Below, one piece after another: positions 1 through 64,000 of a DNA stretch of 64,000 bases; the stretch's first letter is position 1; every line of letters starts with the position of its first letter. This DNA comes from Convolutriloba macropyga (taxonomy: Eukaryota): NCBI RefSeq assembly GCF_964194025.1, contig NC_134482.1, forward strand, positions 1,240,001 to 1,304,000, given 5' to 3'. The position numbers and the translations under genes are program-made. The notes below the pieces were generated by a model, which worked only from the letters and a program-made list of their open reading frames with translations, did not search any database and had not been told where the DNA came from.

Positions 1-719
1 CAATGAAATTCTTTTAACCACCTTGACCTTTAACCACCTTGAGTTAGATCAACTTTGTTGCTGGCGCTGAAAAAAATGGTCTCATTTTGTTAAGCTGTCC
101 AATTTAATGAATGTTAAGTTTTATAAGAGCCCTTTATATGTTTTCACCACTCCAAATAATATAAACAGGTAATCTTTTTAGTGAGGTAAAAATGGTTTTC
201 TATTTTCTGCAAACTAACCAATAGCAATTCTTCCTGTTAGTTAAAGGTTCTGTGAGAGTATACTTTGCTAAATTGATGACATTTGGGGAATTTGTAACAA
301 GAAAAATGGAAAAAGCTGGCATTTAAGAGAAAAACCAGGAAAAATGTTAGCTTTTTAAACACTGTCAACGTTCTGAATTAATAGTTGGTTAACTTTGATG
401 CACTTTCTCCAATTCATTCAATATTGCTTGAATCACCAAATTACAATTAGTCGAGTAAATATTATATTTTAGAAAACAATTAAATGATAAAAATTAGTCG
501 CTTATTTACATGTTACTCCTTGCGTGTAAACTGATCGCTGCATTTTGTTTTTTTTTTAAAATTACCGTCTCTCTTTGTTTAATATAATTTTTGTTTTGCG
601 ACTGGTTGCTGTTGTTGATTTTTAACTTTTTAAAAATTTGTTTTATCGCAAAATAATTGACATTGCATGTCGTTTTACATCGGTTAAAATCATATGAAAT
701 TAAGGGCTCTGAGATTTTT
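1..719. repeat. Direct repeat, copy 1 (runs off the window start)
   Basis: Near-identical to 2924-3593 apart from small indels; copy 1 has an extra ~50 bp at about 550-600. Confidence 0.95.
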
Positions 720-1230
720 GTTCCGACCCCTCTTGAGGGGGGAAGAACTATATACTCAACTGGTTTTTTTTTGTTCAGTCAATTTTGGCCGATCGCTATA
801 TTCATCGTAGAGAGTTGAGACTGGTATCATAAGAAAGCTTGTCCAGCGTAAAATTTGGAATTAAAAAGATTTTTTGATTTTCGTTTTTAACAGGGAGATA
901 TCGAGGTTTAAACTTTCGAGAAAATAAAGTGAATTCCGTTGAAATCATTCACCTTTTTTCGGAATTTTTGACTAAAATTTTGCCAATTTTGATAAAATTT
1001 AAATTTTTCATGAAATTGTTGTTGATTTTACGTTTAAACACAAAATACATTGTCGGTTATTTACATTGATATTTTTTGTCACAAATTCCGGCTAAAAATT
1101 TTTTCATCAAAAACAGCACGAAATAAGTTTCTTTAGTCCAGTCTGATTAAATTCGCAGGAAATGCACACCCAAACACCACTAACACAATCTTTGTAGACT
1201 GATAAGGGGGCTAATTTATTTTCAACTTCC

Positions 1231-1678
1231 GTGTTGTGTATCAATACTAGGGGGTCCACGGTGTGTAAAAAGCGACCACTCAGTTTTGGCCGAAAATTTG
1301 ATGATCTCTGATCGAGAGACTACGGTATTGGAACAGCAACGCCATGGGGGTCTCTCTCGGTTTCCTTCAGCAAAAACCAAGTTTGTAATACCCCCATCAA
1401 TTTCATCTCTCGTAACGCGGTTATTCATTTAAAGAGCATGTCAATTTTAGCTAACGTCTGTTTACTGCAACTACAATTTGTGAAATGATCTTGCCAAATG
1501 GATTTCTTCCAAACGCTTGTTTCGAGTTCGTCTTCATATAATGTCCCATCGCGCCCAAGCGCTTTTCAGGAAAATTTTAGGCGGATATATTTACAAGTAA
1601 ACGTTTAGAGGTGATCGTTTTTTTACACACCGTGGACCCCCCCCCCCCCCCCTTCTCCCTAGTATTGATACACAGCAC
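1231..1678. mobile_element. MITE-like element with ~45-bp imperfect terminal inverted repeats
   Basis: gtgttgtgtatcaatactagggggtccacggtgtgtaaaaa (1231-1271) is inverted at 1619-1678 (tttttacacaccgtggacccc[Cn]...ctagtattgatacacagcac); the interior is non-coding. Confidence 0.7.
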
Positions 1679-2923
1679 TCCTATTACTACTAGCGAAATA
1701 AACTGGTCAACCCTGAAGTCATCAAGTCACTGAGCAGTTCTCTCAGAGCCTTACTAGTCTGTCCCTACTAGCTATTCCCTGAAAATGTTGAAGCTTCATA
1801 AATTTATAGGTCCAAGGGCAGTTTTTAAAGTTTGGCCCCCTCTCGCACTGCTCGTATAGGCGTAATCTCTGTGAAAAAAAAATAAGGGGTGGATACCTCC
1901 CTTTTTGTCCCGTGTTATTTTTTCCTGGCCCACCCCACATTCTTGTCACCACCTCATAATTGAAGATAAGCACTCAGCCTAAGCTAGCGAAATACAAAGC
2001 CAACTCCTCGGTTATAGTTTATGATATCATGTATTTATATTCATTAATTCTAGTCCAGGTCCAACAATTTGACAGGAAGATTATTGAAACAAAGTGAAAG
2101 CTAAAATTTGAGCGGAATCTTTTGAGACAGGTGAAGAGCTCTTTAATCATGTAATGTTAAACAATGTTCTACCGTCAAGCCTCGATCAATTTTCAGATTT
2201 TTAGATTTTCAACTTAGTGCATAGGATCAGGAATATATTTGATTGTTTTTGATTGCTGTCGAACGATGGCTGAAGCAATTATTGTGAACATGCCTGAATT
2301 TTAAGTAAAATTTTGGCTTATTTTGCTGTTTTTACTTTTTGAGTCACTTTTTCGCCCTTGACCTCGGCATTCGCGTGATTTAATGCTGCATCGCATTCAC
2401 AAGTGCCAGCACTTGAACCCAAATGGTGGCAGGTTTCTACTATTTTTTGGACAATTTATTGGTCCTCCTGACGACGCAGGGGGCAATAGATTAGACGCGA
2501 CATCAAAATTCGATTTTCTTACGTACACTAGCATATAGATTTCTTGACCTGGTTACCGAGAACATTCATTTTTGAGACAAATTTTTGGCTAGTATGGTCA
2601 CAATTTTTGCCTCTTTTAAAATCGCAAAGGGAAATAAACGGATAGAGTTCGTAAACTAAGACGCAGGTCATTTGTCAGAATGATCAATATTCTTAGTCTA
2701 GGTAACCTTATCAAGGAAAGAGGAAAAAAAACCGAACAAATTCGAAATGTATTGTTGATCTTCGTTGCGTCAAATCTTCGTTGCGTCAAAGTACAAAGCA
2801 CATTTTTTTGTTTAAAATTTGCTATACATAGAAGCGCTTCTTCACCTGTTTAGATATTTAATTTTACAGTAGAATAACAGAATAAGAACATAACAGCAGG
2901 AACGGCCAGCGCTTTGGAAAAAA

Positions 2924-3593
2924 CAATGAAATTCTTTTAACCACCTTGACTTCAGAGTTAAATCAACTTTGTTGCTGGCGCTGAAAAAAATGGTCTCATT
3001 TTGTTAAGCTGTCCAATTTAATGAATGTTGAAAGTTTTATAAGAGCCCTTTATATGTTTTCACCACTCCAAATAATATAAACAGGTAATCTTTTTAGTGA
3101 GGTAAAAATGGTTTTCTATTTTCTGCAAACTAACCAATAGCAATTCTTCCTGTTAGTTAAAGGTTCTGTGAGAGTATACTTTGCTAAATTGATGACATTT
3201 GGGGAATTTGTAACAAGAAAAATGGAAAAAGCTGGCATTTAAGAGAAAAACCAGGAAAAATGTTAGCTTTTTAAACACTGTCAACGTTCTGAATTAATAG
3301 TTGGTTAACTTTGATGCACTTTCTCCAATTCATTCAATAGTGCTTGAATCACCACATTACAATTAGTCGAGTAAATATTATGTTGTAGAAAACAATTAAA
3401 TGATAAAAATTAGTCGCTTTTTTACATGTTACTCCTTGCGTGTAAACTGATCGCTGCATTTTGTTTTGCGACTGGTTACTGTTGTTGATTTTTTTACTTT
3501 TTTAAAAAGTTGTTTTATATCGCAAAATAATTGACATTGCATGTCGTTTTACATCTGTTAAAATCATATGAAATTAAGGGTTCTGAGATTTTT
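2924..3593. repeat. Direct repeat, copy 2
   Basis: Matches 1-719. Confidence 0.95.
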
Positions 3594-4900
3594 CAGTTGT
3601 GATATTAAAGAAGTCGTGATTAAGGTTTTTCAGGAGACATCGCTTTAATTTGAACTCCGCAAAACTGATAGTCAGAAGAATTTTTCGTTTAGGAACAAAT
3701 GCTTAACGATGGATAGTTTTCTCCGTTCGTTTTGATGCATGTCAATTACAGATTTTTTAGAATTCTGAGGAAGTTTTAGTTGCAATAGTTGACACTATCG
3801 CGTGTGACTTTGAGAAATATTTTCAAGATACGTTTTTCGGAAGGGCTCTTGCAGGATAGGCGTCAATCATGTATTTAAGCCTGTTTTTAATGTAGAACTT
3901 TAGCTTACATTCTCGGACAAAGCTCTGGCATTGTAATGGAGTCCGGAGGAGCTTTGTTTGTTTTTTTTTACTTGTCAGCTAAATGTTTTGTGTAGCAATC
4001 TAATAATTTATTTTTAACTGCTCCCAAATGAAAACTTTAGCAACTATATGGATCATGTTCTTTGTTATGCATTTTTCAGTTTGATCTTTTTTTCCGCTTC
4101 ACCAATTTCTTTTTTAGTCATTGAAAATAGGATGAACTGGCAAAGCTCGAGGGCATTAAGTATCTGTGCAATTCTTTTAGAGCGTGATTGGTCTTGAAAA
4201 GTGTACGTTTCACTTAAACTGCTGAGCAGCTAAAATTTGTGGCGTCAACTGCGATTTTGGTTGTGTTGGACCCTGTGAATCTATTTGTCCTACGCTTTAG
4301 CTGGCTAAATCAATGCCAGCTTTGCGGCAGTTATTAGATATTCGTGCAATGTAATGTGGATCTGTCATCTGTCGTGTTGATGAAAATCTTAAATAAGGCT
4401 GATCTTCCCGATTTCGAGTATGATGTAAAAGGCGCACGTTTTTGCTTTCCTGGCTTTGGCCTTTCTCCGGCTTTGATCTGAAGTTCTGTGATATTATGTG
4501 TGTACTTTGTTTACGCATCGTTTGCATAGCGTTTAATCAGAAAACCAACTCAATTCTTTTTTACAATACATTGGTTCAATGTTTCCTTTAATTTTTCAGA
4601 TAATTAATTTTGAGCCGTATTTTGTCTATTCGAGGCTTATTGTCAACTTGGAGAATTGCTTATAGCTGTGCAACAACCTAATCTTTTCCTGATACCCAAA
4701 TAACAGTAAAAATTGACAAACATATCTCCGGAACTACACACGAAGTTTCCCTCTTAACCTATAAAATTGTGACATCTGGTCAGTTTCGGAACCAACAGCT
4801 TGGTTCTATCCACACCAATCAGATTATAGCCTGAAACAAATAAGACAGTGATTGAAGAATAGAATCAAATAGAGGGAAAGGAGTGGAGGAAGAGAAGAGA

Positions 4901-5007
4901 ATGTCACGGTCGCCATACGGAGCGGAGAACTACTCTGAGCATCACGAGGATGAGACAGAGTATGTGACTGAGAGGAAGTGTATCTGTCGTCCCTTCAGAC
5001 TAATAGG
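4901..5007 (+). CDS. TMEM47/PERP-like (PMP22/claudin superfamily) gene, coding exon 1
   Basis: ATG at 4901; MSRSPYGAENYSEHHEDETEYVTERKCICRPFRLI(G); GG|GTCAGT donor, phase 2, matches exon 2. Confidence 0.85.
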
Positions 5008-5030
5008 GTCAGTTAGTTTAGACTCATAAT

Positions 5031-5385
5031 TAATTGCTCTTGAACGAAGTTCGTAGCTATTATTGTAAACGTGTTGGTCTTTTTTATGCAAGTTTTTCGC
5101 TTGACCGTTTTTGAGCTTTTCTTCTAGAACATTCTTTGACTTTTTTACGCTTTCGTTCTTCATTTTTGAGTGATCTCAATTGCTTTCACGCCGAAGTAGA
5201 GTCGAATTTGTTTCTAATATAAAATCAGTTGCAGCATAGCAAAAAGAAGGGACTGACAGCCGAGTGGGCAGTTCTTTTGGAGAGTGAGCCGGAGGTCAAT
5301 TGTTCGAATCCCGGAGTGGTCAAATGTATTTCCACCCGCCTGTCGTTCGAGAGCAATTCTTCCGACATTAGTCGGTTTATGTTTA
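5031..5385 (+). mobile_element. Non-autonomous Helentron (HINE/DINE-like), family B
   Basis: 5' aattgctcttgaacgaagtt, 3' subTIR ttcgagagcaatt, 3' hairpin ccgac-atta-gtcgg, then tttatgttt. Related copies or fragments at ~8195-8410, 13015-13110, 15057-15280, 17346-17534 and 35025-35690. Confidence 0.7.
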
Positions 5386-6349
5386 ATTTTGTCACACAAT
5401 GAGAGGGGGCAAGGATGCCTATCTTTTAATCTCGCCCAACGAGAGGGGAGATCATCAAGATTCACTTCCCATTAAAGTATCAAAAGAAATGTAGAACAAA
5501 GCGATGTTAATCTGGGCATCTGATTGAGGTTCAACTGTTTAACATTTTTGATCAACTATGATTGCACCGAAATAGGATTCTCTGAATGTAAAAATTAAGC
5601 TTATAATTCCCAATTGCAGACCAATACCATGCAGACCAATTGTCCTCCTAATGGAGTCTCTATAGCAAATAACAGATATTGCTTAAGCAGAGCAGAGTCT
5701 ATTACAGATCCAAATGAGAACCCAAAACAAAAAAGGATATGATATATTTAGTGCAGTTAACATCGAACTTACACCTGGTTGTAGTTTCAAAAGAAAGACC
5801 AAAAATAAAAAAGCTTCACAAAAAGCCATGATGTCTCACTTTACGAGCGAAGAGAACTCAAACAAGAAGACTCGCATGATTCTGTGCGTGACAAAGAATG
5901 TTCCCAAATTCGCATCGAAAAGCTTACAATGAACCATGTCACTGTATCTGAATTAATATTGTTTAATTAAACATCTAATGAAACGTTGGCTGAGCAAGAA
6001 ATTTTGGGTTATAACAGTTTTTTACCTGAAATTTGAAAAGAATGAAATAAAGGGATCATTTGGGTTTTCTGAGGGAACAAAAAAAAGCCATAAAAACCTT
6101 CATTTACAAAGGAATTATAGATTTGCGCCTTATTGGTAAATTCACTTCGACCTGTATTCGTGGTAGTTTTTTTTGGGAACAGCCTATTTGCACCAATGAT
6201 ATTTTTTTAAGACGCAGCGTTATTTTAAATCGAAGCAAATTGCTTTCTTATTAATCTGAATATGTTGAGGTTAAATTTTACAGCTAGACAAGCAAGTTCT
6301 TCTTATTTTGTCAATTGTTTGCCAAGCACGTCTTTCTAAATGTAGTTTA

Positions 6350-6860
6350 ATGGGAATGAGTAAAAAAGCGAGAGTATTCATATTAGGAAAGCGGCAGCGA
6401 AGGTAAAACGAAAAAAGACTATCCACAATACAAGTCCTGAATGTTAATCCCTTTCGACAATACAAGTCCTGAATGTTAATCCACAGATTGAAAAAGTTAC
6501 TTGACCTAACTACCTGGCTGATTTGATTTCAAAAATAATTTTTGTTTGTCAGTTAAATGAATGAACCTAAAGAATAAAGATAAAAGAGATAAAAGATTAT
6601 TGTAAAGCACTAAAGATGTCCAATTCTTTGTTGGCAAAAAACATGGCAGGAAACTGATCAAGCTTAATATTCTTGTACATTATTTGTTTTTTTTTCGACT
6701 GTTGCTAATGCTTACGGGCTGATGGAGAAGATGTATATTAATTAAAATAAAGGCTTGAAACTAGCCTGTAAATTAAACAAAATTTTGATATTTGGAGAAA
6801 AGGCGGAAAAATTGAGGAAATGAATATCTGCTTGACCAAATCTAAATCAGAGATATCCTC
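6350..6860 (+). pseudogene. Possible decayed P-loop GTPase (G-alpha/Arf-like) fragment
   Basis: With frameshifts it reads KKARVFILG-SGSEGKT (P-loop-like), later QKHGRKLI...YLFFFDCC and NICLTKS; many stops. Confidence 0.25.
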
Positions 6861-9064
6861 TGAACTACAATGCAGCAAATTGAAGGAGGAACCATATAAC
6901 TGATTGTCTGGCTCATTTGGAAACAAGGAGTTTTTAATTTCAACAAAGCAGATGAACCTCAATAGTTTTTTGAAAAAGATCTATTAGCTGTTCCCATTTT
7001 AGATATTAACTTGGTTTTTAGTTCATTGGCATTTTTTTTGCGAGACTCGCTGTAAATAATTTACTACATTACTCAAAAAAATATAAATTGATGCGGAGAG
7101 TTTCTTGAACAGAACAATTTTTTACTATAAGAAAGCATATAGTACCATTATAGAAGCAAATTTGGAACAAACTCACTAATATGGCAAGAACTTGGGAGTA
7201 AAGCTGACAAAATTCGAAAACTTTTCTAAAAATGAAAAAATTGTTAGAACTTTTGGACACGAGAACTGAAACAAGGCTATATAAATCAATAGAGAGCGTC
7301 GAATATTATATAAACTAATTGAGGTCTATCAATTTTTTAGTTTCAGTATGGCATGCATAAAGCAACAGCAGGGACCTTTCTAAAAAATCTCAATAAACGT
7401 TTTCGAAATTAATAAAGCCCGAGCAATTGACGTCTTAACTGATCCAAACTGTTATAACTAGAAGAGACGAAGAAGTTCTGAACAATTGTATGTGCGAACT
7501 TTTGATTCAGAATTTTTGAAAATTAATTGTCTCCATTGAACTGAAAACTTATGGTCCCATTAAATAGATAACGTTCTGCCTCGATAAATTAAGGTGAAAG
7601 CTGCCAAAAATGATTTTTGACGAAACATCACAAAGAACTATGAATAAAGGCATGTAAAAAAACTCGCTGTTTCCCCAAACAAATGGCGTCAGTTATTTAA
7701 CAAAATTTTTATTAGACCTCACCAACTGATTGGCGCAATCGCAATTAGAAGGTGATTATCAGCGAGAGGCAATGAGCAAGTCAACAAATATTTTTGCAAT
7801 AATATGGTTCGCCCCTTAATCTACTTTGCCGATATCTCTAGTGCTGCGGTGTTTTAAAAAAATATTAAAATTGTGTGAGCTATCATAAAAAAAGACGACG
7901 CTGAAATGAATTCCAATCTCATGGAATTTATAATTAGCAACGTATTAATAGCGCATTGATGGTACGACGTTGTTGCTGTTAACAGGTATTTTTTTCACTT
8001 ATTAAGCAGGTTCCCATTTTGAACTAAATCAAACTCAATGGTGAACAATATATGATCGAACTAAAAAATTATGAAATGGTTTTCTCTTATTATATTTTAA
8101 AAACTTGAGATTGCAAATGACAGTGCCTAACGCACAGTTAGTACGCTTTTGTTGCTCGCCAGTCAGTTTTGTCGCCATTATTCATGATACACAAGTTTTC
8201 TTTGCTAAACTGCTTTTATTGTAAACGTGTTTTTATGCAGATTTTTTGTTTGACAGTTTTTGCGCTTTTCTTCTAGAATAATCTTCTCAATTGACTTTTT
8301 CACGCACTTCTTGATTTTTGAGAAAAAAATATCTATGTTACAGCCCCTGAATTTAATTGCCCCTCCTGTCATTCGAGAGCAGTTTTTCCGACGTTAGTCG
8401 TTTTATGTTTGAATGTTTGATAGAAGTCTCACAAGAGATAGCAAGATTTGCTTTTTCCTGCTTCCCAACATCTCAAAACATTAACACAAAAATGGGTCAA
8501 ATGACGAAAAAAAACTAAGCAGCTTTTGAAAGAGGACTAAACATTTGTTTTTATTTTTTTTCTCAAAAACGCAATTTTTGTGTAATTGATTGTGTTAAAA
8601 ATATATAATATAATTGTTATTCGTTGTTAGATACTCTCGAAAAAGTCGCTAGCTATCTTAATTGATCAAAATCAAAACCAATTATGGAAAGTTTTAAGAA
8701 TTGGCCTAAATTGAGGAAACTTTGATAAATAGACCTAAAATATGGCAAAAACTGGTGAAAGAATTACGAAAAAACAACATTGCTGAATTTTTTGTAGCGC
8801 AATTGTGAACACTGTGAGCTTTAATGTGGTACTAGATATGTTGGTGTGGGATGATCTCAAATGATCGTCAAATAGTGTCTAAACAAAAACAAGTGAAGCT
8901 AGCATAAAGTTCTCCCGTTTTTTTTTGTGCAAAAATGGAATAACAATCCTCTTGATCGTAACTGTCGTAAGAAGTGCAGAAGCAAAATTCCGAATAACTA
9001 GATACGTTGAAAATGAGTAGTCTAATATACACTTATTGGTAGATGTGACTGCTGTTTGATACAG

Positions 9065-9189
9065 GTTCATATGTCTGTGTGTTGCCTTGGTCCTTCTCTT
9101 CGTTGCTTTACTGTCTGACTGGTGGGCTCACAGTAAGAATGAGGTCTACTCACAGGGACTATGGACCAGTTGCAGAAAGTCACTACAAG
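9065..9189 (+). CDS. TMEM47/PERP-like gene, exon 2 (TM1 and W-GLW-C claudin-family motif)
   Basis: acag|G acceptor; FICLCVALVLLFVALLSDWWAHSKNEVYSQGLWTSCRKSLQ; G|GTAAG donor, phase 1. Confidence 0.92.
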
Positions 9190-9897
9190 GTAAGGGTTAT
9201 CCCATCAATTTACTCGACTCCCACTTTTGAATTGTTTCCTGTTTTGATATTTTACTACTATGGAATGGAAGACCAAGGGGTAGAGATCTTGGAGCCTCTC
9301 ACTTCATGCTAAAAATTTGCCGAAGTGTTAGCAAAGTTTTGTTGCCTGCGTATTGCTGTTTCATTATGACAGCAATCTTCATCTTATTTTCATGATTGGG
9401 CATAAAAATTTAAAAGCTTTCAAAGATACGACGTATCATAGTCTGCTTGTATATATGATATCGGTGACATCCATTGATCTTATTGGAAGTCGTTAGTCAA
9501 AAATAAGTTTGTCTTGAATAAATAAAACTTATCAACTTGGTCATTTTTTCGTCAATATTTTTTCTGCTCAGTTCATATTAATTCTTGTTTACATTTTTAT
9601 ATCACTTTGACAGTGTCTGTGTTGGTAATATCTATTCGTCTAATTTTGGATGTGGGTTGTCGCAGCACTGCATCTGGTGCAATCTGATCACGTGTTCCTC
9701 TTCTTTCAAAATGGCCGTCACATTCGCTCTGTCTAGCTCATTCTTCCTCTCGTCATTGTATCCTAAAAACAATGGAAATGACCCCACCCACCCACAGAAT
9801 AACATTCAGTGTCTCTTCAAATCGTGGCTCATTTAACCCCATTATCCAATTCGGCTTGCTTAACCATACACCAAAACTTTTACTTCTCATTATTGTT

Positions 9898-10951
9898 TTT
9901 ATAGCTGCGAAGCTGTAAGCTGAGCGGAGCTATATTGCGGTGCTCTTGGTTTTTTACAATTCAAAGGAATTTGAATTGTATTGGGGCGTTGTCTTTTTTT
10001 GAGATCTGTTCACACATTTTCATGATTTTTGAAGTCAAATTGGTGTAGTGATTTTGGTCACGCCGAAACAGGAAATTGAGCGAAAAAGCGAGTGGTTTTG
10101 CGGCGTGAATTTTTTGCTTTAATTTTAAAGTAGAGTGAGAAAACGGTGTTTGAACAAAAATTCTCTTTCTCGCTAGTGGTTTTTTGTTCACATGCGGCAA
10201 TTTCACTCTGATTTTTGCTGTTTTTTCAATTTTTTGGATCGGATTTTCTAAATGGTTTTCCCGATCCATTCACAGCTCATTCTAGACCTAGTTTTTTGTT
10301 TGAATTAAATTTTCATTTCTCGCTAGTGGTTTTTTTGTTCACATGCGGCATTTTGACATTGATTTTCTGTTTTTTCTTATTTTTTCCATCTGATTTCTTT
10401 TAAAATGGTTTTCTCAATTCACTCATAGTCCATTCTAGGTCTAGTTTAGTCAATGAAAATTCTTTGAATTGTACGTCAGGACTTGTCCTGCTATGTTTTT
10501 GTTTCATCGTCTGACGCTTTTTTTTTCGTTTTACATATGTTCACACCTCAACGCCTCAAATTTTCTGAATGACTTCTTCCTCTCACTAACTGCTTTTGCG
10601 CGCGTGGCGTCATTTCTCACTCTCTCTAGCAAAAGTTTTTCGCGTGATTAGATTTTGATCATAATTGACTTACCTCACTCAATAAAATAACTTTTGCACA
10701 TTAAAATTTAAGTTTATTTTGAATTAGTTTAAGGTCAAAGTAACTCATATGTGTAATAAGGGTCCCTAATGAAAAGGCTTCTGCGTAATGAATTTTAACA
10801 AGCTTTTTTAATTTATCATTTTCTTTTTTTACATAGCTTTTTGAGCGGCGTCGATAACTTTTTCAACTTAGATCTGTATCTGTTTCTATCTCTATCATAC
10901 GGCACGTAAGTCTATTCTTTCGCAGCTATTCCGGCAATCTGCTTGCTATGT
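9898..10951 (+). mobile_element. HINE-like element, family D
   Basis: 5' atagctgc...gagctat, 3' gcagctattccggcaatctgcttgctatgtt; internal blocks are shared with 21833-22759 and 32973-34645. Confidence 0.7.
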
Positions 10952-13900
10952 TATTAAGATGTGCATCCATCCAGGAAATGCAAAAAAATTGTCTCATTTT
11001 GTAACAGTTGTCATTTCATAAACAGTAGCCTTTGTGCCATAGATGTCTGTGTGTCACCATTTGTCACACACGTTGTTGGATTTTCTTTTGAAGTAGAAAA
11101 CAAAAATATGGCATCCAGAAGTGTTCGGTGTAAACATCTACTGAATGAGGAAACTAAGTCAGGTATCATAATGGAACATAACTTACTATTTCTATTCTTC
11201 TTTTTTAAATCTGAATACATGTAAATTAAACTAACCACTTGGTTAATTTTACATGTTAGAAATTTATTAATCAAACATTATTATTTTCTAATTCATAACA
11301 AATTAAGGTTCGGTTTTCTTAAAATAGTTTTGATAAAAAGTATGTTTGAATCTTGCAACCCTTCTGTCTATTGGAACTCTTTCGTGTCGTTTAAGCATTT
11401 CCGCTGTAACTTTTTGTTTAAATTTGGTCTTCGACGTTCCTTTTCTAATTGTAATTGGACGTGTGTTCCATTTTCGAATAAAGTTACGAACATTTGAACC
11501 AGTACTCCATTTTGACTTACATTTTTGTTCTAAGAAAAAGTTATGGGTTCGTTTGTTTACAATAATTGGCACATTTTCTAAAAATCTGAAATGTTTATTG
11601 GAGCGATTTCTTGCTTTTTGGAGAATTTTGAAAAACCTACTTAATGACAACCGTGTTATTTGGAGCTCTCCTGGAAGAATTTTAGTCTCCAGAAGTAGAT
11701 CTCTGGCAATATCGTATTTGGTTTTCATAAAGCAAACTTTTATGCCCCAGTTTATCTGTTTGTTATTTCTGTCAATAGAGTAAGATGGTAAATTTTGAAA
11801 AAAAAAATCGCACTAAAATCTAAATGAGACAAAACTAGTGATTTAAAAAGATTTATTCTTGTTTTTAACGGTACCTGATAACGAACCAAATATAATGATC
11901 TGATTGCTGAAGCCATTTAACTGATAACCTTATTTAGTTGATTTTGGTATGTCAGTTCGCTATCAATTATATGTCAGTTCCCTATCAGTTCCCTTCCATC
12001 GAATATCTTTCCACTCTCTTATAATTTTGTGTAGTTTTTTCTCAGGATGTATTTTGTAAGTCGCAGAGGATTTTTCCAGAAACAATGCAAAAATAGTTCA
12101 GTCGTATTTCAATTTTTCTGTCAGTACTGTTAGAAGTTTTTATATCAGTCTTGTGGTCTTGTTTTACGCAACTTTTGCTCAATCAATTTTTTGTATGATC
12201 AGTTTGCTTTTTCAAGTGAATTTTTTATGCTTGATTTTGGCGTCTTTAATTGCTGTACATTCAGACTTAAAAGCAGTTGAACTTAATTGCGGCAGCTCAC
12301 TACTAAAAGTCAAATAGAAAGTGTGGTTTCAGTTTTCATTTTAAATTTGAGAATTGATTTATAAGCTCTAAAACATCCGTAGTGATAATATACCCCTCCT
12401 GTGGCTAATGTAAGGAACAATTGACCGCCCGCCTGTCGTTTGAGAGAAAATTGGATGTTTTTGCAATTTTTCAAAGATTTTTTAATGATATTGCGTTTGT
12501 TTCGTTGTGCAAAATATGCCAGAGTGTACTATAAATCCCGTCCCTTTTTCTAAGGATCGTTGTTACTCACTGTCCACAATGGGTTTTCTGATCTCACTGA
12601 ACTTTACTGCGTTTTCCCATCTTTGTTGCTTTGTGGGCAAAGTGCAGTTGCGGTTGTTGCAATCAGATCTATAAAATAGCAGTCAAATAGTGGGAGATTA
12701 AAAAAGCATTTTTAAGAAAAAAGAATAAGTAGTCTACAAAGTATGCTACACTACTTCTTTTGGAACTATCGAGTCATTATGGATTGAAAGGTCTGATAGG
12801 TTTAGTATAATTAATAGTACTCAGTGACAAAGAAGAAGAGTCTTTTAAGCTTAATTTGACACGTATGAGCCATTTTTGTATGTCGTGCTTCCGATCCATT
12901 TTGAAATTGATAGTTTTAATTGATGATTGACTTGATAGATAGTATTGGTGAAAAAATTTGCTGGTACTACTATATTAGAATATACGGAAAGCGTGTACTC
13001 CTTAAAATTATTTTAATTGCTCTCGAACGACGTTTAATGCAATTATTGCAGTCGTATAATCCTGATGCAAAATCGTTTGAGAGCAATTTGGCCGACAATA
13101 GTGTGTTATGTTCATTTTCTGGCAGACGTGATCCCCTTCGCTAGTTATATTGCGGACTTCTGAAATTGAGGATATATAATGTATCTTACCAGACATTTTT
13201 CTGTTTTATCGATATGTTTATCGCATTTTTACTGTTAATAAAATTTTGTCATGAAATCAATCAGAAGCTGTGCGCATCTTTCATCTTTATCCGCCTAAAT
13301 TTTGGCGCTAAACCAACCTTATTTTAAAAGATACGAATGCTTCCCAATTTGAACAAACATTCATTTTGTTATCAAAATTAGTTAGATGGAGTCCATTAAA
13401 ATGAATAAAAGAAATATAGTAAGATATGGTTGTTTATTATTGAAAAATCAGACTTATTCTATAACACTAGTTCACTAGATCTTTGATTTTCGTTTTTAAA
13501 AAATTACTTTATGATGATATAACACCACTCCTTGAAATTGCGCTGGCGTCAGATCAATTTTAACGTTTAGTTTATTTTTCGCCAAAACTAAGGCTTTTAG
13601 TCATATCCAATAACATATTTGAATTGCTTGTTTTAATGAAACGGAAAGACGTGATTTTTTTCTACAAAGCAAATTGGCCTTAATTTTTTAGCAGGTAGTA
13701 CTGTCTAAATAGAGGTAGACACCACTGATAACTGATAAACTTATTATGGTTTCTCTAGTGCTCTTAGAAACAGATACTGAATCCGTAGAGATGGCCATCT
13801 CTTAATGTTCCAACCTGCTTTATTTTTTGAAAAATAATTGTCGTTGGTTGAGACCAGCTAGTTTTTGCTGAGACCAGCCTACTCGTTCTAACTTAATTGA

Positions 13901-14339
13901 TATGGCTCAAGTCTTTCGCGAGCTAATTGGCGTACAACACTGCCAACGTATAACTCTGCCGATTACTGTTAAGTGTGTCATTCGTTTCATTGCTCTTAAA
14001 CGAAGTTTAGCAATTATATTAGTCCTGTTGATTTTCTTATGCGATTTTTTGCTGGACCAATTTTTCGTGTTATCCATTTGACTTCTCGTCCTTGAAAACG
14101 GGATAAACAGGTAGCGCCCAGCGGGCGTCAAGTTCTCTTAGAGCCTTTCAGCTCAGTAGTCTCCAAGTAAGCGATTCAGAGAATTTGTTTTGGAGACTTA
14201 TACTTTATACTTTTGGTGTGCAGGGCGGTTCTTAGGAGGTTGACCCCACAACGCCCCCCCCCCCCACACACACACACAGACAGCCCCCTCACTTCACCTC
14301 CCCCCTCAAATCCTTACTCCTGCGCATTGTTCAGGCCGT

Positions 14340-14545
14340 AAGGGCCCTGTGCAGCCAAAGACCCCCTCCCACAGTTGACCCACCCACTGCAGTTGCCTCC
14401 TCATCAGCCCCCCCCCCCCCGGTTCACCCTCCCCCCGCTGCGCTCACCTCATGCGCCTTCAATTAAGCTAAAGCTAGCTTCACTAAACCGTGGCCAGCTA
14501 TTGACGAAGCCAACCGCTTGCCGACATTAGTCGGTTATGTTTTTA
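14340..14545 (+). mobile_element. Short C-rich interspersed repeat with HINE-type 3' hairpin (family E)
   Basis: aagggccctgtgcagccaaagacc...aagctagc...gacgaagc...ccgacattagtcggttatgttt; second copy at 21311-21492. Confidence 0.65.
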
Positions 14546-16825
14546 TTTTTTTCTGAAACGGTGAATTTATAAATCAATTAAATCACTTATCGACTGCAAA
14601 ATTGTTGGAAAATTATAATAGTATTGTGATATGTTTAAAATACGTTATTCATCAGGGCAAAAACGTTGTTGTGTGAGGTAAATTACAGGCAAAAAATAAT
14701 TACGCATCTTGGTCATGCCTTAGCTGCTCCTGGGACTTTATATGAATATGAACAAGTGATCAGCTTGGCTGACCTGATCGCTCCAAAATCATTACGGTGA
14801 GCTCTTAGCTTATTATTGATTATTTTGGTCAACATTTAAGTTGTAATTGCCTTTTCTTTGCAATTTCGGCAATACTCGTGGCAATTTGGGCAGTTCTAAT
14901 ATCAGTTATAGCGCCAACATCTTATTCGCTGGTGTAGTATACCTCGGGATATTTGCGCATTAGTTTGCTTATAGAATTTTTCTGATTACTTTAATTTGCA
15001 ATGATCTTGCTGTATGAATCTCCCTTAACTATTACAGTATAGTAATTTTTTTCCTTTATTTGCTCTCGAATGAAGATAGAGGCAATTATCGTAAACTTCA
15101 GGTTGAGTCTCTTTTTATGCAAAATTTTTGGATAACCGTTCTGTTCTAGAACATTGTTTTGATTTCACTTCTCGTGTCGAATTTTTTAGCACCCGTTAAG
15201 AAAAATTATGAAGGCTACAGTCCCATCTGAATTTATTTGCCCACTCTACTGTCATTCGAGAGCAATTTTATCTAGAATTATTTTGTAACTAAATTTAATT
15301 GGTAGTGAAACGTATCCTAATTTGTCGCTGATTTTTTTTGCCTTTTTGAGTTTTTTTAATCTGCTCATTATAACTTTGCCTTTCTTAGACGCTACCATGT
15401 TTTTCGCATTTTTATCAGTTTAATGCGCACTACGTCTTGATGAATTGAAGACAGCGAAGTTATCGTTCCCTGCTTCGGCACGCTAGAATTTACTTACTTT
15501 TACTTGTCAATTTTTTTTGATGTTTTTAATTGCTTTCCTGGGTAGAGATGTAGTCTTTCGAGTATTTTTGGCCCACTGTAGCTTTTTTGCCCTTGCCATT
15601 GGCGTAGCATTTTGGCTGACATTGGAGTCATGTTAGTTGTTTTTTGCATGTTGTTGTCTTCAAAAATGATACCCGAGTGATTTTTCCTGACAATCCATGT
15701 TGGGGGAGTTATGGACAACTGGTGACATTGGTGATTCTAACGAGGCTAATTGATGGCTGCTTTCGAAAAGCGGTTATAATTGAAGTAGGCTCAATTACAA
15801 TTTGATATCACAATTAGTAAGAAAAATTTAAAGGTTCATGATCAGTATGACTTTTTCAAGTACAATCGTTTTTGTTTTGAATCTCCCTCTCCACATAGTT
15901 GTGACGTACAACAATTGAGATGTAATACTATAACGATTATAAGAGAACCGAAAATTGATTCAAATAAATCTACGGGCAACTTAAGATTCTCAGTCAATTA
16001 AAACATACAAATCCGCTCAATCAGTTTCTCAACCAATTACATTATAGCCTGCTAATAGAAAATGCTGAACTTTTTTTGATTCGCGAAATTTATAAGTAAT
16101 TAAAAATGAATTTAAACGGTTTTCCCACGGTATCTACTAATATACAAAGGAAGCCAGCTATACGAGATGAGCCTAGACAAAAAATATACAGTCGACTGTA
16201 TAAGATCATACACAATGTAGAAATTTGTCAGAATGTTGTTGAAGAAGTTATCGAAAACAACACAAATGCTATCCAAGATTCAACATTTTGTGCATTCTGT
16301 ATTATTACCGAAGACGTCAATTACCGTCGTTACCAAATCCAGTTTCAGATGTTATCTTATCTGACTCCTGCCTGGAACAATCAACAACCTGAAACCGCTT
16401 TTTGTGGCAAAAAGTGAATCGCTCTGTAAGGCAATGTTTTTAGAGTTTTCATCGAAAAGATTGCGAAATGTGAAAAAAACCTGATGTGCTGCGCCGTTCA
16501 AGCAAATTTATACTAGTTCAGCGAGTTCAATAGAAAGAAAATTCCTTTAGTTTTTTTCTCTCCACTCGTGTCTGTGATTTTTGTGTGATCTAAATTGTTT
16601 TTTTCTAGATTTACAAACAGCTGGAATCTATCGGTCACGCTGCTTATCGGAATTTCACAAGAAATTAAAGAAAGTCTAATATGGCTCCATAAACCACGCA
16701 TTTAGTCATAGAAAAGCAAACACCACCCCACTTCCAAGCCTCGCAGCAGAAAGTGGTCTATAGGTCTACACAACAAAACTTTTTAGATAATTGGTGAATA
16801 TCTTCATACAACCCATCAGCAATGT

Positions 16826-18656
16826 TTAATAGCCGCCCTCATCTTCTCAGCCGGCTATTATAGCGCTTCTATTTTTGTACTTCGTCGAACAAACAATTGT
16901 TTCGCTTTACCTCATTTTGCCGCTTTTTCAACATTTTGCGTGAAATCTTTTTGACTTCTCTAGGCTAGTTTCTCTCTTCTCTCGTTCTGCTAAAAGTGAT
17001 TTTGAACATCAGTTGCTCAGCAAAGCAATTCAAAATGAACAGAGTCAGTATAAAAAATTGAAGTCGAAACCCATAAAGCCCAATATTAGATGCCCGCTAT
17101 TTGAACGTGGTTCCTATAAGTCTTAGTTACCATCTCTAATGCTTATTGGTATTGATAGTAGCCCCTGTAGCCTCTCTCTGGGAAACAGAAGTATGTTCAA
17201 CTACGAAATGCCATCAAAATAAATCGGACTTAAAAAATGTTTTTGTACAAAAATCTTTTTTTTTCAATCTCTTCTATTTCAATCCCAATCATGCTTATTG
17301 GAATCAACGGCGGCTATTTTCCGGCAATCTGCCGGGTATGTTTTTAATTGCTCTCGAACGAAGTTTGAGGCAATTATTGTAAACGTCTTTCTTATGCAAA
17401 ATGCTTGAACATTTTTGCGCTTTTGTTCTGGAACATTCTTTGACTTCTTTAGTGACTTGGCGCTTGTTCTTCATTATTAGCTGATATAAGTTTTTCTCTT
17501 TCTTAAACTATCCAAAGTTAGTCGGTTTATGTTTTGGAAGCGTGTCATTAATTGGCTGCTAGTTGGAAGATTAGGTTGTCGAGGAGAGTAAAAGTCGGCC
17601 AGTTTAATATTTATTAATAGCCGCCCTCATCTTCTCAGCCGGCTATTATTGCGCTCGTATTTTTTTTACTTCGTCAAACTTTTTTTCGCTTTACCATTTT
17701 GCCGCTTTTTCGACATTTTGCGTGAAATCTTTTTGACTTCTCTAGGCTAGTTTCTCTCTTCTCTCATTCTGCTAAAAGTGAATTTGAACATCAGTTGATA
17801 AGCAAAGCAATTCAAAATGAACAGAGTCGGTATAAAAAATTGAAGTCAGAAATAGAAACGGGATAAACCCATAAAGCCCAATTTTAGATGCCCGCTATTT
17901 GAAAGCCGTTCCTATAAGTCTTAGTTACCACCTCTAATGCTTATTGGTGTTGATAGTAGCCCCTGTAGCCTCTCTCTAAGAAACAGAAGTATGTTCAACT
18001 ACGAAATGCCATCAAAATAAATCGGACTTAAAAAATATTTTTGTACAAAAATCTTTTTTTTTCAATATATTCTATTCGTTCAATCCCAATCATGCTTATT
18101 GGAATCAACGGTGGCTATTTTCCGGCTATCTGCCGGGTATGTTTATTAATAGCCACCGTCAGCCTCTCAACGGCTATTGTTTAGGCCCTCTCCTTTTTAA
18201 AATTATTTCACATTTTCACGTTTTTGATTTTGCCACGCTTGACTTCTGACTTACTTCACCCACTGTTTGAACTGAACAGATTTTAACATCTTTCACGCAT
18301 TGAATTACGCAATGTAGCGAATACGGTGAAAGTCAAAAGAGCAAAATCAAAAGATCAAAGAAACAGGATAAGCATATAAAGCCCGGTCATTAAGTCGTAA
18401 TGCATTAGGTTATCAAAGGTGATTAAAGCAATATTTAGATGGCATTAGTATTATACTGAAGAGCCTTCAGTTTAGAAGCTGAATTAAGTGAAATTTTGGA
18501 ATATGAAAGAATATGCAGAATTTACACACCAAATAAGAACACTGACACTTAAAAATTCTGTCAGTTTCTTTCTCTTAAGTTTCTTTTCTGTTTCAATCCT
18601 AATGTGCGTCAAGCGGGTCAAGGGCGGCTATTTTCCGGCAATTTCCGCCTATGTTT
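16826..18656 (+). mobile_element. Cluster of four HINE elements in two abutting head-to-tail pairs (A 16826-17345 + B 17346-17534; A 17614-18144 + C 18146-18656)
   Basis: Family A has a 5' subTIR aatagccgcc with internal IR cggctatt, a 3' subTIR ggcggctatt, hairpin ccggca-atc-tgccgg and a T tail. Insertions lie in T runs without a TSD. Confidence 0.85.
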
Positions 18657-21600
18657 AAAATTTCGAAATAGTTTCTAGAGAGAAGATTCAATTGAATGAA
18701 CGACTAGGACAACTTTTAATTGATAATGTTGTTCGTTCATGAGAGTATTCCGTAAAAATTTTGCTTTCGATGTTTGAATTCTAAGTTTATTTTTAAAACT
18801 GGGGAAGTCAGCTTTTCAAGAAAATGTTGCTCGACATCAGCAGTTGGTGATATCTTCATTTATTGTCATAGTTTTCGGGTGCTTATTTCAATCAGTTTAC
18901 TTTTGGGTACGCAATTTTGACTGGCAGTGTTTGTGTTCCAAGCGTCCAACTAACATAAGTGGTCGAGTTTGCTTACTTGAGGTACTCCTGCAGCACCTGT
19001 CCAGTCATGTTTGGGTTCATTTCATAGAGGTACATGCCCCCCATCCCATCCTGGTATCTGCCCATGTTCACCAAATAGTTGCCCAGTTTTCTACTGCCTG
19101 AGCCCACTGGCTGCCATTTGATAGCTGCAAAAGAGTCCATTGTTGTAAAGTGATCAAATCTTTCTATTTCTCTGGATACTACGTAGTCCGTGGACATATT
19201 AATTGTTAAATATTTTGTATAGGTACCGTTCTTTTAGTTGGTATCACTATTTTTGGTTCTAATTTTGAGTGACCAATCACAATTAAGTAATATGAAATGC
19301 ATACAAAAAAACAAGCAATCAAGTTGCCTCGATTAACTTTTATTATCTTCGGCTATCTGAATCTCTCGACTATTTTCGTGCATATCATACGACTCTGTTG
19401 ACGCTGATTAGTTGCAATGATCTAATTTGGCATTTCAAACTATAAATTCAAGCTATAAATTGAGATCATATAAGTTGAGCGATAATCTGTTTCTCTATTA
19501 ATAGGGAATATCCTGTCGTTCGGTGGTGAAAAAGTTTTTCCAAGTTTTTGATTTCGGTAGTTTTGATTTCTGATCTCCAAATTAGTTGAAAATTGGTCAA
19601 TTTTTCAGCTTACTTTTGTTAGGACTGTTGATTCCCGACTGCATGTGTTCTCCAGAGACAGCGTCAAATGTAGCATCTAACCTCTCGTACTCATACACAA
19701 TTATAGTCTTCTGAACAAGACCACTAAGTGTTTTGAACTTTCGATCCTGTAGAACTGCAATGGTGAATGCATTCTGGGTCCCGTTCCATTTCACTCGGAA
19801 TCCCCATCGGGGTTTGAAGTAGCCATCCGAAATGAAATCGGGTTCCGATATCCACAATTTGGCAGTTTCCTCCAGCTCTTCAAAAGGAGGCGCCGCAGTT
19901 TTTGTCTCGAATAAGCTGTTTGAAAGGTTACTCAATTAACTATCATTTTTTAAATAGAGCTGAGGTTATGTTCCATGTATAAAGCAAAGTAGAAAAAATT
20001 GTGGTTGACGCAATGTGATAAAAATCTAATGATTATTCGGATGTCTCATAATTGTAAAGTGCATGCCCGTTGCTCGAAATACTTATTGGACATTAACGAT
20101 AAAAAAAACGTTCTCTAAGTCTCAAATAATATATTTTTTGCAAGATCATTGTCAGATTTTCATTTATCAATTAATTCAAGCTAATTGGTCTTTTACTTGG
20201 CATTTTCTTTGTTAAAATTTCGATAGTACGTGTCCTCCCTTTGAATGAGAGTTCCTCGTAAGTGGCATTTGAATTTTGGTCAGGTTGTCCGATGAGAGCG
20301 GGTGCCAGAATAATGGAGCCATTTAGATGGTCAAATAGACCAGGAGAGGTGAGGATTTCAGGTGCATCACTACCTAAGTCACAATTGTTTTAGAAATGCT
20401 CTCTAGTTGCAGTCAGACAAATGGTTTTGTCTTGTAGATTTAGCAGACTAAACTTTTTTTTCGTTCTTCTAAATATTTGTTTCTACCAAGGACTGGAGGA
20501 ATTTTGTTAGGATAATTAATAGCAGCCGTCAGCTTCTCTTTTCAGACAGAGCGAAAAAAGTTTTGAAAAATTTTTCGTAGCAATTTTTAAGTTTGAACTC
20601 AGTTAAACACATTTTTTTTCAGTTGAAGTTGTTTATATCGTTTACCTAAGGTACCTAGTGAAAACCCCATTTTCACTAGGCTTTATCTTCTTCGAGCAGT
20701 TAGCTTTCATTTCGATGTTCAATGTTCAACTAATAATCTTGAAAAAAAATCAAAGACCCCTCTCAGCGACTGTTATTTAGGCGCTTTCCTTTTACATTTC
20801 AACTAATTTGAATCGAATTGGTGTGCTGTGTTATGAAAATACGTGAACAATCTAAAAAATTTAACACAGCGTACCAATAAAATTTATTTGAAATTTGAAA
20901 CAAGGGAGCGCCTAAACAGCTATTGAGAGGCTAGGCTCACTGTGGCTGTAAGTAAAACAATGCATTGAAGTCTTTCATTTGTTCATGATACTTGAGTGAA
21001 CATCGAACCACGAAATGAACGCTAGCTTTTTTTGGTCACAATGAAGCTGGAAAGAGAGCAGAATTTGAGTCGTTTTGCGGAGTAAATTTTTTTTACTGCA
21101 ATATAAATTTAAAGAAATTGATGTTTGAACAAAAATCGTTTTCTCGATTGTGTTTCAATTCACATGCAAAATTTTGAGCTTTTACAGTTTTTCGAGTTTT
21201 TCTAACCTGTTTTTTCAATCGTTTTCCAAATACAAAGCTAGTCATGTCTAAGATCTAGTTTTTTGTTAAGTCAATGAAAGTTTTTTGTCCTGCTATGTTT
21301 TCTATTTCGTAAGGGACCTGTGCAGCCAAAGACCGTCATCCCCCTCACTGTTGGCCCCACCCCCGTGGACTCCCCACCCGCAGCGCTCACCTCTAAAGCT
21401 AGCCTTACTAAAGTGGCTAGCTAATGACGAAGCAAACCGCTCGCTGTTCGTTTGAAAGCAGTTTGCCCGACGTTAGTCGGTTGTTATGTTTCTCATTGTT
21501 TTTTATTACCTTGGGCAGTGTGGTTAACGGTGGCTATTTTTGCATTTTGCCGGCTATCTTTTTGATTTAATGGGTTCTTCTGAAGTGTTTTGTTGAAAAT

Positions 21601-21832
21601 TTTTCGTATAATGTGAGCCGAGTTATGTATGTCAGTAAAGAGATTTGCGGAGAATTTGATTTCGATTAAAACCATAGATTCCTAAGTAGTATTAGCATAA
21701 TTTCCTTTTTTTGCCATGTATACTGGTATCTGATTTCGATGACCTAATTAGCTGTTTTTGATTTAAATTATTTCAATTTCGTTTGATACTACAAATGACT
21801 GAATTTCGAAGCTTGCGTTTGTCAAAAAGTTA

Positions 21833-22759
21833 TTAATAGCTGCACAGCGATAGCGTGGGGCTTTTATTGGTTCTCTTGGTTTTTTATTTCGTCGTCGCGA
21901 TTTTTGTTACGACCATATGACGCCACAACCACTTCAAAACTGCTTTTTGTTCATTCGTTCATGCAATTTTAACTGAAGTGCGTGCGTGACGTCATTTTTC
22001 GCTCTTAGTGGAGCCAGTTTTTTGTCCAATCGCGTGATTAGATATTTGGTCCAACTTGACTTACCTCACTCTCAAAATTAACTTCCTGACTCGAAAATTG
22101 GCTTCTCTTTGCTATAGTTCAAAGAGATAAGGTCAAATGAGTGCGTGTCACTCTAAATGAAGGTTATTTAAGAGCAGCTATTAGAGGCAGCAAAAATTTG
22201 TACAGATTTTAAATCAAAATATAGTATATCAGCCTTCAATGAAAAGACGAACTTTTTGGTCAGTCTTTTACCGTTTTTTTGAGATTGCAGATCTACGAAG
22301 CTATTGCGGCTATTTTCTGGCAATCTGCCAGCTATGTTTTTGGTCACGCCGAAACAGGAGTTGGAGTGAAAAAGCAATTGGTTTCGAGGCGTGAATTTTT
22401 TTTGCTCTATCTTTAAAGTAGAGTGAGAAAACGGTGTTTGAACAAAAATTCGCTTTATCGCTAGTGGATTTTTGTTCACACGCGGCATTTTGACATTATT
22501 TTCAGTTTTTTTTTCAAAAAATAACTTCATCGCTTTTTTCTTTAATTCAAAGAGATATGGTCATGTGAGTGTGTGGTACTCCAATTAAAGGTTATGTGAG
22601 AGCAACTAACAGAAGTGGCAACAAGTTGAACACATTCGTATTCAAAATATAACATCTCTGCATTTAATAAAAAAAATTTGGTCTGTTTCTCACTATTTTT
22701 CGACACTGTGATCTACAAAGCTATTGCTGCTATTTTCTGGTAATCTGGCAGCTATGTTT
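21833..22759 (+). mobile_element. HINE-like family D with duplicated 3' end
   Basis: ttaatagctgc start; two 3' ends, gcggctattttctggcaatctgccagctatgtt at ~22340 and a variant at ~22759. Confidence 0.75.
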
Positions 22760-24160
22760 GAGAAACCTTATTTGTGAATTATAATTTTTTTTCTGTTTGC
22801 CTGTCAAGTTCCAAGTTTTTTTGTCCATTAATATAGATTAATTACAACGTTGTTCGTTCCGTGATTAGCAAATTAACATTATTTTCGTCAAATGTAATTG
22901 ACCTAGCGTAATATATCCGTTCGTGCAGATGTGAATGGCATGGAAAGTGGTGTTTCGGAGGGTGAAAGATCCCTGTAGTTTGATGTCATAGGAGCACTTG
23001 TCAGGTCCAGTGATATATATGGGCTAAGATTAGAAAAATTGTTCAGAGGGATCTCGTTAACAATTTGTTCCAAAAGTTGTTATTAGTTTCGAGCGCATAA
23101 GTCCAACGTCATGCTAAATATTCGTAGCCGAACACGGGAACATGTAAGCTTGATTTGAAATAATGTAAAAATAAAAAAAAACTTTTTTGACGTAAACTTT
23201 AACCGGAAGTAGTTTACTTTTTTGATTTTTATTTTGATTTCATTTCTGGCGTTAACCCTGAAAAAAATCTGGAGCGAAACAAATGTTTTCTCAGAAGGTT
23301 TTTAATGTACTTAAAATGTTAACGAGATTCCTGAGGTTGAGAACAATGAAGGCGAAGGAGTAAGAAGAGTACTACGAAGATGAGCTGCATTTCGGATGAA
23401 AAGTATTAAAACTTTAAGCTGTATATCACTAAGAATACTTTGTTTGTCAGGAGAATGATACTGTTGTCATTAATAGTTTTATTCTGAGATAAGGTTGCCT
23501 GCTCTTGTTAATTCCATGTCAGTTGTCATTATTGAAACATAGCTGACTGCATGTACGCAATTACTGCATCTGATTGAGGTCATGTTTTATACTAAAGTAT
23601 TGATTCAATCGGTCAACCGAGTTGAAAAGAAATATTGTGATTCGAACTATCAAGAAACATAAGGAGGAACACTGATTTCTAAGGTAGAGCAATGAGTAAT
23701 CAGTTGAAGCAGTATCATGGCAGTGTGAACTTAGTTACCTGGGATATAGAATGTACTTGGTCGTCTATGGATCAAAATGGCTTGATTCCGAGCGGATTGC
23801 TTTTCTCATCGCGTATAGATGTGACGGATGGGAGTTTAATAACTTTGTTCCCAGCTACAATTTAAAATGTTTTTTGAGCCGAATATTTTAAATGCATTTG
23901 AAAGTCGTCGTCTCGTTTGGATCATGTAGCGTGTATCTTTTTGAAAGAGATTTTAAATTGAAAACAAAATTTGTAACTATAATTGTATCTTCAAAAAGAA
24001 CATAGGTTTTTTCTGAAAAAGGCACCATACGGAGAAACAGCACTGCCTTTTGGCGTTCTCTGGGATTGGAAACGATAACTTAATAACAACAAATGTTTGT
24101 ACATTGTTATCCTAGTAATTTGCGACCTCTCTAGTCTAAAAACAATTTATTATCATTATT

Positions 24161-25239
24161 AATAGCCGCCCTCATCTTCTCAGCCGGCTATTATAGCGCT
24201 CCTATTTTTTTTTCAATAGCCGCCCTCATCTTCTCAGCCGGCTATTATAGCGCTCCTATTTTTTTTTTACTTCGTCGAATAAAAAAATGTTTCGCTTTAC
24301 CTCATTTTGCCGCGTTTTCAACATTTTGCGTGAAATCTTTTTGACTTCTCTAGGCTAGTTTCTCTCTTCTCTCATTCTGCTAAAAGTGATTTTGAACATC
24401 AGTTGCTAAGCAAAGCAATTCAAAATGAACAGAGTCAGTAGAAAAAATTGAAGTCAGAAATAGAAACGGGATAAACCCATAAAGCCCAATTTTAGATGCC
24501 CGCTATTTGAACGTCGTTTTTATAAGTATTAGTTACCTCTCTCTAATGCTTATTGTTATTGATAGTAGCACCTGTAGCCTCTCTCTAAGAAACAGAAGTA
24601 TAATCAACTACGAAATGCCATCAAAATAAATCGGACTTAAAAAAATGTTTTTGTACAAAAATTTTTTTTTTCAATATCTTCTGTTATTTCAATCCCAATC
24701 ATGCTTATTGGAATCAACGGCGGCTATTGTCCGGCAATCTGCCGGGTATGTTTTTACTTCGTCGAATAAAAAAATGTTTCGCTTTACCTCATTTTGCCGC
24801 CTTTTCAACATTTTGCGTGAAATCTTTTTGACTTCTCTAGGCTAGTTTCTCTCTTCTCTCATTCTGCTAAAAGTGATTTTGAACATCAGTTGCTCAGCAA
24901 AGCAATTCAAAATGAACAGTCAGTATAAAAAATTGAAGTCAGAAATAGAAACGGGATAAACCCATAAAGCCCAATTTTAGATGCCCGCTATTTGAACGTC
25001 GGTCCTGTAAGTATTAGTTACCTCTCTCTAATGCTGATTGTTATTGATAGTAGCCCCTGTAGCCTCTCTCTAAGAAACAGAAGTATGTTCAACTACGAAA
25101 TGCCATCAAAATAAATCGGACTTAAAAAAATGTTTTTGTACGAAAATCTTTTTTTTTCAATATCTTCTGTTATTTCAATCCCAGTCATGCTTATTGGAAT
25201 CAACGGCGGCTATTTTCCGGCAATCTGCCGGGTATGTTT
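24161..25239 (+). mobile_element. Tandem array of HINE family A (short 5' duplicate, full copy, 5'-truncated copy)
   Basis: Highly similar to 16826-17345 and 17614-18144. The empty-site version (cattattttaccgc) is visible at ~27757-27770, showing insertion into a T run with no TSD. Confidence 0.9.
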
Positions 25240-25729
25240 TACCGCTTTATTGATGGCTCATACGACCCACAACTGTTCATTCAGTGTTTGAAATAATGTT
25301 CCATGGGTGGAATGAATTAGTGTTCCATGGTAGTATTGTCTATATAGAGGCCTACGCGGCATAGAGCCACTTCGGCCTCTATATACACATTACTCTATTT
25401 CCATTTATATTTCACTCTATATTCCCATTCTTATACAATTAAAATCTATCATTTGCTGTCTCACATAGTGCAATTGGTGAAGCCGCTTCGCGGATCCACT
25501 AATATCGAATTAAGCTGGTAATTATCCATTATCAGACGGATAGTTCGGGTTCTATCAGTGAAACTGCGTCGCAGATCCCCACTGACTCCAGTGGACGTAT
25601 CCCAGATGCTAGTATAACTAGTGAGACCGTGTAACAAGCACGTAAAATCAACGAAGTTGATTTTACGTGCTTGTATTAACAATCTGCGAAGCACCCTCAC
25701 TGACAGAACCTAAATTCACCATTACTACC

Positions 25730-27673
25730 TCTATTACCTTTATCATCAAACGGATCTATAGCTATCTTATACTGTTCCTTAGTTTCTAAATGATGCCTAT
25801 TACTATCAATAGTATAATTAGTAACCTACTTAGTTTTACCTTTATATATAGCATTTTTATAATCTTCTACATTAATTTGGTTTTTAATAGTAGACTTAGT
25901 TATTCATTTTAACTTTTTTCTTCTTTTCTTTTAACAGTAGTATAATATGCTTGAGCTTTAAGGAAACAAGCTTCCATAATAGTATCATTAAGTATTTCAT
26001 CTTTCATTTTACCATAGTAATGTAATATGCCACTTATATTATTCATTTCAGTTTCTATATCACTATCTAAAGGAACATTAATATTTATAATTATACTATC
26101 ACCATCTGTATAATGATAACTACAATCTAACTCTTTCTCAAAGCATTCATATATAGCTTTATACTTAAACAGTTTAGCTTTCTCTAATATGACAAAACCA
26201 ATATAATTAAACTTATCTAACTTAATATTACCCCTTGTTTTATGTACAGCCACAAGATCATCATCAAACTCTACAGCATATTTAAAACTCATATTTTTTA
26301 CTAATTTAATATATCTATCTTTATCATTAACTAACTCTACATCTTGTCTATTATATACATTCTCTATTGTTTTTCCATAGAAGGAATTATTCATTAACTT
26401 AAAGATTACATCACCAAATTTATCCCCCTTAGCTTTAGCTTCTTTTCGTTTCTGAATATTATTCTCAATATAAGGTTTTAACCATTCACTCTTACTATAT
26501 TCTAACTTTTGCTTTATTTTAATATCTTCCAATCTTAAACCGTGATCTAAACAACAATCTAACATCTCTCCATCTATTACATAATCTACCTTATCTGATA
26601 ACTTTAGCATTAACTTCTCATTAGTTCTTTTGATTTACATTTTGATAATCTGTAAACTGACCAATGTTTACCCTAGTCTTTTCAGGAAAGAATGGATATT
26701 TCTTTGTTTTTAGTTTTAAGTCAGTATTATACTTTATATCAATGATGTAGATATAACCTGTGTTAGAGCTAGATCTAGTGTAATTATCTGCGAACGAGCT
26801 CTGCTCGTGGCAAGCCAAGCCAGGTCCTGGATTGTTTTCACAAACACTAATCTTGCCCGTAGGTAATGCTTGCACCATAGCAGAAGCATACAATGAGTTA
26901 CCATAGCAGAAGCATACAAAAATCGAAATATTTTAGATAATTCTCTTTCCCTGTATACTCAGGTTCTATCTTTTTATTTTTACAGATTACATGACAATCA
27001 CCTAATACTGAAGATAACCCACTCCTAATACCATGCTGTATTGTATCATAAATATTAACTGTACTTTCTTTATAATATTGAAATCTAACATTAGTATATT
27101 TCAATCCACAAAACCAAGTTAAACCTGGAGTAGAATATGTATAACAAGGATCCATTTCATAATATTCTAAACACTTATCTCTTAACCTGTCAAATACGTC
27201 TACCGATAATAATACATCTGTTTTAAGATATAGCATCATATAATCCTTTATTGTCTCACATCCAGTATTATTCCAACAATCTATTGCTTGCTTATATTCT
27301 TTATCTGTAATACCACTTTGTTTCAACTTAGAATAGAATGCTTCCTTTGGTGGTAATGTTGTTTCATGTAGTTTATCTATACTATCAAACCATTCATATG
27401 GGAATATACCTTTACGTCTCTCTAACCCAAATTTGTTCAATGTTATACACTCTTTATCATTCAATGTTTTACTTATAGCATCTAAGCTAAGTGGATGGAA
27501 GAACCTAAACCTATCTAATTCTTTTATATAACCCATATCAATACTAATATAATTCTCATCAGTTTTAGTTAATACTTTAAGTCTAATCTTCTTTGGTAGT
27601 TTAGTTATAAATAAGTGATTATCATAATTAGTGGAGTTAAATGCATATATTGGTACGAATGTATTCTTAGCTT
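25730..27673 (-). pseudogene. Protein-primed DNA polymerase B fragment (Polinton/adintovirus type), 5'-truncated and frameshifted
   Basis: Motifs RFFHPLSLD, RKGIFPYEWFDS..LPPKEAFYSKL, YLKTDVLL, DF..YASAM (motif A, with a short tandem duplication), KLMNNSFYGK (motif B) and YTDGDS (degenerate YxDTDS). Sequence texture differs from the flanks. Confidence 0.92.
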
Positions 27674-28086
27674 ACTTATCTAACTTAATATTACCCCTTG
27701 TTTTATGTACAGCCACCGTAATTTGCGACCTCTCTAGTCTAAAAACAATTTATTATCATTATTTTACCGCTTTATTGATGGCTCATATGACCCACAACTG
27801 TTCATTCAGTGTTTGAAGTAATGTTCCATGGGTGGCTGTTTTTGTTCATAGATGCAAAATATAATCTCACATTGAAGCGCCAGCTAGAATTTTAGGTAAA
27901 ATGTGAAGTGCGAAATGTGCATTTTCATTAACAAAGCAATCGAATTCCTTCTTGCTAAATTTTATTGCCATCAGCGTTCAGGTGAGCTATACAGCACCCA
28001 AAAAGGAAAGGGTTTGTTATCTTGTCAACAACACTTATTTTCTAACAATTGTTATCATATTTTATGTACGTTTTGGTTTTTTGCAG

Positions 28087-28358
28087 AAGTGTACGAGAGA
28101 CAGGACGACGGATCACGAGTATTCACTGAGAAGAAAGTGGAAACATGTTCTGACATTGACCCGAAGGACACCTGGCTCAAGTCAGTCATAGCTCTAGTCA
28201 TCATAGCCATAATCCTCACCTGTCTGTCTATTGTGGCCATTCTGGTCAGCTTGTGCTGGAACAGTCAGGCGGCTGCCAATGTTGCAGGCTGCTTTGCCCT
28301 GGCTGCTCTAGCTGTCTTAATCGTCAGTCTGGTCGTCTTCCTCTTCATGTTCTCGGAG
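28087..28358 (+). CDS. TMEM47/PERP-like gene, exon 3 (second loop Cys, TM2, TM3)
   Basis: ttgcag| acceptor, phase 1; EVYERQDDG...ETCSDIDPKDTWLKSVIALVIIAIILTCLSIVAILVSLCW...FLFMFSE; GAG|GTTAG donor. Confidence 0.92.
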
Positions 28359-29329
28359 GTTAGATAGTTCACGTCGAGAAGAAACATCTGGCAATCTAGA
28401 AGTACGCTTTGTATTTAAAAAATACATATGTGATCTTTTTCACATCGATTTCTTTTCAATACCATTTTTTCAGGGCTATTAATGGAATCTATTTTATTGC
28501 CATGCAAAGAGAAAAAAATGTATATTTTGTTTTGAAAGCCTGTTAAATCGATGTTTCCAGAGGTTAGATAGATAATTCCCGACGAAAATTTCAACTTTAG
28601 CTTTCAAACCTTAGCTATACAATGCGTCTGTCAATCGAATCGCCAAGGCGAATGGTTGTATTCTAAGATCTTTGATTATTTTGAAGAAAAAAAAACATTT
28701 GAATCTCAGATCTTGAAAAAAAAGCGTTGCACTGAAAAGATTCCTTGCTTAACTGATATTTCACTCGACAGTAATTTCTTAGCATCTGTTGCGGGTTTCG
28801 AGTTGCCAAAAAATTGTTCACAAAAGACTTATTCGCTTTGAGATTAGATTATTTGGTTGGCATTATAACGATCCTTTGTGTTTTCCTTCAAAATTAAAGT
28901 TTTAATTGATTTTGAACAAGATAACAAATTTCTGTTTGGAACAAGAGCGGATATTTCTGTTTCAAACAAGATCAGACAGTTCTGCTTAAAAGAAAATCGA
29001 AGTTTTCAATTACCAACTGTTTTCAACCGAGTGTTCGCAAATAAAGTGTTCGGTTGAAAACAGTTGGTTATTGTTCTATACTGTTATTGTGCATCCGTTT
29101 CCTTTTACATAAGAATTTTTTGTGACCCTATGTTATCAAAAACTATGGAATGAAAAAACTTAATGCTACGGTTCCCTAATTTTGATGATATCAATGAAAC
29201 ATTCCAAAAAACCCATTCAATCCCACCAACTATCTTACAATTATCAACAGAGTTATATGGATATCTTATACCTTGGATCACGCCGTGAACTTCAAATTTA
29301 TTACAATTAATAAAAATTAATTGAATACA

Positions 29330-31085
29330 AAGTCAAAAACGTGAACTGGAAATCAAAGCAACCAGTTACGGGAAACGGAAGGTAACAGAGCTTGGAAAAT
29401 ATGGATTACAAAGAAAAACTTCATAGTACTCGTGACACTCAACAAATCTGCAAGCAATTGAAAAGTCTGTGCAAAAACAAAAGCTTACCTAAAACAATGT
29501 TCAGCGATGGATGTTCAAGCATAAATTATCTCGATAAAGCCATGCTCAATGACTTCTTCCGTTCTGAATACTCTGAAGAGGAGAACTTTAAAATTGAAGA
29601 CATCACGCGTAATGAAGTATTTCTATCAAACTTCATTATATGAAAGCAAACAATTAATTTAAATTCTCAAAAACCCTGTGCACCAAGAAATAGAAGTAGA
29701 GTTCCCCCTGTCTCCTCTGAGCTAAAAGCCAATCAAAGGTGAATATTTTAACCAAAGTGTTTGATAAAATCAAACACGCCAGAAGATTTCCCGCTTAATG
29801 GAAAATTGCAGCAGTAACTCCATCCTGCAAAAAAAGGGGAATTTACATTTATAGGACATTCCCGATCAGTTTCATTATTATATATCGAAAGCAAAGCACT
29901 TGTGTCTACAGTCTACTACATAAACTCAGTAAAAAGTTTTTTTGGGGTTGATCAGTCGCAGCAAATATGCTCTCCTTATTGCAAAAAATTTATACTACCC
30001 TTACACAGATTTCTCAAAAGATTTTGATCGGGTCGGCAACTTTTCCATAAGCTGAGCAGTATTGGAATCGGAGCCTGCCATCTAGATGCACCCTGCAACC
30101 AGCTTGACGGCCGTCGCCAGTATGTCAGAGCTGACAACACGACCTCGAAATCTAATGACGAGTGGAGTCCCACAGGGTTCCATACTCGGTCCTTGGCTGT
30201 TCTGTGTCTTCATCAGTGATTGGTCTGCCCAAATTATTGGTGTTCTCTGATCCATACATCTTCGCAGACCAGATCTAATATTTTTTATTGGTAAACAACA
30301 TTGAGAAATCCAGCACAACCTCAATCAGTTGTGCATGGATCTTCTTCTGAGAGAACAGTGACAGTTTCTCACTGAACCACTCCACTAAAGATAGAAGCAG
30401 AGGTTTAAAGAGTTTAACATGATCAGCACACATGATCAAAGATTTAGCTTGGTCGCGACGACTACAGGAACGTGTGAAAAAGGCAAATAAAGTCTTCTAT
30501 TGTCTTAGAAGAAATCTTTTCCCCGCAAATAATAGCTTTTATTTAACGTGGTCTGGTCCTGTTCTGAATTATATAACAATCTCAAGAACCGATATCCATC
30601 AACTATAAAAACAGATGGAGGTCAATAATTTGTTGTCAGGAACGAAGTCAGACTATTCGAAACCGTTTGAGAATGCTGAAACTGATTCCTCTCAATGCAT
30701 ACTGAATTGATGAAACTGAAACTTTTTCACGTTGTTACTCAATAATGAAGAAACTGAAATTATGCTACCAGGAGGGCACGATCTGTATATAGAAACGCGG
30801 CATACTTTGAAAGGACCAAAACGAGAACCGAAAAATTGCACAATGAATTTTTCTATAAAATGAATAGAACAATAAACCGATTACAGAAGCACATCAGTTT
30901 TGGTCAACTGATTGGATAAAAATCGAGAATTCTAAAATTAATTTGGAAGTTTGTCAACGATAACTTTAAGGAAATTAACGTCTGTACATGACGTCTGCTA
31001 TGTGACTGACAAATATTCGGACAACGTTCTAGCCAATGTAATTTGTATCAAGACCCATCAGCGGAAGCGGCGAATAAACAACAAA
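29330..31085 (+). mobile_element. Decayed non-LTR retrotransposon (CR1/L2/Jockey-group-like) RT fragment
   Basis: YTDFSK.FDRV (~30000), SGVPQGSILGPWLFCVFISD (~30161) and IFAD (~30258); many stops; ends near aataaacaacaa. Confidence 0.85.
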
Positions 31086-31264
31086 TTGATGTCTTTTATA
31101 CTGATAATGCTTTGTGTAGCCTATTTGAGGAGTGAATATTCGTTATTTTGTATACTCAAGCATTATAATGGTGTAAAACATCAATTATGTAGGATGAAGG
31201 AAAGCAGTTCTGCTATTTTTACTATCAGATTATCGCATGAGATTCAGGATTGTTTTTATTTCAG

Positions 31265-31420
31265 GAGTTTGAGGACATAGATGTGCGACTGGACCCAGAG
31301 AGGGAGGATTACTACTCTCAGAAGAAGAAGTGGTACTTCGGGTGGGGACACGGGTGTGGGTGGGCTGCTGCCATCCTACTCTGTGGGGCTGCCTGCCTCT
31401 TCTTACTGTGCAAAGTTCAA
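31265..31420 (+). CDS. TMEM47/PERP-like gene, exon 4 (TM4)
   Basis: ttcag| acceptor, phase 0; EFEDID...WYFGWGHGCGWAAAILLCGAACLFLLCKVQ; |GTATGT donor. Confidence 0.92.
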
Positions 31421-31837
31421 GTATGTCAATTATTCTCTCTATGATTTTTGAAAGATAATTTTGAACTCCGTTTTGCACATTTTATCCGTAAACGATATAT
31501 AATTCGGATGATGATTTGTAATTTCATCATAGGCTCTTTCGCTTCTCAATTTGTTTTCGGCGTAAGAAATATTTAACTCTTTAGCGGTTTATGTTCACAT
31601 GGGTAAACCTAACGAAACGAATAGACTTTGTATATTTACTGCTTTGATTGGGAGTTCCGAAGCTTTGATTGGGACATTGTTCCTCAAAATTGGTACTCTA
31701 AAGCATATGTGTATATCAAAATCGGGCTTTATAGAGATAAATTTGGCGCTTATGTTCCATCTGTAATACAAAATTTGTAGAGCTTTTGCTCTCATTGCAT
31801 TAAAATTTAGCATGCATTAGTTTTGTTTGGTTTTCAG

Positions 31838-31930
31838 GACGAGATCTACGAAGCAGAGAAGACTTACAAAGTGGAGAAGAACAGAACCCAGCCAGCCGAT
31901 AGAGAAAGACACGCTACAAATGCCATGTAA
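31838..31930 (+). CDS. TMEM47/PERP-like gene, exon 5 (C-terminal tail and stop)
   Basis: ttttcag| acceptor; DEIYEAEKTYKVEKNRTQPADRERHATNAM*. The five exons sum to 753 nt (250 aa plus stop) with no frameshift. Confidence 0.88.
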   Translation, partial: DEIYEAEKTYKVEKNRTQPADRERHATNAM

Positions 31931-32972
31931 GACATCCATCCACCTTCGCCTCGTGCTCCGCAGTCCTCCCTAATCTAATCAACGCCCCAACACAATGCCC
32001 GCAACCCCATTCTGGCTCCCTCTCTTTATCTTCTACGCTCGTTGTTCTCATCGGAGACGCGTCTCGCTTCGTCATCTCACACTCCTGTATGAAATGGAGC
32101 AGAAAAGCAGTGAACTTGATTTCGAAGATAAAACTATCTTGCTTTCTAAGAACGTGATGTGATGTTGCGAAAGTTAAGTGCAAATTAATGTGTGTTATAT
32201 CGTTAAGTATTGTGCTAAATACAGAGCTCTTATATCCCAATTTGCGAGAGAGAGTTTGATGGCTTCCATAAAAGTTCTTTGCCGCGTTTCCTCAGATTAA
32301 TGCAAAATAATCATTTATAGCTTTCATACTCGCACGATGTTTGATTGCACCGCTTTCAAGTAAATTCTATGCTCCAGGAAAAATGTCAGTATAGTAATTA
32401 AAGGATCTCATCAAGGTCGAGAATAGATCTTTTTCGATCCGAAGAATTTGCTAATAAGCATTGTATGATGTCTTTAGTTTTTGGCTGCAGCTTGTAGCAA
32501 TTCAAATATTGCCACTCAAACATTTTATAAATCTAAATGAAAGATCTGAAAAAGCGCTGAGAAAGTGTCAAATTACATAGACATTGGATTGCTATTGATC
32601 TTAACTGTTAACTTTCAATTATTTTTGTACAGAATTTAATTTCATTTCAAATCACCGTGTGCTTTCACTTACTCAGAATCACAGTCACATTTTTTTGCCT
32701 GAGACTAACATATCACCAACCTACTTTAACTTATTTTTATCAATAATGTGCATATACTAATTTCGCCATTGTCTAATAATAACATTTTCATTTTATGAAT
32801 AATTTGTTATGTTTGATATTTGGGCCTTATTTTCTATTTGCCTGTTCTCTGCTCTTTTAGATTACAAAATTTGTAAATGATTTTAAATGAACTAACAATT
32901 GCCAATTTAATTGCTTTCCAAAATTTTTAATTTCCCCCAAACAAAGTTTGCAGCAATTATATTTATCATATT

Positions 32973-34645
32973 GTTAACAGCCGCGAAGCGATAGCTGGGG
33001 CTATTATTGGCCTTCTCTTGGTTTTTACAATTCAAAGAATTCGAATTGTATCGGGGCGCTGTCTTTTTTTAGTGTAACTCCAATTTTTTTCTGTCAAAGG
33101 TGTTTGTATCCTTTACGCAGACTAGTAATAGTGCGTTTGAAAGCGTTTTTGACCATCTGAATAAAAAATGATTCAATTTTGAGCTATTGCTACCATTTTG
33201 CAATGTACACTTTTTAGCAGTTTTTGTATCTTAAATTTTTGTAGCATTTGGGTAGTTCCGTGGTTCACATTAGATAATGACGTGGTTTTTGTTGACCTCC
33301 GGTATAATTGTTATTGATTGTGAGTTATTTTTTGTTTTGAAAAATAATTGAGGCAATTTAAGCAAATTTTGGCAGATATTTCTTTTTTTTAAATATTTTT
33401 GCTCATTTTAAGCTTCTGGCTATAGTTTTTGAACGCTCAATTTTTAGTTTGGAGCTATTTTATAGGTTTTCATCCTGAAAAGTTCCATTGAAGGACAGAG
33501 AGGGCTTTTTACAATGGGATAAGTAATATAAATTTAATTTTTTCGTGTTCCGTTTTTAGATTTTAAGTTGCTGAATAAGTGTTTGTCAGGTTGGATGGGT
33601 AAGTGCCTGAACAGAAGCAATAATAAATTTAATTTGCCAAATAATTGATGGGAAATAGCGTTTTGTGGAAAAATTTCTTCAAAAATGTTTTTGTCAAATA
33701 TTTTATTTCTACATGGTCCTTCAGTTTTGTTTACTTTCCACGGTTTTCTCCATTTGAACTTTTGTTTGTTCTGTGAATTGGCTGTCGTTTTTTGAATGAG
33801 ATTTAACTGTCGAAAGGTTTTTGCCGGTACTGGTTTTGGAGCTGCAATGTGCAATGAATTGTTTTATCAGATTCTTTAGCAGTTTTTGTCTGTTACTTTT
33901 CTATTCTTAGTTTGCCTGTTATTGTGTTAGTAAGGGTAGTCAGTTTTCTACTCCGAGTTGTTTCCGAAACGCTTCAGGCTGTGTTTTTCGAGATCTGGTA
34001 ACAAATTTTCATGATTTTTGAATTCAATTTGGAACGATTACTTAGGTCACGCCGAAATAGGTAGTGGAGCAATTTTGAAGTCAAAACTGTGTTGGAACCG
34101 TTTTTCAAAAAAGTGTGAAATTCGCTTTCTTGGTTTTGCTAATCCATTCATAGTCCATTCTAAGTCTAGTTTTTTTATTTAGTCAATGAAAATTAAATTA
34201 TAACATTAAATTTGTGTCCGGACTGTATCTGCTATGTTTTGGTAATTGGTGAAGATTTTCGTTACGACCATATGACGTTGCAGTAACTTCAAATCTGCTT
34301 TTGGTTCATTCGTTCATGCAATTTCAACAGAAGTACTTGCAAGATTTTTCACCTCTATTGGAGCGTTTTTTGTCCATTCGCGTGATTGTTGTTGGTACTT
34401 ACACGTGACTTACCTCACTCGCTTTTTCTTAATTCAAAGAAATATGGTTTTGTGAATGTGTGGTACTCTAATTTAAGGTTATGTGAGAGCAACTAATAGA
34501 AGTGGTAACAAGTTGAACAGTTTCGTATTCAAAATGTAACATCTCTGCATTTAATGAAAATGTGGTCTGTTTCTGTGACATTTTTTGACACTGCGATCTA
34601 CAAAGCTATTGCGGCTATTTTCTGGCAATCTGCCATCTATATTTT
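32973..34645 (+). mobile_element. HINE-like family D, long copy
   Basis: ttaacagccgcgaagcgatagctggggctatt start; gcggctattttctggcaatctgccatctatattt end. Confidence 0.7.
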
Positions 34646-35687
34646 CTTCATTTTGGTCACAACATTTTGATTATGAAAAATAAATTTTGCAAACTTTATA
34701 TGCCTTGGAAGGAAGCTGCCTACTGTATTAGCTCATATAGTATAATAGAACTTGGTAAAGTTTCTCGGCTAAATTCTTCAACAAAAGTAATGAATGAAAA
34801 ATGAGGTATAATTATAAACTTCAATACGTAGCCCATTCTGCGAGCTATGTTCTTCTGTAATGTTCACAAGATCGATTTGTCTGTTTCACTTGATCGATTT
34901 TTTGTCTTGTTTTTTTTACCTCAAAAACGGGCTGTACTGTTGAAGCTCGGAGCGCATTAGGTCGTTGAGCAGATCTACTAGCCTCTATGTGTAAAATTTA
35001 CCGAAGCTGCTGAGAAGAGTTTTAAATTGCTCTCGATCGAAGTTTGAAGCCATAAATGTAAACACTTAGGTCTTTTTTACGCAAATTTTTTGCTCAACCG
35101 TTTCTAATTGCCCTTAAACTAAGTTTGTTACAATTACATTAGTACCGTGGTCATTTTATGCAATTTTTAGAGCCCTACGCCTTACTAGTCTCTAATGTGA
35201 TTCATCAAAACTGTTTTGAGGAGAATGCTATAGGGTTTGAACGGCGTCCCTGACTGCACCCCCCTCCACTTCGCGCACACCCCGCTGCTAATTCTAGCAG
35301 CCCTAGCGCACTACCGAAGCCAATCGCTCGTTGGTTGTTTGGGAACAATTCTACTGACCTTAGTCGATTAAATTTGTGCTTTTGTTTTAAAAACATTTTT
35401 GTGTATTCTCAAATGACTTTTCAACTTTTGAGTAAATTCAATTGCTCACATTCCAAAATGAAGGTTGATGCTAATATAAAATCAATTGTGAGCGGTTTCT
35501 TATCAAAGCCGTTGTTTCTAAGTAGTTAGATCTTTAAGAGCTATGGTGGAGGTTTCGGGTTCGAACCCCTATGATGACCTAGTTTTTTGCAACCATAAAA
35601 AATTTCTGAGCTCTAAGCTGCACCCCTAAATAAGATTGTCCTCCACGCATGTTCGAGAGCAATTTATCCGCCTTATGTGAGTTTGTG

Positions 35688-37031
35688 TTTAATAGGTACC
35701 GTCAGCCTCTCAAAAGATGTTTTAGGCGCTCTCCTTTTTTCGAATCGAAGAGGAATGTTGGCGGAGCCGTTCCTTCCACCGGTAATTTTTTTTGGAGAAT
35801 TTTACAAGATATAAAAGTCAATACCGCATGTGCGAAGAAGGTGTTCAGGTCAAACTGCTGAGAAAATTGAAGAACTGAGTGAAGGGATAGTAGTTTTTTT
35901 GCTGTTGATCTCGTTTTCTTGAGAGAGCGAGAGCAGTAGATGTAAAAATATTTTCGCTAAGTGATTAAAATTTTCAAGATAAAATGCGGGTTTTTCAATG
36001 CAATTTTTTTAGTTTCAACTTTCCAGTCAAAGGTGCTTTTCTCAATGCTCTGAACTAGAAATAAAGATTTCAGAAGAATTGTTGATCTTCTGAAGCAATT
36101 ATTACACTTCAATATTCATTTGTTCAGGCTTTTTTGCAATGTGCCTTGTTTTAAGCTTTAAACTGCTTTTATAATGGTGGGCAAGTTGGATTTTAGTTTT
36201 TTTAGAGATTTTTGTCAGAAAGTTTGATAGAGACTTCTACTATTTTTGGTTTTCTTTTCTTCGTCATCTTCTTTTTCCCCTGCCCCGTTTGTCTTTTTGA
36301 ACCCCATTTTGTTAGATGTTATGTCAATTAGCGATACTTTGTTGCAAACTACTTGTTTTATAATATCTTCTACCTGCTTTATTTTGGAGTTTGAATTTTT
36401 GTATTTTTAAATTCTTAATAAATTATCAGATAATTTCCTCATGCTTTTTTCGGTTATTGTTTAGAAATGTTTGATAAAATTACATAGGATTCGCAATATT
36501 ACAGCGAGAATTGTCAATTTTCTACTTTGAATTGTTTCCGGAGTTCTTTCGGTTCTGTTTTTTCGCTTTACCTTACAATCACATCTTTCGTTTTAGATAA
36601 TTCCCGGTCTTCACGTATGACCTGACTTACCTCCCTTTTTCGTCCGAAAAGATTTTAATTTTCATCCCATTGAGTTACAAAACGTAATGAATACAATCAA
36701 TGTCAAAAGAGCAAAATCAGAAGAAACGGAATAATGCGTTAAAGACCGGTCCATAAGTCATAATGTCAGGTTATCCAAGTTCATTAAAGCGATTGCTAGC
36801 TGGCATTAGTGTTAAGTTTTATAGCCTTCAGTTTAGAACCTGAGTATAGCCTTCAGTTTAGAAGCTGAGCTTTAGGATTATAACTGAAGCCGCTCATCAA
36901 ATTAGAATACTTTTGACATTGAAATTTATCCTGTCAACTCTATCTCTATCTCTTTCTTCTTCTGTTTCGAACCCGATGTGCGTCCAGCGCGCCAGCGGCG
37001 GCTATTTTCCGACAATTTGCAGGCTATATTT
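35688..37031 (+). mobile_element. HINE-like family C, long copy
   Basis: 5' ccgtcagcctctcaa and 3' ggcggctattttccgacaatttgcaggctatattt; 36700-37031 aligns with 18330-18656. Confidence 0.7.
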
Positions 37032-38800
37032 GTAGAGTTCAGTTTGCTGGGGAGATTTGACCCCCTCCCAGCCCCAGCGCACCCCCCCCCCCACGCCCAA
37101 CCCTCATCTCAATAATTTCAACCTTATCTCAGCACGCTCAATCTCCTCAATAAATACGACCTCCACCCTCTTGTTTTTTGAATTAAGGTGGCCGTAGAGA
37201 CTTTCATTCGCGGGTCGCAAAATATTTCTCACGGAAAGGGACATTTTTTAAAATTATTTTATGTTTATTTATGTTTCTGTTTTGTAATCGTTTTCTGCCG
37301 TAAGAGTTCCCATCAACTAATTCTTAATTGCAGTCAAATGTTTTTGCAGCATGCATTCGGTTGGTGTTTTTATTTGTATTTTTGGCTCGAGAGTTTTACT
37401 CTTCCTTGCAAAGAGGACATCAACAGTATCTCTGCTTTCTAAGAGTTCACTCCTTAAATGTCCGCGGGCTTCATCAGTTTACCCGTTTCTCTGGGCGAAA
37501 TGTCAAATCAATCGAAGCCATGAGTATTATTGCGCCTTTTTTTTTCTCGTCTGAGTGTGCGTTCTCTAGAAGCTTTTAAAAAAGCGCCGCTGTTCATCGA
37601 TCTTGTAAGCCGCTTTTTTGCCTGATTCCTCGCATATTTCTCTTCCACCTTGTACAATGAGGCTATCATGCCTTGAATAAAGCCAGGACGACATCAGTCA
37701 TTTGAGATCAACACGTATAACGATAGACAGTTGTGTTGTTTTTTTTTTCGCTGCAATCTTTTTCAAATTATAGTTCTAATACATGCTTGATTGCTATCGG
37801 AATATGCAGTTTCTTACTGTGAACTGGAAAAAGAGTGTTTTTGAAAATATGTAATTTTTGACAAATGGGCCATAAAGTTTTCATTTTATCCATACGTCTT
37901 TAATTATTTTCACTCGAAAAATGTTAATTATTATTTGAGGGAAGTTTGAAAAGTACCTAGAACCCAAAGTTTCTAGAAAAGATGCTGCTGTCCGCAGCTA
38001 TAGCTAGCTTCTTTTCTTTCAATTCAATAGAGCTGGGAGTGAAAGTTAATTGGAAATGTGCTTTATCGGTGTTCTCGAAAATCTGTTAATTTTGCTCTAT
38101 GAAGCTGGTAAGACTTATTGCCATATGAGAAGTTTTCAATTTTTCCCATTCCCTTCTTGATGAGAGAGATTAAAAGAGAATTACGCCAGCACGCCTTAAT
38201 GGTTGTTAAAATTTGGTACTGATTTTCAACTCGTACGAGATCTTCGTGGGGTGAGCCATATTTTTGCAAAAGAAAGCGCATGAAAGGGGACCTTTTCATT
38301 TGGAGGAACAAAAATTGTCATAACTAATTTTACAATTGAAAGTTTATCGTTAATTTAACTGCCAATTTTGAGATTCTCTCTTTAGTTTATCTTATGTGGC
38401 ACTACAAAAAATCCAATGCCAATGCAACCAATATGCCAAAAAACCCACAATATACCCAATATTAAACCCCCATGTTAAAACGATCAGAACAAACGTTTGG
38501 CGTAATAACCCCTATGTGAAAAAAATTGTTGATCAGTTTGTTCATTAAAAATTTCGAAAGTAAGATTAAAGCATTTGCTGCTATGCCTCGTGGGGCATGG
38601 CCATGTCTCAACGGCCCAGGTGACGTGATGATAACCTATCACAACTAAAAAAATGAGCAAGAATGATTAAATTACGCACAGCCAATGCGTGTTTAATATA
38701 ATTAACAACCGAATAATTAAAGACCTCTTTCGATTTACTGTCCGAAATTGTCTGCCTCAAAACATGCTGGCTATACCAACTTTTAATTGGTGATGGGATT

Positions 38801-38948
38801 TGTTTTAAAACATTTTTCTAGTAAACTCTTTCAATATCAGAGCACGTCTAAGTTTCAAGTTGCTGGACAAAAGAGTCAATGTTGTTGCAATTTGGGCGGT
38901 TTTTTCTGAATCATCATATTCTTGAAGGTTGCAATAACATTGGCAACA
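38801..38948 (-). repeat. 3' LTR of the BEL/Pao element
   Basis: Roughly 85% similar by eye to 61754-61905; TG...CA ends; TSD adjacent. Confidence 0.85.
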
Positions 38949-39088
38949 TGCTGCAAGGCACAAAGGAGCATGTCCCTGAAAACGGTAAGCTGTAATTTCG
39001 TCAACATCATCAGTGCCTCAAATTGCGGGGAGGGGGGGGGGAACTCACGTTGCCTAAAACGAAAGCGAGAAAAATCGATTTAAAAAAA

Positions 39089-42000
39089 CTACGGAGAAAA
39101 AACGCGTGCGAGAGCGGAAACGGGGCGAACGTACGTGCCGTAAGGCGTTTTTACCTTTACGACTCTTGTTTCTCCATCTCGTCCAGGTGTTGTTTCCATG
39201 ACTCTTCCCAGTGGCCAGATGCCTCTTGGTGTTTGGTCTTTCAACACCCAAACAATGTCGTTCACCTTGAGAGGCCGATCGTTGCTCTCTGGACATTTTG
39301 CTCGTCTGGTAAGAGTGGAGAGATATTCTTTCACCTAGCGTCGCCATACATGGTTCATAAGTTTCTGCGTGTTTTTCCTAGTCTTTAAGCTTGCAGGTTG
39401 CTGGTCTTCAAATTGTCCGGGTGGCAAGCTATTGAAGGGACGCTGAATGATAAAGTGGTTTTGAGTCAAGGGTTCCTCGTTGTCGGGCTCCTCAGCAAGG
39501 TTAGTCAGTGGTCTGGAGTTGAGGATTGATTCTGTTTCCACCATGATTGTTAGGAAAGTGTCAAAAGAGAGTCTTCTGGATCCTAGAATGAGAAAGAGCG
39601 TTCTTTTGGTGCTTTGGATCAAACGCTCCCAGACACCGCCAAAATGAGGTTCATATGGGGTTCAATTTCCACGTTGTATTGGCTACTGCTAAAGCTTTGT
39701 AGATCCTATCATTGTTCAATGATTTAACAGTTTTCTTAAGTTCATCAGAGGCGCCAACGAAAGTTTTCCCATTGTCACTGTAGAGAAGTTGGGGCTGCCA
39801 TCGACGACTGCAAAATCTTCTGAAGGCATTGAGAAACGTATCTGTATTTAAGTCTGAACGAGTGAACTGCACGCGTCACCATGCATGTAAAGATCAGACC
39901 ATAGTCTTTTTCTACAACGCATTTAGAATCTTCGACGTAGAAAGGTCCAAAGAAATCTACTACAGAAATAGCGAAGGGGCACTGTGTTTCTGCTGCTGGA
40001 AAGCGATAACTGGGTAGTGGAGCCAAAATTGGTTGAATTTTGTTTGTGTCAAAGCTTCGACAAAAGAAACAATGAAATCGTATGCTTGCTAACGCTTTGC
40101 GAAGACCAATCGTATGGTAACGCTGTTGTATGAAGGCTTTTGTTGCTTCTGTGGACTGATGAATACATACCTGATTGGCATGTTCCAAGTACATACGAAA
40201 AATTTTGTCCTTGGCGTGCGAGACGACCGGACCTTTTTCTAAATCCACTTTGTAAGTAATTAATTGCGAGTGGAAAAAAAACTGTCCTGAGACAGTTGGA
40301 AGATAATTTCTTGATGATTGAGTGTCTTCAGTTGTGTACTGTTGATTGTTCTTTCTTATTTTCTTTGCGCGATAAAAAAAATGAACGCTTTTGCAATTGT
40401 CAGAAGAATTTTGTTCCATTTGGAAAATTTGCTCGAATCGACAACAAGTTCAAGCGTCTTTGAGCGTCTTGTCGCTGCAGCACATGTTGCTCGTGGTTTG
40501 TTCTTCTCATTCCACGACGACTCATTTTCGCGGAGAAATTGGGGTGGCTTTAACCATTTCTGTTGAATGTCTTTAGTTTCAAGACCGCGAGTGCCGTGAT
40601 CGCAGGGATTTAGACAAGTAGAGATTTGATGCAATAGCTTAGGCGAGGAAAATTTCTGTATTTCTTGCAATCTGTTTGAAACAAAAACATTTTGTTTTTT
40701 TTGAAGCTATCCAGCCGAACACTTTTTGGCCGTCGGACCAAAGAAAAATTTGACTGAAGGTCAATGTCTTTTTTCTTTGGATCAGTTGTAGAAGGCTCAC
40801 TCCCATAACAGCGGCTTCTAATTCCATTTTCGGCACGCTTTTTGTTTAATTAGAGCAACTTTGCATTTTCCCATGAGAAAACATGCTTGTGGCGGACTGG
40901 TTTGACTATTGGTTGTACGGAGGTAAGCAACGGCTGCCATAGCTGCCATTGATGCATCCACAAATATATTATGTTGGCTCCTGGTGATTTTGCTGAAATT
41001 GTGAACAATTCTTGGTATTCGGATTTCGGGCATGGCAAATTAGCTGTTTAGAACTTTCTGGAGGGCATTGTGTAATTCTTGTGGTATCAAATCATCCCAT
41101 TTTCTTCCAAGTTTCTATATCTGCTGCAAAATCATTTGATTCTAATTGTCACAGGAGACAACAGACCGAATGGATCGGAGATTGAAGATACCAAACTAAA
41201 TATGTTTCTTTGTGTGTACACTGTTGCATCTTTAGGAAATTTTTGTTGGGGAAACTTGACAAAATCGTCAGTTGTTATGTTCCATTTTTGACCAAGGACT
41301 CTTATGATCTCTTTTGGTTTCGTCTTTGTCGTCGGAAGCGATTTCCGTGAGTACTTCTGTCTCGTTTGAAACAAGTTTTGTCAACCTGAAGGCACCATTT
41401 TTCAGGCATCTTTTTGTCTGTGATATGAATTTTTTGGCTTCTGAAATTGTTGACAGGGACGTGATATAGTCATCAATATAAAAGTGGTGTTTAATTGCGT
41501 TCAAGGCTGCTGAAAATTTGCTTTTGTTGTCCTCTGCACATTGATTTACACATAAATTTCGCAAAATGATAAACATGTTGCGCCAAAGGTTAATCTAGTG
41601 AAATGGAACTGTCAAATGGAGTTGTTTATCGTCCAAAGGAAACGAAGCGCAGACTGGTCTTTTTGTCTCACGGCAATCTGCATAAACATTCCTTCGATGT
41701 CTGACAAAACAGCAACCGGGTGTTCTCTGAATCTCAACAGAACTCCACCTAAATTATTCAGCAAATCTGGACCAGTTAGGAGATTTGAGTGCAGGGATTC
41801 ACCACAAAACTTTGAGGCTGCGTTCTCAACTCTTTTCTCTTTCTCTAGTTTGTTTGGATTAGTGACAGGATGATGAGGTAGGTACCAAATTGACTGCGGA
41901 GGTGGTTCCTGCATTTCGACCGGCTTGACAAAATTCTTATCCAAATTTGTTTGGAGTGTCTGGTTGTATTTCTGATTAAAAATTGGATCTTTTTGTAGAC

Positions 42001-42417
42001 GTTTACGTAGGCTTATAAGTTGGTGCACTGCTGAGAAGTAGTTGTTCTCAAGTTTCTTCTCAGGCTTCCAAGGAAGGCCAATTTGATATCTTTCACCGTT
42101 GTGACAGATTGAATTTTCCAGCGCAGGCACTGCTATTGTGTCCGCTGAGTTGTTTTCATTTGGTTCAGGTAATGTACCTTCAGCTTCTATTTTCCAGAAT
42201 CTTAGAACTAATTGGTCCAATGGTTCTTCTTCAGTATCTTTCAGGTAGAACGGTTGTCCCTCAGGCTTGCTTTCCCTTATTGTTTTATGAGAAAGCTCGT
42301 ACTCTCCAGCGAGAGTCCAACCAAGCTTAGTTTTAACGCTAAATGGACGCGTTTGGCTACTTGGATCACATTATCTGGGTACGGAAAAGCAAACGTATTG
42401 ACGCCAAGGAGGGCGCC
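39089..42417 (-). pseudogene. BEL/Pao pol (protease C-terminal end, RT, RNase H, integrase), frameshifted
   Basis: KTKLGWTLAG; WYLPHHPV, LLRFREHPVAVLSDIEGMFMQI and FYIDDY (RT); IFVDAS, MELEAA and LWSD (RNase H); H..H..CFFC, VDFFGPF, YSDNGKTF, GGVWER, LNSRPLT and RGIWPLGRV (integrase and C-terminal domain). Confidence 0.95.
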
Positions 42418-43619
42418 AGTAGTATAGCCCAGGTGAGCCTCATCAGTGAAAAAATAAATTATTTTGGAATTATGAAAATACTGAATTATTGAAATTGCGT
42501 GAAGTGCATTTTGCGCTGGTTTTCAGGTCTCAAAGACGATTTTTTGTTGACCTCATCTTACCTGATGAGCCTCATCATCAAAAAAACTTTGAAAAATTTT
42601 GGGAAAATACGAAAATTTTGAAGTGTTAAAATTGTTTGAAATACATATTGCACCGGGTTTCAAGTCTAAAAGTGGACATCATTTTACATGGTATTAGAAA
42701 TATATCAAAAGATTAATCAACATTGTCATCAATCAAGGCTCATCAACTAGTCGAAAACAAATTGTTGAGTGTATATGGTATTCTTTAAGTCAAATCCTCT
42801 TTTAACCCCTTATTTGATCATGCATGAGAACAAAATATAGTAATAGGCAAGGAAGTGAGTGGTTGCTGCTGTGCCTGTGCTGTTGGTAGAACTGTCTGTG
42901 TCACCAATCTATTTTTAGAATTATATGTATACTATGACTAACTACTAAAGTCACTGCCGAAGGTCATTTTACACGAGTAGTCGTCGTATTCGATTGTGAT
43001 CGGGAGACAGATCGTTCGAGAGTGTCAATGAAGTATTTTTGAGTAAGTTTACATGTTCAACTGTCTGCATTGGGTGGTTTTGTTATTACAGTTTAACACG
43101 GTACTTGTATAGCAATAGGGCAAAGTTATAAGAATTTGTTTGAGTTTCAGTTAGAGTTTGATTTGTAAACAAAGTATGTCAGAGATTGACGATTGTTCCT
43201 TCTTTGTCTCTTCTCAGAAAGACGTTTTGTAGCTGTTTGTGTGAACACTTGTTACTCTACTTAAACAATACAGAGATATTAAGGAAGTAAATCATCTTTT
43301 TATGTCTTGCGCTTTACCTAACAGATATAATTTATTTGGACAAAAACTTGAGTACTACCGGGAAAACATATTGAATATATCAGCTTGAAACTTTTCTCAG
43401 AAGATACTTTTAACAATCAAATGAGAGAAAACTAGAGAGAAACCAACAAACAATCAAGACATTAAAAAATCAACAAACAATATTTTATTGCAATATTAGT
43501 AGTTTATTGAGGTTGAGCAAATGCAACTCACAAGATTATAACTGTTTGAGGTATTAAGAGACTCAATTAGAGTTTACGTTTTTTGGAGCAAGATATGAGC
43601 TGACAGGCAGTGTCTCAAG
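42418..43619 (+). repeat. Left terminal inverted repeat (extended)
   Basis: Reverse complement of 53959-55341; near-identical from ~42598 inward. Has two ~125-bp subterminal units versus three on the right. Confidence 0.93.
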
Positions 43620-44187
43620 TCTAAAAGTTAACTTTTTGCGGACATCATTTTACATGGCATTAAAAATATATCAAATGATTCATCACCATTGCCATCAATC
43701 AAGGCTCATCAACTAGTCGAAAACAAATTGTTGAGTTTATGTGGTATTCTTTATGTCTGTTTCTATATATCAGTCCGCTCAAATCCTCTTTTTACCCCTT
43801 ATTTGATCATGCATGAGAACAAAATATAGTAATAGGCAAGGGGGTGAGTGTTTGCTGCTGTGCCTGTGCTGTTGGTAGAACTGTCTGTGTCACCAATCTA
43901 TTTTTAGAATTATATGTATACTATGACTAACTACTACAGTCACTGCCGAAGGTCATCTTACACGAGTAGTTGTCGTATTCGATTGTGATTGGGAAACCGA
44001 TCGACCGAGAATGTCAATGAAGTACTTTTGAATAAGTTTACATGTTCAACTGTCTGCATTGGGTGGTTTTGTTATTACAGTTTAACACAGTACTTGTATA
44101 GCAATAGGGCGAACTAATAAGAATTTGTTTGAGTTTCAGTTAGAGTTTCATTTATAAACAAACTATGTCAGTGGTTGACGATTGTTT
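43615..44187 (+). repeat. Second, more diverged copy of the inner TIR (probable original left TIR)
   Basis: Direct repeat of 42660-43197 with more substitutions and indels; runs into ATGTCAGTGGTTGACGATTG. Confidence 0.9.
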
Positions 44188-44460
44188 TTCTGTGACTTTT
44201 CTCACGATATTACGTGTACAGAAAAACGTTATGTAGTGGCTTGTGTGAAAACTTACGACTCTACTGGAACCTATGTAACGGTAAAACTTTTCAAAAAAGA
44301 TAACTTTGTGATCAAACCCAAGACAATAGAAACAATTGCAACAGTGATGGTTTCAGGTTCAACCAGAGAATTACATTATCTTTAGCTGAAAAAAGATCTT
44401 TAGCTATTATCTCAAAGCTACAATTCACTCTGTGAAAAACTAAGGACTGGACAATAAGAA
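44165..44460 (+). pseudogene. PC4-like ssDNA-binding protein of the Polinton-like element
   Basis: MSVVDDC..DFSHDITCTEKRYVVACVKTYDSTGTYVTVKLFKK resembles the KRYV..Y..lf pattern of PC4; frameshifted. Confidence 0.45.
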
Positions 44461-44612
44461 CAGCCTATCAAAAAAGAACGCAATAAGATTACGGGAAGAA
44501 AACGACGTTATCAGTTTGCATCCTCACCGGAGACGAATGGCGTTAATTCATCTCAGGTTGCTGATGATCAAAGAAGAAAGCGAAGTTTTGAGGGTTACAC
44601 ACAGTATTAAAA

Positions 44613-45220
44613 ATGGTTGAGGCAATGTTTGAACAAACACCTGAATTTTTTCGACAGTTTCAAAAGAAATTTCACTATTTCATCAGCAGAAGTGAGCCAA
44701 TAACTGATACTAAAGAAATCAACAACAGTTTTGTTCACAGTTTGCATGAGAATAACAGCTTTTGTAGAATCAAAAATCAACATTATCATGTTATTGCAGC
44801 TTTGGATCAAGTAACAGAGGCGTTCGAAAAATTTCTTCAAAGCCCTATTCAATACCTCGTCTACACACATGTTTCAGACTTCTACTCCACAAAACACAAC
44901 CTGTCAACATCACTTTTCACGGTGAAATTTTTGAGAAGTTGCAGCAAGCAGTCATTTACAATCACCAACATCAGCTAGATTTATATAGCTCCAAAAGAAA
45001 GCTTCCAAATATCTTTGAACTGGAGACCGTCAAAGAGAATATTCATGTTCAAACTGATTTCATACCAACTTGTACGTTCAACCAGTTTTTAAGTATTTAT
45101 CAGAACAATTTTTATGTAGAATTTTCAAAAATTATTGATAATATTATTAGTGGATATGGCTCCCTGAATGTTGATAATGAGAATGTGAAAATTAACTTTC
45201 GATTTGAATGGAAAAGTTAA
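44613..45220 (+). pseudogene. Polinton-like hypothetical protein (two frameshifted ORFs)
   Basis: Overlapping ORFs 44613-44978 and 44939-45220; converges on the protease gene. Confidence 0.5.
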
Positions 45221-45310
45221 TCCCACTTTTTTATTGAAAACCGAGCCATCCAGCTTCAAAGGAAAAAAAGGTTCTAATTTAAGAAAAAAAATTAAGTTGA
45301 TTGATCTGTT

Positions 45311-45743
45311 CTACACAATATGCTTTGCAAATCGTAGTAAATCATCATCATTCATGTAGTGTACATACGGATAGCTATTTGTGAAAATAATATGCGCAAT
45401 ATAAATACAAAAAAGTCCACACAGTTTTGAGTTTGGGCTCAGAATTGGCTGTAATCTGAGACATTGAACAACTTCTTCTTCGAAGTAAAACTGCAGCAGT
45501 CGAGTGTATACAAAATGGTAACATTCCAGAGCTTGCCCAAGTGGATCAGCAAAGTATATTGTTTTTTTTGTAATTACAAATCAGTAGCTAATGACTTCCC
45601 GATGCTGTTGATACTGAGGCATTCACCACAGCAAAGCAATTATCTGGCAGTCTTGGAAAATTATCAGCCGCAAAAACTCCGCAAAATTTGTGCTTCAGAT
45701 GAAAACATTTACTTACTAGATAACTTATCTCAAAATTATCCAT
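45311..45743 (-). pseudogene. Adenain-like cysteine maturation protease
   Basis: MDNFEI...FCGVFAADNFP...VVNAS..SGSH*(W)..YFADPLG...LCGLFCIY. His/Asp/Cys triad present; one stop and one frameshift; ATG overlaps the MCP stop. Confidence 0.9.
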
Positions 45744-47058
45744 CAACCGGATATGTAATATCCGAGTTTTTGGTAACTTTTCGTTCAGAGTTGACGTAAA
45801 AAGTTGAACTTCGTTCGCCTAGGAATAAAATTTTAACGTTGTCACCCAAAGGTGTTCCAACAGTGAGCTCAACTGAAATTGAACAATTTGTTAATTCAGG
45901 ACGAATAAAATCGTGTGCAGCCTCCTGTGTTGAAGTAAGGTCGAAGGCCAAATATAAAGTGATTTGGATAATTGGCTAGGGGAATGACATGACCACCTTT
46001 ATCAAGAAAATCTAGAGCTTCAAGCGTGTTGAAGTAGACTCGTTGATCTGAGGTTGTTGAAATTGGTGTTCCAACAACCGGTAGTCCATTTCGATAAATC
46101 ACTATTTCAAATTGTATTTCTGGTAATGGAACGGATTCGTTCTGTTAGTTCCTAAATATGACTGATTGGTTGATATTGCAATAATCATTCTTTGAACCGG
46201 TTTTTTCGAGAAGATATCTTCTTGACTCCAACTTCGAAAGACAGCAGTGGCAACAAAAGTTCTGGGCGACACCTCCGCGTGCCGATAGACAGCTGGTGTA
46301 TCAAGCAAAGTTTTTTCAATCGCAGACAACACATGATCAGCCACGGTCATTTTGCGCACGTAAAGATTTGCTTCAACAATTTTTACTCTGTATTGTTTAT
46401 TAGACTCGGATATGACGGTAAAATATATTGGTGACCTTCAGAAGGAGATGCGTAGGGTAACACCACTTAGAAGATGTTTGTCACTGGTCAATATATCACT
46501 GGCGGGTTTTCCAAGAAGAAAACATTCCAGAGAGTCAGCAACTTAAGCCTTCCGTGCAGCAACATCAGTAGCTCTGTTGTCAGCTCCATTTATTTTAGCC
46601 GGTTCGTCCTCATAATAATAGCCTTGACAAACAAACCAAGTGTTTTTGGCTGTTCTGCTGGATGAGAACTCTGTTTCCATGAAAGCCTAGTGTGCGTAGT
46701 TGCCATTTGTATTTGACAATTTAACACCGTTTGCCGAGACTGTACACTCTGAAAACAGAGAGTGCAGTGCGTTATTGCTAAAATACGGCAAATCTGTGTT
46801 TGTTGCATCAGTACCAGTTCTCAAATCAGCGTCATTGGTTCTCGTGATTTTGCATTTTGTTTCAGGTAGAAACTTTTGCAAATCAATAATGTTGTTCCTG
46901 TCACCAACAACTTCAAATTCCAGCATTGGACCATCCGGTGAATATGATGGACCAACCTTTTGTGTAAAAGCATTGTCAAAGGTGATAAGGATAGGCTGCT
47001 TTTCAAACAGGTCTAGAGTTGTGTGTGTTGCCTCTGCTGGCAATAAGTTAGTATTCAT
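45736..47058 (-). pseudogene. Major capsid protein (Polinton PY / hexon-like double jelly roll)
   Basis: LDLFEKQP, GPMLEFEV, NNALHSLFSECTV, YAH, NPFHYQKYNL, FDLTSTQ, SVELT..PL..V..L.LGE in the expected order; several frameshifts. Confidence 0.9.
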
Positions 47059-47181
47059 TTCTCACTTTGGAAAAAAAAATCTGACCGACTTCTGAGTAAC
47101 GGTTGTTTTCTCTGAATATTTGCGGGGTTTGACCGGAACACTCCGTTTCTGTTTGTTATGAACTTTGCCAGCACGAACACC

Positions 47182-47487
47182 TCATATTCGAGCTCTTGAG
47201 CCACCAACTTTTGATGGTGCCACCAACAAACCTCTTGAGCCACCAACAGTTGATTTGAGTGCTTCTTTAGGACTCTTCTTTTTGGTGACAACGTTATTAA
47301 CTTCTGGTGCCGCCTGTACAAACAGTTCTCTTCCAATTTTTTTAGCAACAGGCCACAAAAACTTTTTAGCTATCGGTATGGCCGCCCTGCCAATTCCAGC
47401 TGCTAATGCCCCAAAACCACTACCTCGTTGACGATAGTGTCCTGCAAAATATGGTGAGACTGATTGTTGTTGATAGTACGCTTCCAT
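47182..47487 (-). CDS. Small basic/amphipathic virion protein with YYxxQ..QRGSG motif
   Basis: MEAYYQQQ..YRQRGSGFGALAAGIGRAAIPIAKK; typical small gene between the minor and major capsid genes; the QxGxG site is a candidate protease cleavage site. Confidence 0.7.
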   Translation of the reverse strand: MEAYYQQQSVSPYFAGHYRQRGSGFGALAAGIGRAAIPIAKKFLWPVAKKIGRELFVQAAPEVNNVVTKKKSPKEALKSTVGGSRGLLVAPSKVGGSRARI

Positions 47488-48331
47488 TTAATTAAATTTT
47501 CTAGAGTTCAAAGTCAGAATAACTTTCCCTGTTCCCGTAAACGGAACAAATTTGCCAGTTTTGATTCTCAACGCAACCTCAATACACTGAAAATTGTTTG
47601 ACAACAATTTCTCATATTCCAGATTGCTAAAAACTATTCTATAAGTTCAGTTTCGTAGAAGGCTACCGTTTTTCAGGCGTTGTTTTGAATCAATGACACA
47701 AATCTCCAATATGCTGATAGTCAATTATGTTATTGTATACAAATATCAATTGTTTTCCTGCAAGCAGATCAAACGGGTAATCGGCGACAAAAGCTTTCGC
47801 TTCTCCGTCACTCATTGCCAAATTGTCAAAGTAATCTATCATTTTATAGCCAAAATGAGTACCTGAGCCATCTTTGATTCCTCCAAAGCCCATAATTCTT
47901 AGTATTTCTCCGTCAGGAAACGTAATTCCTTCATTTTTGCCAAAGAACAAAAGCAAAACTCCTGTGATTTTATTATACTGATGACTGAAATTAGTTAAAC
48001 CAGTCGCTGTCTTGATGGCTTTTATCAGGTGTTCTAAGTTCTCATAGCTTCGAGCATTGATCAAGACTGTCTCCCCTTTGTATGGTTTTGAGACAGCACC
48101 AGATGGAATACTTCTTTGATGGTTTTTGTTACCTTCAGAGGAGTACTTTGTGATTCGAGTGCTATTAACCTGGTTGATTCTGGATGGGAAGATAATTTCA
48201 CTCAAAGCTACTCTCCAATCACCTTCCAGGCTGATTTCTTCATTGAAAAAGTTTTTGAAGTTAGCCAAAGAATTCTCTGGAAAGATGTCCATGGAAGCTG
48301 ATGAAACTAAATGTATAGTAAACTCATTCAT
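47488..48331 (-). pseudogene. Minor capsid protein (penton-like, Polinton PX)
   Basis: MNEFTIHLVSSASMDIFPENSLANFKN...LEGDWRVALSEIIFP; IFVYNNIIDYQHIGD; C-terminal IEVALR..GKFVPF..GKVILTL after a frameshift. Confidence 0.88.
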
Positions 48332-48349
48332 GTTCTGTGAACGCTTCGC

Positions 48350-49273
48350 TATTATCAGCAACCTTCACTAATTCCAACTGATAGAACTTACCCCTGATTG
48401 GATCTGATTCGAATCAATTAGGCTGTATGTTGGAGGGTTTATATTTGGAATATCGTAAACTTCAAACACTTCGTTGGTAAATAACCTGTCTGTTTATAAC
48501 CTTTTCGGAAGAGTAAATCAACTTTTGATATTCTAACAAATTCACTCATTCGAAATTTTGGTCGACTTGCTAATTTCTCGGACGCAATTGCGTTTAATGA
48601 TAACAGATAAGGGACGTCTTTTTTGGTGACTTTGTTCGGAGCAATTTTTGTTACACGGTTGATGCGTGAGTTTATTGTTTGCACAAAATTTTTCAACTGA
48701 GAGATGTGTGAATATGTCAATTTTTCTTCCAGATACTTGTAAATATTGTTCTTTAAAGAGCGGATGTTCCTTTCAGCAAAAGCAGACTTCTTTTCGCTGA
48801 AAATTTGATAAATTTCAATGTTTTTCTTCTGGCAAAGTGTTTTGAAATTTCCCTTAAAGCTGTTTCAGTATCCACCCAAACTTTTTTCGGCCGTTTATGC
48901 TTAATCATTTGTTTGAAGACTTTAAGCTGTTGTTGTTGCATATTTTGGTTTGAGTGGTTCGACACATAGATAGCGTGAAAGACAGTCAACGGCAATCAAA
49001 AACTACTTAATACCTGCGTTTTTTTTGACAGTTTGTCCACGTGTGCCAAGTCAAGAGACCAAATTTCATCATGGTCATATGCAATAACTTTCAAAACTTT
49101 CAAAAAAACTTTTTCGAAATCCTTTATATTTTGTGTGAGCATTCTTGGTCGCTAGAAACTGTTTCACTTTGCGAGGTTGTAAATTTGCGTTTTTTTGTAA
49201 ATTTTTAACGCTTACAAACGCAGCTGGTCCTTTTGTGTACATCGACTGCAGCAATTTTTCTTCACTCGTCGTA
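48350..49273 (-). pseudogene. Retroviral-like (c-int/rve) integrase
   Basis: IWSLDLA, LIAVDCLSRY, KKVWVD and SAFAERNIRSLK (D-D-E); then TINSRINR, KFRMSEFVRISK..FRKGY, EVF.V..PPTY.L. Confidence 0.92.
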
Positions 49274-50014
49274 AGATTCCCATAGTTTTTCCTTCTGTTC
49301 ACTTGCTTCGTATGGAGTTTCAAAACCTTCTTCTTTTTCGTCAGTGTCACTGCTGCTGTGGGGAGTTTCCGGCCGGACTGTTGCTGCTTCTGGTTGTCGA
49401 GTTTTTGAGGCTTTTGAAACTTCGAACGCTTTTGTTTCTGTAATCTCTTGACGACTTTTTTTCTTTTTGTTGTGGTTTCTGGAGAAATTTTCCAGGTCGA
49501 AGTTTTTGGCATTGCTGTTTATTACTGGTTCCTTTTTTATTTGTAACACTTTTAATAATTCAAAATAATCGGGACTGTCAATTTTCCTTGTTGGTTGTTG
49601 TAAATTGTACAAGAAAACGAATGCGGTTATGTCAGTTGGACTGTTGTCAATGAGTAACTTATCGACCTCACCAATAAACACACGATTAGATATTTTGATT
49701 AGATCTACAATATTTTCACACTTTAAATATTTTGAATGACGCAGAAGAGATGATAATGTTTTTAGGACTTGTACCGCCCGTCTTTTTGAATTTTTGACCC
49801 AATTTTTGGCAACAACATCAACACCAGGGTCTTCCTCCGACAAATTTTCATTGATGTGCGCTTCACTGTGTTAATTTGGTCGCATTCTATTTATAAGTGA
49901 CAGATGTGCCGATTTGTGTTTAACTTCAGGATCTTCTAAGACCTGAGTTTGGTATGGTTGATTTTTGAAATAGACTTATTTTGGAACTAAAATAAACTCC
50001 TCGGCAGTTGACAT
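49262..50014 (-). pseudogene. Polinton hypothetical protein (MSTAEEFILVPK...KLWESYDE)
   Basis: 193-aa open part 49262-49843 plus a frameshifted N-terminus; located between the ATPase and integrase. Confidence 0.55.
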
Positions 50015-50299
50015 TTTCTACAATTTTATGGTTGATTCAAATACTGGAAGCAAAAATGAATATAATGATACGAACCAAACCAAAACCTGTTTTTGTGAGC
50101 AGTAATGCTCTCTTCTTTTCAACCGGAACGTTTTTACGAAGAACGGTCCTGAAAACGATTTCATGTTGCATTAAATTATTGATCTGATGTTTCACATGTC
50201 CTCTGATGACGATGCAAAAACATTCACTCAGTACCAATAAAGTATTTTCATCAGAAGTGCGAAGAAATTTTCTAAACTCAGGATCAGATAGAAGTACCA

Positions 50300-50973
50300 A
50301 TCGCTTTAGTATAGAGAACTTTTCTTGTTCATTTGATATGTGAGTTATATCGGCTTTGTCTGAAGGTATGTAGAACACCGACGGCCCAGGCACTGTAATG
50401 TTTGAGCAAAAGCAAAGACAATCGGAAGTTTTTGGATCGAGATCAATCAATAAGTGTCCAAATGTTTCTCTTGTTGCTATTTCATAACAATTTTTCAAAA
50501 AATGAGAAAGATTCAGTTGCTTACCGAGAAACTCGACTTGCTGAACGTCACGTGGTGATTCGAACAAAATGATATAAGGTGTATTCAAGTTTTTTGTTCG
50601 TGACCATACTTTGCTGGTAAAGATTGTGCTTCACATAAATGACATTGATGTTCTTGTGTCGACCCGCGGTAGCCAGCTTGACAAACTCTTTGTCATTAAA
50701 AATTTCCTCGCAAGAATTGTCAAATCTAAGTAAACAATTTTCAGTATTTTGAAAAAAGTCCAAGTTTGTGGATTTTTTGAAAACAATATTTGAATGCTGG
50801 TCAACTTCTGAGTATATTGGTTGCATTTCGTGGTAGAGAAAAATAACATTTTTAAATTTTGGATAAAAGGTGTTTCCTGCAATTATTCTGAAAATTAAAT
50901 TCGTTTTACTTCAACCCGATGCACCTACCACGGCCATGAAATTTCTGTCACTGGTAGATATTATTTGGTTCTT
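50300..50973 (-). pseudogene. A32/FtsK-like packaging ATPase
   Basis: MAVVGASG*SKT (Walker A), LLRFDNSC (degenerate Walker B), ATAGRHKNINVIYVKHNLY, IILFESPRD..Q, FGHLLIDL. The ORF continues into a small downstream gene ending at 50037. Confidence 0.92.
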
Positions 50974-51418
50974 AATCGAGGGTTTGATAAGATATATCCA
51001 ACTAAACTCGAAAGAATCGAAATCCAAACTGATGGTTCCTCACAAGTTGGTTTAAGTACAATCAATTTCACAATGCAAAGAACTATTAGCATCAAAATTC
51101 GAAACATTTGAACAAAAAAGACAATTTCCGACCATGGTAATGTAATCTGAATACAGAGTTTCCAAGTAGATTTACCACTACTTTCTTTTTCGAAAAGAGT
51201 CTCTTGTACAACTTGATCAACTGTTGCTTGTTCCCTCGCAAAAAAATGAGTAAAAAAATCATTTATTGAATTTTTTAATGATTCACATAGAACAGTTCAT
51301 AACAATTAAAATCACTCAACAATTCATTCATGTGCACCATTAAACATGCAGGTAATCTTGTAGTCTTTTCATAATACACAATTTTTTTGATCTTATCCGT
51401 GTTTACAAGTTCTTTAGT

Positions 51419-51754
51419 TTATTCAGGCAGCATTTCGTCATTTTTATCAACTTCTTTACCAGTTGGATGTTTCGATATCAATAGAAGTTTTGGAGGCGAG
51501 ATTTTGCGTTGACAGTCTGACATTTTGTTTTTTCCACTGAACAAAAGTTTCGATGTAGAAAACCAAGTGTGTAATGAACGAATTTCCTCCTCTGTCAATA
51601 ACACCCTAACTTTTCTCAGACGAGCTTGACTACCACTTTTTATTCCTTCTCCTTTGCAAATTGAAAGATTCATTGTCCCCTCCTTCGTGATCAAGGCGCA
51701 AATAGTCGAATTCGCTGACAAGGGTGCTTCCACTTTCGTCAATTCCTCTCTCAT
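51419..51754 (-). CDS. Polinton hypothetical protein
   Basis: 111-aa ATG ORF in the co-oriented gene train; no motif recognised. Confidence 0.4.
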   Translation of the reverse strand: MREELTKVEAPLSANSTICALITKEGTMNLSICKGEGIKSGSQARLRKVRVLLTEEEIRSLHTWFSTSKLLFSGKNKMSDCQRKISPPKLLLISKHPTGKEVDKNDEMLPE

Positions 51755-51843
51755 TAGTCAACCACTCAAAATAGAAACAGGCTTTTTCCCGTGCACAGTG
51801 ATTATTGAAGCTACCACGCTCTGCTGAGTTATGATTTGCACTG

Positions 51844-52239
51844 TTAACTGTAAAAAAAATTGTAAGATATTTTGGGACGCTCAAGAGTATTTAAATTGAC
51901 TACTGAACAATCGAGCAACTCCAATAAAAGTTGAGACTTTTCAAAACCTTTAGGGTAGTAAACCGCTCTCGGGTTTCTTAAGCGAACGATTTGAACAATT
52001 TGTGTCAGATAAATGTAAGGATAGTTTTCAGAGTTCCTATCTAAGCCATGTAAGTTCTTAAATAACCAATTGAATGAAGTTTTCTGCGGAATTGTCAAAA
52101 CGGAAAATTTTGATGGTGGTGAAAACAAAACACAATCGTTGTAATCTTCAGTACATATACCAAGTTCTTTAACAATAAACTTTTCTTTCCTTTGACGGAA
52201 ACCTTCAAGGTCTAACACAACTGTTTTACTGCTTAACAT
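51844..52239 (-). CDS. DEDD/DnaQ-like 3'-5' exonuclease-family protein
   Basis: VVLDLEGFR..KFIVKELG..NWL.KNLHGL..YPKG.EK; the start overlaps the stop of the upstream gene. Confidence 0.6.
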   Translation of the reverse strand: MLSSKTVVLDLEGFRQRKEKFIVKELGICTEDYNDCVLFSPPSKFSVLTIPQKTSFNWLFKNLHGLDRNSENYPYIYLTQIVQIVRLRNPRAVYYPKGFEKSQLLLELLDCSVVNLNTLERPKISYNFFYS

Positions 52240-52628
52240 TCCAACAAGTGATAAATTTTTGAGTTGAAAACTTTAATATACAAACAAAAAAGAATTCCTG
52301 TCAGATGTCCAGTGAAACAACTATTAAGATTACAGGGAGGCATGTACGAGTAGCCGGGTCCTTCATTGTAGAGCTCCTGGATGAAACCACCAGCGTCATG
52401 CAAAATTGCGTGTAATCGTAGATTTTTGGAGTTGTTTGGGTACGAATCTAAAGAAGAGTTATCTATTCCAATAAGTCCTCCGTATGGTTGAAGTTTCAAA
52501 GAATTATCATAATCAAAGATTTCCTTTGGACTGAAGTATTCACTTGCTGCTAAGAAGTAGTTCAGTCTTACTGAATTATTTGGGTATGTTGTGGCTAATA
52601 ACAAATACTTCTCATGAATGTCTAACAA
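52233..52628 (-). CDS. Phospholipase A2-like protein
   Basis: PYGGLIG.DN...LRLHAILHDAGG..GPGYSY; HD dyad following a Gly-rich loop. Confidence 0.5.
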   Translation of the reverse strand: MLDIHEKYLLLATTYPNNSVRLNYFLAASEYFSPKEIFDYDNSLKLQPYGGLIGIDNSSLDSYPNNSKNLRLHAILHDAGGFIQELYNEGPGYSYMPPCNLNSCFTGHLTGILFCLYIKVFNSKIYHLLEC

Positions 52629-53958
52629 TATCTACAAACATTTGGTTTATCAAGATGCAATGGGAGTTAGATTGAAGCCGACTGAAACGTTTAAAAAAGG
52701 AACGTTTCTTTTTTGGAGAAATCAAATCAATCTAATTCATAGAGGAAGAGATTGCAAAACTATTTGACTCCTGGAGTTGAAAGCGTTCAGAGTAATTAGA
52801 TAGTTTTTCATATTTTCCTACATATTTCGGAAAACTGTAGCACTTTCATACAAACTGTCATTCATTAGAAAGTCAGCAACACCAAAAACAAATTTGCCTA
52901 TTATTTCAGTTTCATAGAACCAATGTGAACATAAGGTACTGTAGCAACAATAACAACCAAATTAAAAGGTTCTATATTGATTCTAAAAATAGCTTTGCGG
53001 AAAGATAAGAGTTTTTGGAGAATACTCTAATAGTTTCAAATCTGTGTTTATTTTAGATAAGGAGAGCACATGTTGCTTAAAACTGCAGACATTGAAGAAA
53101 TTATACCCTTGACCATGTGCATTAATCTCTGTAGATCATAAACTTTTTGGCAGTAGGCATTTGTATTCGATTTTTCGCTCAAACCAGATTCTTTCAATAC
53201 TTTATATATAAACTATTCATATTCTGTCTCATTTGCTGACAATTATATTGATATTTTTTGCTCTTTGATAATTCTTGTTAATAAAAACTGTTCAGATTAC
53301 ATCACCAGTAATTAACTCAATTTTTATTCCGTATTCTTTTAAAAGTCCTTTAACATTTTTTTGGTATATTTTCCAGTCTTCAACAAGTTATTCAAGTCCA
53401 TTTACACGTGTGCAAACAGAAGGAGTTATCACTGACTTCTTACAATGTTTCCCATTGCAATCATACTAAAAAAAATCTTCTACCAGTAGTCGAACAATTG
53501 CGTACGAGACTTTAAGAAAAGAAAATATTGTGATCGTTCAGCAAGAGTATCAATGTAAAGAATGGAAAACTGTGAAACACATAGCATTGCCTGTTGTTAC
53601 TTTCGATTTCATTCAATCTGTTAGATTTGAAAAAGCTTCACTTAAGGGAGCTCAATATACTCTGGAATTTGTAGCATGTTATACTCGTAAGTTTATATTT
53701 GAGAGATGACATACTCGCGTTCTGAGAGATGACATTAGAAAAATTTTCTGTGATTACGATGTTCAAGAAATACCTATCTACGACAATCAGGAAGAGTTTT
53801 GGCAGAAATTGGAACTCATTGAAAACTTTTGGAAAATCCCTGCTTTTATTGAAAGTCCAGATTCAACGATCAACTTAAAAAACTCGATAACCTGTACAGT
53901 AATTACAGCAAGTGTAATCAAAACACCCGAATGCAGTAGGCTTGTGGCAACCAACGGT

Positions 53959-55341
53959 CTTGAGACACTGCCTGTCAGCTCATATCTTGCTCCAAAAAAC
54001 GTAAACTCTAATTGAGTCTCTTAATATCTCAAACAGTTATAATCTTGTGAGTTGCATTTGCTCAACCTCAATAAACTACTAATATTGCAATAAAATATTG
54101 TCTGTTGATTTTTTAATGTCTTGATTGTTTGTTGGTTTCTCTCTAGTTTTCTCTCATTTGATTGTTAAAAGTATCTTCTGAGAAAAGTTTCAAGATGATA
54201 TATTCAATATGTTTTCCCGGTAGTACTCAAGTTTTTGTCCAAATAAATTATATCTGTTAGGTAAAGCGCAAGACATAAAAAGATGATTTACTTCCTTAAT
54301 ATCTCTGTATTGTTTAAGTAGAGTAACAAGTGTTCACACAAACAGCTACAAAACGTCTTTCTGAGAAGAGACAAAGAAGGAACAATCGTCAATCTCTGAC
54401 ATACTTTGTTTACAAATCAAACTCTGAAACTCAAACAAATTCTTATAACTTTGCCCTATTGCTATACAAGTACCGTGTTAAACTGTAATAACAAAACCAC
54501 CCAATGCAGACAGTTGAACATGTAAAATTACTCAAAAATACTTCATTGACACTCTCGAACGATCTGTCTCCCAATCACAATCGAATACGACGACTACTCG
54601 TGTAAAATGACCTTCGGCAGTGACTTTAGTAGTTAGTCATAGTATACATATAATTCTAAAAATAGATTGGTGACACAGACAGTTCTACCAACAGCACAGG
54701 CACAGCAGCAACCACTCACTTCCTTGCCTATTACTATATTTTGTTCTCATGCATGATCAAATAAGGGGTTAAAAGAGGATTTGACTTAAAGAATACCATA
54801 TACACTCAACAATTTGTTTTCGACTAGTTGATGAGCCTTGATTGATGACAATGTTGATTAATCTTTTGATATATTTTTAATACCATGTAAAATGATGTCC
54901 ACTTTAAGACTTGAAACCCGGTGCAAAATGTATTTCAAACAATTTTAACACTTCAAAATTTTCGTATTTTCCCAAACTTTTTCCCAAAATTTTTTTGATG
55001 ACGAGGCTCACCAGGTAAAATGAAGTCTACACAAAATCGTCTTTGAGTCCTGAAAACCAGCGCAAAATGCATTTCACGCAATTTTTATAATTCAAAACTT
55101 TTTCAATTTTTCCAAAATTTTTTAAAGTTTTTTTTCGATGAAGAGGCTCACCAGATAAGATGAAGTCAACAAAAAATCGTCTTTGAGACCTGAAACCCAG
55201 TGCAAAAAGCACTTCACGCAATTTTAAAACTTTGAAATTTAATGTTTTTTCAAATTTTTTCCAAAAAAAATCACTGATGAGGCTGACCTGGGCTGATTAC
55301 AAAATGACAACCACTAAAACAGCAGTGAAACTTCCCGACTA
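53959..55341 (-). repeat. Right terminal inverted repeat region
   Basis: Reverse complement of 42418-43619; three ~125-bp subterminal units. Confidence 0.92.
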
Positions 55342-55359
55342 ACAACAAGAACCAGTCAA

Positions 55360-58300
55360 ATTTTTCATCAATGTTGAATTTTGCAAGTCAGCTTTGAAGC
55401 CTATTTATTCAACAACTTGTACTAACCGTTTGAGAAAAGAAGCAAAAGATACAAAATTCTGTTTGTTGTAATCATTGTTCGGATGCCAGGCTTCCAGCCG
55501 ATTGATGAAAGTGTTCAGAAAAACGCTGGGATCTTCAAAAAGATCCATAAGCTCTTTCAAAGTAACCGCGTAGTTAGCTGGGTCACACGAGTCAGCTTGA
55601 ATTATTTCCTTGGCTTTTCCTACGACCGAGTTCTGTAAGTATGTTGTACGGTGTGTATCCGTAAGGCTAGTATTATTTTGGACTAGGTAGAAAAATTGTT
55701 TATCCACTAATGGTATTTCAGTGGGTTTCCATTGAAATTGGATACTGTTATTGGTGGAAGTTTAATGGACTTTTTGTTTGTAATTTGTAAATTAAAATTG
55801 TTTTCAATTTACACCTGGGCTCACCTGGCTCACTTGGGCTGATTACAAAATGGGAACCACTATAACAGCAGTGATACTTCAAACGGGACTGTTTCTGTTT
55901 GTAATTCAGTTCGTGGCTGAAATATTTGCTTTCCCGGAAAAGACCAATTCGGAACTTGTTTAGAGTTTCCCGAAACGTTTGGTTGGCTAAAATGTAGAGC
56001 AATGGGGGATGGATGGCTGTTTGGTAATTTGTAAATGGATTTTCCGGAGTAAAGGGTAAATTAGGTGACTGTGATGATGTACAGCAAACAAGTTTGGTAC
56101 CTTGGCTGTTGAGTGTTGTATTGGAGGCTTGGAGGTTGTATTGGTGTTGAGGCTCATAACAAAGACATTGATTGAAACCGTCTTAAAATTACGGTCTCTT
56201 CAACCAATTCTCTATTATCCGGCGCAAAATTTCCGGTGGTTTCGAAGATCTTGGAGGCACTGGAGGGGAGACAACGCTGGTAAGGTTCTTTACTGTCATG
56301 TTTTTATGCTCTGAATTTTGGGAAACCAGTGTCAATTGCTGCGAATTGAGTTGTGTTCGTGATGTCTATAGGACGCAGCTAATGTCATTTTGTACTCGAG
56401 TTGACGATTGGCTCAATTGACCATAATCGTCGAGACTGTTGAATTGTAATTCCAGCTTCTCAAGATGAGAGATTAATTTCGATTTTCGTTTCATTTCTGA
56501 GTTTATGCTACTAGAGCATACTTTTTCCATCATGATTCCATCGATGTTTGTCTTCAGCTCTTCAACGCTTTCCTTGATTTTGTTGATCAATAAACAAAGA
56601 GTGCGGAAGTTTTTTCTCTGCTCAACGGAAGTCTGTAGGAGATAAAGCTGATTTTTCATGTTCAGTCCTTTTGAACTTGTTCAGCGCGTATTCTAACTTG
56701 TGGCTGTTTTCTTTTGTCGTCTTGATGAAAAGGTTGCAGGCGACTTGTAAATGTTCTGTCTTATGTAAAGTAAAGTTAAAAAATTGGCTGGAGCTTAACG
56801 GAGCGACGACCTTTTTGGAAATAAAAAATCTCTTATGTTTATGTAGGCTAATCAGCCTAGCTACTTTCGTTCAAAAAAACGAGGCAACTTTTCACAAAAA
56901 TAAGAGTCCTAAATGAGGTTTTCTGTGATGCTAAATCTAGCTAAAAATTTGCGGTTGATTTTTTGAATTGATTTTTTGAACAAGACCAAATAATTGCTTT
57001 AAATTGTTTTTTGAGTTTTGTTTTATTATTACATATATGGTTTCTGAATCGTTATTGTACAAACAATAACTGATTTTTAATCGCAATAAACGTACCGAAA
57101 CAATTAAAATTAAGTGGGTCTCTTTCTTTCTCGTTAAGTCTTAAGAACGAACAAAAACAAAAAAGAACAAGGAAAATTAAGTCTAATTTGCTACGTCTGT
57201 GGAAACAAAAAATGGGAATTCAAATTAGGGTGCGACTAGGCAACGTGAGCTACAGACACGCAGAGAAGACTGGTTGTTTAAGAGCTGGCGCTAGTTTGAA
57301 TCTTTTTTCCAAAACTGTCGAATTCTTTACAATTTTTTTGAAGTTGAAGACTGCTACCATCAAATTGCTTCTGTTTGTTTTTCTTCAGTTTGGTAACGTC
57401 TGCTACCTATGATTTGCTCATCTTCACTTTGGTGACTACTAGTATGTTATACGGTGTGTATCCGTAAGGCTAGTATTATTTTGGACTAGGTAGAAAAATT
57501 GTTTATCCACTAATGGTATTTCAGTGGGTTTCCATTGAAATTTGATACTGTTATTGGTGGAAGTTTAATGGACTTTTTGTTTGTAATTTGTAAATTAAAA
57601 TTGTTTTCAATTTACACCTGGGCTCAACTGGCTCACTTGGGCTGATTACAAAATGGGAACCACTATAACAGCAGTGATACTTCAAACGGGATTGTTTCTG
57701 TTTGTATTTCAGTTCGTGGCTGAAATATTTGCTTTCCCGGAAAAGACCAATTCGGAACTTGTTTAGAGTTTCCCGAAACGTTTGGTTGGCTAAAATGTAG
57801 AGCAATGGGGGATGGATGGCTGTTTGGTAGTTTGTAAATGGATTTTCCGGAGTAAAGGGTAAATAAGGTGACCGTGTTGATGTACAGCAAACATGTTTGG
57901 TACCTTGGCTGTTGAGTGTTGTATTGGAGGGGAAAAATTCCATCGTTTGGTTCTTGCCCTTGATTTCCATTGCTAAAATGAACTCCAGTTGGGTAATGTG
58001 GATTCTGAAATTGTTGAGAAATGCTTGTTTGCGCTAATATGGGTAAGGATATTGCTGACGCCAATTTCCCGCTGTTCTGTCTTTCACTTATTTGAACAGC
58101 TGCAAATTGAGTTTTTGAAACCGTTTGTGCAGTTGAACTTCGATTGTTGTTAAATTGCAGGGGATTGTGACGAACGTTTTTGTAACAATATGGATTTGGC
58201 GTGGTTTCATTTGTCACTCAATTTGATCTTTTTTTTTGAGTGAAATTGACGCTGAAGCATTTGCTCATTTAAATTGCATGAACTTGACGTTTGGTATGTA

Positions 58301-59380
58301 TTGGTTTTGTTAACTGAGCAGTTATCTTGAAATGAGTTTTGTAAATCAAACGCAAGACGTTGTAAGCTTTGATCTTTTCTTTTGTTATTTAAATGAACAG
58401 AAAACTTTTTTTTCGTTTAACTGTGGCACTTGCTGTTTGATTCGTTGGAATATTGGGCAATGTGATCAACTTTGAACTAGAGAACTAGTTCATTTCTCCA
58501 ATTGATGGGTGAATTAGTTCCGGCTGGTTATCAATAGATGCAACAGGAAATAAGACTGCAGTTTGATTCAATTGATTGGAGGGTTGTTGAATTGAAGCGA
58601 ACTAGTTGAAAGTGTTCTCTTGTTCTCTGAGAACAACATTGTGTTCTGGGGATTGAGGATTACTCAAAACAAATCTGTCTTGATTGTTTGCTCTGGATAA
58701 CTAACAGAGCTGATGCTGGTGTTGAGGCTCATAACAAAGACATTGATTGAAACCGTCTTAAAATTACGGTCTCTTCAACCAATTCTCTATTATCCGGCGC
58801 AAAATTTCCGGTGGTTTCGAAGATCTTGGAGGCACTGGAGGGGAGACAACGCTGCTAAGGTTCTTTACTGTCATGTTTTTATGCTCTGAATTTTGGGAAA
58901 CCAGTGTCAATTGCTGCGAATTGAGTTGTGTTCGTGATGTCTATAGGACGCAGCTAATGTCATTTTGTACTCGAGTTGACGATTGGCTCAATTGACCATA
59001 ATCGTCGAGACTGTTGAATTGTAATTCCAGCTTCTCAAGATGAGAGATTAATTTCGATTTTCGTTTCATTTCTGAGTTTATGCTACTAGAGCATACTTTT
59101 TCCATCATGATTCCATCGATGTTTGTCTTCAGCTCTTCAACGCTTTCCTTGATTTTGTTGATCAATAAACAAAGAGTGCGGAAGTTTTTTCTCTGCTCAA
59201 CGGAAGTCTGTAGGAGATAAAGCTGATTTTTCATGTTCAGTCCTTTTGAACTTGTTCAGCGCGTATTCTAACTTGTGGCTGTTTTCTTTTGTCGTCTTGA
59301 TGAAAAGGTTGCAGGCGACTTGTAAATGTTCTGTCTTATGTAAAGTAAAGTTAAAAAACGGCTGGAGCTTAACGGAGCGA
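55360..59380 (-). pseudogene. BEL/Pao gag (DUF1759-like), partly duplicated and decayed
   Basis: SIKLPPITVS.FNGNPLKY..W, TYLQNSVVGKAKEII, Y..LKELM..FEDP; upstream N/Q/S-rich and coiled-coil-like segments. Confidence 0.8.
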
Positions 59381-60014
59381 CGACTTTTTTGGAAATAAAA
59401 AATCTCTTATGTTTATGTAGGCTAATCAGCCTAGCTACTTTCGTTCAAAAAAACGAGGCAACTTTTCACAAAAATAAGAGTCCTAAATGAGGTTTTCTGT
59501 GATGCTAAATCTAGCTAAAAATTTGCGGTTGATTTTTTGAATTGATTTTTTGAACAAGACCAAATAATTGCTTTAAATTGTTTTTTGAGTTTTGTTTTAT
59601 TATTACATATATGGTTTCTGAATCGTTATTGTACAAACAATAACTGATTTTTAATCGCAATAAACGTACCGAAACAATTAAAATTAAGTGGGTCTCTTTC
59701 TTTCTCGTTAAGTCTTAAGAACGAACAAAAACAAAAAAGAACAAGGAAAATTAAGTCTAATTTGCTACGTCTGTGGAAACAAAAAATGGGAATTCAAATT
59801 AGGGTGCGACTAGGCAACGTGAGCTACAGACACGCAGAGAAGACTGGTTGTTTAAGAGCTGGCGCTAGTTTGAATCTTTTTTCCAAAACTGTCGAATTCT
59901 TTACAATTTTTTTGAAGTTGAAGACTGCTACCATCAAATTGCTTCTGTTTGTTTTTCTTCAGTTTGGTAACGTCTGCTACCTATGATTTGCTCATCTTCA
60001 CTTTGGTGACTACT
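55638..60014. repeat. Near-identical tandem duplication (55638-57440 and 57441-60014)
   Basis: Identical ORFs at 56366 and 58941 and at 57188 and 59762; the left copy lacks ~790 bp (57930-58716). Confidence 0.95.
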
Positions 60015-60699
60015 GAGACCCAAAAGAACACACTTCTCGTCAATTGGTGACTACTGAGACAAAAAAAAGAAAAGGGACTTCTTTCGACAACTTCTGACAC
60101 CGCGGATATAATTAAAAAAAAAGAGTTATGTTTTGACAGCGTTTAAAACAACTCAAGATAGCGAATAATTTACGGGGAGTTGTGAACGTTTTCTCTTTCT
60201 ATTGTTTATTGGCAAAACAGACCTTTTCCTCTTGTTTTATGTGTTTTTGTTCAAAAACTGCTCTTGGAAATTCTCTTGTTTTTGCTGCAACTATTGTTTA
60301 AAACAGATGTTTACTCTGCTTCGTGGAAGCGTTTTTTTTAGATGAAATGTCAGATTTGTGTCTGGCTGTGTTTTCAATGAGAACAATTAAAAACTGTTTT
60401 CATTCATTTCTTTTACTTTTCTAGGAACTTTTGCAATTTCTGTTTTTTTCAGACACTGTTCTGCTATTTTCACGAAACATTCTTGTGAGTTTTTTTTCAA
60501 TTGGGCAAAGTATTGAGACAATTTGCAAGTTTTTGTAATTCCGGGAAGCCTTTTTTCAAAGGGAAACGTTTCAAAGTTTCTTGGAATTTTTTGCTGTAAA
60601 GGCAAGAAAAAAAATAAATTTCGCGAAATAGTTTTTACTGCCGCATAATGTGCGTTTTTCAAGGGAACTGAATGGATAAATTGATATAAAGTCGGGAAG

Positions 60700-61290
60700 T
60701 CCAACAGAAAATTCAAAAATCAGAAACATTTTTTGAAAGTACTAACTTAAAAAAATTATTTTGGCGTTTTTCTGCTTTTCAAAATGTCGTTATAACTAAA
60801 ATGTAGAAACAAATTGAATCATTTTTTTTACAACGAGACAAACCCAGTTAGATGGTCAATTTTGCGAGACCATAAATTTTTCTGTGTCGAAATTCAGAAA
60901 ACGTTTTTTTGAATTTATTAATTTAGAAAACGTTTTTTGCGTTTTTCTGCTTCTCGAAAACTAGTTGTGACAAAGTCGTGGAAATAATTGATTGCGTTTT
61001 TTTACAACTGTACAGGCTTAATTAGAGGTTCAGATTTGCAATTCATTAAATTTTTTCTTTCGAAAGTCGGAAAACGCTTTTCGAATTTATCAATTTAGAA
61101 AACGTAGCTTTGCGTTTTTCTGTTTTTCGAGAACCAGTTGTGAGGAAAAGGTGGGGATAATTGGATGCATTTTTTGTTACAATTGGACGAGCTTAATTAG
61201 AGCGTCCGATTTGTAAGTCGATTAATTTTTGTGTCGAAAGTCGGAAAAAGTTTTCTCATTATTTAAATTCAGAAAACGTTTTTTAATTTT
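60700..61290. repeat. Degenerate ~175-bp tandem repeat in the retrotransposon 5' leader
   Basis: Recurring agaaaacgttttt...gcgtttttctg motif near 60720, 60895, 61070 and 61245. Confidence 0.65.
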
Positions 61291-61733
61291 TTTCGTTATG
61301 TGTGCGTTTTAATGCCTTCTTTTTACTGAACTTTGTGATTACTAAACATGTGATTGCCAATTGTTATCCTAAATAACCCAAAAAGTGTTTTGGGGCACAA
61401 TTTTTTTGTTTTGAGATTTTTTGTCGAGAAAAATCTGCATTTTTTTAGAGAGGTGTAACCGGGAATGGGCCTTCAGAGACGACGTCTGAAACCTCGGGCA
61501 AACGTCTCCGGATGACGTCTGGAACCAAAAAAATGTCAGGCCTTCTTGGTCGGATGACGTCTGAAAACTCTTGAAAAAAAAGAACTCGTCATTGGTTGGC
61601 TCGTATGCAATTAAAACTCTTCCTCTGGGGTGACGTCGTAATCTTAGATATTAGTCCTGGGGTGTGCTCATGCCCCCTCTTTGTTTAAAAAAAACTGAAT
61701 TTTTTCAGAAGGTTTTATGTCCGTTTTATCAAA

Positions 61734-61747
61734 GCGGATGGTCGCCA
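61734..61747 (-). promoter_or_regulatory. Putative primer-binding site
   Basis: TGGCGACCATCCGC on the minus strand, 6 nt inside the 5' LTR. Confidence 0.6.
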
Positions 61748-61753
61748 AAATTA

Positions 61754-61905
61754 TGTTTTAAAACATTTTTCTAGTCAATTCTTTTTTTTCATCAGAGCAC
61801 GTCTAAGTTTCAAGTAGCTGCACAAAAGAGTCCGAGTTTTTGTTGCAATATTGGCGTTTCTTCTGAATCATCAAATTCTTGAAGATTGCAATAACATTGG
61901 CAACA
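61754..61905 (-). repeat. 5' LTR of the BEL/Pao element
   Basis: Similar to 38801-38948; followed by TSD GGATT. Confidence 0.85.
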
Positions 61906-61968
61906 GGATTTTTGAACCAAAAGATCAAGTCCGGATCAAGATTAGGTGATGAAATTTCGTATGAAATT

Positions 61969-62291
61969 CGGTGAGGTGCGGTGAATAAAAAATTCACCGC
62001 GTAATTCTCACATATTTTTGCGGAGAATTATTTGTTTTCACAGCGTTCTCGATAGCGGTGAATGATATTTTTTCACCGCCACATGCAACGAACAATATTT
62101 TTCTCCGGTGAAAAAAAATAATTCACCGCTACAGAGAACGCGGTGAAAAAAATGTTCATCGCCTTAAGCGGTGGGGAAAAAACTTCGCCGCCATCGAGAA
62201 CGCGATGAAAAAAATAATTCAACGCAATACAACGCATTCACCGCAAAAAGATGTAAGAGATACGCGGTGAAATTTTACAAAAATTCACCGT
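61969..62291. mobile_element. Foldback/MITE-like element built from gcggtga...tcaccgc palindromes
   Basis: ~55-bp imperfect TIRs (cggtgaat..ttcaccgcgta..acat.tttttgcgg.gaat) and many internal palindromic units. Confidence 0.7.
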
Positions 62292-62539
62292 GTCTTCCAT
62301 CAATTCCCGGCTAACACTTTACCTGAATCAGCGCTTGAGCCGATTTTTTGTCAAACGAGGCACCATCACACACCTCACTGTAGACAATATCTCTCAGCAA
62401 CAGTTTTTATTACTATTGAGCATTTTTACCCATTTTGTTTCATTAGTTAAGAGTTCAAAACAAAAACCGCAAATTTTGATCAATTTTCAATTTGAGCTTC
62501 TAACCAACAACGGTATTGCTGCTAACTTTGTTCCAAGTC

Positions 62540-64000
62540 AAACGATAGCTAAATTTCCTCATGTCCTGCACTCTACCTACACAGGGGATACTCCAGACCG
62601 TTTTTGTATCAATCTGGACAACCTTGTGGCTGGAAGAAAAAGACCTATTTTTTAAACTCATTGTTCGCAATGTTCCGTATCAAAACTTATCTTTGTTTCG
62701 AAGCCAGCTGAAGCAAAAATTGCCCTTGTCCTACACTTCAACTACACAGGGGATGATCCATACTGAGTTTGGCTCAATCTGAACAATTTTTTGACCCCGA
62801 AAAGGTCCTAATTTTTAAATTTGTCATACGCAAAATTCGCAAATTACTGTATGAAAGCTGACTTTGTTCCTAGACAGGCTACAGCGAAAAGTTTTTTTTT
62901 GTCCTACACCCCACTTACACAGTAGAAACTCAATACAGAGTTTGGTCCAACCTTGACAATTTTTTCCACCCAGAGAAAGAGCCCAATTTTTGTATTCGTC
63001 ATTTGCGATGTTCACAAAGTTCCGTACGAAAACCTAATTTGTTCCTAGGCAAGCTGTGTCAGTTTTTTGTCCAACACACCACCTACACATGGGATACTCC
63101 ATGCCGAGTTTTTTTTAACTTGAACAACTTTTTGACACGATAAAAAATCTGTTTTTTAAATTCGTTTTTCGCAAAATTATGAAAGTCTAATTTTCTTGAT
63201 AGGCATGCTATAACAATTTTTTTTGTTTTACACTCTGGGTGCACATTTGAAACTCCATACTGTGTCTGGTTCGATTTGGACAACTCTTTGACCTTGTCAA
63301 AATTAACTATAGTTTAGTTTTGTTATTCTAAATAATCACAAATTTCCGTATGAGAACCTCACTTTTTTCATATACAAGCGTTACAAACATTTTTTTGGTC
63401 CTACAATCTATCTACACAGGGCACACTCCATTTCAAGTTTGGTTGGATTTGGACAACTCTATAAGCTAATCAATTCAACTATCTTTTAAAATTATTTATT
63501 CGGAAAAATCGGGAACTTCCGTATGAAAACCTGACTTATTTCTTACGCAAGCTATAGCAAATTTTTTCACAACTGTCTTACATGGGCAAGAGACACTTCA
63601 TGCCGAGTTTAGTTTGATTTAGACATTTTTATAACACAAAAAACTTTATTTTAAAATTTGTTATTCAGAAAAACCGCCCTTTTCCGTATGAATACCTAAC
63701 CTTTTTCATATGCAAGCGATAACAAAAATTCTTTTTGTCATACACTCTATCTACTCAGGGACACTCCATGTCCAGTTTGATTTGATTTTGTCAACTCTAT
63801 AAACCAATCAAAAAATATAAACCAAAAAAAAATCTATTGGGAATAATCTCAAACTTTTTTCATATGCAAGCTGTAGCAAAAATTCCTTTTGCCCTACACC
63901 CCACTTATAAAATAAATACTCAATACAGAGTTTGGTCCAATCTAGACAACTTTTTGACCCGGAGAAGGAGCCCAATTTCTGCATTTGTCATTTACAAATT
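62540..64000. repeat. Degenerate ~165-170-bp tandem repeat (satellite-like), runs off the window end
   Basis: ctacacaggg..actcca..tttgg..tggacaac..ttccgtatgaaaacct recurs at ~62578, 62742, 62914, 63083, 63413, 63578 and 63751. Confidence 0.8.

Follow-up and report, generated by a model that had tools for sequence, protein, structure and literature searches.

AAV, satellite viruses with a capsid of their own and defective-interfering genomes borrow replication functions and retain cis-acting ends. The Polintons or Mavericks of animals (adintoviruses), as described in PMC8097293 and PMC8502044, have (AGT)2 inverted repeats and a 6-bp target duplication, and code for an rve integrase, an A32 ATPase, an adenovirus-type protease and a double jelly-roll MCP (major capsid protein) that is under purifying selection. 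Their polymerase, pPolB, bears the terminal protein at its N terminus (PMC11161782). Polintons lacking polB have been reported in Pieris mannii and in a second insect group (bioRxiv 10.1101/2025.02.07.637071). In that preprint they are flanked by terminal inverted repeats (TIRs), mobile without polB, highly similar to complete copies and loaded with LINE or Gypsy cargo, and how they are mobilized is a question of the authors themselves. Tlr1 and the Polinton-like viruses (PMC4028283, PMC13215967, PMC11296320) are also capsid-coding and integrating without a full pPolB, and they encode an SF1 helicase fusion or a primase-helicase. PMC10748475 counts only pPolB linked to integrase, and Polinton surveys, anchored on pPolB, would by design miss capsid-coding lineages without polymerase.

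The genome of Convolutriloba macropyga contains two such families, A and F, next to others (B, C, D and G) with pPolB. Unlike the animal Polintons of those papers, A and F have neither pPolB nor terminal protein, measure 12.9-14.1 kb against 17-19 kb in the putative helper families, and possess repeats as long as about 1.4 to 2 kb, which take in the start of a PC4-like gene and begin with the end of the putative helper. Set against the Pieris mannii elements, the A lineage lies 23-29% from any candidate helper found, comprises several selected waves and pairs with helpers through its own ends. The difference from the Tlr1 and Polinton-like group is that A and F encode no replicase of this kind and that every A/F gene has a homolog in pPolB-bearing relatives. 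With AAV and satellite viruses they share an own capsid, retained ends and a replication that is probably borrowed, as common ends and matching ages suggest. They differ in their likely helper, which is an endogenous and related Polinton, in the protein-primed polymerase that would be borrowed, and in the satellite's own integrase. In the literature listings and passages searched, no description was found of a polymerase-less Polinton lineage under selection whose ends pair it with helpers.

The element in the window

The window is a 64,000-nt stretch of C. macropyga contig NC_134482.1 starting at 1,240,001, and all coordinates are positions within it. It contains a broken copy of the 12.9-kb polymerase-less Polinton family A. 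The inverted repeats are genuine (42432-43619 against 53959-55152, 96.4% over 1,198 nt). The left one (42418..43619, + strand) is made of 140-nt repeat units and of the sequence lying upstream of the PC4-like gene, and starts with a remnant of the terminus, AGTAGTATAG (42418..42427, +), of the older end type common to A2/A3 and B'. Next to this remnant ~340 nt are gone, terminal hairpin included. The right repeat (53959..55360, -) has lost its outer ~290 nt, among them its hairpin and AGTAGT end, and the element extends to about 55360 and not, as originally predicted, to 55341. In addition, the left repeat was privately lengthened by copied right-end sequence (53959-54425), and a private duplicate of the inner repeat that runs into the PC4-like gene (43612..44265, +) is not in sister copies. 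The insertion target was a BEL/Pao-type LTR retroelement, a label read from the sequence, with its left part at 39775..42417 (-) and its right part at 55361..55990 (-) adjoining the right end. Compared to four intact sister copies, 0.9-1.2 kb of this retroelement are absent from the right flank. Since both termini and the flank are damaged, the target duplication cannot be read here.

The genes named by the original prediction were found between the repeats in the order it gave. Their labels for protease, integrase, ATPase and MCP are supported by Pfam on intact sister copies and by the MCP fold, whereas those of the penton-, core-, PC4- and PLA2-like genes come from position and motif, with no relevant database match. 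On the + strand lie the small PC4-like gene, broken (44188..44607; the label is that of the original prediction and database searches gave no match), and orf208, frameshifted (44613..45232), with a predicted HUH Rep-like domain (H45, H57-x-H59). The - strand follows with a broken adenovirus-type maturation protease (45314..45743; PF00770 E 5e-8 in a sister copy and E 0.004 in the window) and the MCP (45739..47058), whose fold is a double jelly roll matching known capsids (E 1e-15 to 2e-15 for PBCV-1 and Sputnik, 2e-13 for the mavirus MCP). Next come a small basic core-like protein (47065..47487; positional label), conserved in B, C, D, E and F, and a broken penton-like minor capsid gene (47491..48331; positional label, net pN/pS 0.12), which found no match in Pfam and has a positional homolog kept in all families. 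A broken retrovirus-like (rve) integrase (48330..49505; PF00665 E 1e-6 in a sister copy) is overlapped at its start by orf251 (49265..50014), and orf101 (50070..50327) precedes a broken A32-type packaging ATPase (50319..50970; PF04665, Pox_A32, E 3e-6 in a sister copy). Three small genes, orf100, a B147-like gene and orf99 (50973..51754), all have homologs in family C. The strand ends with a broken gene for which DEDD/Maelstrom-like is a candidate label (51642..52239; weak Maelstrom lead, Atlas 0.89) and with the PLA2-like gene (52236..52640; label of the original prediction, no relevant database match). On the + strand, orf187 (53491..53997) has homologs in B, C, D, G and F; those of B, C, D and G are flanked by the PC4-like gene and pPolB, but in A and F the gene stands beside PLA2. 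Alignments of the MCP, of the PC4-like, DEDD-like and PLA2-like proteins and of orf208, as well as the B polymerase, were compared by sequence with solved structures and matched nothing relevant except zinc fingers, and a search of viral contigs found no relative. This copy of the predicted virion and integration kit is decayed, with 13 in-frame stops across the aligned genes and many frameshifts, its longest internal ATG-started ORF being 213 aa.

The absence of pPolB motifs, also predicted, held in both types of search. Pfam over 34 window frames matched no polymerase, helicase or primase. As PF03175 finds 77 other genome loci yet misses the polymerases of B and C, it was dropped as sole test and the search was repeated by tblastn, with the pPolBs of B and C as queries (E<=1), which gave no match in 59 stretches from 29 A copies, window included. 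Neither did the genes neighbouring pPolB in B and C match in these stretches, and both the polymerases and their neighbours were without match in 10/10 further F copies. A ~3-kb polymerase gene would fit in no gap, the largest unassigned stretch having ~850 nt (52640-53491). No gene that could stand in as replicase, be it an SF1 helicase fusion or a primase-helicase, was found in A, where no unassigned ORF is long enough; every A ORF of at least 55 aa has a homolog in B or C, two antisense frames excepted.

Sister copies, integration and selection

Family A has the rve integrase, 6-bp duplication, TIRs with (AGT)2, double jelly-roll MCP, packaging ATPase and adenovirus-type protease of Polintons. 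Independent A copies with 6-bp target duplications and without pPolB were found, the duplications being exact in 21 of the 23 copies scored at both ends (15/15 plus 6/8), and the sister copies fetched agree in layout except where one of them has an insertion, duplication or deletion of its own. F, the other family without polymerase, is 14.1 kb long, shares the layout of A and has exact target duplications in 10/10 pairs. The original prediction left the choice between an internally deleted copy and a capsid-coding lineage replicated in trans. That a single ordinary Polinton suffered a private internal deletion would agree with the private damage at both ends of the window copy, but the sisters are equally polymerase-less, each with its own target duplications, so that their common layout and independent integrations leave this explanation next to no chance. 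The existence of the lineage is supported, and its replication in trans is what we infer. Several long A copies were considered as pPolB carriers and discarded: those at C7, C95 and C181 have insertions (with retroelement-like ORFs in C7 and C95), the extra length of C2:78.9M, C9:58.6M and C4:2.75M consists of duplications, and a 26.8-kb pair at C2:32.2M belongs to B.

The virion genes compared between A subfamilies gave a net pN/pS of 0.06-0.07, versus 0.91 for private decay, as obtained between the window copy and its nearest sister. For A1 and A2 the virion set gave 0.07 (0.04-0.10) and the integrase 0.20, for the MCP of A1 and A3 the value was 0.02 (0.00-0.05), and young and old F gave 0.10 over ten genes. 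Judged by these ratios, purifying selection has maintained the own capsid genes of A and F, which suggests that both may form particles. In an element unable to copy itself, such selection speaks for a role of particles in how Polintons spread in animals. The selection might instead have arisen in pPolB-bearing parent viruses absent from the assembly, A and F being their repeated dead-end deletion products. The genome searches scored the best candidates only and a closer pPolB-bearing relative of A may lie outside this sample, exogenous parents need no integration, and butterfly copies lacking polymerase are reported to be highly similar to complete ones (bioRxiv 10.1101/2025.02.07.637071). 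However, this would require one and the same rearranged layout, with orf187 next to PLA2 and long repeats that include the PC4-like start, to have arisen repeatedly, in four A and two F waves, and, among the elements fetched, the nearest one to A with pPolB stands at 23% MCP DNA divergence. We regard this explanation as highly improbable.

Relatives, ends and candidate helpers

Elements with pPolB and the same termini as A do exist, in family B, but they differ from A by 29% in MCP DNA and are not its closest relatives, and therefore look like helpers and not parents. An 11-gene tree joined A, F and C with support 100 and rejected A+B (p-AU 1e-64); descent of A from either B or B' was rejected. 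In single-gene tests A+B was rejected for orf208 only, not for MCP, ATPase or orf187. Monophyly of A+F was supported by orf208 (98), the PC4-like gene (94), the PLA2-like gene (81) and the MCP (71), and rejected by the ATPase (p-AU 0.003). F and C have exchanged a central gene block.

Over their first 100 nt, the ends of young A elements share 98-100% identity with the PLA2-side ends of young B elements, and their identity to C and F ends is at noise level. Most F ends match C ends over about 75 nt. End type 1 is that of A1 and B, with MCP divergences within the family of 1.6% and 1.8%, and type 2 that of A2/A3 and B' (4.7% in A3 and 5.3% in B'), the B' type being known from 3 ends at 2 loci. 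The match in age has exceptions, since C1:82.4M, the copy with the most decay, and C2:47.3M, a member of A3, have the 'young' type. The integrase and Rep-like gene of A group with C/F and not with B, so that among the genes examined only those absent from A travel with its end type. In family D the first 30 nt are B-like, and a B-like end could therefore be ancestral. Against a satellite reading, common ends could also have come about through recombination without being needed for any function, F and C having swapped a gene block as well. Two further coincidences were discarded, the target word GTTAGT common to one A and one B copy (both sit in a simple repeat) and an end motif near L130 (a single match, uninformative).

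We consider it likely that A, and F as well, are satellites that make their own capsid and integrase and are copied in trans by the polymerase of a co-resident helper. With both elements active in one cell, helper pPolB and terminal protein would prime on the common AGTAGT end, and the satellite would package and integrate itself by its own proteins. Recombination during co-replication would renew the satellite ends from the PLA2-side end of the helper, and selection would hold them compatible with it. The terminal protein being at the N terminus of Polinton pPolBs (PMC11161782), both would have to reach the satellite in trans. A different partnership would be bipartite, with capsid halves (A, F) and polymerase halves as complementary and mutually dependent segments. 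Two B-derived 13-kb copies have kept pPolB, one common junction deleting ATPase, integrase, penton, core and MCP, and their different target duplications indicate separate integrations without an own integrase. However, this junction appeared in only 2 copies among 39 matches scored, and complete elements occur commonly in B and C and are no older than A1 and F, so that the helper does not need the satellite. An obligate bipartite system is very unlikely, and the satellite reading agrees better with the presence of such complete copies at a similar age.

The chances are about even that a clade of satellite polintoviruses goes back to a single ancient loss of pPolB and persists by capturing the replication origins of whichever helper is active, in which A switched to B and re-acquired B ends wave after wave, and F stayed with C. 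If this were true, a virus-satellite system would be recorded wholly inside one animal genome. The A/B and F/C pairs are natural material for testing family-specific end recognition by Polinton polymerases, and, where the Pannagram preprint asks by what means Polintons lacking polB move, they offer an answer.

The Rep-like gene and the terminal hairpin

The presence of orf208 keeps a route through the host polymerase open. The element could be an autonomous hairpin replicon, in which its own HUH Rep-like protein would nick a terminal hairpin and a host polymerase would copy the element parvovirus-style, with no helper polymerase. The best match of the predicted orf208 model was RepB of pMV158 (Foldseek E 4.7e-3; VIA Z 6.3, rmsd 3.5-3.7, 91-93 residues), followed by nanovirus, circovirus and parvovirus Rep domains. 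Among 40 full-length relatives the histidines are conserved (H45 in 39, H57 in 38 and H59 in 37), the gene is under selection in F (net pN/pS 0.24), and the A ends fold into a ~250-nt hairpin (z -26). On the other hand, the model has low confidence (pLDDT 55) and Z values below 8 are common, no tyrosine is invariant (Y85 22/40, Y116 28/40), the gene is weakly constrained between A1 and A3 (0.84, CI 0.41-2.21) and the element has no helicase. The F hairpin is only short, and A orf208 is the sister of F orf208 although the A and F ends differ. Furthermore, orf208 occurs also in the pPolB-bearing B, C, D and G, and B has the same hairpin, so that the hairpin is no peculiarity of a polymerase-less family. 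Its loop was inverted in 1 of the 50 scorable ends (80 found), which rules out flip/flop ends like those of AAV. A replicon of this type appears unlikely, and copying by a helper is the reading we prefer. The conserved HUH-like gene would in turn be a candidate for the step releasing the Polinton from the chromosome. A caspase assignment of orf208 (Atlas 0.88) was set aside, as its score is under the threshold of the tool and conflicts with the fold search.

Copies of the polymerase-less element

The inverted repeats of the window element (42432-43619 and 53959-55152) are 96.4% identical and enclose, in order, PC4-like, orf208 (Rep-like), protease, MCP, core, penton, integrase, orf251, orf101, ATPase, three small genes, DEDD/Maelstrom-like, PLA2-like and orf187. 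The copy is decayed, with 13 in-frame stops in its aligned genes and, in addition, many frameshifts. The terminal hairpins are absent at both ends, and the right end is gone along with 0.9-1.2 kb of flanking retroelement, leaving no target duplication to score in this copy. Pfam on intact sister copies confirmed protease, integrase and ATPase, and the MCP model (pLDDT 82) matches the capsids of PBCV-1, Sputnik and mavirus. These four lie between the repeats in the predicted order. The core, penton, DEDD-, PLA2- and PC4-like genes are also present in order, their names coming from motif or position; database searches gave no support for the remaining labels except one sub-threshold Maelstrom lead for the DEDD-like gene. 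The flanks contain near-identical local duplications (window 55638-57078 with 57441-59652, and 116-415 with 3032-3331), and the window has several tandem repeat families with units of 140-175 nt.

Searching the 1.18 Gb host genome with 300 nt of the repeat yielded 237 candidates, and among the best 40 scored many were paired ~11 kb apart. The first nine sister copies of this 12.9-kb family, A, were collinear with the window copy except for individual insertions, duplications and small deletions. The true ends of the element read AGTAGTAAG and continue into a near-perfect palindrome. The exact 32-nt end pattern matched 99 times in the genome, with pairs spaced mainly ~12.6-13.1 kb (family A, except two 13-kb pairs derived from family B) and 19.0 kb apart. 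Leaving aside copies with one end detected only, an exact target duplication flanks 15 of the 15 A pairs scored first and 6 of 8 more (one of the others off by a single base, one mismatched). In tblastn, 59 stretches drawn from 29 A copies (one internally deleted, one half covered) gave no match at E<=1 to the polymerases of families B and C or to their neighbouring genes. In another six copies, which are older, the PC4-like gene passes directly into repeat and terminus. The original observation of no pPolB is borne out by these 29 negative copies, and the 21 exact pairs out of 23 provide the many independent ~12-kb copies with 6-bp target duplications that would mark a real lineage. The alternative of a single internally deleted copy is ruled out, the sister copies sharing the polymerase-less layout and having target duplications of their own. 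The element is a multi-copy, selected Polinton derivative. One A and one B copy (L053/L054 and L040/L042) are inserted in (TAGTAGT)n-like simple repeats resembling the elements' own end motif.

Polymerase-bearing relatives and family F

The 19-kb class is family B, with the core gene order of A plus a 1,217-aa polymerase in which all exonuclease and polymerase motifs are readable, and which Pfam PF03175 fails to detect. In this polymerase (L025:3262-6915), C2H2-like zinc fingers lie at the N terminus and Pfam marks an endonuclease-VII-like insert (E 6.5e-4), a domain make-up reminiscent of the HNH-bearing pPolB2 class outlined in PMC10748475. As a parent of A, B was rejected (MCP 76% identical in protein, 29% divergent in DNA). 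Named protein records that cluster with the capsid proteins of A and B belong to the acoel Convolutriloba macropyga, and the host is accordingly taken to be an acoel. A genome search with the B polymerase (131 scored) brought up two further groups, an older subfamily, B', and family C, which is 17.4 kb long and has pPolB. C is nearer to A than B is in MCP (86-87% versus 76%), ATPase (76% versus 64%), penton (74% versus 56%) and orf187 (52% versus 23%); the PC4-like gene is the exception, closer in B (42%) than in C (33%). The ends of C are unrelated to those of A. Two B-derived 13-kb copies, C5:14775856-14788932 and C13:47731566-47744582 (L060-L063), keep pPolB and share one junction deleting integrase and virion genes, with different target duplications, a mirror image of family A. 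In family E (L079/L099) pPolB directly follows the protease, and orf208, PC4-like and orf187 were not detected, so this trio is not universal. About 15 kb left of the element, at window positions 26074-27662 (minus strand), another Polinton has left a decayed piece of pPolB; its identity to the polymerases of B and C is 26-34%, and no further Polinton gene was found adjoining it. The Polinton load genome-wide is very large, the first-look candidates (3,891 with PF03175, 6,998 with the B polymerase region) not being copy numbers.

A capsid cluster 87% identical to that of A belongs to a 14.1-kb family, F, laid out like A: orf187 adjoins the PLA2-like gene and the long repeats extend into the PC4-like gene. 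In ten further F copies pPolB was absent and target duplications were exact in all. F ends match C ends over ~75 nt, one variant differing by paired hairpin changes. Between young F and C copies (L120-L127, L140-L159 versus L082-L096) the central block from the DEDD-like gene to penton is 92-99% identical in protein, and the genes flanking it only 42-73%. This block is a module that polymerase-less F and C, its likely helper, have exchanged in one direction or the other.

The 11-gene concatenated tree of 12 copies unites A, F and C (support 100) and rejects A+B (p-AU 1e-64). Single-gene trees, with rows of short matches dropped gene by gene, are mosaic: orf208 (96-98), PC4-like (94), PLA2-like (81) and MCP (71) group A with F; the DEDD-like gene, ATPase, integrase and penton, the swapped block, group F with C at 99-100; and the protease weakly joins A and C. 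Given this mosaic, a single loss of pPolB is a plausible reading.

Shared ends and replication

In their first 100 nt, the ends of young A copies share 98-100% identity with the PLA2-side ends of young B copies. Older A ends are 90-96% identical to one another, those of A2 (the window subfamily) 86-92% to B', and cross-type pairs 81-92%. Among 80 ends typed, type 1 comprises A1 (45, one variant), B (16), the B deletion pair (4), one A3 copy (2) and a lone old A copy (2); type 2 comprises A3 (7, 5 loci), A2 (1, a variant) and B' (3, 2 loci). The left-end remnant of the window copy belongs to type 2. MCP divergence within each family is 1.6% in A1 alongside 1.8% in B, and 4.7% in A3 alongside 5.3% in B'. 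Since families 29% apart have both end types in common, exchange took place after those types arose. Two copies that do not fit and the small number of B' ends make the timing match less secure, and leave the end sharing itself unaffected. The integrase and orf208 of A are nearer to those of F and C, whose ends differ from A's, so the constraint on the ends would come most simply from genes that only B has, namely the polymerase, which in Polintons comes with its terminal protein (PMC11161782). We consider a helper-dependent satellite the most likely reading, and a probable one.

It is improbable that a host polymerase replicates the element via its own HUH Rep-like protein. The orf208 protein has 394 relatives at E<=0.001. 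Its low-confidence model does best match HUH Rep domains in the N-terminal domain, and the His triad is conserved, but there is no invariant tyrosine, the gene is also present in pPolB-bearing families, and neither a helicase gene in A nor flip/flop at its ends was found. More likely, orf208 would be an accessory origin-binding or excision factor of these Polintons, rather than a polymerase replacement.

Waves, selection and known systems

In a tree built from 34 A copies, the family falls into waves: A1 with 24 copies (tips 0.1-2.8%), A3 with 7 (~2.5%) and A2 with the window copy and C3:79.9M (~4.5%); one copy stands alone (9%). Support is 1.0 for the A3 and A2 stems; the outermost A1 node, where a half-covered copy attaches, is unsupported. 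Using net divergence (between minus within subfamilies, pairwise, without consensus), pN/pS between A subfamilies was 0.02 for MCP, 0.06-0.07 for virion gene sets, 0.20 for integrase and 0.15 for all genes, orf208 being exceptional in one comparison (0.84, wide interval). It was 0.91 between the window copy and its sister, 0.64 within A1 and 0.10 between young and old F. Such selection was read by Barreat and Katzourakis as evidence for spread by particles (PMC8097293), and we infer the same here.

Of the Polinton features tested, family A lacks pPolB and has the retrovirus-like integrase with 6-bp target duplications, inverted repeats with the (AGT)2 end motif, the double jelly-roll MCP, the packaging ATPase and the adenovirus-type protease; the element is therefore a Polinton derivative, likely working as a satellite. 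A selected, helper-paired polymerase-less lineage was not found in the literature searched (including PMC8502044, PMC10748475 and PMC6431247), and unremarked cases may exist in supplements. PLVs and Tlr1 are described without canonical pPolB and with other replicases (PMC4028283, PMC13215967, PMC11296320, PMC4405056), and some genomes have adenovirus-class virion proteins with neither PolB nor integrase (PMC11071296). The Pannagram preprint (bioRxiv 10.1101/2025.02.07.637071) describes Polintons that lack polB, are mobile and closely resemble complete copies, leaving their mobilization open.
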